NCBI GenBank assembly: GCA_013115125.1
Contig: JABANN010000162.1
Location: 1-58,738 of the forward strand
Direction of reading: 5' to 3'
Source: Perkinsus olseni
Lineage: Eukaryota
Length of the DNA: 58,738 nt
In this document: in pieces, positions 1 through 58,738 of the stretch
How the letters are laid out: each line of letters begins with the position of its first letter
Position numbering within the stretch: position 1 is the stretch's first letter
Translations under genes and position numbers: made by a program
Notes under the pieces: generated by a model
Database searches by the model: none
Seen by the model: only the letters and a program-made list of their open reading frames with translations
What the model was told of the DNA's origin: nothing

Positions 1-212
1 CGGACGACCGTTCCACCGTCCTGAAGCGCCGTCACCCTCCCAATGTTAGTACCACTCCCCTCAGCACTCGTCCGTCGATTAGACGACCGTCCCTCTTCCA
101 AGTCAACCTGCTGCACCCGAGCTCCGTCCGGACTCCTGCTCATCGTTGTTGCTGCTGATGACTCTCCACATTCCGGTACGCTTGACTCGTTTGCGGCCGC
201 CTGGGTTGTCAT
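1..212 (-). CDS. Probable 5' end of an unidentified gene running off the window start
   Basis: An ATG at 212 (minus) follows an AT-rich upstream tract and opens MTTQAAANESSVPECGESSAATTMSRSPDGARVQQVDLEEGR; no family recognised. Confidence 0.3.
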   Translation of the reverse strand, partial: MTTQAAANESSVPECGESSAATTMSRSPDGARVQQVDLEEGRSSNRRTSAEGSGTNIGRVTALQDGGTVV

Positions 213-673
213 AATATGAACTCGAAGCTTAGAGTATCGTAAACCCAGATAATACATATTCCTAATTATACCTATCTAACAAATATTCTTTTCTAAATCT
301 TCCTTTTCTTCAATATTTTTTCTTCCCATTTTTCTCTATTTTGCCATTTTTTCCAAATCTATTCACTATTGACCCGTGGGTATCTATGATAAATACCATA
401 GAGTACGCTACGGTTCCCAAAGGAAGTAATCAATCAAATTTTTATTAGTTTTTTGAGCAACCTTACGATATGCTGATATTACTCTACACGATTATACTCA
501 TAATATGAACCCACTCCCTACGGCCAATCAACCCACGCTTCCCGATGCCTCACCCGTACGAGCCACGGGTCAACCTAAAATTCCACTGGGAATTGTGCGC
601 AGTCCCGTCAACGCATCACCCGCTCCGTAAGTAACTCGCTTTTCGATAAGCTGTGAATGGTACTGCATTTCTC

Positions 674-2095
674 TTATTCCCTCAACGCCCAATCCGGCGC
701 GGCCGTCGTCGATTGCGCGGCTGATTCTGATGCCGCTGGAACTGCCGTATTGGAACTCATCACGCTCATCGCCACGCCTCCGCCTGGCGTCCTTATCCGC
801 CAGTTCACGCCATCACCCACCGGTTTACTGTACTTAGTGTGCAACGGTAACCACCACAACCACGGTGAGGGTCCCATCACCTACAGACAAAGGAAAATCA
901 GATTTTAGCTTTACTTGTCTTAGTCGAAACACCGATACGAGCGTTCCTTATAAATCGTGCTGTACATGATACAGTCGCCACGTTTCTCAGCACAAAAGAG
1001 CGCCGGCTGCCACCACGCCAATTCTACACGAAGGTGGTGTTCAAAAACTTTTCTAGGCCAGCCAGTGCGATGGGCGTATCTCATTCTCACCAAGCTCAAC
1101 GTCTTTCACACAAGTTTGCCATAGCAGTACATCGGTTCACACAGATTGTTATCGTCGGAAGCTCGTAATAACAATAAACTAGGGGGAACGCCATAAATTT
1201 TTCGCACTCGAAATTTTCCGAAAAACTCTTAATTTTGAGCAGCAGCAATTACTACCTCTTCCACGTTCCATCGCTGGCCGATGTCGTACTTTGATTTCAC
1301 TCCGGGCTCCCTCTCGAAGTTCTCGATCGTTGTGAAATTATCTCGTATCAATCCCAAATGGAACTTAACGAAATTGAAAAGAGAAAAAGCCAACAGCACA
1401 GAGACGGCGTAGGCGAGGAGACCGAAGAAGTTGCGAGGATGCAACAGCAGCAGACCGGTCTTGTGGTTGAGCCGGTCGTCCAGCACAGCCACCACTCTAG
1501 GAAAGCCGAAGAGCAGTACCAAAGCGATACAGATGTAAACATAGACCAGCAGTTGAATGAAGAACTTCCTGTTGTAAAAGCCAACGCAGTTGTTGAGCCA
1601 AGGACAATGGTGATCCATGTTCAGGTTACACCGGTTACACGCGGAGCAATGGTGACACCTTTCCGGCTTCCAAACGTGACACATCTTGCAGTACCGTCTT
1701 CTCTTCACATCGTCACCTATATGGAACCCCCAATACTGTGGCACTCCACCCGGGTCGGTGGTGCAGCTCTGATAGAAGGCCCAAAGCATAAGGGCAACGA
1801 AGAAGTTGAAAACAAAGAGCATCGCGTGGGACCAGCTGCTGCCGAGAGCCGGCCACCACAGACCGAAAACGAAGCCGCAGTAGATGGAGAGGATGGTGGC
1901 AAGGACGGCAAGCACGAATCTGAAGTGCGGAGATTGTTTCGGCGGTCTGCCTTCGATTGCCTGGGGTATCCGAGGTGAACGATTCCGGCTTGGAGTGGTA
2001 TCGCCAGTGGTGGGCGTTGCGGGCGGCTGTAAGGAGTTAGATAACATAGAAAGCAATACTGAAGTTGCTGGTATTGATAATTTGTCACGCGCCAC
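674..2095 (-). CDS. DHHC zinc-finger palmitoyltransferase (2 exons; intron about 881-1255)
   Basis: Cys-rich domain CKMCHVWKPERCHHCSACNRCNLNMDHHCPWLNNCVGFYNRKFF, DPG motif, TTIE motif and 4 TM segments. GT donor after WNVEE and an AG acceptor join it in frame to VMGPSPWLWWLP...GDG. Confidence 0.95.
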
Positions 2096-2195
2096 GAAAT
2101 TGCTACCCAGGTGATCACGCTGGGTTGCGAAGGAACCCAGCGTTATGGACAGGGACGCGGATCCTTTCTAGGAGTCTCCCGAAAAAATGACGATA

Positions 2196-2240
2196 AAAAT
2201 ACCCTCACCGGGGATCGAACCCGGGACACCTAGTCCCCAA
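2196..2240 (-). pseudogene. tRNA-like 3' half (T-arm/B-box, acceptor-like end, T-run)
   Basis: Minus strand reads GGTGTCCCGGGTTCGATCCCCGGTGAGGGTATTTTT; the 5' half is degenerate. Confidence 0.6.
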
Positions 2241-2283
2241 CTTTGCACACGAACACTACAATCAGTATGAGAAAAACTGAGCA

Positions 2284-4406
2284 TCACTGAGCGAATCGCA
2301 GAGAGCATTCGACCCCCGGCAAAACGGGTACGGCCGTATCTTTCTTTTTAACAAGCTGGACTCGGCAAAGATCTCCAACACGCAGCGGGCCGACGCCGGC
2401 CGGCGTGCCGGTGTAAATCTGACAAAAAAATGAAGAATATGATCGCAAGAGAAAGATGGACGGTCGTGCGTCTCTGTTCGAATGTCCCACTGAGAAAAGC
2501 TTCTCGACGAACCGTCTGATTGCACCGCATGACAATCGCTACAGAGAGTCCCTAACTGAGCGCTTCGACGAAAGTTTTCAAGCCAGGAGTGGCGTTGGAC
2601 TATAAACTCACACTCGCGTCGGGAGACCTGCGAAAATATAACCGGATCGCGGAGGACGATTAGCAGGCCGACAGGTTGAGCTGCTCATCAGCGCCCAATG
2701 AGCTCATCGCCATCACGATGACTCAGCCGGTGATGGCGTTGCCTTTTCGTGACACAAGTTTTACTCACAGACGGGCTGCAGCGCACCAGAGTATCGCGAA
2801 AAAATGAATGGGTAACGGGAAACTTCCCACTTCTCCTCACCAAGTCTCCTGCTGCGATCTCGTTTTTCTCAGCGATGTATCGGATGATGGCGGCCACCGG
2901 CCATATCATCTTGTCAAGTGTGGACTCCTGTCGGACTTCGCCATTGACCCTGAAGGAACCCTAGGAAACCAGCAGTTGACGAAGTCCCCATACTCACATC
3001 AAGCGAAGCAACGAGGTCGCCCACGGCAAAGGCTCTCGCAAAGGATACACCGGGCTGATCGGCGCCGAGTGATCGAAGGCCTTGGACTCCTCCCAAGGTC
3101 TCCGCATCGATTTGGCCTGAGTCGTTCAAGATCGCTTTCCATCGGAGACTACCGGTGGCAGCTGTTGATGAATATCGCTGAATTTTGCGGCAGAAACCCG
3201 CGGTAAGCAGGATTGAAAACACGCTATGGTTCGAAGTGTGCCAAGCAACGCACTCCCTTCAGGAAAGCTATAGAAGAAGCTTTTGATTATCATTGCATAT
3301 CGATTTGCGCAGGAAGCCCCCTAGGAAATGAGCACTTCGGTTGCGGCCTTGGACTACGAAATCACACACAGATAATGAAGCCAGCGATTGGTGTGCCATC
3401 GCCACTCGGGGTACTGCGGCGTTAGGAGGTGTTGCTGCTGCTGCTGCTGCTGATGGCCTCCTACCTTGGCCTGGACGTCTCGCTTGGTGAGGTCAATGCC
3501 AAGAGCATAACCGAAAACACATTGCCTGAGCAGCTCGTCATCATCTATGGTACGTTCACACACCTCAGAAGAAGCACCGGGGCCGAGGCATACCACCAGC
3601 TCCCCTTCATGATGAACATCTTCCGTACCTGCCTCGAAGTGGGGCTGAGGGGAACAGATCGCCGCTACTGAACGCCTTTCACAGCCATTCGGTCAGCACC
3701 CGACCGCCGAAGTTGACGAAGTTTTGGTATGGACCATGGGGAAGAGGGGGGCTTACACTTCGGGTAGGGCAACTCCAATAGCGTGGATCCCTCGGCAGGA
3801 GGCGTCACCGCGTCGAACGGCTTCATGAAGTAGAAAGGGGACTCTCGAGTGGGATCAGCGTTCATCTGAGGGAAGGCTGCGTTGTTGTAGAGAGGCGGAA
3901 AAGGCGAAGGTTCACTAACTCTGAGACTCAGCGTTGAATATCTCCTATGCTACCAATTACTAGCGGAGCGACGCAATCCGTATCGGTATGCAACCTAGGT
4001 TAACAGGTCAGCCTTCATTAATGCTGTTAATGATGGTAATATTATTTGCCAATATTTTCATACCACATTTCCCCATAATCACAACAGGTCTATCTTCTCG
4101 CTTCTCTCGCTGTATCCATTATTCCCAAGTATTAAGATATACCATCTTATACTATCAAGATATACCTCATACCTTCAGTGTTTTTATACAAAATATCTAA
4201 CCCGATTTGTGGAAGTGCATAATGGACCTCGGCTGCGTACTTTGGTGCGATGACGGAACCCCGGCCGTCCCCAGGATGCCGAGGCCCACCTCTATAGCGT
4301 GCTCAGTAAAGTTGCGGCCAATGCAGTATACTCTCCTCACTGGGTAGCTCTTGGTCGACCCGACGATCGGAATCGCGCGAATGGAAGCTTCAAAAACAGG
4401 CTTCAT
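2284..4406 (-). CDS. Fumarylacetoacetate hydrolase family protein (FAHD1/acylpyruvase-like), multi-exon
   Basis: Exons give VRRVYCIGRNFTEHAIE, PFYFMKP, VHHEGELVV, GYALGIDLTKRDVQAK, RPWEESKAFDHSAPISP, VNGEVRQ...MIW, and IYTGTPAGVGPL, all typical FAH-family motifs. Confidence 0.92.
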
Positions 4407-4995
4407 AAATTCAAAGAAAACACAGCGACTACTACGACAGGCTAACCAACTGCAACTATCAAAAACACACCTAGCGCGATTGGGGGCTCAATAAGCCTGT
4501 TTACAAGTGCCCGATGATGCTGCTCGCCCTCGTTCAGCAGAGGTTGTTCCCTCTACCAAGATCCGCTCGTTCAAGGTCGCTACACTGCAATCCATATCTA
4601 GATTTCCTGCAGAGCCCTACGGCGCGAACGTAGATCAGGAAAAGCGAGTCAGTAGACCATCGCCCGGATCAACTACAACTTCAAGGTCGGGAATTTCTCC
4701 GTCGGGTTGCTCCCATCATAACCCCCCACGGAGCCGTTCGAGCACCCTCATTTCCCCTACAGGTTTCCAGCACACCGTGATCATGCCAACTCGAAGTAGC
4801 CAAAAACAACAACCCTCTTCCTCCCTCTCTACCGCAAGATAGTTACCCTGGGAACTGCCAACACAATAGGAGACACGGAGGCATCAACAAGCGCAGTAAA
4901 GCGGCGACGAAGCGCCCATGGCATGATAACCATAAAGAGTTAACGAATAGTTCCGCAACATCACATTTCATCAATCCCAATGTAGAAAAATCAGA

Positions 4996-6462
4996 TCACA
5001 AAAATCGTCCAAAGAAATTGGGCACATGAGGACCACTAAGGGGAGATTCACAACTCAACTTCCTCGACAGTTGCCCACTCTTCTTCGCGCTTGTCAACCT
5101 CTCACCTTGACCGAAGTCCTCTTTCGCTTCATCGCGACTCAAACGAACGTCAACTTTCAAGGGCTGCCGTTGGTCACAGATAGACAACGACCGACCTACC
5201 GTCACTGACGATCTTTGAAGAAAGATTCGCTCAACGTCGCACAAAAACTGTTGCTGGGGGCCTAGTATCGAGCCTGGGCGGCATATTCTATTCCAGCCGA
5301 TCCACTCCCTGGCCGGAAACCCGTGGTGTTTCATCGCATAAATGCCAATAAGACAGCCGGTTCTACCGAGACCAGCTTTGCAGTGCACAGCGACAGCACT
5401 GGGCGCGTTCTCACACAACGACAGAAACGTGTTGATGATCTGATCAGGCGGACAACTGCCGTCCGGAAAATACAAATCGGCGTGGGCGAAGCCAGCGTTG
5501 GTGAATCTTCTGCGGTCGTAACACTTCTTGTTCAGCCGGACAATGAGGGAAATGCCAAGCTCGTTGAAGACATCGTAATAGTCCTCGGGCATGAGGGCAA
5601 GATAACCGTTGCCGTCAAGTCGGTCAGAATGGGGACCAGCAAAGGCGATGAACTTGCCCGGAATTATCCAGTTGAGGTCACCATTGTCGACCTTCTCGTA
5701 GTAATGATATTGCTCCTTGTCAAAGGTAGACGGGTCGTACCAACCGAGACGCCACGCTCTGTGCAAGCCCTCCAGGCAATCGACAATCTGACCAGCGAAA
5801 ATCACCAGCGAAAACTCCGCTGTGAGACCCGACTTACCGTGCACTTGTAGGAGCATGGCCCGCTGCTAGCATCGCGGAATGGCAGAAACGTGTTGAAGCC
5901 GGCAGCAACTACTCTCGCTACCGCTTCCTTCGGTTTGACGTCACAATGAATCACAAGATACGCGCATGCTAGGAAGACTGCGTTGGCACCTGACAACATA
6001 ACGTCTCACCATCATTGACCTCAACTTCCGTACGCTTCCTCGGATCGTTCGAGCTGTAGTGGATGACTGGCCGATTGCCTTGCAGAAACGTTCGAACCTG
6101 GGCGAGAAACCGCCGACGGATTCGCTCGGCGGCGGGCGAGACTAGCTTCTTACCTTTTCAAAGTAACTGTGGAGCATCCCCAAATTGAGAGGGCCGAAAT
6201 CAGAGGCGAAGGGTTCATAGACAAGCTCATGGTCGATGGTGAAAATTTGGGATTTTGCGAAGCCATTTTGCGGGACAGGGTTGATTTGCAGCGCCGCGCC
6301 GTCCGCCACGGTAAAGTAGAATTTGCTCGGCAGCAGCTCCGCGATCGGGAAGGGAGTGTGGACGCCCAGCGACGACTTCAGTGACGGCCGTCTCGAGCGT
6401 TGGATGGTGACACTGGAGGCTTCGGACGTCACAGAACTACTCCGCTTCCGAAGGAACGACAT
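4996..6462 (-). CDS. CDC14: CDC14 dual-specificity phosphatase, multi-exon
   Basis: YEPFASDFGPLNLG, FLPFRDASSGPCSY, YEKVDNGDLNWIIPGKFIAFAGP, active site VHCKAGLGRTG and RICRPGSILGPQQQFL. Confidence 0.95.
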
Positions 6463-7066
6463 TATTGACAAACAACTCTAACAATCTTACTCGACCTCAA
6501 GCCGCAAAGAGAGTGCCTTTGGAGACGCGAAAGGAGGCCGAACGGGAAGCAAAATCGCTACTACGCAATAGTAGCGGTGAGTTCACACCCTAGGGTCGTT
6601 CAATTGAACAATTCTGAACCCCAGAATCGATTGTAGAAACCACACCTTACGTGTAAGAACCATTTCTGGCATCGATTCTCAGTTTCATAACTAACACCCA
6701 GCTGACCTGCCATAATCGTGCGTGAAGTCGTCACAACGCATCCCTTTACTCACACTGGCCCTCTAGCCTCTACCAAACGTTGCCCCATTAGCCGCTTCAC
6801 CTCACACGACGATAAAGGGAATTTTTCACCCACTTTAAGCGAGCGATTTTCTACCTCTTGGACCAACAATACACTCAAGAGAGCTCGTGGCACTTCCCCG
6901 ACAGAGACTAGAGGCTATTGTAGACAAGACGGATACGTCTGCCTCTTGCCAATCTTGCTCACTTACATTTCCTCAACGCTAAGATCTGTGCCCGCCTTCT
7001 ACACACTGTACCTAACAATTTCCCCACTCATTGCTCCCCCAGTTGTTTTTTAGTCGTCCTCAAGTA

Positions 7067-9693
7067 ATGAATAGCACAACAGAAGCTCCTACTGAATTTT
7101 CATTCGGCACAGTCGGAAAAGAGCAACCCAAGGACCTTCCAGTAGAGGTAAGATTCGACCGTTTCACGCACTAACGAATGACCGATGGAGTTCACGAGTC
7201 ATCAGGTCTATCCGCTGAAGAGCGACGTGTCGATTGACGAGGTTGCCGATGCACTGCGGGACGGTCTCGCCAAGGTTTTCAAGAACGTACCAAATTTTTC
7301 GTAAAACTTCTGGTAATTTTCCCTCCCCCAGATCAACGTGAGCGTCGTCGACTGCCCCGATCTCCGCGAGGCCCCGTATCTTTGCTCGAAGCCGGGTCTT
7401 GGCAGTAAGCTCGGCCATTCATAAAGATCTTCCGATTTATTCCTCGGTCGTGTCATCAGGCCCGGGCGAAGGCTCCGTCGTTGATTGCGGTGGATGCGCT
7501 TTGCTGTATCCGAAGGTCGACATCACCAAGGAATATGATATGCGCCAAATTGCTTCCATCGTTGACAACCATGGTCCTCTGGATACTGACGCTGAAAGCA
7601 CGGGTTGGATAAACGTCTTTCGGGATTTTCACTTCAACTCATCGCGTGATAGTCCAGAATAAGGGCGAACTGGCTTGTGACCGAGTCGCCTTGTCGCTGC
7701 TATGGTATTAGTGAGTCATGATGAGCCCTCGCCGGGCTGCTGTTGTTTGCCATTATTAATGCCATCTTCCCTCCTCAGTGTACCCTCCGTCAAGCACGGG
7801 CTCCTCCACATCCGGCAGCCCAACAGAGCGTTCGGGTCATCACAATCAACAACTGCCCCATCAGGAGTTCCACATACTGGGGGCCGGCGCTTGCGCTTAC
7901 TCGGTCACTGGACAGGTAGGGTGGCTGGGAAAGATACGGTCAAGGGTATCTTTGACACTTGTATTCGGCATGCTTCGACATGAGCCGCCATGACGTTCAA
8001 TATAGTCGTACGAGGACGATATTTTCGGCTAACTCATCCCTTGATCCTCGCGGATTTTTACGGTTTTTCTATCAGAACGGCGAGTTGGCGATTAACTGTG
8101 CTGAGGAAGGCGAACCCCACACTGCGTGTGGTGTTGTGTGCAAGGACTCAATGCCGGAGAAAAAGAACTACCACTCTTACCTTTCCGGGGTAAGCGTGAC
8201 GAGGGAGGATGATGCTCTGCTCATTGGCGTGCTTCCGATCGTTATGGCATCTCGCGTGAAAGCAAGTCACTCACAGATTTCTAGTTTTTCTGTGAGCTTG
8301 TCTTATCACACCATTATACTGTATGCGCTTCATGCATAAGTCATACGTGAACTACACGATATTTTACGTCTTTATTTTTACCGAGGAGGAATCCACTAAT
8401 AAAAGGTGGTGGACACCCTTCGGCCCCTCGCTGCATTAGTACTTTTCCGGAAAGTTACGGTATGGAATTCCGTAACAGCGGATATTTCTCTCCTCATCAT
8501 CTCGTCCCGAAACTGCAATGTTTTGCTTTTGACCTCGTTAGAGGATTTCTACGTAATATTTCCTGGAAAGCTGAGTTCATAAAATTAGAGATACGTTTTA
8601 ATAGAGTATTTGTGAAGTAATTAGTATTAACAACTAGTATTTTAAGTAAAGTAATGAAGTACTTTTCTGCTTTTCGATAAATCTTACAAAGAAAGATACT
8701 TCTTGTCTCTGCATTAAAAGATTCTTGCCGCATTCAGCTCGGCGCAGCTCAAATCGAACAGACCCTTGCTCTCATAAGCCTAGGCAACAGCGGCGATTGC
8801 AACGGCCGCTTCGTCCACCCTCAGCGTCGCCATATTCTTTCACAGTTGTTTTGCGAAGTTTTCGGTGCGTTGGCGTGTGTCTCGCGTATTCACTCAAACC
8901 TAGCGAATCATCCCGGGCATGGTTTTTGTCGCCACACGTCGTCGAGCCTCTTTTCTTATTGTTGAGAGTGTTCTGCTGTCGGTGTCTTCAGCCCTTGTGC
9001 AACGTCTTCAAGTGCACCGGTGCCCCAGGGAAGGTCTTGAGGGTCCATGCGGCCGCGAGGATGGATCCTGAGGTCGGCTCGGATATCGTGGAAACGATGA
9101 AGTCAATTTTGGAGGCCGCCTTCCCTCGCACTGTTTTGGGACTTGGAGGAGTCGTACTCGTTAAGAAAGGTACTTGTGGGACCGTTGAGGAAATGCAAGA
9201 TATCAAGATTTTTGCTGCTCAGGGAAAGTGATGATTCACGTAATGCACGACTTTACAGTGAAGCCCATCAGATCTCAGAAGTTCATCGACTCCGAATGGC
9301 TGAGGATGAAGGAAGCCGATACGCCCTTCACGAACTACACAGTTTGTAAGCCATCCACCCGGGTTCTATCCCCGGCAAGAGTATTTTCTGCTCAGTCGTG
9401 ACGAACCCTCCTACTGAGCTCGATCTACGCCCTTCTCATACACACGGATTTAACGATAAGGTTGCTGGGCATTATCACTACGATACCACACCTCTCCGTG
9501 TTGAGTAATAGGACACGGCTTCTTCGGAAGACCAGTTTCTCATGGCGATCATCGTGGCAGGTACGAATGTTATCTTCAACTTGCCGACAGCATATACAGA
9601 GTTGACCGCGTGCCACAGAGTCCTGACTTTGAGATGGATGTCAGCTCAAGAGAAAGTAACACCACTTCAAAACCGTGGACGCCTGAATCATGA
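7067..9693 (+). CDS. C11orf54/PTD012 (DUF1907) family Zn-dependent enzyme, multi-exon
   Basis: Spliced exons give INVSVVDCPDLREAPY, FHILGAGA, GAPGKVLRV, LGLGGVVLVKKGKVMIHVMHDF, LDLRPSHTHGF, GHYHYDTTP and IYRVDR. These match the family's SVVDCPDL, ILGAGA and HTH...GHYHYDTTP motifs. Confidence 0.88.
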
Positions 9694-10509
9694 TTTGCGG
9701 AAATTCAAGTTGGTTCAAGATTACAAGATTGGATCTTTTCCGTTTATGTAGAATCGTTGGATCGTTATACTTTATTGTTGCCTTTATTATATCTGTATTT
9801 ATATTTTTCCGCCCTTCTCGGCTGCAAGACTTTATTGTCGCCATAAGTAGTTTGGCACAAATTGGTTGGCAGCTGCTCTGGACCTGCGGTGTACAGTGAA
9901 TGTCCATACCACACCTTTCGTAAATAGTGCAGCATATTACATCCCTCCTGCTGCCGACAAGGCAGCACGCGGTTGTATCTCGTACGATTGGCGTGTTGTA
10001 TTACATCAGCGGGTGTTGCGTTAGTGACCGCCTCCTTCATCTCCCTCGGGGTTGCGCTTTGTTCCTGTTGTTGCAACAGTGTTGCACGATGTTGGAAACA
10101 TACTGCTTAACAAATGGTAAACAAGAACGGTTTTTCAAGACGCCTTCTCCATATGCCCAGAGTTCAAGTTGATACTTATTGAATCCTACTCTAGCGTTCA
10201 GAGAGCTTACCCTGCCTGCGACTTCCGACCGCTTAGCGTATGTTGGTCCCGTGTTGCCATAACGCACAAAAAATGGGACAGGGGAAAAATATGGCATGTG
10301 GGATTCGAACTTGGGCGTAGGTATTAGCGACTCAATGACCCACGACTCGGCCAGAATGGCATGATGTAAGCGTGAGCCTACATACTTGTCATTGTGATTG
10401 AAGCCAACATGGTCCTTAGCGATAGCTATTGTGCTGTGAAAGTTACTCAGAGACGGAACTGTACACTGTGTGACGTTCTCTGAAATCAGGTTGAGTATTA
10501 CTACACGAC

Positions 10510-13409
10510 ATGACTTACCCCACCCCCCAACCTTCGGTCTCGGCTTATAAGCTATGGACGGCATTCTTCGCCATGATCTGTGCTGCAATCGCGTCGTTCC
10601 CTTATTTTTTCAACCCCGCTAAGAATCAACTATGTGCCACTATTGGGGTAAGCTTCTCATCGCTATTCGTCCTTTTTCGCTTTGACCTTTTCGTCACATT
10701 AACACCTTGGCGGCGAGGCTAGCGAATTCGTATGACAGTATTGGCGTTTCTTCATGTTGCCCGAAACGCTGATGTGCTAGAATGTGCCCGAGTTGCTAGA
10801 ATTTTGCCTCCGCAGTAAGGGTGCTGCTGTCTACTAGACAGTGTCCAGTGTTCCTTTTCAGTTCCTCGCGCCATTCTGCGCTACTATGATGATGCTGAAC
10901 TGGAAGGTGTTCATGGTCACATCTGCGAAGGCCGTTCTCGGTATTTGGCTTGGCATTGGCAACGCCTGCTTGGTACATGTCATCGCCAGTGCTATTGACG
11001 ACGGGCCGTGGTGTCGCATGTGGTCACTCCTTCTCTTCCTGCCCGAGTCGTGGTTTTGGGCCCTATCATTTCAGCCGACCAACACCAAGCTGAGCGATTG
11101 GATAATGCCTCAGGGGATTTTCATACTTTCTACACTCGGCGGTATGTTCTACCCACCAGGCGATTTGTATATGTGCTTGGCAGTGGCCGGGATCTGGGTT
11201 ACCTTCGGTTTCGTCGTGACGTGCGGTGTAGTCACCATACTAAAGTTTACTCACCTGCTACCCCAACCGGGCCCCAATCCGATTGCCCAGTTCGCTGATG
11301 CAGCTGCGAATGTCTTCGAACACGAAAGCGCCCGCTTTCCCGATGTGATGCTCGGCTGTGAAGCCGCTGCCACTTACTACAACGACCTTGACGTGGCAGT
11401 TGAGAGACTGGTCAGCGTACCTCTTCCTCCCAAGGTGCAGGCGGGAGCTTTCGCCATTACAAGCGAGCTTGCATCACTACAAGGTTGTCTTGCCGAAGGG
11501 GAATTCAGCCAAGCCATGATTGACTATGTTTGGAAGCCATTCTGTGCTGAGTTCACCCATCTACGCATAGCAGTTTCCCAAGAACTTCGTGACTGTGCCA
11601 ACGGCAACGCTGAAGTCAGCTCTTATGATCTCGATGACCAGGCTAGGCATTGTCAGAGCTACCTACTTGAGTGCATCGCCAAGAGCAACGCTGAGTGCGC
11701 TCGGGGACACATTGAGTTCCCCTCGGCCGGGGAGCTACTCAGATTCCATTACGTTGTGGGTACGATGCTTTACGTTGCTATGCTTACGGAGGCTTTCCGC
11801 AAGGCGTTAATCGAAGAGATCATTGAAGCCACCAGGCAAAGGAAACTGCAAAACGCTGTAAGTTCACTACGCCATCCGACTTTTCTCGAGGCACCATAGC
11901 TGCCTAGGTCCATGCGCTCATCTGTTCATGCTTCAGGAGACGGCAAGTATGACCATTACCCGTCTAGCGAAGAAGCTGGTGAAAGGAGTCGTTGGGTGGT
12001 GGAAGAAGCCGTTCTGGAATGACAATGAAGGGACCCATACTTTCTGGGAGAGGTTCCAGTATCCTATTCGCCAGCAGTGTTGCTACGTTTTCGTCTGCCT
12101 CCCAATGGTCGTCGGTACCGTTTACAGTGCCAACGTTGGCTATCACGGCTTCTGGTCGGTCATCCCTACTTTTGTGTGCTTCATGCCAACCGCTGGCGCT
12201 ACGCTCGTCAAAGGCAATTATCGTATCATCGGTACCTTCCTTGGAGCCTGTATGGCCATAGTCTGTGTAGCTATCAATCCGCATAATAGGCCTGCTTGGT
12301 TCTGTGAGCTGGTCATGATCACATTCAGCGCGAAACTGGTGAGTCTATACAAAGGCATCTGGTATGCCGCTTGGATGTATTCGATTACCTGGCATATTGT
12401 CGGCTTCAGCTCGGTGCAAGCTCCCCTTGGTGATGACACTATGTTGAAGCAGGCGGCGTGGCGGTTCATTTTCACTTTCGGCGGCACTCTGGCCACATCC
12501 TTCTTCTCGGCCTGCTTCTTCCCCGATATGGCTTCTAGAAGGCTCAGGAGGATATCGGCTGAGACGGTGGTGCAAATTTCGAAGAAGCTGAGCAAGTCCT
12601 TGGACGACATGGTTCGCACGAGGAGCACTACTTCTGAATCTGCAGGCCGACGGAGGGTGAAAGACGCTAGCAGCAGCAGCAGCAGCAGCCTTTACAGTGA
12701 GGAAGCTCTTCTGGATTTGAACATCTTCAGGAACGTCGCCACGATGCACGACTTAGCTGCTGACGCTAAGCCCGAGGTCGTTGTCTACGGAAAGATACCC
12801 CGCGTTATCCCGAAGGTCAGTAAAGACGTGTTGAGGGCACAAGGGGCTATCGACCTGGTTGTGAAGTACAGCGTCAGCTTGTATAACTCCGTGCTCGTCA
12901 CTACACTTGATAGTCACCCAATTCTTGCTGACAGCGACTCGGTCAATCGATTCTCGAGATTCCTGCATCCGATGTGGGAAAAGGTCTCGCAGTTTTCGGA
13001 GGCTCTCAGAGTCTCTGCTAGACGTATGAACGACAGGCTGACTGGCGGTGCTGTGGACGGTGGTCAGCAGGGCATGCCTGATGACCTTCATGTCACCATT
13101 CAGCAGTTCATCGACAACTTCCTCGACATTCGTGAGCGCTTCGTTACGGCCGTGCTGGAGAGAGGCGAGATACCGGAGTCCTTGAGAACCGAGCAGTGCT
13201 TCCAGCTATACCACACCGCCTACGCTTTAGGCAAGTTTGCAGAGAAATGGAATGCTCTTGAAGGTTCTCTGATGAATCGGGAAGTCCCAAGCGGCGAGTT
13301 GACTGCTCTCGCAGTCATCGAAGCCGCTGAGAAGGAAAGGGGCTCTCCCTCTCAAGGTCGAGCAGAGCCGAAGGTCAACCATACTGAGTCGGAATTATCA
13401 CGTCATTGA
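10510..13409 (+). CDS. ALMT/FUSC-like multi-pass membrane transporter, multi-exon
   Basis: Two hydrophobic TM blocks (10841-11899 and 11928-13409). FWSVIPTFVCFMPTAGATLVKGNYRIIGTFLGA resembles the ALMT/FUSC_2 signature. The start is uncertain. Confidence 0.75.
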
Positions 13410-16400
13410 GTTTAGCTGAAGCCCTTGGGTCCTTATACCTTTCTACACCATTCTGGTGCTGCTCTCGGTACGGTCATTTAAACTTCTGTTTTTTGTTTTC
13501 TCGAAGCCATCCGATTTCTTCAGAAGAGTGGCTATTAGTAACTTGTAACTCTACAGTCTGTTACCGAATGTATTAGCCTTCGTTCGGGCTCCTACTCTCA
13601 AGGCCTGGCGTTGTCATAGGGGGGGGGGTCCGCTGACAGTCATGTCGCTTGGTGGTCGTATAATTTCATAATCAAACGAGCAATGGCTGCCCTATCAGTA
13701 ACTCATGAACGAGCGTTCGCTTCACACGCTCGCTGCTTTTGCGACATCCTTCGTGTGTGGGCTGATGGCGTCTTTTTGACAACTGATGTGTCGGTTGTAG
13801 TTGTGAGTGAAGCAATTAGTGTAATGGCGGGTGCTCACAGCTTCATCAGCGATTCAGCCCTGACGAGGTCTCCTCATTACAGTGAGCACTCAGTACTCGC
13901 CCAGAAGCTGGACGATGTGAGACCGCTCCCAGGCCGCTCGCTCATAGCCCATTGGTGATGCCTCCTTAGTGCTTCTCTTCCTGCCGAGCTGGCAAGTCGC
14001 CGCCCCTGACTCCAACGGTCGTGCAAGATTTGGACTCGGTATCGTACGCCTTGACGTGGACTGCCGACCACGCTGTGCAGGTTGACATTCACTGTGAGTG
14101 GGAGCCTCTGGCCGATCTCTGAATCTTGCTAGGCTCGTGACTTCCTGTACTCTATACAGTGCATGCGGCTGAGCACCTGGGGGAAAGGGGTGTAGCTATG
14201 ATGGCCTCACGGAAGGGCAGTTCTTCGAATCTTACTGCCTAACAGAAATCGCGTCCGAGCAGTGTAATCGGGGTATCCCGATAATTAGATGAATACCGCA
14301 GAAGCTAGTCTCAGTTGACTATCAGCAGTCTCTTGGTGGATCATTCGAGACTAGCGTGAGACGATATCTGTATAACGACATGGGGCGTGCGAGCCTGCGA
14401 CACGACAACAGGCAGATGCCAACGACTAGTCCTCATTAGTGCTTCTCTCAGGCCCGTACATTCTGCCAAGCATTGTGACCAATTTCGTCAACTCGATTTT
14501 GCAGGATATCTTCTCGGACATCACGCCACTGGAAGGTTCAGTCGGAATCCGTCTGAGACTCCCGCGGTAAGGCACACTCTCCTGTCCCTTACCGCACCAT
14601 GCCTACTTGCTACCGGAGAACTTCTGGGAAGTCGAGAGGTTTTCAGGTCCTTCCGCGACAAGAACGCTGTAGCGGAGCTTCTCCAGTCGAGGACTCGAAT
14701 GCTATCATCGTGGCTAGAGAGAATCTTGCAGTGCGAAAAACCAGTGCTTCGACACTCTTTTCGATCGGCCATTCAGGTCGGTCGTCAATCAAAAGTCAAG
14801 TGGAGACGCCGAAGCGGTCAGCTGCAGTTTGCTCCATCCTAACCTGTCGACATGGACTGACCCTCGCCGCAGGGTCGTTGGTTTGGTCTCTTTGATACCG
14901 GTTAGACTGCCATCGTTGGCTCCTGAGTCTCTTGCTGCAGAGATCTCGGCGCTTCCTGCTGGTCGAGAGATGGGCTTTGGCTCAGGCACGCCGTGTGAAT
15001 CCTAACGTTGGGTGGGCCCTACTGGAGGCAGCAATTCAATCGCAAAGTGATGTCGCTGACTGACGTACAGAGCGATGTAGCTTGTCCTCTCTGCAGCTTC
15101 CCTCAGCACAAGTCATCAGGAGTGCCTCAAAATCGGTTTCAGTCGGACTGACGCTGAAGGTGAGCGCCGCTCGGAGATCAGCGACGGTAACTTCCAGTGT
15201 GCATGCCAGCATTTCGTCAGATATCCCGTTTCCGCAAGAGTGTTCGCAGCTCCTCGGTAGTGTGCCGAGCCAAGCCGGGGGACCTCAGACCGGCCGAGAG
15301 TATCGCTACCTGCACATAAGTGATAGTCGCTATTAGTCCCTTTGAAATAGCGCATAGTGTTCTTTTGAAGGTGTCAACTGTGAGCTTGTCTATGATAAAT
15401 TTGAAGAAGAAGAAGAGATTTCTGCACTCCTGGATGAGCGTATGTTGGATCTGCTCGCTTCGTTAACTTATCCTGATTAGTCGTGAACCTCCGTCACACT
15501 GTGGACCATATCGTTCGAACGGGACTCATCGAGATCACGGCAGCTAGCCGTGTTGGTGCTGAAGGCGTTATCCGGAAGGTTCGAGAAGGCCGGCCAGCAG
15601 CAGTAGCTCATGCATGAAAGAGTTGCACGGTTTCATGAGCTGTGTTGACGTTGGATTACCGAGTGGGTAGGCAGGCTAGAGCCTAGCGTGAATTCCAGTG
15701 TAGAAGCTGAGGGCAATGAATCATTGCCAATGATGCAGAGTGGCTGTATCGCCGACTAGAATGCCACGACAGACAGCTGTGTTGTCGGCTAAGCCGGCCA
15801 TATCAATCAAATACAACAGCAAACCACATACATCACCGTACATCGCGGAGGACAAGTTAACGCGCAGAAAAGCTGGCACTCCACTGTCTGCTAGATAGCG
15901 ATGTGTGGCCGCTGAAGGGCCGTTCCATTCACACTTACTCGAGCGCCTGAAGTAGATGATGTACAGTACATCTACGGGAAACGGCAGGTTTTTCATTCAA
16001 GTTACAAAAGCGCCCCTCCGAGGGACTCCCTCGGGAATCTAAGGAGCGTCTCCCTACAGCACTCTGTTCCACGAGAACTAAGAAGCAGTCTTTCAAGAAC
16101 GCTCCACGTGGAGAGCTACAATTCTTGCTCTCTGGGCCTGGAACATCGTGCTGTACATGGCATTGTCGCCACGTATCCTACAGCCCTAATGGCTGAGCCC
16201 TCCCCTAGGGCCATAAGTGAAAGAAGTTCGACGTGCACCGGAAAGGCGTTGGATAGAACGTACCGTACAAAGCAGACAGAAGTGCTGGAGGGTTGTGCTG
16301 GAAAACGGTGCTCCACGTTCAGTGGAAAAGAGGCGGGGCGATTAACTAGTGCGACCCCTACACGGTTGCAAGTTGCAGCCCGAAGCTGAGCGATAGAACC

Positions 16401-16818
16401 GAATACCTGACTTTCACTGCCGGTGACAGCTAGAGGTGTCAGTATCGCCATAGTGGAATATCAGCAGCCTGCATCGCTGGCAAGGCCATCGGCCTCCGGC
16501 TAGCGGCAACTGTGCCACATGACCTGTATCTTGCGGCCGAAGTCTGGGCCAGACTGTCTGGTGGTGAGTTGGTTTAGCTCAGCTACTGATGGCTTCATCA
16601 ATGATGGTCTCGGGTTTTCAGAGGTTATCTTTTCCGTACTTCCGTCTTCATTGTGAACTGCGGGAACCGGCGGTGCATGGTCAGAAAGGCGAGAACAGTG
16701 AAGTAGACAATCTCTCACTGGCCGTAAGAATGGAGACAACGGCGAAAGCGACGTGCATGTCCTCAGGGCAGCTGGGCGGGTACGTTAGGGATTCATCCAG
16801 CTTTAACTTCAACATAAG

Positions 16819-18381
16819 ATGCACTCCCTCGTTGTGCTCATCTCGTGTGTTCTGCTCTCAGCCGGCGACGATATCGGCGAGGCTTATGAGCAGTACAAAC
16901 AGAAGTAAGTTCCACTCCGTTCAACGGAGTCCGTTGCTGTTGACCTAGTACACTACGCCCTCTACAGATATAATCTCCACTTCAACTCCTCAGAAGATGC
17001 ATTTAGGAAAGGCATTTTCGCAGAGAGCTTTGCTCGCATAGCCGAAGTCAATGGGCGCAATGACGGTGTTATTATTAACTGCTTCTGAGGATTGAGGAGC
17101 GTTGCTGCCTTAGGCTCGTCATATGAACTGGGAATCACCGAGTTCGCCGCGATGACTGATGATGAGTTCAACAACCTGCTTGTTTGCAACGACCATATCT
17201 CGCCTCCAGTCGCCAGGATTATCTATCCTCATTCCAAAGAGGGTCAGCGTGTGTTTGTGAGGAGCCTTTGTCTAGTTGTGCTGAACTCAAAGGTATTCGT
17301 CACAAGGATAAACTGAGGGTCGTGTCTCCACCCAAGAGTGTGGATTGGCGAAGTGCCGGCGCCGTGGCTCCTGTTCGCAAACAGAACGGCTGTGGCTGCT
17401 GCTACGCTATGGCGACTACCGGTAAGTGTTCTCGTTATCCCTTGCTAGTAGTCGCTGGTTAACTTACACAGAGGCTACCGAAGGCATCCTCCAGATCAAG
17501 ACGAAGAAGCTCATCCCGTTGTCGGTACAACAGATAGTCGACTGCAGCTCCTCTTCCCCCTTCGGAAATGAGTACGTGGCTGGTTCCCATTGAGGTGCTC
17601 TCCAAGGACCCTCTCGTCCCATTTAGCGGCTGCAAGGGAGGCTTCCAAGTGAATTCGTATTACTACATCGAGGAGAGAGGTATTGTGTCGGAGTCCTCCT
17701 ACCCCTACGTCGCAGCAGCTGGGGCTTGCAAGACAAGCATAACTAGGGATGTTCACAAGCAGTGTCTAGGGGTGAGCTTGCTCGTAGCATAACTTCATCA
17801 AGCATCCTATGTTCAGCCCGGCGATTTGCTGGGGTGGTGGCCCGTCAAGGAAGGCGACGGCGAGGAGCTGCTGGAAGGCGTCGCTAAACAGCCAGTGTCT
17901 GCGATTATCAATGCCAATCCTGCGGACTTCAAACTTTACAAGAGTGGAATTTACGAATGTGAGCCTTACTTGCCGATCGGAAACTTGATGACAGCCCAAT
18001 CTTTCTGCGCCATAAGTATGGGTAGACTTTGATTACCCCACTTTTGCTTTAGCTGAGTTCTGCGATTCTTCCGCGATTTCACACAGCGTCCTCATTACTG
18101 GGTATGGAACGGATGAGAAGGGCTTGAAGTAGGTTTGGTCGCTTCGGTTTTGCCCTCCTGCGTTCTTTCCACAGTTACTGGGAGATCAAAAACTCTTGGG
18201 GTACTGAGTGGGGGATGGCGGGGTACGGTCGATTGGTTCGTGGGGAGGGCGGTGAAGGTGAGTGCTTCTGCGCTACGGAATTCACTGGTATCTTCCATCT
18301 CAAGGTGAATGCGGCATCTTAAAGCAGGCCTACTATCCCCTCCTGGCCGACGAACTCGAGCCGGGCGAGCAGTGCGTGTGA
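16819..18381 (+). CDS. Papain-family (C1A) cysteine protease, copy 1
   Basis: Signal peptide MHSLVVLISCVLLSAG; I29 prodomain LGITEFAAMTDDEF; SVDWRSAGAVAPVRKQNGCGCCYAM; HSVLITGYG; YWEIKNSWGTEWGMAGY; GECGILKQAYYP. Confidence 0.92.
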
Positions 18382-18613
18382 ACATCGTATTATAAGACAG
18401 ATGTAGCTCTATGCAGCCCGAATGATGACTGTTCGAAAGCTACCCTACTTTTTCAAACTCTTTAAGAAGACTTCTTAGGACTACTAAAAGGATAATTCTT
18501 TCAGAATGATGGTTTGAAATTCTTGAAGAATTCCAGAGGATACTTTCCTTCTTGTTTTTCGGCCTGTTCAGTCGTTGAGCTAAGAGCGGCAAATGCTCCC
18601 TCCGGTTGATCGA

Positions 18614-18741
18614 ACAGTGTAGTGACTCTTACCGGTCAGAGCAGTTGTGTTATGACTCTTACCGGTCAGAGCAGTTGTGTTATGACTCTTACCGGTCAGA
18701 GCAGTGTAATGACTCTTACCGGTCAGAGCAGTTGTGTTATG
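18614..18741. repeat. Minisatellite, 4 copies of a 27-30 nt unit with core GACTCTTACCGGTCAGAGCAG
   Basis: Directly visible tandem units; the core is near-palindromic. Confidence 0.9.
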
Positions 18742-20692
18742 AAAATCGCCAGATAGAAACATCTATTACTCGTTGCTCGGCCATAAGTTCTCACTCAACA
18801 CCCGTGTATCTGGGAGGTGTCGAGGCCCGTAAGATGAGCAGACAGGGCGAATAGCGACTTTGGTGAGAAAGGCGTGAATTATAGAAGACGCCTCCATCCA
18901 CTGCCAGTGGCAACCGAATCATTTGTTGTTCCATCACGCGATGCTTATTACCACAATTTACTGAACGTTGTTGAGATGATCTCAATGAGATCAAACAGGT
19001 CACGCGCGAATGACTTCACAAAGCATTCAAGAGAAACCTAATTCGGGGACGTGCCCCGGTAGCAGTTTTTCATCCGAAAATCATCACTCGACTCGTCCAG
19101 CTCTGCCGATCGGATCTCCGGCCAATGACCTCGGGCTATCCAGTGGATGGCACCCACCAACAGCTGGGGATTGCCGCGCGGGCGATCGAGCCACGGATCA
19201 ATGTTTGCACTACTCCACACTACGCAGGCTTCACGAAACCTTTGTCGCTCTCCGGTAGACGGAATCTGTAGCCCTCACAGTATGGTTGCGTGCAGCTTTA
19301 GTCAGCCTGAGTTAGCAAGTGCTTACTTGAGTGCTCCCGATGTCTGTGGCGCAACTGCCTTTACCGACTAACCTGATGCTCGCACGCACTGCAAGCCGCG
19401 GTGGGGTTCCGCAGCCAGGATAGGATGGCACTGCTATCATAGCAGCTTGCCTCGGAATGCCGCTTTACCTTGAGAAAAGAGATATCAGCAAGCTTCGTAC
19501 CGTTGAAGGGCTCACCAGATGGTGTGCGATGGTGACAACATCGCCTGCCGCGATCCGCTCCCCATGACTCCTTGAACTCCCAGTATCAACCGAAAGAGCG
19601 CAAAGCCCGTGACTCTGTGAGCACACAAGCAGGTTATAAGAACTTGGTTGTTTGCTCACACACTCACTGGCCAACCCACACAACCCTCAGAGGCTTGTGA
19701 CAACCTTCGTGCCTCCTAGGGGTAGCAGTTACGGTTCCTGTATTACTCATCAATGATTAGACTAAATTCCAATGAATGCTAAATTATATTCAATGCGAAA
19801 TTTGCAGGCTCGCAGAAAGTTATACCAACGATTTGTCAATATCGCAACCAAAGAATGTTGCTGAAAGCTCAGTTGTGCTCAGTTGCTGATAGCGTAACAG
19901 GTTCAATAGGCGTTCTTAGTCGGTGAGTCACCGCAGCTCTGTCCGCCCTCCCTTGGCTGAACGCGACGCGCTGCAGGCTATGAAAGAAAAATTGTGAAAA
20001 TGTGGATCGCCGCTGTCCGACAGTGGCACTCACGATATCTGCACACCTCGTGACTGAACGTACCTGCACAGAAACGCTGCACCGTATCGCAGGTTTACGT
20101 CTTCCCCACGAAGGCCTCATCGCAGTTGCGAAGTCCACATACTTATCCGAAGGAGGTGATAATGATGATTATCATGTACCCCATCTCGGCCATATCTGAA
20201 CTGAGTTATTTCAAATTGAATTATCGAGGTTGGGTTCATCTAACTATGTTGCTTAAATTAACTTTATCCAAATTACTGAGTGAGATTCAATCCTTCTGCT
20301 AACAATCACACTGTATAGTGGTCATCCGGGTAGCTTAAGTCCGATAATAATATCGGTGAATGATACCAGTAGGGTCCTACTGGATTTTTGTGGATAAATC
20401 GTGGCGTCTTTAACCAGCGTTAGCGATAATTATTTCACCCTTCTGCTCAGATGGTGTACTCAGTACAGCGCAGTCTGTACTGTTATGGAACGAACCTCAT
20501 AACTACCCGGTGTGTAATAGTTGAGATTCTCAACTTGAGAAAGTTGAACCATGGAACTTCCTCAACTCGCAGCTTGTACGATCCCATCCCACTGTGAGGT
20601 GGCACCTCACAGAGGAAGTTATATTAACGTTCACGTCGGTTTCTCTCAGGTCACAGATTGTGTTTAATCATCAGGATTCCATGTCAGAGAGT

Positions 20693-21520
20693 TATGAGTC
20701 AAGAAGTCTATGGAGGCCGCCGATGTCGTCTGCCGCCGCACGAAGTTCACGATAGGAGGTCACGCTGTTTTTCAGCTTTGGACCAAAGTCTTTGGAATAC
20801 GACTGCGGAAAGTTCACCCTAAGGACTTCCTCAGTACTCCACACTGTGGAGTCCACAGCCTGGTGTCCTAGGTCTTCACTCTTGCGTGAAGGTACAACAA
20901 GGTAATGGTAAACGGAGAACTTCTTTGAAAGAAGCCCATGAGAAAGGATCCGTCGAGGTGGCGAGCATTTCGTAGCTATGAGCTAGCTTCTCATTGTACC
21001 CACGAAAGTGTTCAACACCGTTGAGGAGAGAGAACTTTCCACAATGACACGAACGAACGATTTCCACACTTTCATCGTTCCAGACCCGAGACGTACATCG
21101 TCGTGCGTACAGATGAACTGTGGCTACTGAACTGAGCGATGGCGATATCATCGGCCCCGAAGCGAGAGAAGCAGGACTTACCGGTAAGGGTGGAGCAACC
21201 TACAACAAGGCCGCTTCCGAAACAGCTCGTCTTCGATAAAAGTGTGGATATTGACGTATTAAATACGTCGTATTCTGCCCCTTATCCAAGCCCAATCTGA
21301 GGGAGACGGCTATGTGGGCCGCTATGTGCCCCATTGCGTTCACTTACGACTCTGTCACACACCGCAGGGGATGCGGGTGACATGCTCGCCGAGCATCGCT
21401 CGGGGATTGAACATGGAACCATAAGCACAGCGGTCTGTCACACTGGCCAACTCATCCGCATTGGTATTGGAAAAGTTGGAGAACTCAATGTTCTTGAGTT
21501 ACTAAATGTGAGTAGCATCT
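20693..21520 (-). CDS. Hypothetical multi-exon gene or pseudogene between the two proteases
   Basis: GT-AG bounded open segments such as KNIEFSNFSNTNADELASV, FICTHDDVRLGSG and FSVYHYLVVP...GGLHRLLDS*; no family recognised. Confidence 0.3.
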
Positions 21521-22084
21521 AGCGGGGTCCTTTCCGTCGGAAAGTTTACGACATTGCAGCCTCCGAAACCGGGCTTCCGAACATTACGATGTGCGAATGA
21601 GCTAGGGAGTTTGAAGGAAGGCGACCTATTCTAACTGCACGCACGAAGCTTAGCAGCCCTCAAGTCGGAGCCTTCGTCCAAGGTCTTTCGACCACGGGAG
21701 ATTAATCCTAATCCTCGAGAATCTTGAGTCAAGATTAAGGCTCTCGCCTCGAGAGTGTTGAACTGATGGCTCAAACTCAAAGCATTCAAGCCAGTGGCCT
21801 AGCGACGAGCATTGGATGCTTCCATTTTTGGATTTTCATAACACAACTGCTCTCACTAGAAAGATTCGTCATTTACTGGATCAAGCGAAATTGCCGTTCT
21901 TTGCCTAACGGCCGGATATGTCGGAAATTGAAGGAGGAAGAGTATCTTCTGAACTTCTCAAAAAGTTTGCAAAAATGAGCAGTGGCCGCGGCTACCCTCT
22001 TCAAGAGGTAGCTTTCGGAGTCGGCCATAGATCCACATTTGTGACGTCGTTATCGTCACGGTGATCGGTCTACTAATACGATGC

Positions 22085-23658
22085 TTACAGGCATTGCTCG
22101 CCAGGATGGACTTCGTCAGCCAGGAGAGGATAGTAAGCCTGCCTCAAGATGCCGCATTCACCTTGAGATGGAAGATACAAGTGAGATTCCTAGCACAGTG
22201 CTAGAAGCGCTAGAGAGCTCACCATCACCGCCCTTTCCGCGAATCAATCGGCCGTACCCCGCCATCCCCCACTCGGTGCCCCAGGAGTTTTTGAACTCCC
22301 AGTATCTGCGGCAAGAGCACAAAAGAAACAAAACTGATCGACCAAACCTACTTCGTGCCGTGCTCATCCTCTCCATATCCAGTGATGAGGACGCTGTGTG
22401 AAGCCTTAGAAGAAACGCAGGCGCCGGCTGAAACAAAAGGTGGCCAATCAAGCCCACCCACTCTAGTCGATCAGAAGCAGGTTACAGATTAGGCGGTGCC
22501 GATGGTCAATCGAAGCCTTACATTTGTAAATTCCTCCCTTGTAAAGTTTGAAGTCCGCAGGATAGGCATCGATGATCGCAGACACCGGCTGTTTAGCGAC
22601 GCTTTTCAGCATCTCCTCAATGTCGCCTTCCTTGATAGTCCACCAACCGATCAAGTCATCGGGCTGAACATAGGATGCTTGATGAAGTTATGCTACGAGC
22701 AAGCTCACCCCTAGACACTGCTTGTGAACATCCCGAGTTATGCTTTTCTTACAAGCCCCAGCTGCTGCGACGTAGGGGTAGGAGGACTCCGACACAATAC
22801 CTCTCTCCTCGATGTAGTAATACGAATTCACTTGGAAGCCTCCCTTGCAGCCGCTAAATGGGACGAGAGGGTCCTTGGAGAGCACCTCAATGGGAACCAG
22901 CCACGTACTCATTTCCGAAGGGGGAAGAGGAGCTGCAGTCGACTATCTGTTGTACCGACAATGGGACGAGCTTCTTCGTCTTGATCTGGAGGATGCCTTC
23001 GGTAGCCTCTGTGTAAGTTAACCAGCGACTACTAGCAAGGGATAACGAGAACACTCACCGGTAGTCGCCATAGCGTAGCAGCAGCCACAGCCGTTCTGTT
23101 TGCGAACAGGAGCCACGGCGCCGGCACTTCGCCAATCCACACTCTTGGGTGGAGCCGAGAATCTCAGTTTATCCTTGTGACGAATACCTTTGAGTTCAGC
23201 ACAACTAGACAAAGGCTCCTCACAAACACACGCTGACCCTCTTTGGAATGAGGATAGATAATCCTGGCGACTGGAGGCGAGATATGGTCGTTGCAAACAA
23301 GCAGGTTGTTGAACTCCTCATCAGTCATCGCGGCGAACTCGGTGATTCCCAGTTCATATGACGAGCCTAAGGCAGCAACGCTCCTCAATCCTCAGAAGCA
23401 GTTAATAATAACACCGTCATTGCGCTCATCGACTTCGACTACGCGAGCAAAGCTCTCTGCGAAAATGCCTTTCCTAAACGCATCTTCTGAGGAGTTGAAG
23501 TGGAGATTATATCTGTAGAGGGCGTAGTGTAGGTCAACAGCAACGGACTCCGTTGAACGGAGTGGAACTTACTTCTGTTTGTACTGCTCATAAGCCTCGC
23601 CGATATCGTCGCCGGCTGAGAGCAGAACACACGAGATGAGCACAACGAGGGAGTGCAT
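22085..23658 (-). CDS. Papain-family (C1A) cysteine protease, copy 2 (inverted duplicate)
   Basis: Same exon structure and motifs as 16819-18381: QNGCGCCYAM, HSVLITGYG, YWEFKNSWGTEWG, GECGILRQAYYP. Confidence 0.92.
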
Positions 23659-26559
23659 CTTATGTTGAAGCTTATGTTCGGCCGTCATTAGCTTTAATGG
23701 TTGATTGTGCAGCACAATTCGTGCGGCCCTGCCTGACAGACATTTCCTGTGCGGAGTAGAGTGGGAATAAAGCAGTCGTGCTGCTCAGTAGACAGTCGGA
23801 ATTCCCATGACTCAGAGGTTGGGACTCCCAACTTGGGAGGGTGAAAAATGAGCGGCTCTGCTGGCCCACTCCACCCTGCCTGTCAGAGCCAGCAACTAGC
23901 CTGTGTTGCTGTCACCTTGTAGTTGGAAGCCACCATGGTTCAGTAGGATAGGATAGCTGTCCCATTCCATACCCGATATGCCTGCTCCTGACGGCCAGTG
24001 TGTCAGCGCAGCTAACTTACCTGCTATAAATTATAGCCTATAATCAATTGTTCGCTATTCGTGATTCGACCTCATTTGATCATTACTAGCTTCTCCGGAT
24101 TTTTGAGTCAAAAATCACTTTTTGCGGCTGTGCGTCTGTTGACACGCACAGACCAGCTTTTGTGCGTAGTAGACAGAAAGACAGGTATGCCCTGGTCTGT
24201 TTGGCGGACGCTAACACAGTAGCCGCAGGGGACTTGGAAGAGGCGATTCCGAAGCCCGAACAGTGCTGTGAGTACTGAGCAGCGGTGTATGACTCGTGAG
24301 GCATCTCAGAGCAGCCGAGAGTCGTGTCAAACGGCTCGCGTCAGACAGGGGCGCGGCTCAGGTGCCAGAACAGTTCTGGCAGAACTGTGACAGCCAGTGG
24401 GCCACTGGCAGTGGCTGTCAGCCACTACGAGTTGGTGAGCAAGCGAATCATGTTGAGGCATGAGATCGCGACTGGTGATCCCCGAACCTAGCAGGTCGAA
24501 GCACTCTTCCCAATCCCTTCCCATCCTCTTCCCAATCGCAAACTCTCGCGCGCACCGCATCCGGATTCCGGCGGCGTTCAACATGAATTTAATCCCATAG
24601 CGCGCTGTTGTCTGCACGCCTTTTGTTATTAGTGGAGAGCCCAAGGTTTGCCTGGAAGAATTGTAAAACGGTCGTACTGAGTGTAGTGTGGTCGGGACAT
24701 GAGTGTGCAATGGGGTTAGTCCAGGACGAATGAGGATTGGGGCAGGGACCTTCGCGGGGATGGGTTCGGAGGTCGCTCACGTACAAAAGTTTTGCACGTT
24801 TTGTAACGAAATGTTATCCCGACTCGGATCCTGTGGTCTCTTCTTCGATCCGTATGTTCGATGCCAGATTCTTCGGTGACAAAACTGTTCGGTCCATTGG
24901 AACAAAATGACAGGAGCACATAACCTTTAGATTTTCGAGAGAAGCTTTTGATCCGTGAATAGAAAAAGAACAGTCGATTCATGAAAATGAGCCTCACCCA
25001 GTGAAATTCCAGTGTGTGCCGCCGCTCTAGGTCGAGTTTGCCATTCATTTCCGGAGTCAGTGTTGGTCAAAATCGTGCTCGGGGTTAGCCCGGCGATGGT
25101 TTTGTAGAGTGAAGGAGGCTCTGCCCAGAAACAGTATATGGAGGCCGAGCTCATGGATAACGTAAGGTGCAGACGCTCCGAAATTCCCTTCCAAGTACCG
25201 CAAAATGCGGCGCTTATGACGATCATCCAACTTTGGCTTTGGCCCGGGCTGCCTCTCGCGGCCATAGCCACACAGTCTATCAGATAGAAGTATAGACTAG
25301 CCTCTGCCTAAGGCTTGTTCCAGAGGGATCCCGCCCCTGAGAGAGCGGCGTACAGTCAGGCTCTATGAAAAGCCTGCTTGGGTCAGAGCGTGAGCATGTG
25401 ACACGCAGCATGTCGCCGGGGGTCTTTTCGAGGCTCTTTCGCTCTGCCGCCCGGGGGACGGTTTTAGCTACGTTCGAGTCGGAGGTTTCCGATTTCTCAG
25501 TTCGTCCCAGCCAGTGGCTGGCAGCCACCCACTTGCGATATGGCATCCCCGATGAACACCTCCGGTCAGCCGCTGACAGACAAGCGGTTCAAGTCACAGC
25601 TCAGGTAGCTGTCAGAGCCGCCGCTGCAGCCGAGCAAGAGGAAGGCGAGGCTGGCGCAGAAACCGCCGTTAGAGGTGGCGCAGAACCACGAAGACAGTGG
25701 CAGGATTGTCACCCAGGCGCGATTTTTCTTCGTCGCTCACTATCATGGCGGCGGCCGCCGCTCGTTCGTAGAGCCAATTTTCATTTCTCGATATGATACT
25801 GCTGATGTCGTTGATAAAGTGTCAATCAACGGACCATCGACCAATCTCGATGATTAAGGGTCACGGCAGCGGAGACCCGCTCGTCAAGGAGGGCGCACCT
25901 TCCGCCCTCATCAACATCCTCTCAATCCTCATCAGATTACTCCCGCTGAGTCTGGGAAGAGACTGGATCTGCGGAAGAGTATCTTGCGTGTGTTGACTCA
26001 ACACCAACGAGTGTCTTGCGTTACTTAATTAGAGCCTGTTTATCAAAGCCAAAAGTTCAGCCGTGCCCCGATCATATGGCGTCGTCCAACAGCTCCACAC
26101 AGGAGCTGCTCAAATTGAGCAGCTCAATCGAATCCTTCAACAACACCTCAAACAGGTCGAGACTTTGGTCTCCACCTCAACGCAACAGATCTTCCAGCAG
26201 CTGCAGAATGAAGAAGCACTGAGCTCCCTTCCAACCGATTGTAGTGTTCCCGGCTTGACCAGGACGTTCACTAAAAACAGCAGGAATCTCGCCACCCTTA
26301 GAACTCGACGGAAGCTGTGACATAGAGAAGGAAGTCAGGCTCTCAATACTTCTTACTTATACATACATTAAATTTAGTCTCAATAATAACTACTAGCTCC
26401 ACGCTACTAGCGTGACGCAAGAGCAATACACAAAGGGCGCTAAGATATCATTGACCTGCACACGCCGCAGAGACAGAGCGAATACAATGATGTATCCGAA
26501 TAGAACAACGCTAAGGAGAGGCGGATCACTACAGATGAGGTTGACGCGCACGTCTCAGA

Positions 26560-28740
26560 CGTGGCGAATGCTGCCGGAGGTCCTCCTCCACGAGATGTTC
26601 CGCTCCGCGAGCGTAGGCGGAATAACGAATACTGCCCTGTTGCTGACGAACGATACTTGAACTACGAAGATGCTCGAAAAGCACTTACGAAACTGGCGGG
26701 TCTCTCTGAGTCAGGACGGGAGATGATTCTCCTTAACACGTACCCCAGAAAGAAAACTGGGGACTATGCGATGCGGTTCAGATGCCCGTTCTCTCTTGCG
26801 ACAGCCTGTCGCCGACAGGCTATGTCACGCAATGTCCTGGTTATATATATTGCACCGAGGATGATGTTTTCACCCTCGCTCTACCACCGTCCCCTCATCC
26901 ACCTCATGAATCGCTGGACCCGTCCAAGGCACGAGTGGGGGAGCGGAACGCTAAAATGGACGATGTCATCTTGGAGTCCAAGACTTGGACTGCCTCAGAA
27001 AGGACGCGAATGTCGACACCACTCTGAGAGAACTTGAACGGAATGGGCTTACGATAAGCGGATGGTTCTTGTCAAGAACCATCCGCTTAACTCAAGAACT
27101 TCTTGAGTCGACTCCAGCGGCGATAAGCCGCTTATCTCCGCTGGAATCGACTGAGGCTCGAAGCTTGAGGCCTCCTTCAAGAGCGCGCCTGATAGCGATG
27201 GGCTCCAGTCTCTTGAGGAAATGGAGAATCTGTGAGAGCATTGCCGGCCCGGCCGGAGTTCGCAATACTTGCTCTGCGTTGTCGCTAGACTTCTCGCCCA
27301 CCATCTTCATCGGAGACGCCGATGGGATATTCGACAAAGGCTGGCAGCAGGTGGGACAGCCAATTCGCTATGCGATACTGCTAGCGCCATTCCTTTCGCT
27401 GCTCGATGCGTTCTGTTTCTCAGACATTCGGCGAAAATGTGTTTCCCTGTGGCCTAGACCAAAACTATCAATGGCCCACTATCCAGCCCGACGAACTCCT
27501 TGACGGTCCTAGAACGCTGAGGATCTTCTGCTTCATTCACATTTGGACTCCAAATTTTGGAGGAACGTCGAACGCAAAGCCCGGTCCCTTCTAGGCGAAG
27601 ACGAAAAAGAATCGTTCAAGCAAGTTATTTTTTAAAAACAAAGGCTGGGACACGACTTGTTCCCCGTCGCAAATTGCGACTCGTAATACAATTACTCCGC
27701 AAAGAATGGGAACCTGCTCCTGCGGTATGGCGGTACTTTTCCTCACAATGGGTGCACAAGCGGGCTACTTGGGGCAGAGGTTGCTGGGGAATTGAACTTA
27801 AAGGTTCAATTCCCAAGAAAGTTTCTTGGGCCGTCATAATAATTCCCTGGAAGCTCAAAACGCGGCCCTGCGACACCGTGAGCTCACCTCACCGTAGCTG
27901 CTTCATCAGCTCGATAGCTCCCTATTCAGGCAGAATAAAGCAAGGCACGACGTTGTCTAAACGTTATTGGTGGAACAACTATGTGTTGCGTGCCGCACAT
28001 ACTCGTGGAGGCTACACGATCCAGATATGGAAATGGAAGGAAGTACCGCAGCGCCGATCCCTCCTCCTAGCCGGGCCCACGAGTGTCCGAGTTCCTCCGA
28101 AAAGTGGACTCCAATGATGCTGCGCAATGGGCTTCATGGTCGGATTTCGCCTACCTTCACATGCGTCAGACGCATGTAACAGAGACTCTCCGCATCGTAA
28201 CAATAACTACTGGTAACATCCCACCTATATGTACATGTAGTGATGCCAAGGGTGTCTATTGTCGCCATGCTCTGGGGATTATGCTACTTGAGGGACGTTG
28301 CGAGGAGGCATCGTTGCATGAAGTCCGTGTAGCCGGAACACTACCGCACGGGAGGCCTCGGTAAGGTTCACCCGCCGGGTGACACCCGGCCAGGAGGTCC
28401 ATAAGATGACGTCTTCATGTGATCATGTGACCCTCAGGTACACGCAGGCGACGGCATTGCAAACCGACGACTCGTATATTCGCCGTCATCTGGCCCTACC
28501 GCGACATCTCGGATCAAATGCGGATGATGTTGACACTCCAGTGGAGTGACTCCACCGCTTCCTGAAGGAGCACGAGCTATTGCTCCTGGGTCCTATGAGC
28601 CAACCGAGCAAACTCGAGTTCAGTTCTTCATCCAAGATCTCAGCACGATAGAGGGGATGAAGACGGTAGCTATACTTCACGTGATCTTTCTCGGAGAGTC
28701 ATTCTCTCAGATCCGCAGAGAGAAAGATTGGCACAGATAG
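26560..28740 (+). mobile_element. Degenerate Mutator-like (MULE) transposase with SWIM zinc finger
   Basis: N-terminal RFRC...CPGYIYC...HPPH Zn-binding-like segment (frameshifted), FIGDADGIFDKG and FCFIHIW (the MULE D...CxxH region), and SWIM CTCSDAKGVYCRH. Element ends not identified. Confidence 0.65.
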
Positions 28741-29188
28741 GAGAAATGCTTGCCTTCGGCAAGCATTTTCCTCTCCCCGGATGAGCTGCGCATCCAGGTT
28801 CGATCCCCCCACTGGGCAGTTTTTTCTAGTCGATTATTTTGTGATGACTGTTCGGCTTGTTTGAGTTGAAGTGCTTTTCCCATTTTCCAAGCGCTTCCAG
28901 AATTGATTCGAATTTCCAGAATCATCCCCATGAGCACACTTTTAAACATTGCGGAGCGAGCGAAGCGAGCGGAGCATATATTACAGTTCACAGTCACTCG
29001 TGTGCGGCGTGCGTCCGTACGTCCGTCCGTGCGTAAGCACAAATTTCTGCTCAACTAGACGGTGTTAGGCAGCATGCAAGGCGTCAACACGCGCGTCCTA
29101 CTATTCTGATCACACAAAAAATATAGCGAAGTCTAAATTTTTCACTCCCCCACTTTCCAGCCAAAATAACTAATTGCGCAACTCTGTA

Positions 29189-29266
29189 AGATATGTAGTC
29201 CAGTAGGTTAAGGCTCAAGCCTTCTTTTCGATTCACCCAGGTTCGATTTCCACAAGCGACTTTTTT
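29189..29266 (+). pseudogene. Full-length tRNA-like pseudogene or SINE head
   Basis: A-box TAGTCCAGTAGG at 29196, B-box GTTCGATT at 29241 (45 nt spacing, as in tRNA), then TTTTTT; the stems are broken. Confidence 0.65.
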
Positions 29267-29881
29267 ATCTTTCCCTTTTTTGTTGCGATACTGTTTCCAG
29301 TTTTGTTTTTTGTTTTCGGGCCCTGCGATTGTCAAGTTTTGCTGTCGACGTCGCCGATCAACGAGACTTGAAGTTGGCCAGGTGGAACAGAATTGGCAAG
29401 GGAAAAGCCGCGGAAGAGCGCCGAGCCCTTGAACGTCGGTTACGCGCCGTGACTTCTGACTAGCTGCTACGAATTCTGCTATGTCGCTCGAGTTGTTGAT
29501 CGGTGTCCTTATAACTACCATTAGAATGTGCCCAATGTCGCAGCGTTCGAGTCTCTAACGGCGTTAAATCAACGCCAGCGAGCTCCGCCCCCTTCGCACT
29601 GAAGGCCTAGTGATTGAGCTGTGGCAACTGTACTCAAGGCTTGATTGCCTGTGCTGCTTGACTGCGGCGCGATGTGTTTGGCTGGTTGAGCTTGATAAAT
29701 GTTTCGCAAGCGGCTCTTATATTCTACGATAGCAGACGTGGATAATCCCATTTTCACTCGGAAAAAACTACATTCGGCACACTAAGAATAAGTGTTAGGC
29801 ACGCTCCCAGTCAGTCCAATTTCTCATCAGTATTTTCCTTGTACCCTTGATTACTCTCTTCCAATACCACCGCTGTGAATA

Positions 29882-32800
29882 ATGTACGTCTTATCGAAGA
29901 CTGTTGTTATAGCGGTCACGTGGCTGCTGCTGTTGATGGTATGTGGAGGGGACGCGGTAAGTAACCGAATAGACATAATGGGGTCAGCGACCATTTCCAC
30001 TGAGTTTCATGTTCTTCCGTATGTCGATAGGGGAGCGACTGTGATGAGATTCTTCACCGCCAGTGAAAATCGGCACGTAAAATCGGCATCGGTTACATAA
30101 AAATATCGTCTATGCTTATCGTCTGACTATTACAATTTCGTGGTGTATTAAAATAGTCGTGTAATGTTCAGTAGAATAATAGTGGTGCTTTTACGTAGTG
30201 CATATCCGAGTAACGGCAACGTAAATAGGTGGTCGGAAAAATCGCGAAAATTGCACCGTCATGAAAAATGGAGTTGCTAGTTAGTGGAGCGTTCAACACA
30301 CTAACTAGACGCTAGCCCTCGCCAGCCCTCTGCTGCCTCGGCTCGCCGGCCTCATCATACTGCCGAGAGCTACTGTGATCTTAACGGCGTACCAGATGTT
30401 AACATCAGACGAGCGAGCTTGTGTGACGGCCGTCTAGACGTTCATGTCTAGGCCAGCGCAGTTTGTTCAGGCGGAAGAAGCAATCGCTGGCGGAGGGTCG
30501 TCACCGGTGAACGACAAGTCGGGGGAACTGGATGGGGGTATCTTGGTCTACAACGACCTTGCCCATCGTGATGTGCTTTGTCGCTACATTCAGAGTAATA
30601 GAGGGCGGTTTTTTCATACGGTAATTTTGGTCGTGTCCAGTCCCGGCGGACGCCAGACGCATCCGAGCCACTGCTGCTGTCATCGGGCTGACCGGCAATC
30701 CTAATTTATTTGCCGGATTTGATGAACAGAAGTTGCGTGATAGAATTTACAAGGAGGCCGCCCCGACCAACCAGGGAGGTTATCATATGATACACGATAC
30801 GTAATGTTGGGGAATTTCGTGGCGCGTGACGGCTCATTGGGGCGGCGGTCATGGCTGCAGGTACTTCGTGCCAAAGTCGTCTGATGGTCGCTTCTATCTC
30901 TGCGTGACGACCTTTGCTACCCAGGGAACTGATTTTGTAAGGAATGCGCAAAAGTGTCGCTGCGGGGGATCGAACCAAGGACCTTTGGGTGACGAGGTCA
31001 GGTGCTTACTGGAGTGGTCTCGAATGCTGCTGAGTTCGGAGTGGAACCTGTGATGCCGCTGCTAATGGAGTACCCTACTGTCCAGAGTGTCGAGGCATTC
31101 GGCCGACACCGGGAGTATCGGGTACTAAGGGATGGACTGTCCCACCGCCTAGCGCGCCGTACACATAGCGCGTATATTGATTCTGGATTGAGAGCTTTCC
31201 ACGTGTGGCCCTACTGAGGGCTCTAGCGCGGGAGGGCTTTTCGTGACTTGGGTGCTGGTGGCGTAATAATTTCAAGAACGGTCGACTAAGAGACTTCGCA
31301 GCGTAGATTAGTATCGTGTCCGGTTGGTGATACGCGTAAGTGTCACACTACTTTGGGCGGTCAGGTGGTTCTGCCCAACGCGCCAGAGACGAGCGACGGC
31401 GCCGTCCCTCCTATCACCATCACAGTAGCACAGATAGTTGGAGAGACCGATCTAATGGTAGTAGTAGAGTTAGTTGCGATTTACGAGTGGAGTGGTATGA
31501 TAGGTGCACGCATGTGGTAGTGAGCAGTCATTGGCCGTGTCCGCTGTTGATGGCCCGGATACGGTGACGATTACGAATGAACAGCTCACCAGTGCTGGAC
31601 TCGGGCCAGGCTCTGAGCTCTGTGTTGTTGTTAAGACTAACAAGCTCTTCGCCAGTGCTTCTACGTAGGAGGGGTTTCGTGGCGCGGTGATGAATTTTGT
31701 GGCGCGGTGACAGGTTCTGGCTGGTGGTTTCGCAGAGTCCACAGGGACCTTTCGTTATGCAGAGCTTGCCGATGTATGCTGTGATACCAGGAAAGGGATC
31801 ACAGCGGGTGAGGAAGTTCCGCACCTATTTCAATAAGGGTAATCCAAAGGTCCCCGGATCGATCCCTGGTGAATGTAGTTTGTAGGTACTGATCTCACAA
31901 TAACTGCCAACCCGGTGTCGGCTAATGCAGTGAAGGAAGCGGCCAATAGACCTGGGGAGATCCAGGTAGTTAGTGGCGCATCTTTTGTTCCGTCTGGTAC
32001 CACCTCAACCTCGTGGAATCATCATGAAATTATTGTATTATCATATGACTTGCAGGATACTGATGGATCTCAGTATAAAAAATGCGTTACCATGTCATAG
32101 CGCGGTCGTGTACCTTGTATCAGCACATGGCGCGTATCTTTTTAGCGTGGACCTCTTTTGTATCTTACTATGATCGACCTTGTTGCTATCTTACTACGAT
32201 GAAATCCGCTGACAGTAGCTCTATTTCAGTCGGGATCCGTACCGCACATCGTAGCGGACACGACGCCCACCGGTCAAACGTGGAAGGACCACGGCGACGG
32301 TCACATCGCCATCGATAAGTCCAGCCTGGACGGCCACGCTGGCCAGGGCGAAATCGTTTACGTATCGGTCACACCACCCAACGATTGGCATGAGAATTCT
32401 GAGATGCCTTTCGAGCTCACAGTGACGACAAGTGAGTCGGGTGGGGAGGTTGTTCGGGTGAATTCAGCGGATCTTCTTTGCTGGTATGACGCCAGGAAAT
32501 GAAAACAACAGCGATGGCAGTTGAGGATATTGAAAATCTTCGTAGTGAGCGCGGTAATTAGACCCAGTTGGAAGAGCTATACAGTTCTAGGGGGAGTATC
32601 TTATGCTACTAAGGTGAAGTGGTTATCGAGACAGTAGTGATGGGAACTGGGAGTATTGAAAATCTTCATAGTTAGCGCAATGGTTAAACCCAGTGGTAAG
32701 AGCTAGGCAGCTCCGTGGGAGGGTATCTTGGTACTCTTGCGATTGATGGGTCAACCTGCGTCGTGTATTGGTCCATGTTCAGGTAGCACGGTCAGAGATC

Positions 32801-35800
32801 TACAGGATGGCAAGCCCACCACTGTGACCATCAGTGACTCGAGAAAGTTCCGGGATTTCCGGTAGTAACGGTCGTGCCGTTTCTGGTTAAGATTACCGTC
32901 AACGTCGCAATTTCGTCGCTGTACGTGATGAGAATTGAGAGTAATAAGCGTGCGGAGTATCCTTTTCGGAATGAGAGCAGTGACCGAAAAGGGCAGGCGC
33001 ATTATGCAGTGTTCGGAGGGGAACTGAAGCACGGATCTTCCGGCATGGATTTGGCAAGCGTCGACTTGCACGCACTACGAATTTTTGTCATCAAATTTTA
33101 TAATGGGCTAAGGGGTGGAGTATCTTTTGGCCGTTTCAGATACTGGGTGCCCAAGCATGCCAGAGTGGTGCTCTCTATAATAGGAGATTCGTCGAAGGAT
33201 GGAAGTGGTCTGGCGATATTCGCGGACACCACCAGATACAGTCACGATCCTCGAGGGTAATCTTGCAATCTTGCGTTTCCTTAACGCTAACTGGCATCTG
33301 CAAGGTATACGTTCAATACGATGGAAGGGTCCAACGAGATTTTCCTTACCAATATGAAGTACTATGCGCAGTCCCATCCTGGCAAGGTAAGGGGGTTTTG
33401 TAATCCCGAATTGGGAGAAATGTGGTATGAAAATGACTTCCAGGTTCAATACGTCAACTGCGATATGGGCTATATTTACCTGACTGTTAAGAGCTGTGCT
33501 GTAGCCAACGGCAAATGTGTTGAGGATGCCTCCGTGCCTTCGACGTTTACGTTGACGGTGTCCAGTGATACCGGTAGTAGTAGCGGGGGTAGAAGATCTG
33601 AGGATCGTGGTGGTGTATGGAGGGGCGCTCGGAATGATGTTAGGAACAGAGCGCAATGGCATGAATTCACTTTTATTCGAGGCGCGCACGTCCCCTAGAT
33701 GGATATGAGCGCATAGTGACTGAAGCGGTGGTAGTGATGTTTCTCATGGGGTATCTTAGGGTCGACTCACGTTCAAGATGGAGTGCCGATCCATGAGAAG
33801 GTTCACATGGCGAAGAAATTTGTTTATACTAATCCTATGTTGGATAAGAAGGTGGAGAAGAAGGAAGTAGAGGAAAGCGCGGGAGAGGTAGTTGAAGATG
33901 TCGGCTCTGGGAGTCGAACCGGGGGCCTTTGGGGGCGCTATAGAAGATGCGACTGATCTACGTAGTTGAAGCAGCTCTGTCTTGATCCGGTTCGTGGTAG
34001 ATGTAGTCAGCTCGTTAGGCGTTGCGATTGTCATTCCTCTTCGTGCAGGGAAGTGGAAGCAGACAATAGTTCACTATGAGAGATGTGGTTCGTCCGGGGA
34101 TCGAACCGGGGACCTTCTGTATTTAGGATAACTCGAAGGATGATGGATCTGACTCTTCCTCGATACACTTCAACGACTTGTTGGTGAAGGCCTCGGTGAA
34201 TAGCGGCAGAGGGTCGCTGATGCTGAGCAATGACGAGAACTTCGCAACTAGTAGGTGCCAGCGGCTGGGTTTGAACCCGGGTTGTCATGCGGTTCGTCTT
34301 AGGCACGCAAGCAGTATTCTGCGGCTATGATGACGCTGGCGATACGAAGGCTGACGGCGGGAACATCTGCACCTTCGTTGTCAAGAAGGACGATCCAATT
34401 CGGAGCAGCAAATATATCTACGCAAAACTGGTACGAGGCGCAACCGCGATGATATTTGTGCGGGGTATCTTGGTTGTTACTTTGGTCGGATGCTCGCGCA
34501 AAGATATTTCTACGAGATGTTTTCTCAGTGGGGAATCAGAGATGAATTCTTCTGAGGTTTTGCTCTTCGTCTCAGATACCGGACCTTACGGATGGTACGG
34601 GTACTGCGTTGCTGGACTTTGACTTTTTGATGGCTGATGTTGGTGGAGAAATTGTGATGAAAAATCATCAGCCGGTTAATGACGCTATGTCGGCTGGGGG
34701 CAGTCGGAAGTATAAGATTTTTATACCTGCGTCTACATCGAGGTGAGTATCTTAGGTTGAAGCTGGCAAGATACAGAGTGGGTCAAGATGATTTGAGTGG
34801 TGCTTTCTCAGTTCTTCTAACACTCCTTCGCCCGTTTCTGCGATGTTTGACGTGTCTAAGACTACTGGTACGGTGGAGTTCGACATTTGCGATGCCGCTG
34901 AGTAAGTTGAAACGCTCTCCCTGGGGTTCGATCCAGGGTTGCTCGCATGTGGTACCGGCTATATGTCTGATTCAGGAATTGCAAGACTATCAAGGGTGAT
35001 GGTTCAGCACAATTGGAGGAGAACACCAGCAAGGGGAATGTTGCCGGCAAGTGGATTCATGTAAGCAGTCTCCGTGCGACGATCCATCTTGATGTCCGCT
35101 GTTTTTGCCGGGCAAGTCGTCCGCGGCCCACTGATCCTTTGATCGATGGTTTCGGCGTTGTTCCGATCGTGTAGCTCGGCCAAGCACTTCTCAGTTCGGG
35201 CTAAGGACCGATTCTGACGGACTTAGTGGTACCGATGTCTTCCGGGTATTTTCATGAATCATCTTGTGGAATGCAGAAAGGCTGCATTGATTCAGCTGGC
35301 AGGTGCATGCTAAGTGTGAGGACAAGTGCTCGTACCGGATCACTGGAGCCTTCTTCCTCAAGTCCAACTCGTTGAGACTGAACTATAGGCCCATGACAGT
35401 CCCACTGGATGGCGGCAGCTTCAAGGACTGTAATGACTCGGGTTCGACCCCTGCAGTCGACGATCATTCGGAATCCTTTCAGGGATGGTTGGGTATAAGG
35501 ACACCGATCACTGGCTTCTCCATACAGAGGTCCGAGGGCAGGAGGCCGATGCTGTTAAGACTTGTATTAAGGACCAATGTTGTAATATAACCGGAAGTAT
35601 TCAAGTCATTTTACTGACACTTCTAGCTGTCTTGTGGGCGTTATGGCCGATTTCACTCGGCACTTGTACATCATCGACTAGTCTTTCCTGTTCGATAGGT
35701 ACGGCCGGGACATGCACCCTCTACGGCTTTGGAAAGGAGATCGCCAAACTGGAGAACTTGAAGAGCGACACGATCACCTACGTCCAGCTGTACTATGCTC

Positions 35801-38800
35801 TTGTGTGCCTTGCGATGTTCGGATATGCTCTCGGCAGGTGGGCTACGAAGTTGAGCTTCCCGGCGATGGACGAGTGGCTGGATGTTACCAAAAGGGGCAG
35901 CAATATCTACAGGCTGAATACCAACTCATTGGTGTCATTTGACGCTGAGAAATCCAGCACGGTAAGAGCGGTGGGGAGAGGTGGGCGTATCTTTATGTTG
36001 AAGCGTGTAGTTCGTGGAATCGAGGATGCGATCACTGGCGCTATTGGCACGTGCGGCCCAGGTTAGCTCTTTTCTTGTAGCTTTTCGAATGGCAGTGGCA
36101 TGAACAGAATTGCTCGCCGAAGTGGGGCGGGCTGTCCGAGGCTTGATTCATCTTTTTCTGTGTTGCAGTTCAGCACTGGAGCGAAGGTGTCAGTATCGGA
36201 TTCTCTGTTCGGAGATTACCAACCACTGAGCGGCGAGAATCTGATCGACTGCACCGGCAATAAAATGAAGTTTGTGAAGGTGGGTGGACCTACGCATTCT
36301 GGCGTAGTGGTTATGATGTGTGTAGGTTGATGGGACGTCCCGGGTTCGAATCCATGCGCCGTTAAATCTTCAAGTCGGCGAGTGGGCGTATAACCCTCAC
36401 TGGGTTATGTGGGGTGGCAGCTCCCTCAAGCAGAACGTCCACGTGGAAAGCTGCAACCTCGAGCCGGCTGATGTGCTGGTCAATGGTGATACGCGGAAGG
36501 AGATTCACTCCGACTGGACTGGGGGCGTCTGACAGGCACGGCTGTTGATATGTCGTCTGCCCATAATTACGCCGCGAATGATGCCAACTCGCTGCTGCTA
36601 ACGGCCGGCGACGCAACAGTAGCTTACCGAGTGGGGCTGTTCAATCAGGTTGGTCAGCATGGAGGATATCTTCGAAGGAGCAGTTGTTATTGTTGTTATC
36701 CAGGTCCCCATCCCACTAACGGTACACTCTAGTCGGCAGAGTCTGGAATTCATCGCGCCGCCTAATGCCCAGAACAGCCTGTAAGCTCGGGCCTCGAGTC
36801 GTTGGTCGCTGTATCAAAGCTAAGGTGGAGATTGATTAGAATTAGGATTTGCTTCGTGGATGGAATGTTGAATCCGGCGCAATTCGGTCTATACTCTGTC
36901 GCTAAATCTGGCTGAGCCAGTCGATTGTTGTCGAAAAACTGGCTCTATTTTGGAAGCCGAAGGCCTTCAGTCAGCTACAGACTTCAGTCAGACATCACAT
37001 TCCGTATGTCAGTGGATTTGATGTGTATTCAAAATGAGTCGTCCATGGCAAACCCCTTTCTATAATGGTTAAAAAATGCCTGGAAGCGCACGGCGTACGA
37101 ACCGGATGGCCGTTTATGGCGATAGATTCTCCTCTCTCATCCGCCATTCCCAAGCCTCATCGCTTCGAGCCTGCTGGGAGTGATTGTAAGTTCAGTTCAG
37201 TTGTGAGTTCTAGGGCGCGACTCTCTTTCGAGTCTCTCCCGACTTCCGTACTGAGAGTCCGTATCAGTACAGCAGGCCTTCAATTCTTCGTGCAGTGCAC
37301 TCGTCACAGAGAATTGAGGGCGTTGTCGTACGCCGACAATGAGGATAACCTTCGATCGAATCACCGGGCAGCTAATCGCCTTCGGGCGAGCGTGCGCACG
37401 CGTGCGTCGAGCGTAATTTATCAGAGGAGTTGGGAACACTCAAATTAAGGAGTGGTAATAAATGGAGGCTAGTGAATGGACATGAGGACCTACGAAGATC
37501 GGCTCAGCGGTACCTCGGCCGTGGGGACGTCCCAGGGTATTGCGGCGGGACTCAGTCTGGGTTGATACGGTCGTGTTCTGTAGTTGCCCGGAAACCTGTC
37601 GCATTAAGGTGTTGCACTAGGGTCCTGGGTATGGCTGAGGATGCCGCCATCCGAGACGATGTATCTATCCCTCGCATACGGAACTCCCTGGCTGGCATAC
37701 GAATTATCGGTATGATCACTGACCCTTACGCCAAGTGAAACGCCTGATCGTTCGATGTAGAGAGAGTAGCGCCTACATCCTCGCTGATGCAGACGTTGTT
37801 CGGACCGTATAGCTATGCCTGAGCCTCCACCCTCGGAAGGTCAAGTCCCGAGCTGAGCCTCTCACCTAAGGAGCTCGAGGAGCTCTACTCTCAACATTCG
37901 AGTCTCTCGTCCAAGGAGCTTGGCTGCACGAACCTCGGTGAATTCGACTTCGAGACACTCTCAGAAGAGCCGGTCTACATTAGACCATTTAGGCTTAATC
38001 CTAAGAAGACCCAAAAGGTCGAAGCACTACTGAGAGACTTTGAAAAGCAAGGGTTCATTGAACCCGCGAAGTCGGACTACTCATCTCCAGGGTTTGTCAT
38101 CTCCAAGAAGGACGGCTCAAATCGGTTAGTCATCGACTACCGGGCGCTGAACAAGCGCACAAAGAGGGATCGGTATATAGGGCCAGCCGTAGATCAGATC
38201 ATCACGGGGCTGAGCGAGGCAAGATGCTTCAGCAGCATAGACTTGAAGCATGGGTTCCACCAGATTAAGGTATCCGCCTCGGCAAAAAGGAAGCTAGCGT
38301 TCTCGGTCGGTGGTCGGCAATATACATGGGCTCGTATGAGCATGGGACACTGTAATTCTCCCAGCTGCTTTCAAAGGATCATCGATAAGGCCCTAGGCCC
38401 GCTCGTCGGGTTATGTTGCTATGTGTATCTCGACGACGTTATCGTCTTCTCGAGAGACCACTCCTCTCATATGCGAAGTCAGAGATTTGATCACGTCGTT
38501 GAAGAATGAATGGATATCGGGCTTCGTGGACATCAGACTGGGCGGAATGCCATACGTAAAGAGCGGCCATCACGCCACCGCCTACGGCATGGCGCGCATG
38601 ATCACGCGTGATGCCGGGGCTTTTATTACCAGTCTAGCATCAATTTCATTGGGTTTTCGATACGGATCTGGCCCGTCGTGACAAGTTTGTAGCAGACTGT
38701 CCCGACAAGGAGTTATTCGCTTGGTTCAAGAGACTGATGTCGAACCAGGGACCATAGTGTCCCCAGGATTCGCCAAGGATAGAGGCCGACTTAATTCTAA

Positions 38801-40121
38801 GCCTCTCTCAGTGCAGCATGAAGCTAGCACGCCTCAAGACAATTAACGAATCGGCCTAATCGTCGTAGCATCGGCAGTGTAGTTCTATACTAAGGGTGAT
38901 GCAACGATTGAGACTTAATGAGTGTGCGGTGTGGGGGGTTTTCTGATCATTGACTGACGATAGGATCGCGAAAATCGGAGTAATTTACCTCCTATACGCG
39001 GGTAGCGAATTTCCTGGTAACTTTCCGCTCAGCGGCGGGCGCGGCCGCAGAGCAAGTCATCGCTTTTGCGTCAGGTACCGAGTCATCTGCAGTTCCAAGT
39101 ATTCCTCAGCAAGCTCCTGTGCGTTGGAGCTGTCGGAATCGACTCTCCACTCAGCATGGACCGGTTGTAAAGGAGATCGAAGGTGCTCCATTACTGTGCC
39201 CTCCGAATGTAAGCATTGTCACTGTTGGGAATCGAACCCGCCTTCTCTTCAATCTGGGCTCGTCCATGCCGACCGGACTCTGCCGAAGATGGATTGATGA
39301 TTAGCGATTGGTGCCACTGATAGAAGGGAACTCCTTCACAGGTCTCGCCGAAGGCTCCCGATTGAGCGTGGAAGCCCGCAAGGGTCCGATCTACGGCCTC
39401 TTCCACCCAGCCACTATGACTGGAGCGGGAGTCGCTGATAGCGGAGCAGCAGCAGAAGGCAAGGATGGCTTGGGAGTAGTAGAGGAGCTTCCCACAGGTA
39501 AGTAGCGCTCGCCCGATTGATCGATTATCCTATGATGATCAGGGAAACGATGGAGCTGGACCTCTCTCTTCCTCCTTTCGGCCTTGGCGTACATGGTTGT
39601 TCGGTGTATCTACAACATGCATGTGTATGGGGCCTCTGGGTTGGAAGCCGTACCGCATATCGACACAATGCGCCGTGCGATGTTCAATCTCCAGCACCTA
39701 AGGTAGGGAAGAGATCGAGCGAGGTCTAGCGTCCGCGTGCGGTTTGTGTCTTCGTTGGTGGCGAGGTCAGTGGGCGAACTGATGTTCTGTGCGGTCGCTA
39801 GAGGTGGTCGCTGCCGCTATAGTTTGATATAATGATCATGTATCAACAACAAGGGTATGGACACTGCATGCTCTCATGCAGTGTATTGAATGAATTTAAG
39901 GACTTGGTGTATCGCAGGAGTGTGAACTTGTTTCGGGACCACCGCTTCTTTTGTGCGTGCAAATTTTGTTTGGTATAAAGTGCGTGTTTGTGTGTTGGCA
40001 AAGGCAAACAAACGCTCGCATTTCCTTTCATGTCGTAGTTTTTCCGATTTTGTATGACGAATTTATACGCACAACAGGTTAACTGAGACCGTAGGCATCC
40101 TTTCTACGTGCAATTGTGGTG

Positions 40122-40170
<49 letters not shown>

Positions 40171-40430
40171 GCTCTCTCCATATGCTGAGGGCTCTGATTG
40201 AGTACTTGTCACAATTTGTTGTTCGCAGGTGGTCGAGGAAGTTCTGGCATTCGGACAGTAGTACTCACATGATGGAGTTGGGCACGGAGATGGACTACCA
40301 TGACATCGAGAGCAATCGTGACCATGGCACCACCAACACAGGCGGTTATCGGCGTCATGATGTTGGCCAGCAATTAACGAGCAGGCCCAATTCGACCTAC
40401 GCTCCGCTACGTTACGAAGAATCTTTGTAG
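29882..40430 (+). CDS. Large multi-exon type-I membrane, receptor-like protein
   Basis: Signal peptide exon MYVLSKTVVIAVTWLLLLMVCGGDA; many short in-phase exons (YFVPKSSDGRFYLCV, YWVPKHARVVL, QYVNCDMGYIYLTV); late TM WSWTSLFLLSALAYMVVRC followed by YNMHVYGASGLEAVPHIDT; tail ends TYAPLRYEESL*. The join across 36.9-39.0 kb is inferred. Confidence 0.6.
32526..32729. repeat. Diverged direct repeat (two ~77 nt copies, period ~126 nt) in an intron
   Basis: TATTGAAAATCTTC...ACCCAGT...AAGAGCTA...GTATCTT occurs at 32526-32602 and 32651-32729. Confidence 0.8.
37824..38473 (+). mobile_element. Ty3/Gypsy LTR retrotransposon reverse transcriptase fragment, 3'-truncated
   Basis: PVYIRPFRL, GFIEPAKSDYSSP, KKDGSNRLVIDYRALN, FSSIDLKHGFHQI, MGHCNSPSCFQR and YVYLDDVIVFS; homology stops just after YLDD. 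Confidence 0.92.
40122..40171. repeat. (TTG)n microsatellite, intronic
   Basis: About 16 perfect TTG units. Confidence 0.97.
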
Positions 40431-41378
40431 ATCATCATAATACCGTTTACCTGAAGAGCAAGAGTTCCTGTTGCTTTGTTATCGTAGTAGATGATATCTT
40501 TGCTTCTATCAAGTATGTACTTTGGTTCGAGGTTCATCAATCGCTGGGATATCGCTATAGATGGATGCGTTGATAATTCTATACCGTTTTTCGCCCGCAT
40601 CATCCAGTAGGGTGACCGCTCTTCGGTAGGTTCTTGCTTTTGCGTGTGAGTGAGTTTTCAGCCAAAAAGGCTTGCTGAGGCCCTGCCGTGCCCTCATTTT
40701 TTGGGGGCTTTACGAACAGACGTATTGCTGTTGTCGACTATGGTGAATCGCCATTGGTGATGCCCGACTTCGGACGCAACTGTCTCGAACGGCCATCGGG
40801 CCCTTCGCCGCTGCGGCTTGTTATGTATTTCAAAAAATATCGGTAGCGCTGAAAGACGACACTGATGATGCCACTTTAGTTTTGTGAATGTATGGCGCCT
40901 CTTCGACGGCCGAGTTCTTGCGGAACTTCGCACGGAAGACAGCTACGGCAATCTGGATGTTCGGCCCACCTTTAGTGTGGATCAAGGATCGTGTCGTCGA
41001 TATCGAGATTGTGAGTCCACGGCCGCTCCGACCCCCCTCAAGTACTCCTCTTTAGGTGCAAGGGCACTCGATGAGCCCGACCCTCAACCCGGGTAGTAGC
41101 TGGTTCCGTGATAGAATTATCGTACTGCGGAATCTCGTGATTGGCCCGGGCGATGTGGTGACGTTTTGGGACCCCTTCGACCCTAAAAGGTGATGCTAGG
41201 CAGGGACCTTGTCTTGAGCTATTGCCGCTGGATTGCTGCTGTCTGGATTGTTGTGACGGCGATTTTGAATTCACTCTCCCGTGATCAACGGCGGAGCTTG
41301 GAAGTTTTAATGGGCAGCATCAGGCGGAGCGATGTTTTTAAGAGTTTTTCGACTAGGGTGGTACGGTAAATTGAACTG

Positions 41379-41477
41379 NNNNNNNNNNNNNNNNNNNNNN
41401 NNNNNNNNNNNNNNNNNNNNNNNNNNNNNNNNNNNNNNNNNNNNNNNNNNNNNNNNNNNNNNNNNNNNNNNNNNNNN
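41379..41477. other. Assembly gap (N run)
   Basis: Run of n characters. Confidence 1.
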
Positions 41478-41555
41478 GTATGTATGTATGTATGTATGTA
41501 TGTATGTATGTATGTATGTATGTATGTATGTATGTATGTATGTATGTATGTATGT
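41478..41555. repeat. (TATG)n microsatellite abutting the gap
   Basis: Perfect GTAT/TATG units directly after the N run. Confidence 0.97.
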
Positions 41556-42268
41556 GTGTGTTTTAGGCATCTGGTGAAGCGAGTGGTCGCAGTCGAGCCA
41601 CGGCATCGTCGGCCGTCGAGTGTGCGTACTGTGGATGACTACGACGAATTGGGTGGTGCTGGTGGTATAGATGAAAGTACCCACAGTGTGGCCTTTGAAG
41701 ACCTCGGCGGCAGAGTGTAAGCTAGACTCGGGAATGCATGGCCAGACCGCTGGTCGTGTCAGATACGTCCTGGGCGACAATAAAGACCGGAGCGTCGACA
41801 GCAGGTACGGAAATCTCGACTGATGTTTATCCAGTTTTTTGAAGAAAATGTTCTAGGGAATACTCCCTCTAATCGCTTCCGCGTATTCAGCGTCGTCCAA
41901 GCTTCCTGAGTTGATTTGAGCCGCAGATTCGGACTTCCTACCGATCCCGATCCACTGACGCTATTCGCTCCGCCGTGAACCTGTCATCATATCGGGGAGA
42001 AGGAACCTTCGTCGCTTGGGCAATCCATATGAATGTTCCTATCAAGCGTTCCCCATCTTTAGATACTTCGGCCCTATCCCTCAGCCGCTCATCGATGGTC
42101 TGGTCGTCGGCGTCATCTGGCCGCCATGGCGAATGTCTTGGGTGCCGCGACCGCCTCCTGATGTCGATGACGAGGTTGATGATCGATGACCCGTTTCCTG
42201 CAACCCGTTCTGCTTCGCGCTGGCAGCCTGTGGCCTTTCATCATTCTCTAGCTTCATTCATTGTTACC

Positions 42269-43093
42269 ATGCCGGTCATTTGTCTCGGTCCCGTTTGCAT
42301 CCCCATCTGGCCCCTGGTGGTGCTCATTCTGAAGCCTGCATGGAATCTTCTGCCGCAGCAGGTTCGTGAGTGCATAGCGGATGCGTGGTAGGCGGCGTCC
42401 GTGTCCGGCCAGCGTGCAAAGTCTCGTGTGAGGTACACTATGTGGGAATCTCTGACCTTCATCCCGGAGAGGTTCAGACCCCGAAGGCCCGCGTCTCGGG
42501 GCGGCAAGGTGCAATGTAAAAATGGCGTGTGCACATGGACGCCCGATGATAATGGCGAGGTTAAGAAGGAGTCCTCGGCTACCACACCTTCCACGGATGC
42601 TGCTGAATGTAGGCTGCTCAACGTTTGTAAAGAGAGCTGACGGAGGTTCGTTTCAGTCACTGAGGAGGGGGAGGTAATCGAGCTTCAGGAGCCTGAAGAA
42701 TTCGACGAGCTGGTGATGTCCAACAAAATGTTCATCGTAAGCAGGCGGGCGTGCTCTCATTAAATAACACTCCTGACGTCTCAGGTTGATTACAGCGCTG
42801 AGTGGTGCCATCCGTGCCAGCTCATCGCTCCGGTTTTCGCTGAGCTCGCTGGGCAGTACAAAGGCAAGGCAAAGTTCGTTCGAGTTGACGTTGGTCAGTC
42901 TGGTTGGCTTGTCTTTGTGTATCTTCGACGACTCCGTTTTTGATTATCAGATGTATTAGACGACTTGGCCCTGGATAACGGCGTTACTTCTCTTCCGGCC
43001 TTTCACATTTACAAAGGCAATGAGAAGCTGGAGACTGTGGTCGGTGCCAACCCGGAGAAGCTCAGAGCAGTCATCGCCAAAAGATGCGAATAA
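42269..43093 (+). CDS. Thioredoxin with N-terminal hydrophobic extension, multi-exon
   Basis: MPVICLGPVCIPIWPLVVLILKP, then CKNGVC, then VDYSAEWCHPCQLIAPVFAELA, KFVRVDV, GVTSLPAFHIYK and VVGANPEKL. Confidence 0.88.
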
Positions 43094-43768
43094 GAGGTTC
43101 ACGTGTAAATCTTAAAGTTCCTGTTGTTTTTCCTCATTCGAGGATGATTCGCGTTATGGGTGAGTGATGAGTTGGGAAGCAGTCTGAAACAACCATAATG
43201 GAGCAAAAGACGCAGCACACGCGAGGATTCTCCTCGGCGCTTCGCCGTAGCGTACCAGATAGCCGATTCCCCAAAATGGACCGTGATGGCTGCTCCCGCT
43301 ATACAACATTCCCATGTACATGGTGCAGACCTCTGATGTGTTCAGCAGCGAAAGACGTGCATTACATTACATTGCTGACGTTCTATAGCTGCTGAATGTA
43401 TAATGGTGACGTTGACCTGATACCAACGGTGTCACATCTTTGCATTACTTACTTTGAGCAGGGACCGACCAAAAAATATTTCGTTTCCGAATGGCAGTCC
43501 CTTGGAGGTTCATTTCTGGGCAACTGGAGGGACGATTCCAGGACCGAAAGCTCGGTAGCTTGATGGACCCCGTCCGAGACAAGTTGTGCAAATTGTGGTA
43601 CGGTTGCGTCCTGTGTCCCGAACTTCAGCCACTGTGGCTAGAATGCTTGATGGTGATAATCCGTGCTTCGTGAGGTTGTTTAAGGTTTGTTATAACAAAA
43701 CTCGTCGGTGGTGACATTATATTTTGGCAGTTTACTTTTGAATTTTCTTTCATAAATACTTTCAAGTT

Positions 43769-44893
43769 ATGTCAAGTGATCTTATTCTCAAGCTTCGTAC
43801 CAGAACTCAGACGATGAGGGTGAGGGTTGACTCGGAGAAGTTGACTGATATGTGTCAGATCAAGGGCTATATTGAGAAGTCCTGGACCCAATTGCAGGGT
43901 AAACAATACCGTATTTATTACATTGATGAGTACGGTGAGATGTGCCTTCTCAACGACCTGTCTTTGGGTGACGCTATTGCGACGGTGCGAGAAGGTGCTC
44001 CCTCCTCGTCTAACAGTGCTCCCGTGTTGGACTTGTTCATCCAGTCTGAGGGTGAAGAGGTTCCGTTATCCTTGAGTCAGCCCCCTGAGGAGGAGATGGC
44101 TGAGCAGATGGACGTTGCCGATACTCTCGCTCGGTTCCTGGACGACATGGACTACATGGATACTCTCGATGCGGCTGACGATTTCGTCGATGGTTTGGTA
44201 GCAGCTGACTCTGACTTGAATGCCATTCTTGACTGCCTTCAAGCTCGTGACGACGCCACCTCCCGAAAGGCCGTATCTTCCTGTGCTCCTTCTAAGCAGA
44301 TCGGAGCTTCTGAGAAGAAGTCCCCCAAGGGAGTGCAGCAGTCAGCAACAAAGGCTCCCAAGGAGTCCTCTACCACCGGTGAGATCCAAGCCAGTGGGTA
44401 CGAGCAGGTCGGTGACAAGGCACCCAAGCAGTTCCACGTCGAGAGGCAGGTCTCCTCACCTAAGGAGGCATCCGACATGATGGTGGATCTCCTCACTAAG
44501 ATGGGCTTCGTCGATAACAAGAAGGCTGCCGAGGACCTTGTAGGGCGGCTCGTGAGCTCTCCTGACGACCTTCAGAGAGTCGCTGATCATATCGACGACC
44601 TGGTCGAAGGCAGGGCGCCTGCTACTACTCCTGCTCTCGATGATACTGCTAAGCAGTTCATTGACATGTTGGATGACTCCGGAATGGTTCAAGACAGGAA
44701 CGCTGCCGAGGATCTTGTCGGTGTATTGAAGGATGCTGATCAAGACGTCGACAAAGTGTTCAATAACTTCCTGGACCGCACCACTTCCAACCAACAGCAG
44801 AAGGCGATTCAGCAAAGCAAGAAGTCGAGGAGGTCTCATAGGAGTCGACACTCTTCTAAGAAGCAACAGTCAGCAGCTCAACTCTCCGCATGA
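43769..44893 (+). CDS. Intronless protein with PB1-like N-terminus and acidic helical repeats, copy A
   Basis: LKLRT...MRVRV...YRIYYIDEYGEMCLLNDLSLGDAI resembles the PB1 OPCA motif YxDxxGD/E; it has three similar D-M/L-L-x-x-M/S-G-F/M-V...AAEDLV repeats. Confidence 0.75.
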   Translation: MSSDLILKLRTRTQTMRVRVDSEKLTDMCQIKGYIEKSWTQLQGKQYRIYYIDEYGEMCLLNDLSLGDAIATVREGAPSSSNSAPVLDLFIQSEGEEVPLSLSQPPEEEMAEQMDVADTLARFLDDMDYMDTLDAADDFVDGLVAADSDLNAILDCLQARDDATSRKAVSSCAPSKQIGASEKKSPKGVQQSATKAPKESSTTGEIQASGYEQVGDKAPKQFHVERQVSSPKEASDMMVDLLTKMGFVDNKKAAEDLVGRLVSSPDDLQRVADHIDDLVEGRAPATTPALDDTAKQFIDMLDDSGMVQDRNAAEDLVGVLKDADQDVDKVFNNFLDRTTSNQQQKAIQQSKKSRRSHRSRHSSKKQQSAAQLSA

Positions 44894-46271
44894 GTAATTC
44901 TATTATTCATTTTCTTTCATATTACACCATAGATACCTATCTTGTTGCTATTACTTTGATGTATCGAGGATATAATTCTCCCACCCTATGATGATGCTTC
45001 TTGCGTTATTAACATCGATTTACTGTTACAGTCTATAACAGTAACCGTTAATTAATATCTACAACTTGCAGACGTGAAACCTCCATGGTAGAGGCCTCAC
45101 TTTTGGTGGAAACTCTGACCTCCAAGTTGTGTTTGGAATATTCCCGCAGTCATGTTTCTTGCATGAATGTTTGTGGAGTGTCTTGTGCTACCAGATAACT
45201 CGGGACGAGGATCTCTTATGATGAATGCATGGAGTAAGATCAAAGGTGAAGATCGATCCGAGTCAAAAGTTGAGGTTGGGGGCGCCCTCTACCTTCAGGA
45301 GAGAGCTAGTGGATCATACCAAATTAGTATTGCAGCTGAGGAAATGTCCGCGTCGCTGCACTAGACAAACACCAATGACGATTTTCTCAAACTCTGTAGG
45401 TTCTCGAATGGATAAACTGAGCCTAACGGGAGACAATTGAGAGCTCATTGAATTCCAGACAAGCATCATCAGTGATCATCAGCAGTGAATCATTGATTCA
45501 TCACGTTATTACTAGTAAGTCTTCCTTTACTACTAGTAATAGGACGAGACGCAGCGGAGAAGCCACTATGTATCAACCTAGCACAACACATGACCGCGTA
45601 ACGGTCATACTATCAACAGTATGACCTCGTAACGGTCATTCTTGCCGTCTCCTGAAGAACGGCCAGATGATGACATCGCCCACTAGGCAGCTACAGGGCC
45701 TCGAGAAGAGCGCGATGCCGTAGTAAACATACGGCGTTTTGCCGCTCCTTCCGCCTGGTGGCTCCAATAATCTCCTCGAATAAAGCTTTGCAACGTCTCT
45801 GTAAGCCTAGCAACGTAGAGCATCGTCCCCACAGGATAATCCTCGTTCTTTAAAAGCGAGGAGAACGAAGCATGAGAAACGAAAGAACGGATGCGAACAA
45901 GTACCCGCTTACGTGAAATATAGTCGTACTTCTTCGGAAGAAATTCTTCCTCACAAACTCTTTATATGAGAAGGTGTTGCAAACTGTTATTAGCTCCTAC
46001 TAGGAGCTCCTAGTCCTAATAGTGATCATATTGAATGTCAATATTCGAGATAGTCATGGTCCCTGAGTCATCAAATATCGCTGTGGAGACTAGCATTACT
46101 CAGCAGCCTTAGAACTGTCAAACGCAATGCAGTATTGCCTATAGGCTTCACTCGATACTGATGCCTCACAAAACTAATAATAATCGGATCATGATTATCA
46201 GACAATAATAATCCGATGCCCATAATACTAATAATAATCCGCTAATTGAGAGCTGAGTGCTCAATGACAAG

Positions 46272-47333
46272 TCAAGCGCGGTAAGGATAGTACTGCTTGA
46301 TATAAGGTTGTCCGTCGTAGTTGACATCGCGGTGGGAGAAGCTCCATCGGTCGAATGCGATGACTTGCAGTGGTAGCAGACGTTGACCATCCGCATGGAT
46401 TTTTGCGACCTCTTCAAGATCAGAAGGACGGCGCAGCGTGTAGCGATCGCCCTCATCGAACAACTCTCTGCTCAATCCCGCCGTGTGTCTCAAGATGTTG
46501 CCTCTCATCTGCTGAGACTGCTCATCACCTTGCACCACTCTCTTTTTTTCGCCGAGCAAAATTTTGCCACCCGTTTGCATGACGTCAATCTGGACCGAAT
46601 TCCATCGCGAATTGGCAATAAAACCAATGACGCTACGATTGGTCGAGCCAGGAAGCGGGAAGAGGCCGTTGAGAGAGAAATTACGGTCGTCGAAATCCTT
46701 GTTCTGTTTGTGGACCATAATAGCGTTCCCTGCTCTCGTCAGCGGTGCCAAGAATACATCAAACCCAAGGGTGCGATTCTCGCACGTGGCCTCTCTCGCT
46801 ATGTAGAGCAAGTCATCGACCACGGTCATGCTCGCCTCCTGTATATTCGTCCAAGCAAAAGTGGGAATTCTAACGGTCTCATCAGTCGTCTTTGACGACA
46901 TGTCGTACTTCCACAACACACCCTCAGAATGTAATAAATACAGCTTGCGCCTGTCCCCGTCATAATAAGCATTATAATTAAGGTGAGGGACTCTCGTCGA
47001 GTCTTTAGAAAAGATAGTCGATACGTATTCAGTAGACGACTCCCGGTCGCCAGCACCAACTTGATACAGCCGAATGCTGTCCTCAACCGTTGAGGTCAGG
47101 TACACATCTCCGCGATCCAGAAACATGAATCCCGACTGAGGGTCAATGGCTGTTGTAATCACTCTTGATATGCAATTTAAAGATATCTCTGGCCTCTTGA
47201 AATAACCCATAATATCACCCATGATACCACCCCTCGTAAGATCATGCCTCGGTTCTCCTTCATGCGAACCATCCCATAGCGATTCGATGACCCTATGACG
47301 AAGTGCCTGGACGTGATGAGGAAGTTGGAACAT
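46272..47333 (-). CDS. Intronless F-box-like / beta-propeller-like protein, paralog 1
   Basis: Long ORF beginning MFQLPHH..ALR.RVIESLWDG, shared with paralog 2; contains YYDGDRRKLYLLH. The F-box assignment is tentative. Confidence 0.6.
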   Translation of the reverse strand: MFQLPHHVQALRHRVIESLWDGSHEGEPRHDLTRGGIMGDIMGYFKRPEISLNCISRVITTAIDPQSGFMFLDRGDVYLTSTVEDSIRLYQVGAGDRESSTEYVSTIFSKDSTRVPHLNYNAYYDGDRRKLYLLHSEGVLWKYDMSSKTTDETVRIPTFAWTNIQEASMTVVDDLLYIAREATCENRTLGFDVFLAPLTRAGNAIMVHKQNKDFDDRNFSLNGLFPLPGSTNRSVIGFIANSRWNSVQIDVMQTGGKILLGEKKRVVQGDEQSQQMRGNILRHTAGLSRELFDEGDRYTLRRPSDLEEVAKIHADGQRLLPLQVIAFDRWSFSHRDVNYDGQPYIKQYYPYRA

Positions 47334-47681
47334 TGCTCGATTCTCTCGGAATGAGAGCGTGACAAACACTGCGTGCAGAGCTAAAGTGGTCCCCAGTCGA
47401 CCCTGGCAACCGGTCCGAGCGGATATGGCATTCCCAAAACATTACTTCTGGTCCAGAATGAGGCGAAGTTGCTCATCCACGCAGTGCTAGTCCGGTTAAC
47501 AGCGCTCAGGAGTTTTTAAATTATCAGACTCAACACAAGTTTCCAAGATAAAAAAATGAACTACAGTACAGAATCCCTATGATAAACCATGAAATCGCTG
47601 AGGTGATAGAACCCCTGGTGTAATAAATCACTGCTGCTGCAGCAGTGCTGCTCAGAAATGCCTTGACTCATGTTCAACTCC

Positions 47682-48743
47682 TTACGAAATAGGGGTGGTA
47701 GCACTGAGAAGGGTAGATTCCAAAAATGCGGTTACTGGATCGGGATTGCTGAAGTACCGGGTACAGCAGAAGGCGAACCGGTCGAATATTACAGGAGAAT
47801 ATGATAGTAAAGGTTCACCCCTGTTCTCAAACGTTGCCACTCTCCCAAGATCACTAGGGCGGCGGAGTACGAAGCGGTCTCCCTCTTTCAGCAACAACAG
47901 CCCCAATCCTAGCGAGTATTTCACTAAATCGCCACTTATTCGTTGAGATTTTACATCTTCGTCCTCTTGTTTTCTACACATCTTAGGGCCGCCCGAAGGA
48001 CCATCCCAAAAATTCAAGTTGTGGATCCGGAACGAATGCCATATCGAATGGGATTTGAAGATGACATTTGCACTCCGAGGCGACCCAGGGATCGCGAAGA
48101 TGCCCGCGACAGACATATCTTCAGCATAGTCGCTGCCAACTGAATGAACACGCTTCACTCCCCCCTTCATAACCGACAACGGCACGGCTAGAACGTCAAA
48201 CCCGATAATCCGGTTTAACTCCGCGGCCTCCGACACCTCGAAGAGCAAGTCATCAATAACAGCCACGAACAGTCTATTCAACCTGGGTGGAGGCCGCGGC
48301 CTAACACGAATAGGCTTTCCTGTCTTATTACTGGCCATGTCGTACTCAACTAATAGACAACCATGCTCATACACCAAATAAAGCTTGCGGGTGTCTCCGT
48401 CGTAAAAACAGGCCCAAACGTTCCCGGTGATAGCATCAGCACAGAGAGTCGATACCCAGATACAACGTCCACCAGGAGTACAAACGCGGTTCAAAGTAAT
48501 GGTTGCTCCGTCTCGGGAAACCTCGTAGATGACGCCACAGTCCATGAACGTGAAGCTATCTAATGCGGGCCGAGTGTGGGTGAGTATTTTCGGCTTAGGG
48601 CAACCCAGAGATAACTCTGACCTGCAATAACCCGTAATATCACTCATCAGATCACGCATCGGTTCTCTCCCGTGCGGACCATCCCATAGCGATTCAATGA
48701 CCCTACAACGGAGGGCCTCGAAGTGATGAGGGAGTTGGAACAT
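47682..48743 (-). CDS. Intronless F-box-like / beta-propeller-like protein, paralog 2
   Basis: MFQLPHHFEALRCRVIESLWDG, FYDGDTRKLYLVY and EGDRFVLRRPSDL all align with paralog 1. Confidence 0.6.
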   Translation of the reverse strand: MFQLPHHFEALRCRVIESLWDGPHGREPMRDLMSDITGYCRSELSLGCPKPKILTHTRPALDSFTFMDCGVIYEVSRDGATITLNRVCTPGGRCIWVSTLCADAITGNVWACFYDGDTRKLYLVYEHGCLLVEYDMASNKTGKPIRVRPRPPPRLNRLFVAVIDDLLFEVSEAAELNRIIGFDVLAVPLSVMKGGVKRVHSVGSDYAEDMSVAGIFAIPGSPRSANVIFKSHSIWHSFRIHNLNFWDGPSGGPKMCRKQEDEDVKSQRISGDLVKYSLGLGLLLLKEGDRFVLRRPSDLGRVATFENRGEPLLSYSPVIFDRFAFCCTRYFSNPDPVTAFLESTLLSATTPIS

Positions 48744-49362
48744 TGCTCGACGATCTCGAAAAACTTCAACTGCATACTGACAGTATGATACCGTTGGTAC
48801 AGTAGTAGATCTCCTGAATTTGATAAAGAAGCTGGAAAGGGCTGCGAGGAAAAGGTAGTGGTCGTTGAAGGAACGCTGATCCAATGTACCAGCTGGTGCG
48901 TTCCACACTATTCTGCTGTGGAATCCACAGCAGAATACATGCAAGGAGCCATCATGAATGTCCAGGGTAACCAAAAACCCGAACTGCTATCAAGGCCAAC
49001 CAGATTCTCGAAGATGGTTCCTTGGATTAGAGCCTCTAATTTAGAGGAAATTCCCGTTCGTGTCCGAATTGCGAATTCGGCGAATTCCAACACCTGAGGC
49101 GTTACGCCTCCTATTCAACAAGTGAGGGCGAGCGTGAATTCAACAATGCGATTCTGGTAGCATTTACGAAAGAGGGTATACTTTGAAGAACTATTCCGGA
49201 TGGTAGCGATCGGTGCTCACGTTTGCCCCGGAATTTTCGTCCCGGAAGTAACGGAAATGGTTCGTCAAATTACAAGTGTTGCAAGATTCCAAGTTTCGTC
49301 AAGTGTTGGCAAAATTGGTTTAACAAGTAAAAGTCGGTTTTCTGAGGAAAAGTTGCATGTGC

Positions 49363-49708
49363 CAATTGTGGTACGGTTGCGTCCTGTGTCCCGAACTTCA
49401 GCCACTGTGGCTAGAATGCTTGATGGTGATAATCCGTGCTTCGTGAGGTTGTTTAAGGTTTGTTATAACAAAACTCGTCGGTGGTGACATTATATTTTGG
49501 CAGTTTACTTTGAATTTTCTTTCATAAATACTTTCAAGTTATGTCAAGTGATCTTTTTCTCAAGCTTCGTACCAGAACTCAGACGATGAGGGTGAGGGTT
49601 GACTCGGAGAAGTTGACTGATATGTGTCAGATCAAGGGCTATATTGAGAAGTCCTGGAGCCAATTGCAGGGTAAACAATACCGTATTTATTACATTGATG
49701 AGTACGGT
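49363..49708 (+). pseudogene. Truncated 5' duplicate of the PB1-like gene, including its upstream region
   Basis: Near-identical to about 43591-43936; similarity ends at YIDEYG. Confidence 0.85.
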
Positions 49709-50084
49709 GCTTCAAACGTTCATTGGTATTGACCCGCTAGTTGCTTGTTGAAGGTAGGGGACGCCCCCAGTCTCAAGTTTTGACTCTGGTTCAATCTCCA
49801 CCTCTGACCTCCCGCCATGCACAGTGCAAGAAATTCCAAGCACGGCAGCACAGGACAGTTTCATACAAATGTACGTGACTTAGGAAATATCACAGATACC
49901 ACATCAGAATTCGAGTTTCAACCTCAAATGAAGCCTTCACGTCGATAACATTCGATAACTTCATGTTAATAACGCAAGAAGCATCATCATAGGGTGGGAG
50001 AATTATATCCTCGATACATCAAAGTAATAGCAACAAGATAGGTATCTATGGTGTAATATGAAAGAAAATGAATAATAGAATTAC

Positions 50085-51203
50085 TCATGCGGAGAGTTGA
50101 GCTGCTGACTGTTGCTTCTTAGAAGAGTGTCGACTCCTATGAGACCTCCTCGACTTCTTGCTTTGCTGAATCGCCTTCTGCTGTTGGTTGGAAGTGGTGC
50201 GGTCCAGGAAGTTATTGAACACTTTGTCGACGTCTTGCTCAGCATCCTTCAATACACCGACAAGATCCTCGGCAGCGTTCCTGTCTTGAACCATTCCGGA
50301 GTCATCCAACATGTCAATGAACTGCTTAGCAGTATCATCGAGAGCAGGAGTAGTAGCAGGCGCCCTGCCTTCGACCAGGTCGTCGATATGATCAGCGACT
50401 CTCTGAAGGTCGTCAGGAGAGCTCACGAGCCGCCCTACAAGGTCCTCGGCAGCCTTCTTGTTATCGACGAAGCCCATCTTAGTGAGGAGGTCCACCATCA
50501 TGTCGGATGCCTCCTTAGGTGAGGAGACCTGCCTCTCGACGTGGAACTGCTTGGGTGCCTTGTCACCGACCTGCTCGTACCCACTGGCTTCGATCTCACC
50601 AGTAGTGGACGACTCCTTGGGAGCCTTTGTTGCTGACTGCTGCACTTCCTTGGAGGACTTCTTCTCAGAAGCGCCAATCTGCTTAGAAGCAGAGGAAGAT
50701 ACGGCCTTTCGGGAGGTGGCGTCGTCACGAGCTTGAAGGCAGTCAAGAATGGCATTCAAGTCAGAGTCAGCTGCTACCAAACCATCGACGAAATCGTCAG
50801 CGGCATCGAGAGTATCCATGTAGTCCATGTCGTCTAGGAACCGAGCGAGAGTATCGGCAACGTCCACCTGCTGAGCCACCTCCTCAGGGAGCTGACTCGA
50901 GGATAACGGAACCTCTTCACCCTCAGACTGGATGAACAAGTCCAACACGGGGGTACTGTTAGACGAGGAAGAAGCACCTTCTCGCACCGTCGCAATAGCG
51001 TCACCCAAAGACAGGTCGTTGAGAAGGCAAATCTCACCGTACTCATCAATGTAATAAATACGGTATTGTTTATCCTGCAATTGAGTCCAAGTCTTCTCAA
51101 TATAACCCTTGATCTGACAAATATCAGTCAACTTCTCCGAGTCAACCCTCACCCTCATCGTCTGAGTTCTGGTACGAAGCTTGAGAATAAGATCACTTGA
51201 CAT
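50085..51203 (-). CDS. PB1-like protein, copy B (inverted near-identical duplicate of copy A)
   Basis: 372 aa ORF almost identical to 43769-44893; the flanks are also duplicated. Confidence 0.8.
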   Translation of the reverse strand: MSSDLILKLRTRTQTMRVRVDSEKLTDICQIKGYIEKTWTQLQDKQYRIYYIDEYGEICLLNDLSLGDAIATVREGASSSSNSTPVLDLFIQSEGEEVPLSSSQLPEEVAQQVDVADTLARFLDDMDYMDTLDAADDFVDGLVAADSDLNAILDCLQARDDATSRKAVSSSASKQIGASEKKSSKEVQQSATKAPKESSTTGEIEASGYEQVGDKAPKQFHVERQVSSPKEASDMMVDLLTKMGFVDNKKAAEDLVGRLVSSPDDLQRVADHIDDLVEGRAPATTPALDDTAKQFIDMLDDSGMVQDRNAAEDLVGVLKDAEQDVDKVFNNFLDRTTSNQQQKAIQQSKKSRRSHRSRHSSKKQQSAAQLSA

Positions 51204-51921
51204 AACTTGAAAGTATTTATGAAAGAAAATTCAAAGTAAACTGCCAAAATATAATGTCACCACCGACGAGTTTTGTTATAACAAACCTTAAACAACCTCA
51301 CGAAGCACGGATTATCACCATCAAGCATTCTAGCCACAGTGGCTGAAGTTCGGGACACAGGACGCAACCGTACCACAATTTGCACAACTTGTCTCGGACG
51401 GGGCCCATCAACTCAAACTAAACTTGCACACCGTCGACGAGTTTTCATACATATTGAATACCATTCAAGAGTCGTACGATATCATAAGCCACAACGACCG
51501 ACCACGATGGTAAAGTATCCCAGCTACAACCGGGCACACGACGGCGGTAGACAGCGCAAGATACCACCCCGACGAGACCCCTTTGTCCCGGTCGAGTTTC
51601 AACCAGGAACTAGCCTATCATTCCTGTAAACTTGACCTTACCTATCGCTCTTCTCCTAAAGAGTATCTGCAGTCGTCTAGCGTCCGGTATTGACCTCGCT
51701 GTTTTCAGCACTCACCACGCACACTGTCGAGACCGTTACTTGAGGTTACCACTTGCGCAGCATTGTGACACTGTGTCGCGGCTTGGAACAGACAGCTAGG
51801 GTACTAGCTCGGCGCATAACGAGTTTATCATCTTCAGGAATTATGTGGTTGAGAGCAGACGACGAGAAGCCAATCTCTTATGTTTAGTTCAAGTTTGATA
51901 GAATTCTTTCATAGTATAATT

Positions 51922-53082
51922 ATGTCATCAACTGCAAGTGTATTGTGCTTCAAGTTGCACTCCGATTCCCAGACTATTCGCGTAAGAGTGGATCCAGAGG
52001 CGTGCCAAACTTATGAGCAGCTCTGTGGTTATGTCGAGAAGGCCTGGCGTGAGCTTCAGTTCCGAGACTATCGTCTATTCTATATGGATGACTGTGGTGA
52101 ATTGTGCCTCCTCAACAACCTCTCTTTATCGGATGCTTTGGCGCTAGCCAAAAAGGCAGGAAAAGGGACTCCTAATGCTGTTCCTGTGATGGATATCTTT
52201 GTCGATGTGCATGGCAGAGAGGCCCCGAGTTTCACTCCTTTGGAACCAGACGCCTTGATGGTAGCTGACTTGCTTGACGAGCTGGGCTATGTCGTCGATC
52301 CACTGTCTGCCTTGCGTTTGGTTGACGGTTTGGAAGCCGCTGATCAGGATATTAACAAAGTAGCCGACTCTTTGAAGACCAGGAAGGCTTCGAAGGCTGA
52401 GAAGAAGGTCCCTGAGAAGGTCGAGGCTTCGAAGGCTGAGAAGAAGGTCCCTGAGAAGGTAGAGGATTCGAAGGCGGTGTCTGAGGACAAGGTATTTGAC
52501 TCTTCGAAGGTTGAGAATTCTGAGACGGTGAAAATGGATAAAAAGTCGGCAGTCGACAAGAAAAACGATGAAGCTGAGAAGCAGGAGCATAAGAAGCCTG
52601 AGGTGACGGTGAACTGTGAGAAGACTGTCCGCCGTTCTGACAGTGAGCCTGAAGTTGTACGCATGCACAAGGAGGTGTCTTCCGAGAAGGAAGCCAGAGA
52701 CACCATGGTCGACTTCTTGAACAAGTCCGGTTTCGTGAAGGGCAAGAAATCCGGTGAGCAGCTCGTGAACAACATGTTCGACGACCTTTCAAGTATGCAG
52801 AAGGTGGCCGATAGGTTGATGGGCTATGAGAAGGCTGACACAAAGAAGAACTCAAAGGAGGTTGAGAACGAGGCCAAGGAGCTCCAAAGCGCAACGGGTG
52901 ACCCCGTAGCAAGAAACTTCGTCGATATGTTGAGCGACTTCGGACTCATTCAGAACAAGGCTGCTGCGAGGGAGCTGGCCAGCGCTCTCATGGCCTCTCA
53001 GGCTGATCTCAAGGACCTTTCGAAACGCTTGGGGTCCAGGAGAACTGATGGCTCGACTGCACACAGGAGCCTATCACACTAA
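51922..53082 (+). CDS. Diverged PB1-like paralog with a Lys/Glu-rich internal repeat
   Basis: FKLHSDSQTIRVRVD...YRLFYMDDCGELCLLNNLSLSDAL; ASKAEKKVPEKVE occurs twice; shares KEVSS.KEA.D.MVD.L.K.GFV with copies A and B. Confidence 0.75.
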   Translation: MSSTASVLCFKLHSDSQTIRVRVDPEACQTYEQLCGYVEKAWRELQFRDYRLFYMDDCGELCLLNNLSLSDALALAKKAGKGTPNAVPVMDIFVDVHGREAPSFTPLEPDALMVADLLDELGYVVDPLSALRLVDGLEAADQDINKVADSLKTRKASKAEKKVPEKVEASKAEKKVPEKVEDSKAVSEDKVFDSSKVENSETVKMDKKSAVDKKNDEAEKQEHKKPEVTVNCEKTVRRSDSEPEVVRMHKEVSSEKEARDTMVDFLNKSGFVKGKKSGEQLVNNMFDDLSSMQKVADRLMGYEKADTKKNSKEVENEAKELQSATGDPVARNFVDMLSDFGLIQNKAAARELASALMASQADLKDLSKRLGSRRTDGSTAHRSLSH

Positions 53083-53649
53083 CTCCTCTACAAATACTGT
53101 CTTAACCATTATGAGATATATGAATTTAATGAGCTCTGTGAGATACTCTCTGCCTAGATCTTATCTGGCGATTCTTCACTACTGTGTGCATGTTGCGTAT
53201 AGTCATCTTCTTTGGCGGGCTGATCGGGGGTTGACTTACATGGTGTCCGCCTACCCGAGCGAAGACGGGCGGCTAGATCTGCGGAAACTGGCAAGGTGAA
53301 TATAGATAGGTCCTGTCCACGAGGCTCAACCAATGGGTTGATTAGAGAAATCATGGGACGAAGACGCCGCAAGTCCGTCGGAGCCTCAGCTAATCAACCT
53401 TAAGGGGTCTCCTCTCAACATGTCCAAACATATGATACCTATCGAGGGCGTGTGAGGGCAAGGCTTTGTGCTACATCGAACCGCACGGTCGAGGTTGATT
53501 GTGGCAGGAAATGACTCAATCTGAGTGTTAAGAAACATTATTCATCCATCCTTGCGGTCCTAACACCACTATTTCATGCAATACAGCTATCGACTGAATT
53601 CAAGGTTCCTCAGAGAAATAATCGTTCCGACGCCTTTGGCCCTGTCGAC

Positions 53650-56330
53650 CCTCGACGGCTCCCCAACCTAAACAGAACCAACAAACGCCTACCAAGTGCC
53701 AGCCAAATCAACTAACGGATCCGAGCTTCTCACATCAATGAGCCTCGGGGGTCGCTGTGTCGCTGCTGTCCACGCGTGACGCTCATCTTGGTCAGTGCGA
53801 GCCGAGGACGGCCATTCCGGATGCACACGCCTCGGTGTAGTAGCAAGATGGTGTAGCCACACCGGGAGTCGTTCAGTGATATCTCCTTCATAGTGGTACG
53901 TCTTACCTGGCCGACCAGCTCGACTCGTCAGGGGGTCTACAGAATGAAACCACCTGTCCCGGTCTCCCGTGCGCTCGAGCCGATCCAATGCGCGCTTGCA
54001 CACTTCATCGTCGTCTTTCGCGGTGTGATGAATGGTCCACCAGCACTCGCAGAATGTCTTTCTTCTGTCATGCGAAGATTCGGCAGCCCAGTCGACGGCA
54101 AACCAGCGCTCGAAGCTTGGAAAACCTTCCTGTAGGAATGGACGCAGCGGAATGGCCGCTGTGCTTCTTTAGAGGGTCTACAGCCATGGACGACCGGTAG
54201 CTCCACTGGAGTGAACATCTCCGCGTGGACCCTCGAAGCCTCGGAACAGTCACGATGGAGACTTTCCTGTTCCCCGGGCCTCCGAAGGACTAGAAGAGCT
54301 TCACGACGCCGCGCACTAACAACAGCTTGATGAATGAGGCGACTCCAAAGACTAGCGATATGCAGCAACCGCTTAGCTCGTTGGGCTCGCCAGAACCTGA
54401 AGAAGCAGTGGCCGGGGGGACGGCCGAGACCGGGGAAGACCCTGCCTCTGTATGAGCACAACATACGGCGCGATGTCTTCTGTGGTATCCTCAATGGAAG
54501 AACACCAAGAGCTCGTCATCGAAGACGACTGAAACGATAGACTAACGTCAACAGCAAGTGGTACGGCCACCTCTGAAGGGTTGGTCGCCTTCTTGGTTCG
54601 AGCTGCCAGCTCGTCAGTGAGCCTACGGTTGATGGTCTCGAGCTCGATGATGCGGTCTGTGGCGATATGGAGTCGTTCATGAGCTTCGTCGCATTCCTCG
54701 GCAACCCGCTCGGCCAGACATAGAGGGGGACAGATCGCGCTAGACGTCTGAGGAGACAAAGTCTCGGTGGGCCAGGAGCGTGACCCACACCTACCCGTCG
54801 CAAACGCTCGTTGGCATCATCCAGCTGGAGCTGTTGCTTCCTTATCGTCTCCGCCTGCTCTTCAATCTTCTCGTCAGCACGCTTGAAAAGCTCCGAGTAC
54901 ATCTCCCGAGCAGAGTTGCCTTGGAGAAGCGGCGTTGTCGGGGACAGCATCCTCCGACCAGACAAAGGGGAGTACTGGCCGTACCTAGATGACCGTCATC
55001 AATACATCGCGGACGGGCGGACGGACGGCGAGTTTCTACATCTCCATGGCGACGGCTGCAGGGATTTTCAGCGGTGGTACCGGGGACCTTGCACGATCGG
55101 CCTTCGTGGGCGAGCTGGCCGACTTTGAAGGGCTCTGAATAGGTTCCTAGAGTTTCGACTTGCTAAACTAATGAACTCGGCTCACTTCGCCGCTGCTCAC
55201 AGGAAGGGCATCAGCGAAAGCGGACCTCAACATCAGCTGCGATCGTTGCTCACCCAAGCTCCCAGGTACAGAAGGCGTTGGAGGGGCCATAGAGATGACA
55301 ATGCTTTAAGGTAGCTAACAAGCCCACACCATGACGAGCACTCAAGATCGACGTTCGGGTGGTGATGACGACTAATCCTGTTACATGCCTTTCAGAGAAT
55401 TCAGAGCCGCTGCGAGTCGATCAGCGGCTTGCACAGTGAGTGGGTCGAACCTGAGTCAAGTACAGCAACCCTGATGGAGGGAGACGCGCGAGCTACCCGG
55501 AACTAGATATCGAAGAGGGCGATGATCGCCCGGCGATCCTCGGTCGCGCGGATGGGTACCTCTGGGGTCGGGTGACGCCTCCCTCTAGCGGCCCTTGTTC
55601 TTCTTCCAAGAAGTCCTCAGGCGACACAGGAACAGCATCAACCGCGAATCTTGGCTTAGTCCTTCTAGTGGTCTTGGCCGTACCTCGGACAGCACACTCC
55701 CCAATCGACATGCAAACCATGTCGAGTTCACCATACCAGCAACTCTCGTATGGACACCAAGGAAGGGTGCGGCTGCCGGAGAGTGACCAGACGCCGCCCT
55801 TGCCGCTCCTTGGCTGCGAGCTTTCTGCTCAATCGCATCCTGAGGGTAGAAGCATGCAGTGTCCAGTTGACAATGATTAGGCTACTCTCTGTAGCGCTGT
55901 CATCGTCAGTTCTGGCGGCAAACACCAATGGTCGGCCGCCGGGCCGCTCTGGCGGAGCTCTCCGATGAGGTCTCCACTTACGGAGTCCCACAACCTCAGC
56001 GTATGATCACCATTGCTCAGAGTGAACAACTGGACAGGCAAGGCGACCATTGCCTCTTCGCGTCCTGGCGGCGGGTTGTCTCACTATATTCATCCCTTGG
56101 GAAGGATACACCAACAAGCGCTCAGCCTTCACTCTATTCGGAACGATAGAGCTCCACTCGAGGCGAACGCTCTAATGAGAGAGCTCGTCAAGGTACTGCG
56201 GCAGCGGCCACACACCTGCTGGAGTGCTTCAAGGCTTAGCGGCTCAGAAGTCGAATAACCAGTGCCTGGTCGTGATGGGCTGGCATACGGCAACTCACTG
56301 GCGGACTCAGCTATCCACTGAGCGAGGGGA
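53650..56330 (+). mobile_element. Highly degenerate retroelement relic(s) with RNase H-like motifs
   Basis: Fragmentary frames give SAFVGELA (about 55097), AHRKGI (about 55195), TYGVPQ (about 55976) and GNSLADSA (about 56290), broken by stops and frameshifts. Confidence 0.35.
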
Positions 56331-57387
56331 GCATATTATCCGGACGATGGTAATGGAAACGATCCTACGTCGACGGCGTCGGTGCAGTCCCACTTCATAA
56401 CGGCACCGCATTTACTAGCTATGAAGAGGACCCGCTTCGTACGGCTGGCGGCGCGCATGGACATAGAGCTCTTCATGCTGTGTGCGGGCGAGGACGCAGG
56501 CACTCCTTCGTCCCTGCCCGGCATCGGTCGATCTTGATAGGGTCTGATCCTCTTACGACTGAGTCATAGTTCTTCGAACAGAAGGGCTGCAGTTCACAGC
56601 GGACAAATTCTCCTCGCCAACAGTCGCCGCCGAGATCATCATGAAAGGTTCCTAAGGACGCCATGAGACGATGTCGAAAGCTTCGATGATGATCATACTG
56701 AGGAGCCTGGAGGAATGATAATTGCTTATTGCAGTATCGGGGAGGGCGAAGCGGCGTGACTGCGATGGTCCCTCGGCTACGGGTTAACGACTCACGTATC
56801 GGATTCAGAAGCGGCCACAGCGCGACTGCGATCCAGGAACCCGGTAAGGGCTCGGGCCGCTCACGTTGTCATCTTTGCTGACCACTGTTGGAGTCTTCGA
56901 GTCAGCTGTGCTGCTCCAAGCGAACCTCCAAGACTGCCGCGGCTCGAACCTCTCCATGGGGAGGAGGCCAAACAGTGTAGTGATGCCAGCGACACTGAGA
57001 GTGAGCGTAGCCGAGACCTGCTGGTCGCTCGACGGGGAACCACCCATGTAGCTGACCAGGCAGATACCATTCGACCGGCCTGTGGAGAACAACGGAAGCT
57101 CGTTAGTTCAACAGACTCAACGGCACAGCAAGCACCTTCGCCTGGGGCCCGAGGCGCCGCTCTACATCTTTCCAGCTTGCCAGAGTCGATGCGATACCTT
57201 GACCGATACTGTGGCAGGGGCTCGAGCCGCATTAGAATTCGTTGAGAAGGAAGCACATGAGCATCAGAGGTCTACCATGATATCATTCCCTCATCAGTTC
57301 CATAAGCTACTTGACGGCCTTGGAGTAAGTAGTCGATCGCCGCAGTATTAGAGGCTCCCAAATCGAGCACCTTCGACACACGGGAGA

Positions 57388-58647
57388 TCATCGCGCGTGA
57401 TGAGCACTGCAGGCAATTACCTTGAGGACCGCCGCTGGCTGGCTCCCGTCATTATCGGTTATGGTGCTAGCGTCATGGATGATGAGTTGGCGACCAGCAC
57501 ACAGCGAAAAGATACGCTGGCCAAGCCAGCTGATGTTGCTGATAGCTCTTGCGTGGCTCCTCAAAGCTTTCACCTGGGGTGCTTAACAGTCGAGCTACAG
57601 TCCTTTCACCCGTACTGGACGGAGGCCTCGTCTACGCCTCACGGTTGGATTCTACTAATACGATGGAGCGCACCTTAGCCATCACGGCATAGTTGTAAAC
57701 GATCAGAGAACCTGTATCAGTTCCTAGGACTATCAAACGCTCATCACAGCGCTCCATGCACATAGCTGAGATCGGAGAGGGTGCTGCCTCGGTGAACACC
57801 TGAAATGATCTCGAAACCGTTCATGCCTCACAAAGGCTTACCAAAAGCCTCCTGCCGGTAAGGGCGTCCCACACGATGGTATCGCGGTCTGCCACAAGCA
57901 CCACATGGCCCAGCCGACCATTGATGGCGACCGCCTGAGAGGACCTTACTAGCGTGAGCGGCCCAAGCCAGAAGTTAGCGGATGAAACTCGCCTGTGGAG
58001 GGATTGGAGCGTCGCAAGTAGCTGACAAGCGGGTTTCGTCCCGGCAAAAGAATAGGAGACGTCGTCCTGCCTGATCAGTGGACGCTGCTATCACCGTATG
58101 GACATTACTGTATACATGAGCACCCAAGCCGTCGACCTTTCTTACGATGGCGACTAGATCAGGCGTGATGAACACCAAGCATCGAGGGTCAACAGGCCCA
58201 TCGTCCACGCCTTTCAGCAAGCCATGCGCCGCGTTGAACGTCTGCAGGCACTGACGTCCACCGATATTCCACAACCTTACCTGACCAATACAACTGCTTC
58301 TGAATGAAGCACCTTGAAAGGATCCCCACAGTGCCGCCCATATCAGCACTCAGACACTGAGAGTCATCGTTGCCGCTCTCTCGACCTGAGTGGTGACTTA
58401 AGGAGCCGATGACCTGGCAAAACTTGGTGGTGCATTCCAAGCACAGCGGCAGCCTACTTCAAGAGCTGTGACGGCGCAGCTGTGGCCTTCCAAGCTTCCC
58501 ATCCTAAGCGACATGCCTCCTATCAAAACTCTCGCGGTAGGTCGAGCTCACCTGACCCCGGTCAGAGCATCCCAGAGGTGTATTGCGCTGTCGAAACCAG
58601 CGCTGACCAGAGTGCCTGAACTACGGTTTATGCGGTGGACTGGACGG
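57388..58647 (-). CDS. WD40-repeat protein (internal exons; 5' end beyond the window, 3' end uncertain)
   Basis: TLVSAGFDSAIHLWD, SHHSG...CLSADMGG/VRLWNI and LRSHARAISNISW, with GT-AG boundaries. Confidence 0.7.
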
Positions 58648-58669
58648 CCTGTGTAAATTTAGAGACAAC

Positions 58670-58738
58670 GCCCGATTAGTTCAGCTGGATAGAATGTCTG
58701 CCTACGGAGCAGATGGTCGTAGGTTCGAATCCTGCATC
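58670..58738 (+). tRNA. tRNA-Arg(ACG), last few nt cut by the window end
   Basis: Acceptor 5' strand GCCCGAT, D-arm GTTC-AGCTGGATA-GAAT, anticodon arm TCTGC-CTACGGA-GCAGA, T-arm GTAGG-TTCGAAT-CCTGC, then ATC pairing with the acceptor. Confidence 0.92.

What the first reader, a model, noticed from the sequence alone, without database searches (positions are those of the whole stretch)
30937..39260. Short spliceosomal introns packed with tRNA 3'-halves/B-boxes of apparently different isotypes
Seen: eight introns of this one gene carry a variable-loop/T-arm/acceptor-like tRNA fragment. They are 30955-30992 (antisense, CCCAAAGGTCCTTGGTTCGATCCCCCGCAGCGAC), 31839-31885 (sense; the 47 nt intron is almost wholly GTAATCCAAAGGTCCCCGGATCGATCCCTGG), 33899-33934 (antisense, CCAAAGGCCCCCGGTTCGACTCCCAGAGCCGACA), 34086-34126 (antisense, CAGAAGGTCCCCGGTTCGATCCCCGGACGAACCA, Val-like), 34256-34287 (antisense, CCCGGGTTCAAACCCAGCCGCTGGCA), 34913-34950, 35430-35482 (sense, GGGTTCGACCCCTGCAGTCGACG, Ser-like end) and 39217-39250 (antisense, GGCGGGTTCGATTCCCAACAGTGACA, Leu-like end). 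The 3' ends differ, so they do not look like copies of a single SINE. Known: GGTTCRANNC is the TFIIIC B-box. Inference: either tRNA fragments are repeatedly captured and intronised (a tRNA-derived intron-gain route), or intronic B-boxes are kept as TFIIIC/chromatin or splicing signals. Isotype guesses come from resemblance to generic eukaryotic tRNAs only.
Basis: partly seen in the sequence, partly recalled or inferred. Interest (0 to 1): 0.9.

Follow-up and report, generated by a model that had tools for sequence, protein, structure and literature searches.

The report
tRNA-gene scraps inside Perkinsus introns
Many short introns of an oyster/clam parasite (Perkinsus) gene really do contain about 35-base leftovers of the tail end of tRNA genes, most likely decayed insertions from a few tRNA types; whether they build introns or serve any function remains open.

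Summary
The B-box word GGTTCRANNCC occurs 11 times in the window against about 1 expected. The eight listed fragments exist. Spliced, spliced-leader-capped transcript contigs and orthologous proteins show that they lie in seven real GT..AG introns, not eight: two sit at the two ends of one 239-nt intron. The organism is a Perkinsus, closest to P. olseni.

Each fragment is variable loop + T arm + 3' acceptor strand + discriminator. None has CCA. Six of 13 are followed by a T-run (chance 2.3%), so they were copied from tRNA genes or primary transcripts. None is an intact tRNA. They form two groups plus about four singletons, so they are neither one SINE nor eight isotypes. Similar fragments lie in a 50-nt intron of a second gene and in intergenic DNA.

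At least six of the seven fragment-bearing intron positions recur in P. marinus or P. chesapeaki gene models, so recent intron gain is not supported. One exonic B-box lies in ancestral coding sequence.

Best reading: decayed, 5'-truncated tRNA-gene-derived insertions. Intron building or TFIIIC sites remain possible.

The parts
29830..40430 (+). Host gene: trans-spliced, 31 introns placed, secreted/membrane protein with a C-terminal ATG27-type domain
   Evidence: Spliced contigs and a loose end matching the spliced leader at 29829. Open frame after splicing. Orthologues P0001-P0003. Pfam PF09451 on P0001.
30937..31001 (+). Intron I4 (65 nt). Holds the antisense tRNA-like fragment 30950-30987, which is followed (in tRNA sense) by CTTTT.
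   Evidence: Exon-sum arithmetic. Orthologue junction GTDF|VLTG. nhmmer E 3.6e-6. T-run.
31839..31885 (+). Intron I8 (47 nt). The sense fragment 31844-31881 fills about 38 of the 47 nt.
   Evidence: Contig-coordinate arithmetic (125+80=205 nt). Junction FNK|GTDL in orthologues. nhmmer E 1.1e-5.
33888..34126 (+). Intron I15 (239 nt). Two antisense fragments, 33895-33931 near the 5' splice site and 34083-34118 next to the 3' splice site.
   Evidence: Joint 33885>34125 (cut +2) in four runs. nhmmer E 9.7e-5 and 2.5e-5. The two share only 5 of 11 acceptor-side bases.
34251..34302 (+). Intron I16 (52 nt). Antisense fragment 34253-34288.
   Evidence: Joint. Junction NFATS|TQAV. nhmmer E 8.4e-4.
34902..34975 (+). 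Intron I19 (74 nt). Sense T-arm-like hairpin plus acceptor-like stretch at 34913-34950; the B-box has one mismatch.
   Evidence: Joint. nhmmer E 0.07. One-mismatch list.
35430..35482 (+). Intron I21 (53 nt). Sense fragment 35431-35465, which starts at the T stem.
   Evidence: Joint. Junction SFKD|WMVG. nhmmer E 3.8e-5.
39209..39341 (+). Intron I29 (133 nt). Antisense fragment 39212-39247, 8 nt after the 5' splice site.
   Evidence: Orthologue junction PSEC|LAEG and tblastn. Depth bins 134+84=218, against 219 seen. nhmmer E 3.5e-4.
36280..36369 (+). Intron I25 (36280-36325) holds an A-box-like word. The exonic B-box at 36343-36353 is probably not tRNA-derived.
   Evidence: Contig coordinates. 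The coded segment is present without a gap in homologues of 34-39% identity. T stem not paired.
9346..9395 (+). 50-nt intron of a second gene (DUF1907). The sense fragment 9354-9388 plus TTTT fills most of it.
   Evidence: Junction TNYTV|FVTNPP in four Perkinsus orthologues. nhmmer E 4.1e-5. Perfect 5-bp T stem and T-run.
2195..2231 (-). Best-preserved fragment: perfect T stem followed by TTTTT. It lies in non-coding DNA just upstream of a long DHHC-domain reading frame (1232-2167). Whether that is an intron or a flank is not verified.
   Evidence: nhmmer E 9.5e-7.. The homologue search for the neighbouring frame found nothing.
28787..28823 (+). Intergenic tRNA-like 3' fragment followed by TTTTTT.
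   Evidence: (E 3.2e-4).
29189..29267 (+). Near full-length decayed tRNA-like unit followed by TTTTTT, about 560 nt upstream of the gene's trans-splice site.
   Evidence: nhmmer E 0.028 for 29233-29263. Found by ARAGORN only at 80% thresholds, where 49 calls were made in the window, so this is weak.
10286..10311 (-). Weak tRNA-like 3' end (B-box with one mismatch) followed by TTTTT, in DNA that looks non-coding.
   Evidence: nhmmer only E 3.1.
58670..58738 (+). The only intact tRNA gene in the window, cut off by the window end.
   Evidence: Rfam RF00005, 49.4 bits, E 1.4e-7.

Best explanation
The fragments are decayed, mostly 5'-truncated copies of the 3' part of tRNA genes: from about the variable loop to the discriminator, often with the downstream T-run. 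They come from a few source types, two recurrent ones plus singletons. They have landed in non-coding DNA of a Perkinsus genome, in either orientation, and persist where nothing selects against them: introns and spacers. They are not working tRNAs and are not needed as RNA structures.

Shown: tRNA-gene likeness, intronic position, several sources, both orientations, and absence of CCA. Inferred: copying is anchored at the 3' end of the gene or primary transcript and stops at variable points upstream. This would fit abortive reverse transcription of pol III primary transcripts, or capture of tRNA-gene DNA/RNA as filler during break repair. Break repair with local deletion would also explain why the fragment has replaced most of the older sequence in minimal introns. 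The copying mechanism itself is not shown.
For: B-box word: 11 found against 0.94 expected. Excess only at 0 mismatches (11 vs 0.97) and slightly at 1 mismatch (30 vs 22.7).

In 13 fragments, A at position 73 in 10. At least 4 T within 10 nt after position 73 in 6, against 2.3% by chance. No CCA.

No intact tRNA: ARAGORN found 0; Rfam found only the true tRNA at the window end.

Outer T-stem pairs: 17 of 39, near the chance level of 37.5%, which means decay.

Acceptor-side identities give two groups: 30966, 33910, 39228, 29240, plus or minus 35441 and 10301; and 2211, 9362, 31856. Four are singletons. 8 of 120 pairs reach 7 of 11 or more, against about 0.9 expected.

In the host gene, five fragments are antisense and three sense to the gene, or four sense counting the exonic 36343.

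By place: 8 of 13 fragments in the seven introns of the host gene, 1 in a DUF1907 intron, 3 intergenic, 1 unverified.

The 5' limits differ between related copies: 2211 and 9362 agree at 18 of 22 positions from the core onward but at only 5 of 13 upstream.

P. marinus is reported to hold more than 500 copies of just five tRNA gene types (PMC3706591, sections 10 and 13 read). A large donor pool therefore exists.
Against: Five minimal introns (47-65 nt: I4, I8, I16, I21 and the DUF1907 intron) consist mostly of the fragment. Simple insertion into an older intron cannot give that; it needs replacement, or origin of the intron from the insert.

Fragment density in this gene's introns (8 in about 6.6 kb) is roughly tenfold that of the rest of the window (5 in 48 kb, coding share not measured).

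The specified B-box positions have only 5 mismatches in 117, while the outer T-stem pairs are at chance level. CpG is not depleted (observed/expected 0.96 in the window, 1.08 in introns). Neither CpG decay nor plain ascertainment easily explains that contrast.

No target-site duplications or poly(A) tails were seen, so a classical retroposition signature is missing.
Confidence: 0.5

Rival explanations
1. Intron-building element. A tRNA 3' part with its T-rich trailer inserts into coding sequence and is spliced out. In sense orientation the trailer serves as the pyrimidine tract and 3' splice site. Many minimal Perkinsus introns would then descend from such inserts, gained before the living species split.
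For: The fragment plus trailer fills about 38 of 47 nt in I8 and about 38 of 50 nt in the DUF1907 intron. Both are sense copies of the same group, start right after GTAA(T/G), and end in T-rich sequence plus YAG. I16, I21 and I4 are similar. The host gene has 31 introns in about 4 kb of mRNA.
Against: The junctions are shared with P. marinus and P. chesapeaki models, so no recent gain is visible. No target duplications: a third-base match between intron start and next exon in only 5 of 17 GT cases (read by eye). Five of the eight intronic fragments in the host gene are antisense. Fragments also lie in long introns and in spacers. Copies share little beyond tRNA-conserved positions.
Confidence: 0.2
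2. The B-boxes are kept by selection as TFIIIC-binding (extra-TFIIIC-like) sites or other DNA-level signals, clustered in and around this gene. The rest of each tRNA copy is free to decay.
For: The specified B-box positions have 5 mismatches in 117, while positions 59-60 and the outer stem vary freely and the outer pairs are at chance level (17 of 39). No CpG depletion that could explain faster stem decay. Both orientations occur, as expected for a DNA signal. Ten fragments lie within about 11 kb (28.8-39.3 kb).
Against: The set was found through the B-box, so it is biased. About half of the fragments still have good T arms (2211, 9362, 31856, 34097, 35441, 34925). The poor ones mostly belong to one group, which may descend from an already degenerate master copy. 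No occupancy or cross-species data. One perfect B-box (36343) is explained by ancestral coding sequence, and one (27803) by a plain hairpin.
Confidence: 0.2
3. All fragments are old copies of one tRNA-derived SINE or MITE.
For: Four fragments share the word CMRAAGGYCC before the T arm. Group A has 4-6 members in 58 kb.
Against: There are at least six different acceptor strands. Most pairs share 2-5 of 11 acceptor-side bases, as random pairs do. No shared body or tail beyond position 73 other than T-runs.
Confidence: 0.08
4. Chance or composition: G+C-rich short introns happen to contain the word.
For: About one match per window is expected. Two of the 11 (27803 and 36343) do look like chance.
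Against: 11 against 0.94 expected; none of 100 shuffles reached 11. Flanking variable-loop words, acceptor-like strands and T-runs at the right distance.
Confidence: 0.02

Closest known systems
tRNA pseudogene fragments and tRNA-derived SINEs in introns of animals and plants
   Same: Pol III-gene-derived sequence with a B-box, scattered in both orientations through introns and spacers and decaying. Multiple copies per locus.
   Different: Here only the 3' third to half of the tRNA plus terminator is present. There is no SINE body or tail and there are no target duplications. Several source tRNAs are involved. The host introns are so short that the fragment is most of the intron.
Introner elements (Micromonas, Aureococcus, some fungi, Amoebophrya; the Amoebophrya case seen in passages of PMC7789003; the rest recalled)
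   Same: Repeated sequence that makes up whole short introns. The lineage is close to dinoflagellates, where invasive intronic elements are described.
   Different: Introners are near-identical families with inverted repeats or target duplications, and their presence varies between strains. These fragments share only tRNA-conserved positions, lack such ends, and sit in introns whose positions are shared by three species.
Extra-TFIIIC (ETC) sites / chromosome-organising clamps of yeasts (recalled, not read here)
   Same: Isolated B-boxes without a working tRNA gene, possibly relics of tRNA genes.
   Different: No binding data here. These still carry acceptor strands and terminators, and they lie inside introns of a pol II gene.
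Dada DNA transposons of Perkinsus marinus that insert into tRNA genes (PMC3706591, sections 10 and 13 and passages read)
   Same: Same genus. This shows that tRNA genes there are very numerous and are disrupted by mobile DNA.
   Different: Dada inserts at the A-box region (target TAGCTC) and would leave a much longer 3' part. No Dada sequence was looked for or seen next to these fragments.
Filler DNA captured at repaired double-strand breaks; intron gain by break repair (recalled from the Daphnia and yeast literature, not read here)
   Same: Short foreign pieces of 30-40 nt in either orientation, replacing local sequence.
   Different: A preference for tRNA-gene 3' parts as filler has not, to my knowledge, been described. 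Nothing here shows a break.

Membership tests
Functional tRNA gene | Full cloverleaf detected by a tRNA finder or covariance model | tested here: not met
   ARAGORN at default settings: 0 genes in the window. Rfam: only 58670-58738 passes; no hit at E<=10 in 33800-36500.
Functional tRNA gene | Five paired T-stem positions | tested here: not met
   Outer three pairs: 17 of 39 paired over 13 fragments. Only 2211 and 9362 are perfect.
tRNA-derived SINE | tRNA-related head with A and B boxes, then a body and a tail shared by the copies | tested here: not met
   Only positions from about 39-49 to 73 are present. No A-box enrichment (15 vs 10.8 expected). No shared sequence beyond position 73 except T-runs.
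tRNA-derived SINE | Copies collapse to one consensus | tested here: not met
   At least six acceptor types. 8 of 120 pairs reach 7/11 or more, in two groups.
Introner element | Near-identical copies making whole introns in many genes | tested here: inconclusive
   Two same-group sense copies make most of I8 and of the DUF1907 intron. They share only 6 of 11 acceptor-side bases.
Introner element | Target-site duplications or terminal repeats at the intron ends | tested here: not met
   None seen in the boundary lists. The GT that starts 17 of 30 downstream exons does not extend to a third matching base more often than chance.
Introner element | Presence/absence of the intron between close relatives | tested here: not met
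   The junctions of I4, I8, I16, I19, I21, I29 and the DUF1907 intron are the same in P. marinus and/or P. chesapeaki protein models.
Extra-TFIIIC site | B-box consensus without a working pol III gene | tested here: met
Extra-TFIIIC site | TFIIIC occupancy; conservation above the flanks in relatives | not testable with these tools
   No chromatin data and no orthologous DNA. Within-window contrast only.
LTR-retrotransposon primer-binding site | 12-18 nt complementary to a tRNA 3' end including CCA, next to an LTR | tested here: not met
   The fragments are about 35 nt, lack CCA and have gene-type trailers. No LTR adjacent.
Integrase attachment-site duplicate of a tRNA 3' part | Two like copies flanking an inserted element | tested here: not met
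   The two direct fragments at the ends of I15 share only 5 of 11 acceptor-side bases.

The most novel reading that the evidence does not exclude
In Perkinsus, 3'-anchored pieces of tRNA genes (T arm, acceptor strand, terminator) are a recurrent raw material of minimal spliceosomal introns. They either founded these introns before the genus radiated or replaced their content through break repair. Their B-boxes are then held by selection as TFIIIC-type DNA signals inside pol II genes. This would link pol III gene fragments to both intron origin and chromatin marking in a sister lineage of the dinoflagellates.
Probability: 0.2. Interest if true: 0.8.

Novelty: new variant of a known kind. Interest (0 to 1): 0.5.

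Why it matters
If the pattern holds genome-wide, Perkinsus would offer a datable, sequence-identifiable source for the content, or even the origin, of minimal introns. The source of new introns is a long-standing open question. Public genomes of three species make the test straightforward. It would also bear on why this genus carries hundreds of tRNA gene copies. If it does not hold, the finding is an ordinary case of pol III-gene relics in non-coding DNA, made conspicuous by very short introns.

Tried and rejected
- Whole genome and relatives are not held. The genome's own tRNA set, genome-wide counts and sister-species DNA could therefore not be used.
- Earlier-findings look-ups returned nothing.
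- Rfam with E-value thresholds gave no partial tRNA hits. The model does not report internal fragments, so this says nothing about fragments.
- ARAGORN at relaxed thresholds (80%: 49 calls; 70%: 269) is noise.
- Automatic exon solvers were too permissive, found nothing, or timed out. I placed the unprinted introns by hand from contig coordinates, depth bins and orthologue junctions.
- A scan of metagenome contigs for orthologous DNA found none.
- P. chesapeaki reads through intron I19 as 12 codons. A brute-force deletion test could not say which 38 nt are missing relative to this window, and the model may hide its own intron. I kept this only as a lead that the fragment may be absent there.
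- A-box words are not enriched.
- Flank-only searches (acceptor words, variable-loop word) found no further copies with decayed B-boxes. Power is low.
- CpG decay as the reason for broken T stems is not supported (CpG observed/expected about 1).
- The idea that the GTAA at the start of I8 and of the DUF1907 intron is the anticodon loop was dropped. The two copies are unrelated upstream of about position 48.
- The idea that the G-run+GTATCTT motif is the extreme 3' end of group-B copies was not supported: the fragment profile does not find those sites.
- A homologue search for the frame next to fragment 2211 found nothing.
- Supplementary files of the papers were not consulted. Repeat libraries listed there could name a family.
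- Literature searches that found no description of tRNA fragments in Perkinsus introns.
Full report
**What the window is**

The window is nuclear DNA of a Perkinsus. Two transcript contigs end, at 29829 and at 40878, in the same ten extra letters. Followed by the genomic AG, these equal the 3' end of the spliced leader PmaSL1 printed in PMC3101222 (passages read). An exon of the gene in question is 96% identical to a P. chesapeaki protein and 94% to a P. marinus protein. An exon of a second gene is 100% identical, over the aligned part, to two P. olseni proteins. No whole genome is held for the window.

**The observation**

The word GGTTCRANNCC occurs 11 times, against 0.94 expected and a maximum of 4 in 100 shuffles. 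With mismatches allowed, the excess sits at 0 mismatches (11 vs 0.97) and slightly at 1 (30 vs 22.7). There is none at 2 (241 vs 259).

**Are the segments introns?**

A spliced contig of about 4.0 kb, seen in four runs of which one is a declared RNA library, covers 29.8-40.5 kb on the + strand. It has 32 joints. The 15 joints printed are all GT..AG. Joining the exons from 32227 to 36484 gives exactly the 2046 nt that the contig coordinates require, and one open frame of 682 codons.

I placed the joints that were not printed by three means:
- contig coordinates;
- depth bins, since depth divided by contig depth gives exonic bases per bin;
- a loose end in run X7 that joins 29956 to 30471.

The exon sum from 29829 to 31502 comes to the required 700 nt. 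Three orthologous proteins give the same junctions, and tblastn of them onto the window agrees. I could place 31 introns. Sixteen of the 30 listed are 46-74 nt long, and the 31st, placed, is 45 nt.

The fragments lie in I4 (30937-31001), I8 (31839-31885), I15 (33888-34126, two fragments), I16 (34251-34302), I19 (34902-34975), I21 (35430-35482) and I29 (39209-39341). That is seven introns, not eight.

**Anatomy of the fragments**

Put in register on the T loop, 13 fragments in the window show the following:
- a T loop;
- a 7-nt acceptor-like strand;
- A at position 73 in 10 of 13;
- at least four T within 10 nt after position 73 in 6 of 13, where a random 10-mer of the window has this in 2.3% of cases;
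- no CCA after position 73 in any of them.

Four also carry the variable-loop word AGGYC just before the T stem. They therefore look like copies of genes or primary transcripts, not of mature tRNA.

None is an intact tRNA. The three outer T-stem pairs are paired in 17 of 39 cases, close to the 37.5% expected at random. About half of the fragments still have good T arms (2211, 9362, 31856, 34097, 35441, and 34925 with a one-base shift).

In the host gene five fragments are antisense to the gene and three are sense. An RNA-level splicing role is therefore unlikely.

**One family or many?**

Over positions 63-73, random pairs of window 11-mers share 7 or more bases in 0.7% of cases. Among the 120 pairs, 8 do so. 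They define two groups:
- group A: 30966, 33910, 39228, 29240, and more loosely 35441 and 10301;
- group B: 2211, 9362, 31856.

Fragments 34097, 34267, 34925 and 28797 stand alone.

Related copies differ in where the likeness starts. 2211 and 9362 agree at 18 of 22 positions from the core onward but at only 5 of 13 upstream. Outside the tRNA-like part, blastn finds nothing shared. The set is therefore neither one SINE nor eight different isotypes. Isotype names could not be tested.

**Beyond this gene**

A profile built from the fragments (circular for its own members) also points to 9354-9388, 2195-2231, 28787-28823 and 29233-29263.

The first of these fills most of a 50-nt intron of a DUF1907 gene. 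The junction TNYTV|FVTNPP is exact in four Perkinsus orthologues.

Site 29189-29267 is a near full-length decayed unit with a terminator, upstream of the host gene. Sites 28797 and 10301 are in spacers. The context of 2211 is unverified.

Of the 39 introns placed in the two genes, 8 carry a fragment.

**Age**

At least six of the seven fragment-bearing intron positions, and that of the DUF1907 intron, are the same in P. marinus and/or P. chesapeaki models. The introns are therefore older than these species. Whether the fragments are equally old cannot be seen without DNA.

The P. chesapeaki model reads through I19 as only 12 codons whose ends resemble the ends of this intron. That would leave no room for the 38-nt T-arm-like core. 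My deletion test could not place the gap uniquely, and the model may hide an intron of its own. This is a lead, not a result.

**The exonic B-box**

The word at 36343 lies in the exon that starts at 36326. An A-box-like word lies 43 nt upstream, in intron I25, which looked like a whole tRNA unit split by a splice site. However, the 15 residues coded there are conserved in the two other Perkinsus species. They align without a gap to homologues of 34-39% identity, and the T stem is unpaired. The coding part is ancestral, and this match is best counted among the one or so expected by chance. The match at 27803 is another such case; it is part of a plain hairpin.

**Mechanism**

My best reading, at about even odds, is relics of 3'-anchored, 5'-truncated copies of tRNA genes from a few sources. 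A large donor pool fits: more than 500 copies of five tRNA gene types are reported for P. marinus (PMC3706591, sections 10 and 13).

Two things do not fit a plain relic story.
- In five introns of 47-65 nt the fragment is most of the intron. The older content must therefore have been replaced, or the intron began with the insert.
- The specified B-box positions show 5 mismatches in 117, while the neighbouring stem is at chance level. CpG is not depleted. To detect this many very old copies by luck would need far more copies than the window can hold. One group descending from an already degenerate master copy would soften this point.

These two misfits keep the intron-building and TFIIIC-site readings alive, at about one in five each.

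**Literature**

My searches found no description of tRNA fragments in Perkinsus introns, nor of tRNA-derived introners. The library lacks most subscription journals and I could not open supplements, so a named repeat family may exist.

Noticed in passing
window 29829-29830 and 40878-40879: Two trans-splice acceptors. Contigs carry the same ten non-genomic letters before the AG, matching the 3' end of the published Perkinsus spliced leader. The second acceptor starts the next gene (S26-type peptidase, exons 41116-42186).
   Followed up: partly
all introns of the gene 29830-40430: 17 of the 30 introns listed are followed by an exon that begins with GT, and 24 of 30 by one that begins with G. The 3' boundary therefore reads YAG|GT far more often than usual. 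The upstream exon ends in AG in only 7 of 30.
   Followed up: partly
introns I9, I10 (x2), I11, I14, I17, I18, I24 and others; e.g. 32596, 32723, 33120, 33751, 34465, 35987: A sense-only motif: a G-run followed by GTATCTT. It occurs 9 times on the + strand against 1 on the - strand in 6604 nt of this gene's introns. Its distance to the splice sites is not fixed. Its meaning is unknown.
   Followed up: partly
30813-30830 vs 2084-2101(-); 33417-33434 vs 4054-4071(-); 35612-35631 vs 16425-16444(-): Exact or near-exact 18-20-nt repeats shared between introns of this gene and distant places in the window. The first also occurs twice, slightly changed, in intron I7.
   Followed up: no
32432-32782 (intron I10): Tandem duplication of a unit of about 126 nt inside a 351-nt intron. 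Each unit ends in the G-run+GTATCTT motif.
   Followed up: no
36781-39074 (intron I28), frame 37823-38509: A 2.3-kb intron holds a fragment of a Ty3/gypsy-type reverse transcriptase frame with a YLDD motif (the family label is my reading of the frame, no family search was run). A separate unspliced contig covers 36866-39008 in one run.
   Followed up: no
P0001, P0003 against the window: Database gene models of the orthologues contain errors. The P. marinus model P0003 fuses this gene with the next one. The P. chesapeaki model P0001 reads through introns I13, I19 and I27 as coding.
   Followed up: partly
41379-41477 and 41478-41552: A run of 99 N followed by a (TGTA)n microsatellite, which Rfam mistakes for a microRNA precursor.
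   Followed up: no
about 43.7-44.9 kb vs 50.0-51.2 kb: An inverted duplication of about 1.2 kb, with further copies of parts near 49.5 kb. Seen as paired k-mers and identical contexts.
   Followed up: no
29299-29767: Unspliced contigs in three runs cover the stretch between the decayed tRNA-like unit and the trans-splice site. This may be the discarded upstream part of the pre-mRNA, or a transcript of the opposite strand.
   Followed up: no

Follow-up and report, generated by a model that had tools for sequence, protein, structure and literature searches.

Clustered sense-strand copies of G-N-GTATCTT in the long introns of one Perkinsus olseni gene: a tentative RNA docking element with neutral local spread as a close rival

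The window considered here is the whole 58,738-nucleotide stretch of Perkinsus olseni contig JABANN010000162.1, and the word that concerns us is concentrated in one intron-rich gene within it, referred to below as the host gene. Its model was assembled from spliced RNA contigs of four public runs and describes a single open frame starting with the ATG at 30444.

30444 to 36783, + strand: first part of the host gene, 26 exons (3,320 nt) and 25 GT-AG introns (3,020 nt)

The exon that follows position 36783 begins at 39078, where a loose RNA-contig end matches 39078-39107. The listed splice joints, 15 of 44, are all GT..AG, and the 25 donors are degenerate, with little in common beyond GTA or GTG and with GTACGA, GTGATA and GTTGGT among them. 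CTRAY-like words of the ordinary type, judged by eye, lie nearer the 3′ end of the introns. The abnormally long introns of the gene measure 145-351 nt, and most of the others 46-65 nt. G also exceeds C to an unusual degree in this stretch (skew 0.15-0.19). A metagenome scan for relatives with the exon at 35485-35787 returned none, and nothing resembling this DNA turned up among the other stretches surveyed.

A preliminary description of this DNA had listed ten exact copies of GTATCTT on the + strand, and all ten were found where it placed them.

Copy 1, 30538 to 30544, + strand: exonic, within GGGTATCTTGGT, coding for G-I-L
Copy 2, 32134 to 32140, + strand: intron 31966-32229 (264 nt), 96 nt ahead of its 3′ end, in unit 1 of a 26-nt tandem
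Copy 3, 32160 to 32166, + strand: intron 31966-32229, 70 nt ahead of its 3′ end; the third unit of the tandem, at 32186, reads CTATCTT
Copy 4, 32596 to 32602, + strand: intron 32432-32782 (351 nt), closing unit 1 of a 126-nt tandem
Copy 5, 32723 to 32729, + strand: intron 32432-32782, 60 nt ahead of its 3′ end, within GGGTATCTTGGT
Copy 6, 33120 to 33126, + strand: intron 32862-33139 (278 nt), 20 nt ahead of its 3′ end
Copy 7, 33751 to 33757, + strand: intron 33574-33759 (186 nt), abutting the 3′ splice site as GTATCTTAG, after which the exon begins
Copy 8, 34465 to 34471, + strand: intron 34431-34575 (145 nt), at +35, within GGGTATCTTGGT
Copy 9, 34747 to 34753, + strand: intron 34743-34811 (69 nt), at +5, GTGAGTATCTTAG; stem partner of the antisense copy
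Antisense copy, 34768 to 34774, - strand: the only one in the host gene, forming a 7-bp stem with copy 9 around a 14-nt loop
Copy 10, 35987 to 35993, + strand: intron 35962-36168 (207 nt), at +26
Variant GTATCCTTT, 32957 to 32965, + strand: the 278-nt intron, at +96; identical to the canonical U12-type 5′ site word, not junctional
Variant GTATTTT, 35246 to 35252, + strand: intron 35061-35302, 57 nt ahead of its 3′ end
Variant ATATCTT, 36666 to 36672, + strand: 55-nt intron 36649-36703, at +18

Both of the variants described earlier are thus present, as GGGTATTTT at 35244 and ATATCTT at 36666. The units of the 126-nt tandem are 75% alike over 83 nt. Units 1 and 2 of the 26-nt tandem both keep the word unchanged; the remainder of the units has, to the eye, diverged.

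The excess of the word is real. Both strands of the window together hold 28 matches against 5.47 ± 2.66 expected, a number reached in none of 100 dinucleotide shuffles, and GTATCTT is the leading 7-mer of the whole window once low-complexity words are set aside (z 8.0). Between 30300 and 36900 it is the top 7-mer, occurring ten times where the runner-up occurs five times. The host-gene introns contain nine copies against 0.27 expected from a Markov-1 simulation (z 16.6; Poisson 1.6e-11), an expectation derived from 21 introns before the full model brought their number to 25. Since the copies within the two local tandems (32134, 32160 and the CTATCTT at 32186 in one, 32596 and 32723 in the other) are not independent, the nine reduce to seven independent intronic loci (Poisson 1.6e-8). 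The nine are spread over seven of the 25 introns, and the cluster is limited to 31966-36703, about 4.7 kb. All seven belong to the 11 introns of at least 69 nt, as against none of the 14 shorter ones; corrected for length, the absence from those 14 is not significant (P 0.086 for nine copies, 0.15 for seven loci).

Orientation and location are equally uneven. Ten sense copies in the host gene face one antisense copy (binomial 0.006), and nine lie in 3,020 nt of intron against one in 3,320 nt of exon. The wider core ATCTT follows suit, with 21 intronic, 2 exonic and 7 antisense occurrences; there are none in the first seven introns, one of which is 243 nt long. Most copies had been described as lying inside predicted introns, and nine do; the copy at 30538 is exonic, an RNA contig running unbroken across 30470-30594. 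A G-rich run had been noted ahead of the word, and this is borne out by a G at -2 in nine of ten copies (p 1.8e-4) and by G in six of ten at each of -3, -4 and -5, so that the extended word is G-N-GTATCTT. An A precedes 21 of the 33 intronic TCTT (p 1.7e-7), and the base following the ten copies is G in three, A in four and T in three. Exact and one-mismatch forms stand at 10:12 on the sense strand and 1:9 on the antisense strand, with 21 different one-mismatch words in existence. The word occupies no splice junction, and its intronic positions range from +5 to -9. Checking its distance to the 3′ splice site gave no fixed value (9, 20, 60, 65, 70, 96, 111, 182 and 187 nt), and it stands at no set distance from the 5′ splice site either.

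Elsewhere in the window the pattern does not recur. Of the positions that had been assigned to introns of other genes, 42919 is intronic, 18288 and 22172(-) lie in introns that are predicted only, and 7946 falls outside every predicted gene.

42919 to 42925, + strand: copy in a thioredoxin-like gene, at +26 of the 57-nt intron 42894-42950, as read from the sequence
18288 to 18294, + strand: copy in a 47-nt intron, 18258-18304, by prediction only

The exon following 42894-42950 matches positions 62-102 of Pfam PF00085 (E 2.5e-4, under the curated cut-off). The copies at 18288 and at 22172-22178 on the - strand are one paralogous pair within a duplication that is 90% identical, and 7946 and 7931(-) are the two arms of a small palindrome. 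Across 15,069 nt of predicted introns in the window's other genes, as delimited by rough gene predictions, GTATCTT occurs three times in sense and three times in antisense, and ATCTT 25 and 21 times (1.7 against 1.4 per kb). Per kilobase, GTATCTT reaches 3.4 and ATCTT 8.0 in the host gene, against 0.2 for GTATCTT in predicted introns elsewhere. With no intronic excess in these other intron-rich genes, the word is local to the host gene within 58 kb, and a general splicing role is unlikely.

Sense bias, near-absence from exons and clustering on a single transcript are together what marks a cluster of intronic cis-regulatory RNA motifs, and all three are found here. We tentatively prefer, at rather less than even confidence, to regard G-N-GUAUCUU as a sense-strand element of the host pre-mRNA that would be recognised by a sequence-specific factor. 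Such a short cis-element, with AUCUU as its core, would be read on the unspliced RNA; written as an oligonucleotide it is GGGGUAUCUUGGU, to which binding is putative. The candidate factor, either a protein or perhaps a small RNA, would have nine sites in seven introns, and our guess is that it would assist the removal of the abnormally long introns of this gene. It could do so by labelling internal sequence as intron and thereby keeping the numerous GT/AG pairs within it out of use. Of the earlier proposal of a lineage-specific splicing element, this keeps the sense-strand, intron-restricted, better-than-chance occurrence, the orientation of which an RNA cis-element fits best, and gives up the lineage-wide signal. 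T-arm islands within the host gene occupy both strands, and the sense bias is therefore not shared by all of the inserts there. Within the window the excess is specific to one gene, and this, together with the seven leading introns that lack ATCTT, counts against a docking role.

A close rival, and a possible explanation in its own right, is that a tract of 10-25 bases bearing the word was copied repeatedly and neutrally among the introns of the host gene. Tandem duplication, together with templated copying of short tracts as DNA is repaired or replicated, would spread the tract mostly in direct orientation and lengthen the introns. The exactness of the copies would then reflect their youth and not any use. 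The word is carried by two tandem arrays (26 nt in 3 units, 126 nt in 2 units), and identical words longer than the core recur, a 12-mer at three places and 9- and 10-mers at two or three. GGGTATCTTGGT and GAGTATCTT each occur three times and GCGTATCTTT twice. Copies 9 and 10 align across about 27 nt that include GTTGAAGC (z 3.8). Sub-families that share more than the core are expected from copying and not from binding. The confinement of the cluster to one gene and to its introns of at least 69 nt also suits neutral spread, as do two motif-like words in the 5′ exons that could be sources, one at 30536 and the other, GGGAGTATCGG, at 31111 where an exon closes.

Against this, no process has been shown to scatter tracts of 10-25 bases over 5 kb in nearly always one direction. 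The flanks carry no residual similarity: outside -8..+7 their mean kinship is z 0.28, with 3 of 35 pairs above 2, and random intron positions give 0.16-0.47 in five control sets. A blastn-short comparison of intron with intron found no similarity except the tandem and the T-arm islands. Short repeats are no commoner here than in control stretches, which excludes a region-wide copy-and-paste effect, and a search of the long introns against the present exons by blastn and tblastx recovered only the core word, not decayed exon copies.

We consider it rather unlikely that the copies are cryptic or fossil 5′ splice sites, in which G|GTATCTT would be the alternative or former donor of short inner introns ending at the same 3′ site as the present ones. 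The degenerate donors of this gene would make such a site usable, and among the 15 exact or one-mismatch sites of the long introns that start with GT, five are 52-70 nt from the 3′ site, a span typical of introns here, where 1.44 would be expected; the interval giving this P of 0.016 was picked post hoc, and 46-74 nt gives P 0.07. A donor at 30538 would preserve the frame with 57 nt less, and copy 5 with its flanks resembles, by eye, the true junction 31121|31122. However, among the 15 of 44 joints listed from the assembled transcripts of the four runs, none opens at any copy. The conserved G stands at -2, where donors have theirs at -1, copies 6 and 7, at 20 and 9 nt ahead of the 3′ end, are unable to begin an intron, and removal of an outer intron cannot proceed by way of an inner one that has the same 3′ site.

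A directional DNA-level site clustered in the gene body, whether for a transcription factor, pausing or replication, is improbable. It would be suited by a well-defined 9-base word that is G-rich on its 5′ side and crowded into 4.7 kb of G-skewed sequence, but such sites usually occur both ways and here the ratio is 10 to 1, a bias that the DNA-binding site named in the preliminary description leaves unexplained; scarcity in exons is more in keeping with RNA processing, or with introns tolerating insertions.

Slightly less probable still is descent from inserted small-RNA genes, be it the eroded 3′ tail of a tRNA-like element (acceptor plus the T-run-like TCTT), a D-arm region or another abundant small RNA. 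Islands resembling T-arms and D-arms litter the word-carrying introns. Two relics elsewhere end as had been described, one running from its T-arm into GAGGGTATTTTT (- strand, 2204) and the other ending in GAGTATTTT at 9379, and the T-arm relic at 33920 (- strand) leads through its acceptor to TCTTCAAC. The proposed eroded tail nevertheless finds no counterpart at the copies, the T-arm word GGTTCGANNC being missing from the 30 nt upstream of all ten. Rfam matched neither a tRNA nor an snRNA at E up to 10 in 30000-37500, 32480-32790 or 33060-33170, and the islands are on both strands where the word is on one.

The chance that these are transformed U12-type (minor-spliceosome) 5′ splice sites, similar to the RTATCTTT of Physarum, is close to nil. 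GTATCTT is the canonical RTATCCTT less one C, three of ten copies show the Physarum '+6T' form GTATCTTT, the canonical GTATCCTTT occurs at 32957, and the intron 33257-33304 has TTCCTTAAC 19 nt ahead of its 3′ end. Yet none of the 25 introns starts with RTATCYT, every copy is internal to a spliced intron or outside the introns, and position thus refutes a U12-type 5′ site for these copies and removes the likeness behind the suggested comparison with U2 and U12 snRNAs. The classical branch word (TTCCTTRAC, no more than 45 nt from the 3′ end) is found in one of 25 introns, the donor of which is GTAATCTTG; the Physarum TTTGA at -9 to -12 is found in none of the 25; and TCCTTRAC, with 5 occurrences in the window against about 3.6 expected, is not enriched. 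The available portions of two sources report neither minor introns nor minor snRNAs from the Alveolata (PMC10639083, PMC7789003).

Four further candidates were rejected. A U2-type branch site or polypyrimidine tract does not agree with distances of 9-187 nt from the 3′ end, and a recursive splice site does not agree with an AGGT within 12 nt downstream in just two of ten copies (32596, 34747). A dispersed repeat, MITE or introner family was dismissed as repeat finder, blastn-short and flank test returned only a 9-16-nt core and the two local tandems. The 22-bp hAT-type excision scar (X1-7, reverse complement of X, X2-8) has 19 exact occurrences in the window, none in 30-40 kb and none at the copies.

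Clusters of splicing-regulator motifs are known from introns, including YCAY for Nova, UGCAUG for Rbfox, UCUU for PTB and the G-runs of short introns. The host gene resembles such clusters in that a sense-strand word recurs in the introns of one gene, flexible in position, with exact cores and unrelated flanks, and it has in addition a G-run just upstream and a TCTT inside the core. G-N-GUAUCUU itself matches none of those motifs, and its factor is putative. Among splice-site words, the nearest are the U12-type 5′ site [G/A]TATCCTT and its Physarum polycephalum variant RTATCTTT (bioRxiv 10.1101/2020.10.12.336362, available portion). The letters are nearly identical, and the Physarum motif too has multiplied enormously in introns, on their sense strand; there, however, it opens the intron and is accompanied by a branch word near the 3′ end, and here it does neither. 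The Perkinsus spliced leader has a putative Sm-binding stretch, ATCTTGG, within ACCGTAGCCATCTTGGCTCAAG, and the replacement of the dinoflagellate TTTT by TCTT is described as a Perkinsus peculiarity in the accessible parts of the same sources (PMC9399869, PMC3101222). Three of the ten copies contain exactly ATCTTGG, but the leader, as given there, has CC before ATCTT where the word has GT, and GG is absent from seven of ten copies; a search of the window for a spliced-leader relict gave no match with up to three mismatches. The introners of Amoebophrya, which belongs to the same large group, and of other protists also place repeated sequence within introns. According to the part of the source at hand, they are whole introns with terminal inverted repeats of 8-20 nt and direct repeats of 3-5 nt at their boundaries (PMC7789003), unlike the 9-12 nt or so that recur here anywhere in the intron and without paired ends.

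Whatever its origin, the word resembles a U12-type site closely enough to mislead automated intron classifiers. If the copies arose neutrally, they would record a very short-tract, orientation-biased duplication operating beside tRNA-fragment insertions and transposon scars. The docking reading can be carried further, to a doubtful proposal: G-N-GUAUCUU may be a lineage-specific "still intron" mark in a spliceosome tuned to introns of about 50 nt, where a factor, perhaps also the reader of the AUCUUGG of the spliced leader, would coat the rare long introns and block internal GT/AG pairs or trans-splice acceptors. If true, such a mark would be a new answer to the long-intron problem under intron definition. 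A full-text literature search found no account of an intronic GTATCTT word, and by the same search a bound RNA element would be the first intronic regulatory motif found described for Perkinsus. If bound, it would open a way to learn how a parasite whose introns are about 50 nt long manages others five times that size.

The heptamer GTATCTT, with G-N-GTATCTT as its fuller form and ATCTT as its wider core, occurs 28 times on the two strands of the window against 5.47 ± 2.66 expected, a count reached by 0 of 100 dinucleotide shuffles, and is the top non-low-complexity 7-mer of the window (z 8.0, order-2 Markov model). Between 30300 and 36900 it is the most frequent 7-mer, with 10 copies to 5 for the runner-up word. 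The preliminary description had listed ten + strand copies, and all were recovered exactly where it placed them, at 30538, 32134, 32160, 32596, 32723, 33120, 33751, 34465, 34747 and 35987 (copies 1 to 10), within a spliced + strand gene that begins at 30444 (the host gene); one minus-strand copy lies in the same gene at 34768. The intronic location also claimed holds for nine copies, distributed over seven introns, while that at 30538 lies in exon 1 and encodes G-I-L. The intronic copies range from +5 to 9 nt short of the 3′ end, with neither splice site at a preferred distance. Three of them are non-independent because of tandem repeats: a 26-nt tandem holds the copies at 32134 and 32160, plus CTATCTT at 32186, and those at 32596 and 32723 terminate two units of a 126-nt tandem, the units being 75% alike over 83 nt. 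Seven independent intronic loci compare with 0.27 expected (Poisson P 1.6e-8). The observation is genuine and has strong statistical backing, and chance and base composition are excluded as the cause of the excess.

The structure of the host gene was derived from contigs of four public runs, two recorded as RNA-Seq and two presumed to be RNA, mapped onto 17500-37400. These reveal a + strand spliced transcript of about 4 kb, for which 15 joints of 44 are listed, all 15 of them GT..AG. The model, built from the listed joints, contig pieces, two loose ends, lengths compared with a 4,002-nt contig and an unbroken frame, extends from the ATG at 30444 to 36783 and comprises 26 exons totalling 3,320 nt and 25 introns totalling 3,020 nt, fourteen of 46-65 nt and eleven of 69-351 nt. 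The exon after 36783 begins at 39078, and the intervening intron (36784-39077; 2,294 nt, about 40 times the usual length) carries a same-strand reverse-transcriptase ORF at 37823-38509 (PF00078, E 5.7e-23). Four single exons searched against Pfam matched no family, a metagenome scan with exon 35485-35787 found no relatives, and no internal repeats were found in the protein. The host-gene introns consist of G 0.31, T 0.29, A 0.21 and C 0.19, and 30001-44000 shows a strong + strand G-over-C skew (0.15-0.19 at 30-36 kb); a mutation bias linked to transcription would be expected to leave such a pattern. Further along lie a (GTT)n run at 40125-40172 and, flanking a 99-N assembly gap, a (GTAT)n run at 41379-41560.

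A G-rich run had been described before the word, and G does stand at -2 in nine copies of ten (p 1.8e-4, at an intron G content of 0.31) and in six of ten at each of -3 to -5, whereas the base directly after the word is unconstrained (G 3, A 4, T 3). The core ATCTT occurs 21 times in host-gene introns, for an expectation of 3.55 (z 9.4, computed on 21 introns), twice in exons and seven times on the antisense strand of introns; A precedes 21 of the 33 intronic TCTT (p 1.7e-7). Exact and one-mismatch forms stand at 10:12 on the sense strand and 1:9 on the antisense. Sub-family words recur as well: GGGTATCTTGGT and GAGTATCTT have three copies each, the former at 30536, 32721 and 34463, while GCGTATCTTT has two and GTATCTTA four. 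A common RNA fold was rejected, as the MFE partners of the word vary between introns and pairing with an exact complement is confined to copy 9, where the word at +5 of the 69-nt intron 34743-34811 is perfectly complementary to AAGATAC at +26, forming 7 bp with a pairing probability of 0.8-1.0. The AGAG that follows AAGATAC there may be similar to U6 snRNA in its catalytic-box region; likewise, the surroundings of copy 6 may be similar to U2 snRNA in its 5′ part, and the GAGTATC forms to a tRNA D-arm, neither with Rfam support. The exons at 33140 and 34576 begin ATAC straight after CAG, which gives a 3′ junction, AGATAC, complementary over 6-7 bp to the copy of GTATCTT that the preceding intron carries (at 33120 and 34465, respectively), possibly by chance, there being two cases only.

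Sense and antisense GTATCTT stand at 10:1 in the host gene vs 8:3 over the other gene spans (about 28 kb of the window), and ATCTT at 23:9 vs 45:29. In the predicted introns of other genes (15,069 nt) the ratios are 3:3 for GTATCTT and 25:21 for ATCTT, and the host gene has 8.0 ATCTT per kb to their 1.7. Two finders of our own served solely for such approximate tallies of strands and introns outside the host gene, one a rough gene finder that recovered 17 of 21 known introns plus false ones, the other a short-intron finder that recovered 6 of 13, again with false extras. Sense-intron copies had been claimed in other genes too, and these were upheld at three positions, but clear cases are few:

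42919, copy in a 57-nt intron of a thioredoxin gene
18288 and 22172, paralogous pair of sense copies in predicted introns

The window also contains two inverted segmental duplications of genes, introns included: 16807-18402 vs 23670-22064 (90% identical) and 43560-45015 vs 51411-49963 (97.5% identical). The first seven introns of the host gene are without any ATCTT, the cluster spanning 31966 to 36703; as these introns are bare and cases outside the gene few, GTATCTT characterises, within these 58 kb, a single gene and not introns at large. The notion of a general splicing element found no support, the predicted introns of other genes having no sense excess.

Judged from sequence, the best explanation, held tentatively, is a candidate gene-local, sense-strand RNA element. 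It fits the single-strand orientation, the exclusion from exons and the sharp core with its fixed -2 G, as well as the free position and unrelated flanks, and it leaves the restriction to one gene unexplained. That restriction fits a second reading, in which a tract of 10-25 bases was copied locally and neutrally; we place it only a little below the first. The two tandem arrays speak for copying, as do 12-mers identical between copies and the alignment of copies 9 and 10 over 27 nt (z 3.8); the link to long introns (7 of 11 vs 0 of 14) points the same way but is not significant with length counted (P 0.086). Such copying would require a hitherto undescribed mechanism that strongly favours one orientation, and short repeats in general are not in excess in the region. 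As for a longer repeat family, a repeat finder, blastn-short searches of the window with each intron, and an alignment of 13 sequences return the core only; the flanks outside -8..+7 resemble one another (mean z 0.28, 3 of 35 pairs above 2) no better than sequence at random intron positions does (five control sets, mean z 0.16-0.47), copy 32160 (overlapping 32134) and the tandem pair 32596-32723 being omitted.

That the copies are cryptic or fossil donors is improbable. Of the 15 exact or near-exact sites that start with GT, five are found 52-70 nt ahead of a 3′ site, where 1.44 are expected (P 0.016, for a span picked after the fact), and the donor consensus of the host gene is weak. Against this, the conserved G is misplaced, two copies lie too near the 3′ end, and none of the 15 joints listed of 44 uses a copy.

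In letters, GTATCTT comes nearest to the U12-type 5′ site and to a stretch within the Perkinsus spliced leader, ATCTTGG (given in excerpts of PMC9399869 and PMC3101222), which is present in 3 of 10 copies. A search of the window for a spliced-leader relict gave 0 matches. U12-type 5′ sites read [G/A]TATCCTT in canonical form, and in Physarum also RTATCTTT, in introns whose branch word, TTTGA, precedes the 3′ end by 9-12 nt (bioRxiv 10.1101/2020.10.12.336362, in excerpt). A U12-type 5′ site is ruled out by the position of the copies and the missing branch words: 0 of the 25 host-gene introns begin RTATCYT, and 0 of 25 have TTTGA at that distance. One word of the canonical type was found:

32957-32965, GTATCCTTT, canonical U12-type 5′ site word, 96 nt into a 278-nt GT-AG intron

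It is unused as a junction among the 15 joints listed of 44. The sole minor-type-looking intron seen, 33257-33304 (48 nt, GT-AG, RNA-verified), starts GTAATCTTGCAATCTTG, with donor GTAATCTTG, and alone among the 25 carries TTCCTTAAC, 19 nt before its 3′ end, which matches the classical U12 branch word 9/9; this is probably chance, given five TCCTTRAC in the window, where that word shows no enrichment. Excerpts of PMC10639083 and PMC7789003 describe Alveolata without minor introns or minor snRNAs. Distance to the 3′ splice site, proposed earlier as a check, is too variable for a branch site, and a branch site or pyrimidine tract is ruled out since that distance is not fixed.

An eroded tRNA-like tail, suggested earlier, is not supported: a T-arm word lies within 30 nt upstream in 0 of 10 copies, and T-arm islands of the host gene occupy both strands while GTATCTT occupies one.

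30967, 31856, 33911-33929, 34098, 34261-34286, 34925, 35441 and 36343, both strands, T-arm-like islands (GGTTCGANNC or complement)
2212, 28797 and 39229, further T-arm-like islands

These islands are mostly intronic, with one in a coding exon (36343); several include an acceptor strand together with either a T-run or the complement of CCA, and D-arm-like words occur too (e.g., TTTCGTGGCGCG at 30815, 31675 and 31695). tRNA fragments are present in introns of about 50 nt in the window, and a tRNA gene truncated by the window end lies at 58670-58738 (Rfam RF00005, 49.4 bits; unreported by ARAGORN). Rfam searches of three stretches at E up to 10 gave no tRNA or snRNA at the copies, the best match, a Giardia U4 model at 34752-34828 (E 0.91, 21 bits vs a cut-off of 100), being noise. 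Long introns as decayed copies of host-gene exons were rejected, blastn and tblastx recovering the core word alone, and hAT-type transposon scars were rejected as present in the window yet absent from the host gene: scars of 22 bp, in which X1-7 is followed by X in reverse complement and then by X2-8, number 19 exact and 41 at ≤2 mismatches in the window, at 15713-28555 (dense), 49026 and 55517, with none in 30-40 kb.

Among the matches listed in full-text searches, none deals with GTATCTT or GUAUCUU as a word of Perkinsus, and none with Perkinsus introners. Splicing regulators bind short motifs that are clustered in introns, and such clusters are the nearest known counterparts in function of the proposed element. 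As a candidate sense-strand RNA element, the word would act as a cis-element on the host-gene pre-mRNA.

What the first reader, a model, noticed from the sequence alone, without database searches (positions are those of the whole stretch)
36293..36360. Full-length tRNA-like unit straddling a 3' splice site: A-box in the intron, B-box in coding sequence
Seen: a consensus A-box TGGCGTAGTGG (36300-36310) and B-box GGTTCGAATCC (36343-36353) at tRNA-like spacing (44 nt). The predicted intron 36280-36325 ends between them, and the B-box half reads in frame as VDGTSRVRIHAPLNLQ, which splices in phase to SLKQNVHVESC. Inference: either an exonised tRNA relic or a Pol III promoter co-encoded with protein, which would imply selection on the boxes rather than passive insertion.
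Basis: partly seen in the sequence, partly recalled or inferred. Interest (0 to 1): 0.75.

Follow-up and report, generated by a model that had tools for sequence, protein, structure and literature searches.

The report
tRNA promoter boxes straddling splice junction
In an expressed gene of the shellfish parasite Perkinsus, the two DNA boxes that mark tRNA genes lie on either side of a real splice junction, one in the intron and one written into protein-coding codons; this is likely one member of a genome-wide set of such sites kept by selection and predicted to bind the tRNA transcription factor, not a working tRNA.

Summary
Boxes and junction are real. A-box 36300 and B-box 36343 lie 43 nt apart, as in tRNA genes. 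Intron 36280-36325 is spliced in RNA contigs of 3 of 4 runs. Two corrections: there is no foldable tRNA, and no splice before SLKQ (exon 36326-36485). The host is Perkinsus olseni. The B-box belongs to a genome-wide class of tRNA-3'-like extended boxes (2503 vs 400 control), 62 of 72 in predicted introns, on both strands. The scan noted this class before on other DNA of this genome. Seen here: 5 of 5 intronic boxes of this gene visible in a P. marinus-like relative are kept while flanks diverge, which points to selection. The coding box uses near-optimal codons (1 in 200,000 recodings). The peptide aligns without insertion to 15 distant homologues, against simple exonisation. Resemblance to tRNA-Pro(AGG) is only suggestive (P 0.04-0.21). 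Untested: ortholog DNA at this site, TFIIIC binding. Best reading: a selected TFIIIC-type site co-encoded with protein (0.55).

The parts
36280..36325 (+). 46-nt GT..AG spliceosomal intron (25th of 31, phase 0) that holds the A-box
   Evidence: joint in contigs of 3 of 4 runs; spliced alignment to orthologs
36300..36310 (+). consensus A-box TGGCGTAGTGG, 26 nt before the exon start
   Evidence: sequence; strict pattern rate 1.2e-5 per intron base; 0 of 1646 predicted junctions carry even a loose A-box at this offset +-1
36311..36336 (+). spacer across the acceptor; best match is tRNA-Pro(AGG), with TAG|G within 1 nt of the anticodon position; suggestive only
   Evidence: alignment; P 0.035-0.21 over 3 gap settings and 3 nulls; 0.09-0.38 with one sequence per isotype
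36326..36485 (+). coding exon 26 (53 codons, begins VDGTSRVRIHAP), continuous
   Evidence: RNA contigs; 96% and 94% identity to P. chesapeaki and P. marinus
36335..36353 (+). extended B-box (upstream extension 36335-36342, core 36343-36353) written in codons T-S-R-V-R-I-H; 26.4 bits on a matrix trained without it
29882..40430 (+). host gene: 32 exons, 1299 aa, predicted type I membrane protein; its orthologs' only good Pfam hit is the transmembrane part of ATG27 (PF09451)
   Evidence: RNA covers 33134-36783
30966..30976 (-). class B-box in intron 4 (35.3 bits, in training set)
31856..31866 (+). class box in intron 8; 10 read-through codons identical in the relative (P0022)
33910..33920 (-). 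class B-box near the donor of intron 15, kept in the relative (P0021)
34097..34107 (-). class B-box near the acceptor of intron 15, kept in the relative (P0021)
34267..34277 (-). class box in intron 16 (20.7 bits)
34924..34934 (-). class box in intron 19 (19.3 bits)
35441..35451 (+). class B-box in intron 21, kept at the same distance from the donor in the relative (P0023)
39228..39238 (-). class B-box in intron 29, kept in the relative (P0019)

Best explanation
The A-box in the intron and the B-box in the codons of the next exon are likely one selected DNA site of the extra-TFIIIC type, predicted to bind TFIIIC on the gene body rather than to make a tRNA, and it belongs to a genome-wide class of tRNA-like boxes that lie near intron ends in Perkinsus. 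Shown: the junction is spliced, the exon is conserved protein, the class exists, and sister boxes in this gene are kept in a relative. Inferred: the class began as scattered tRNA-gene copies of several isotypes whose stems decayed while the boxes were kept. At this junction the box was likely built or maintained inside an old coding segment through synonymous and tolerated changes, so DNA site and protein share the same letters. Inferred and untested: bound TFIIIC acts as a chromatin anchor or a brake on RNA polymerase II near splice sites of this 31-intron gene.
For: Class: 2503 strict B-boxes vs 400 control; shared extension on both sides without stem pairing; leave-one-out scores split into 10 negative and 45 positive of 55. 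Membership: flanks alone score +10.1 bits, background 2e-4. Codons: P=5e-6 given the peptide; the whole 1299-codon gene recoded reached 26.4 bits in 0 of 1500 tries. Context: 9 sites in this 10.5-kb gene (8 at >=20 bits) against 14 per 350 kb in loci not picked for boxes. The box centre is 22-23 nt from the junction; class median to the nearest intron end is 24 nt. Selection on the class: 5 of 5 intronic boxes visible in P. marinus-like fragments are kept in place and orientation. DNA-level role: 35 sense vs 27 antisense (P=0.37). TFIIIC: Tau95 match 42 bits, E 3e-9, 0 of 14 controls. The only box-region residue that differs from both other species (A to T) puts the consensus A at position -8.
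Against: No ortholog DNA for this site: its synonymous positions and the A-box are untested across species (searches found nothing). No occupancy data. Coding DNA makes such boxes by chance: 1.1 at >=20 bits and 0.25 at >=26.4 bits per 248 kb recoded, about 75 and 16 genome-wide by my scaling. The A-box and the gene context therefore carry the case; under the loosest criteria about 0.5 chance A+B pairs are expected. The class avoids exons (6 of 68 genic sites). The 3' part of the class motif is barely matched here (+0.5 bit). The B-block subunit match is borderline (21.5 bits; the control rings in 7 of 14). The species of the conserved fragments is inferred from exon identity (91-100% to P. 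marinus), not named, and conservation was read through translations.
Confidence: 0.55

Rival explanations
1. Coincidence: an ordinary beta-strand-like peptide happens to be written with codons that spell a B-box, and a chance A-box lies in the intron.
For: About 16 (>=26.4 bits) to 75 (>=20 bits) chance coding boxes genome-wide, scaled. The peptide is ancestral in register and no more diverged from the family than neighbouring 17-residue windows. Loose A-boxes are at chance level in the window (10 vs 11).
Against: Needs a strict A-box at the tRNA offset as well: joint expectation about 4e-4 (tight) to 0.03 (moderate) genome-wide from the rates. It also needs to fall in a gene with 8 other sites.
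Confidence: 0.17
2. A whole tRNA-Pro(AGG) gene copy once filled a ~95-nt intron (36280-36374); a new acceptor at the anticodon TAG|G exonised its 3' half, which replaced about 16 ancestral codons.
For: Best match among 44 tRNA spacers (25 isotype labels) is Pro(AGG) under all three gap settings. Of 9 other non-tRNA A+B units, 6 lie wholly in introns (1 verified by homologues; 5 predicted), several of 80-100 nt with similar flanks. An AG lies 21 nt behind the box (sequence).
Against: Spacer likeness P 0.035-0.38, weaker than in 5 of 6 other units scored (2 vs 5-8). 49 nt is not a whole number of codons. No extra residues against 15 homologues. The peptide scores 2.5 and 6.7 bits on the family profile, above all 72 class elements read in register (max -2.5).
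Confidence: 0.13
3. An active type 2 Pol III promoter that transcribes a non-tRNA small RNA across the junction and interferes with the host gene.
For: Both boxes at the right spacing. The lack of a near terminator (first TTTT at 36948) is not decisive, since only 9 of 41 genuine tRNA copies have TTTT within 40 nt. Precedent: an intronic MIR in Polr3e (PMC5358760, abstract only).
Against: No stable fold. Most class members have no A-box, so the class does not look built for transcription. Contigs show no separate RNA, but they cannot show one.
Confidence: 0.1
4. An RNA-level signal: the T-loop mimic acts in the pre-mRNA or mRNA (splicing aid or target of tRNA-modifying enzymes; recalled, not checked).
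For: It is in sense orientation here and stays in the mature mRNA. The intron has the lowest folding energy per base of 16 short introns of the gene.
Against: 27 of 62 intronic class members are antisense; T-stem pairs only 3 of 5; the intron hairpin is not better than shuffles (z=-1.1).
Confidence: 0.05

Closest known systems
Extra-TFIIIC (ETC) sites; closest the C. elegans sites on CeRep3 tRNA-pseudogene repeats (PMC6950938, passages read; solo B-boxes in PMC5391098, passages read)
   Same: tRNA-like A/B boxes without a tRNA, dispersed, enriched in introns and depleted in exons
   Different: Occupancy not shown here. Most Perkinsus members keep only an extended B-box, sit about 24 nt from an intron end and are kept between species. 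This member is split by a splice junction with its B-box in conserved codons, which my searches did not find described.
Conserved intronic MIR of mammalian Polr3e (PMC5358760, abstract and outline only)
   Same: Pol III-type element nested in a Pol II gene and conserved
   Different: That element is wholly intronic, antisense and shown to be transcribed; here it is sense, half coding and untested.
tRNA gene / tRNA pseudogene, nearest tRNA-Pro(AGG) of this genome
   Same: A- and B-box, spacing, TATGAT behind the A-box, GTCCCGGGTTC before the T-loop
   Different: Acceptor, anticodon and T stems do not pair; spacer likeness not significant.
Exonised tRNA-derived SINE (recalled)
   Same: tRNA-like sequence overlapping an exon start
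   Different: No second copy of the 371-nt region at E<=0.001, no added residues, no tail or target-site duplication seen by eye.

Membership tests
tRNA gene | A-box and B-box at tRNA spacing | tested here: met
   43 nt start to start; genuine genes 43-45
tRNA gene | cloverleaf stems | tested here: not met
   acceptor 3/7, T 3/5, anticodon 3/5 in best register; ARAGORN 0; Rfam none at E<=10
tRNA gene | T-run terminator close behind | tested here: inconclusive
   first TTTT ~600 nt away, but only 9 of 41 genuine copies have one within 40 nt
ETC (extra-TFIIIC) site | consensus B-box outside a tRNA gene | tested here: met
ETC (extra-TFIIIC) site | TFIIIC bound, Pol III absent | not testable with these tools
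   no occupancy data
ETC (extra-TFIIIC) site | genome encodes TFIIIC | tested here: inconclusive
   Tau95 clear; B-block subunit borderline
ETC (extra-TFIIIC) site | box conserved between species | tested here: inconclusive
   met for 5 of 5 visible intronic sister boxes; this site's DNA not obtained; its peptide is compatible
Exonised tRNA/SINE relic | adds lineage-specific residues to the protein | tested here: not met
   colinear with 15 distant homologues; profile score above all 72 class translations
Exonised tRNA/SINE relic | traceable source gene beyond the boxes | tested here: inconclusive
   Pro(AGG) best, P 0.035-0.38
tRNA-derived SINE family | multi-copy shared body | tested here: not met
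   one match (self) for 36170-36540 in G000 (that search skips very common words); class members share only the box motif
Perkinsus intronic tRNA-3'-like box class | extended motif around the B-box | tested here: met
   +10.1 bits outside the core, upstream +8.9, downstream +0.5
Perkinsus intronic tRNA-3'-like box class | lies inside an intron | tested here: not met
   B-box is exonic; 62 of 72 sampled members are intronic

The most novel reading that the evidence does not exclude
Perkinsus uses thousands of selected TFIIIC sites set about 24 nt from splice junctions to organise or pace transcription of its intron-dense genes, and the constraint is strong enough that at this junction a complete A+B site has been written half into an intron and half into conserved codons: a Pol III-factor code overlaid on the protein code.
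Probability: 0.2. Interest if true: 0.82.

Novelty: new variant of a known kind. Interest (0 to 1): 0.52.

Why it matters
If true, a general transcription factor site constrains codon choice in a conserved exon. It would also make the roughly 1,600-2,000 tRNA-like boxes in Perkinsus introns selected elements rather than debris, as several earlier notes of this scan read them. This site is a clean test case: four synonymous positions and an 11-nt intronic box either are or are not kept in the public genomes of two sister species. It bears on what extra-TFIIIC sites do inside gene bodies.

Tried and rejected
A second straddling case: the A+B unit on C125 looked the same by eye, but homologues show it wholly inside a 90-nt intron of a Sec1-family gene; rejected. 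A 39-nt intron before SLKQ: rejected by RNA. tRNA-Pro(AGG) origin: attractive in the first alignment, not significant on test. Protein remodelling towards the box: Perkinsus differs at 5 of 8 family-conserved columns in 840-869 against 106 of 308 overall, but the window's profile gap is typical of the domain; rejected. Missing terminator as evidence against Pol III: rejected. Ortholog DNA: metagenome scans with exon 26 and with a distant homologue found nothing; an antisense ORF over the unit found no protein. A general A-box in the class: only a slight rise at offsets -44/-43 (mean 3.8 and 3.6 matches against about 3.3). Of 6 predicted exonic sites in the sample, 2 have the acceptor AG inside the motif (shuffled junctions mean 0.18, max 2). 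One of these two exons has a weak Pfam hit (E 0.0015) and the other none; the 4 antisense ones are unverified and may be missed introns. One search used a wrong gap (0 hits) and was corrected. No structure model was obtained, so the strand assignment of the peptide is untested. Two further degenerate A+B units (C1869, C2710) were not examined.

Full report
Observation. Both boxes are at the stated places, 43 nt start to start, as in genuine tRNA genes of this genome. Four RNA-type runs of the 23 listed were laid on 33000-37000. Contigs of three skip 36280-36325, and the fourth has a loose end that reads the upstream exon; all four cover 36326-36485 as one exon and skip 36486-36535. The unit is not a tRNA: ARAGORN 0 genes, no Rfam match at E<=10, fold no better than shuffles, acceptor stem 3 of 7 and T-stem 3 of 5.

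Host gene. Homologues are Perkinsus proteins, and a second gene of this genome is identical over its exons to a P. olseni protein. Spliced alignment and RNA give 32 exons from 29882 to 40430, 1299 residues with no internal stop. It is a predicted membrane protein of unknown family; the orthologs' only good Pfam hit is the ATG27 transmembrane part. Exon 26 is 96% and 94% identical in two sister species, so the invariance of SRVRIH says nothing by itself. Fifteen distant homologues (about 35% identity, unnamed) align through the segment without extra residues in Perkinsus. On their profile the peptide scores 2.5 (window) and 6.7 (P. marinus) bits. That is above random (P 6e-4) and above all 72 class elements read in that frame, but below 13 of 15 family members; the gap is usual for this domain. 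The alignment was built with Perkinsus in it, which favours a match. The peptide therefore looks ancestral, not inserted.

The class. The window has 9 strict B-boxes against 0.5 expected, and the genome 2503 against 400 in the reversed control. Those outside tRNA genes share an extension that mimics the variable loop before the box and the tRNA end with a T-run after it, with free letters between. A matrix from 55 such sites was used throughout. It was made from 72 orphan rows and 5 rows wrongly called tRNA, after dropping mirror matches, a tandem array, this site and three other A+B units. I built a self-trained gene finder, seeded on two genes including the host; it recovers 99% of host exon bases and 27 of 31 introns exactly. 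On 60 loci (598 kb) it places 72 non-tRNA sites of >=20 bits: 62 in introns (35 sense, 27 antisense), 6 in predicted exons, 4 between genes; the reversed motif finds 0. Twenty-five of these loci were picked from box-rich contigs and overlap the training set; the other 35 hold 14 sites, about 1,600 genome-wide. The median distance to the nearest intron end is 24 nt. Best tRNA matches of members span several isotypes. Earlier notes of this scan describe this class on other contigs, mostly as relics.

Selection on the class. The protein library held ORFs called on genomic contigs of a relative; their exon parts are 91-100% identical to P. marinus and their source is unnamed. They read on into introns of this gene. 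Five box sites are visible and all five are kept in orientation: 10 identical codons in intron 8, G-S-x-P at the same distance from the donor in intron 21, both minus-strand boxes of intron 15 although the intron is about 60 nt shorter, and six identical codons in intron 29. The six visible box-free intron ends show little or no likeness; short matches occur in introns 7 and 24 (by eye). This is indirect, since it is read through translation, but it is hard to square with neutral decay.

Is this site a member? Its flanks score +10.1 bits outside the core (background 2e-4), nearly all upstream. Recoding the peptide with the gene's codon usage reaches its 26.4 bits in 1 of 200,000 tries; the core alone has P=0.008, so about 6e-4 remains after allowing for how the site was found. 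It lies in a gene with 8 other sites, 22-23 nt from the junction. Against this, recoded coding DNA yields 0.25 sites of that score and 1.1 of >=20 bits per 248 kb, about 16 and 75 genome-wide by my scaling. The A-box must therefore be counted. With intron rates of 1.2e-5 (strict) and 1.7e-4 (loose) per base and two offsets, I expect 4e-4 to 0.03 chance pairs genome-wide, and about 0.5 if any loose A-box at any of 26 offsets is allowed. Of 76 strict A+B pairs, 71 are tRNA genes by eye and 5 are not; two looser patterns gave more. Of 9 other non-tRNA units examined, 6 are intronic (1 verified, 5 predicted), 2 intergenic, and 1 overlaps a predicted exon border on the opposite strand. This is the only one seen with the A-box in the intron and the B-box in a confirmed exon.

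Origin. The closest tRNA gene is Pro(AGG): TATGAT behind the A-box, TAGG within one base of the anticodon position at the acceptor, and GTCCCGGGTTC. Tested on the 26-nt spacer against shuffles and real junctions, P is 0.035-0.21 with all 44 spacers and 0.09-0.38 with one per isotype. It remains a lead. A replacement of about 16 codons by the 3' half of such a copy is not excluded, but it needs a compensating loss and a frame repair.

Mechanism. Most likely TFIIIC binds the two boxes on the DNA (inferred). A Tau95 gene fragment is present; the B-block subunit is borderline. Both orientations in the class point to DNA rather than RNA action. What the bound factor does (chromatin anchor, brake on polymerase II near splice sites) is conjecture. 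Pol III transcription is not excluded: the missing T-run is also missing behind 32 of 41 genuine tRNA copies.

Comparison. It works like an extra-TFIIIC site. In C. elegans these carry both boxes, often on CeRep3 tRNA-pseudogene repeats, are enriched in introns and depleted in exons (PMC6950938, passages). Solo B-boxes bind TFIIIC without Pol III (PMC5391098, passages). An intronic conserved Pol III element affects its host gene in mammals (PMC5358760, abstract). Membership is not proven, because occupancy could not be tested. Searches for Perkinsus with B-box, TFIIIC, SINE, introner or tRNA-gene terms and for TFIIIC boxes in coding sequence showed no description in their listings. The library lacks most subscription papers, no Perkinsus nuclear genome paper came up, and no supplements were read.

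Verdict. Real, probably not chance (about 0.8), not a tRNA, probably not a simple exonisation. Best reading: a selected TFIIIC-type site co-encoded with protein (0.55). Interest 0.52: the class is already known to the scan, the straddling layout and the cross-species retention of sister boxes add to it, and the decisive ortholog DNA test is still open.

Noticed in passing
window 36782-39075: The 2.3-kb intron 28 of the host gene holds a reverse-transcriptase-like reading frame (about 37900-38460, recognised by eye as Gypsy-type); RNA contigs still join across from 36783.
   Followed up: no
window 58670-58738: tRNA-Arg(ACG) cut by the contig end (Rfam 49.4 bits); many identical copies elsewhere.
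   Followed up: partly
window 30530-34760: A motif like GGRGTATCTT recurs in the host gene, mostly in introns (about 8 times by eye); not counted or tested.
   Followed up: no
window 2221(-), 9362(+), 10311(-), 28797(+), 29240(+): Five more class boxes of 21-33 bits outside the host gene, most followed by a T-run.
   Followed up: partly
L063 (C125), 90-nt intron of a Sec1-family gene: A full A+B unit, best match tRNA-Glu(CTC), begins at the donor and fills most of the intron.
   Followed up: yes
L090:8782-8908(-) and L066:8561-8730(-): The class motif supplies the predicted acceptor AG and its B-box runs into the exon (Vps16-like by recall; weak Mcl1 hit); 2 seen vs 0.18 in shuffled junctions.
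   Followed up: partly
L084 (C22:1-7606): Ten class sites in 7.6 kb, nearly all in introns of one predicted gene: strong clustering.
   Followed up: no
tRNA loci L015-L126: Only 9 of 41 genuine tRNA gene copies have TTTT within 40 nt downstream, while 20 of 55 orphan boxes do; Pol III termination may be unusual here.
   Followed up: no
window 33599-33723: A separate transcribed repeat inside intron 14 is matched by divergent contigs in three runs.
   Followed up: no
window 36287-36328: The intron folds into a hairpin that covers the acceptor; lowest energy per base of 16 short introns, z only -1.1.
   Followed up: partly
L055 (C1315:19740-22803): Tandem array of tRNA-Ser copies alternating with palindromic B-box units.
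   Followed up: no
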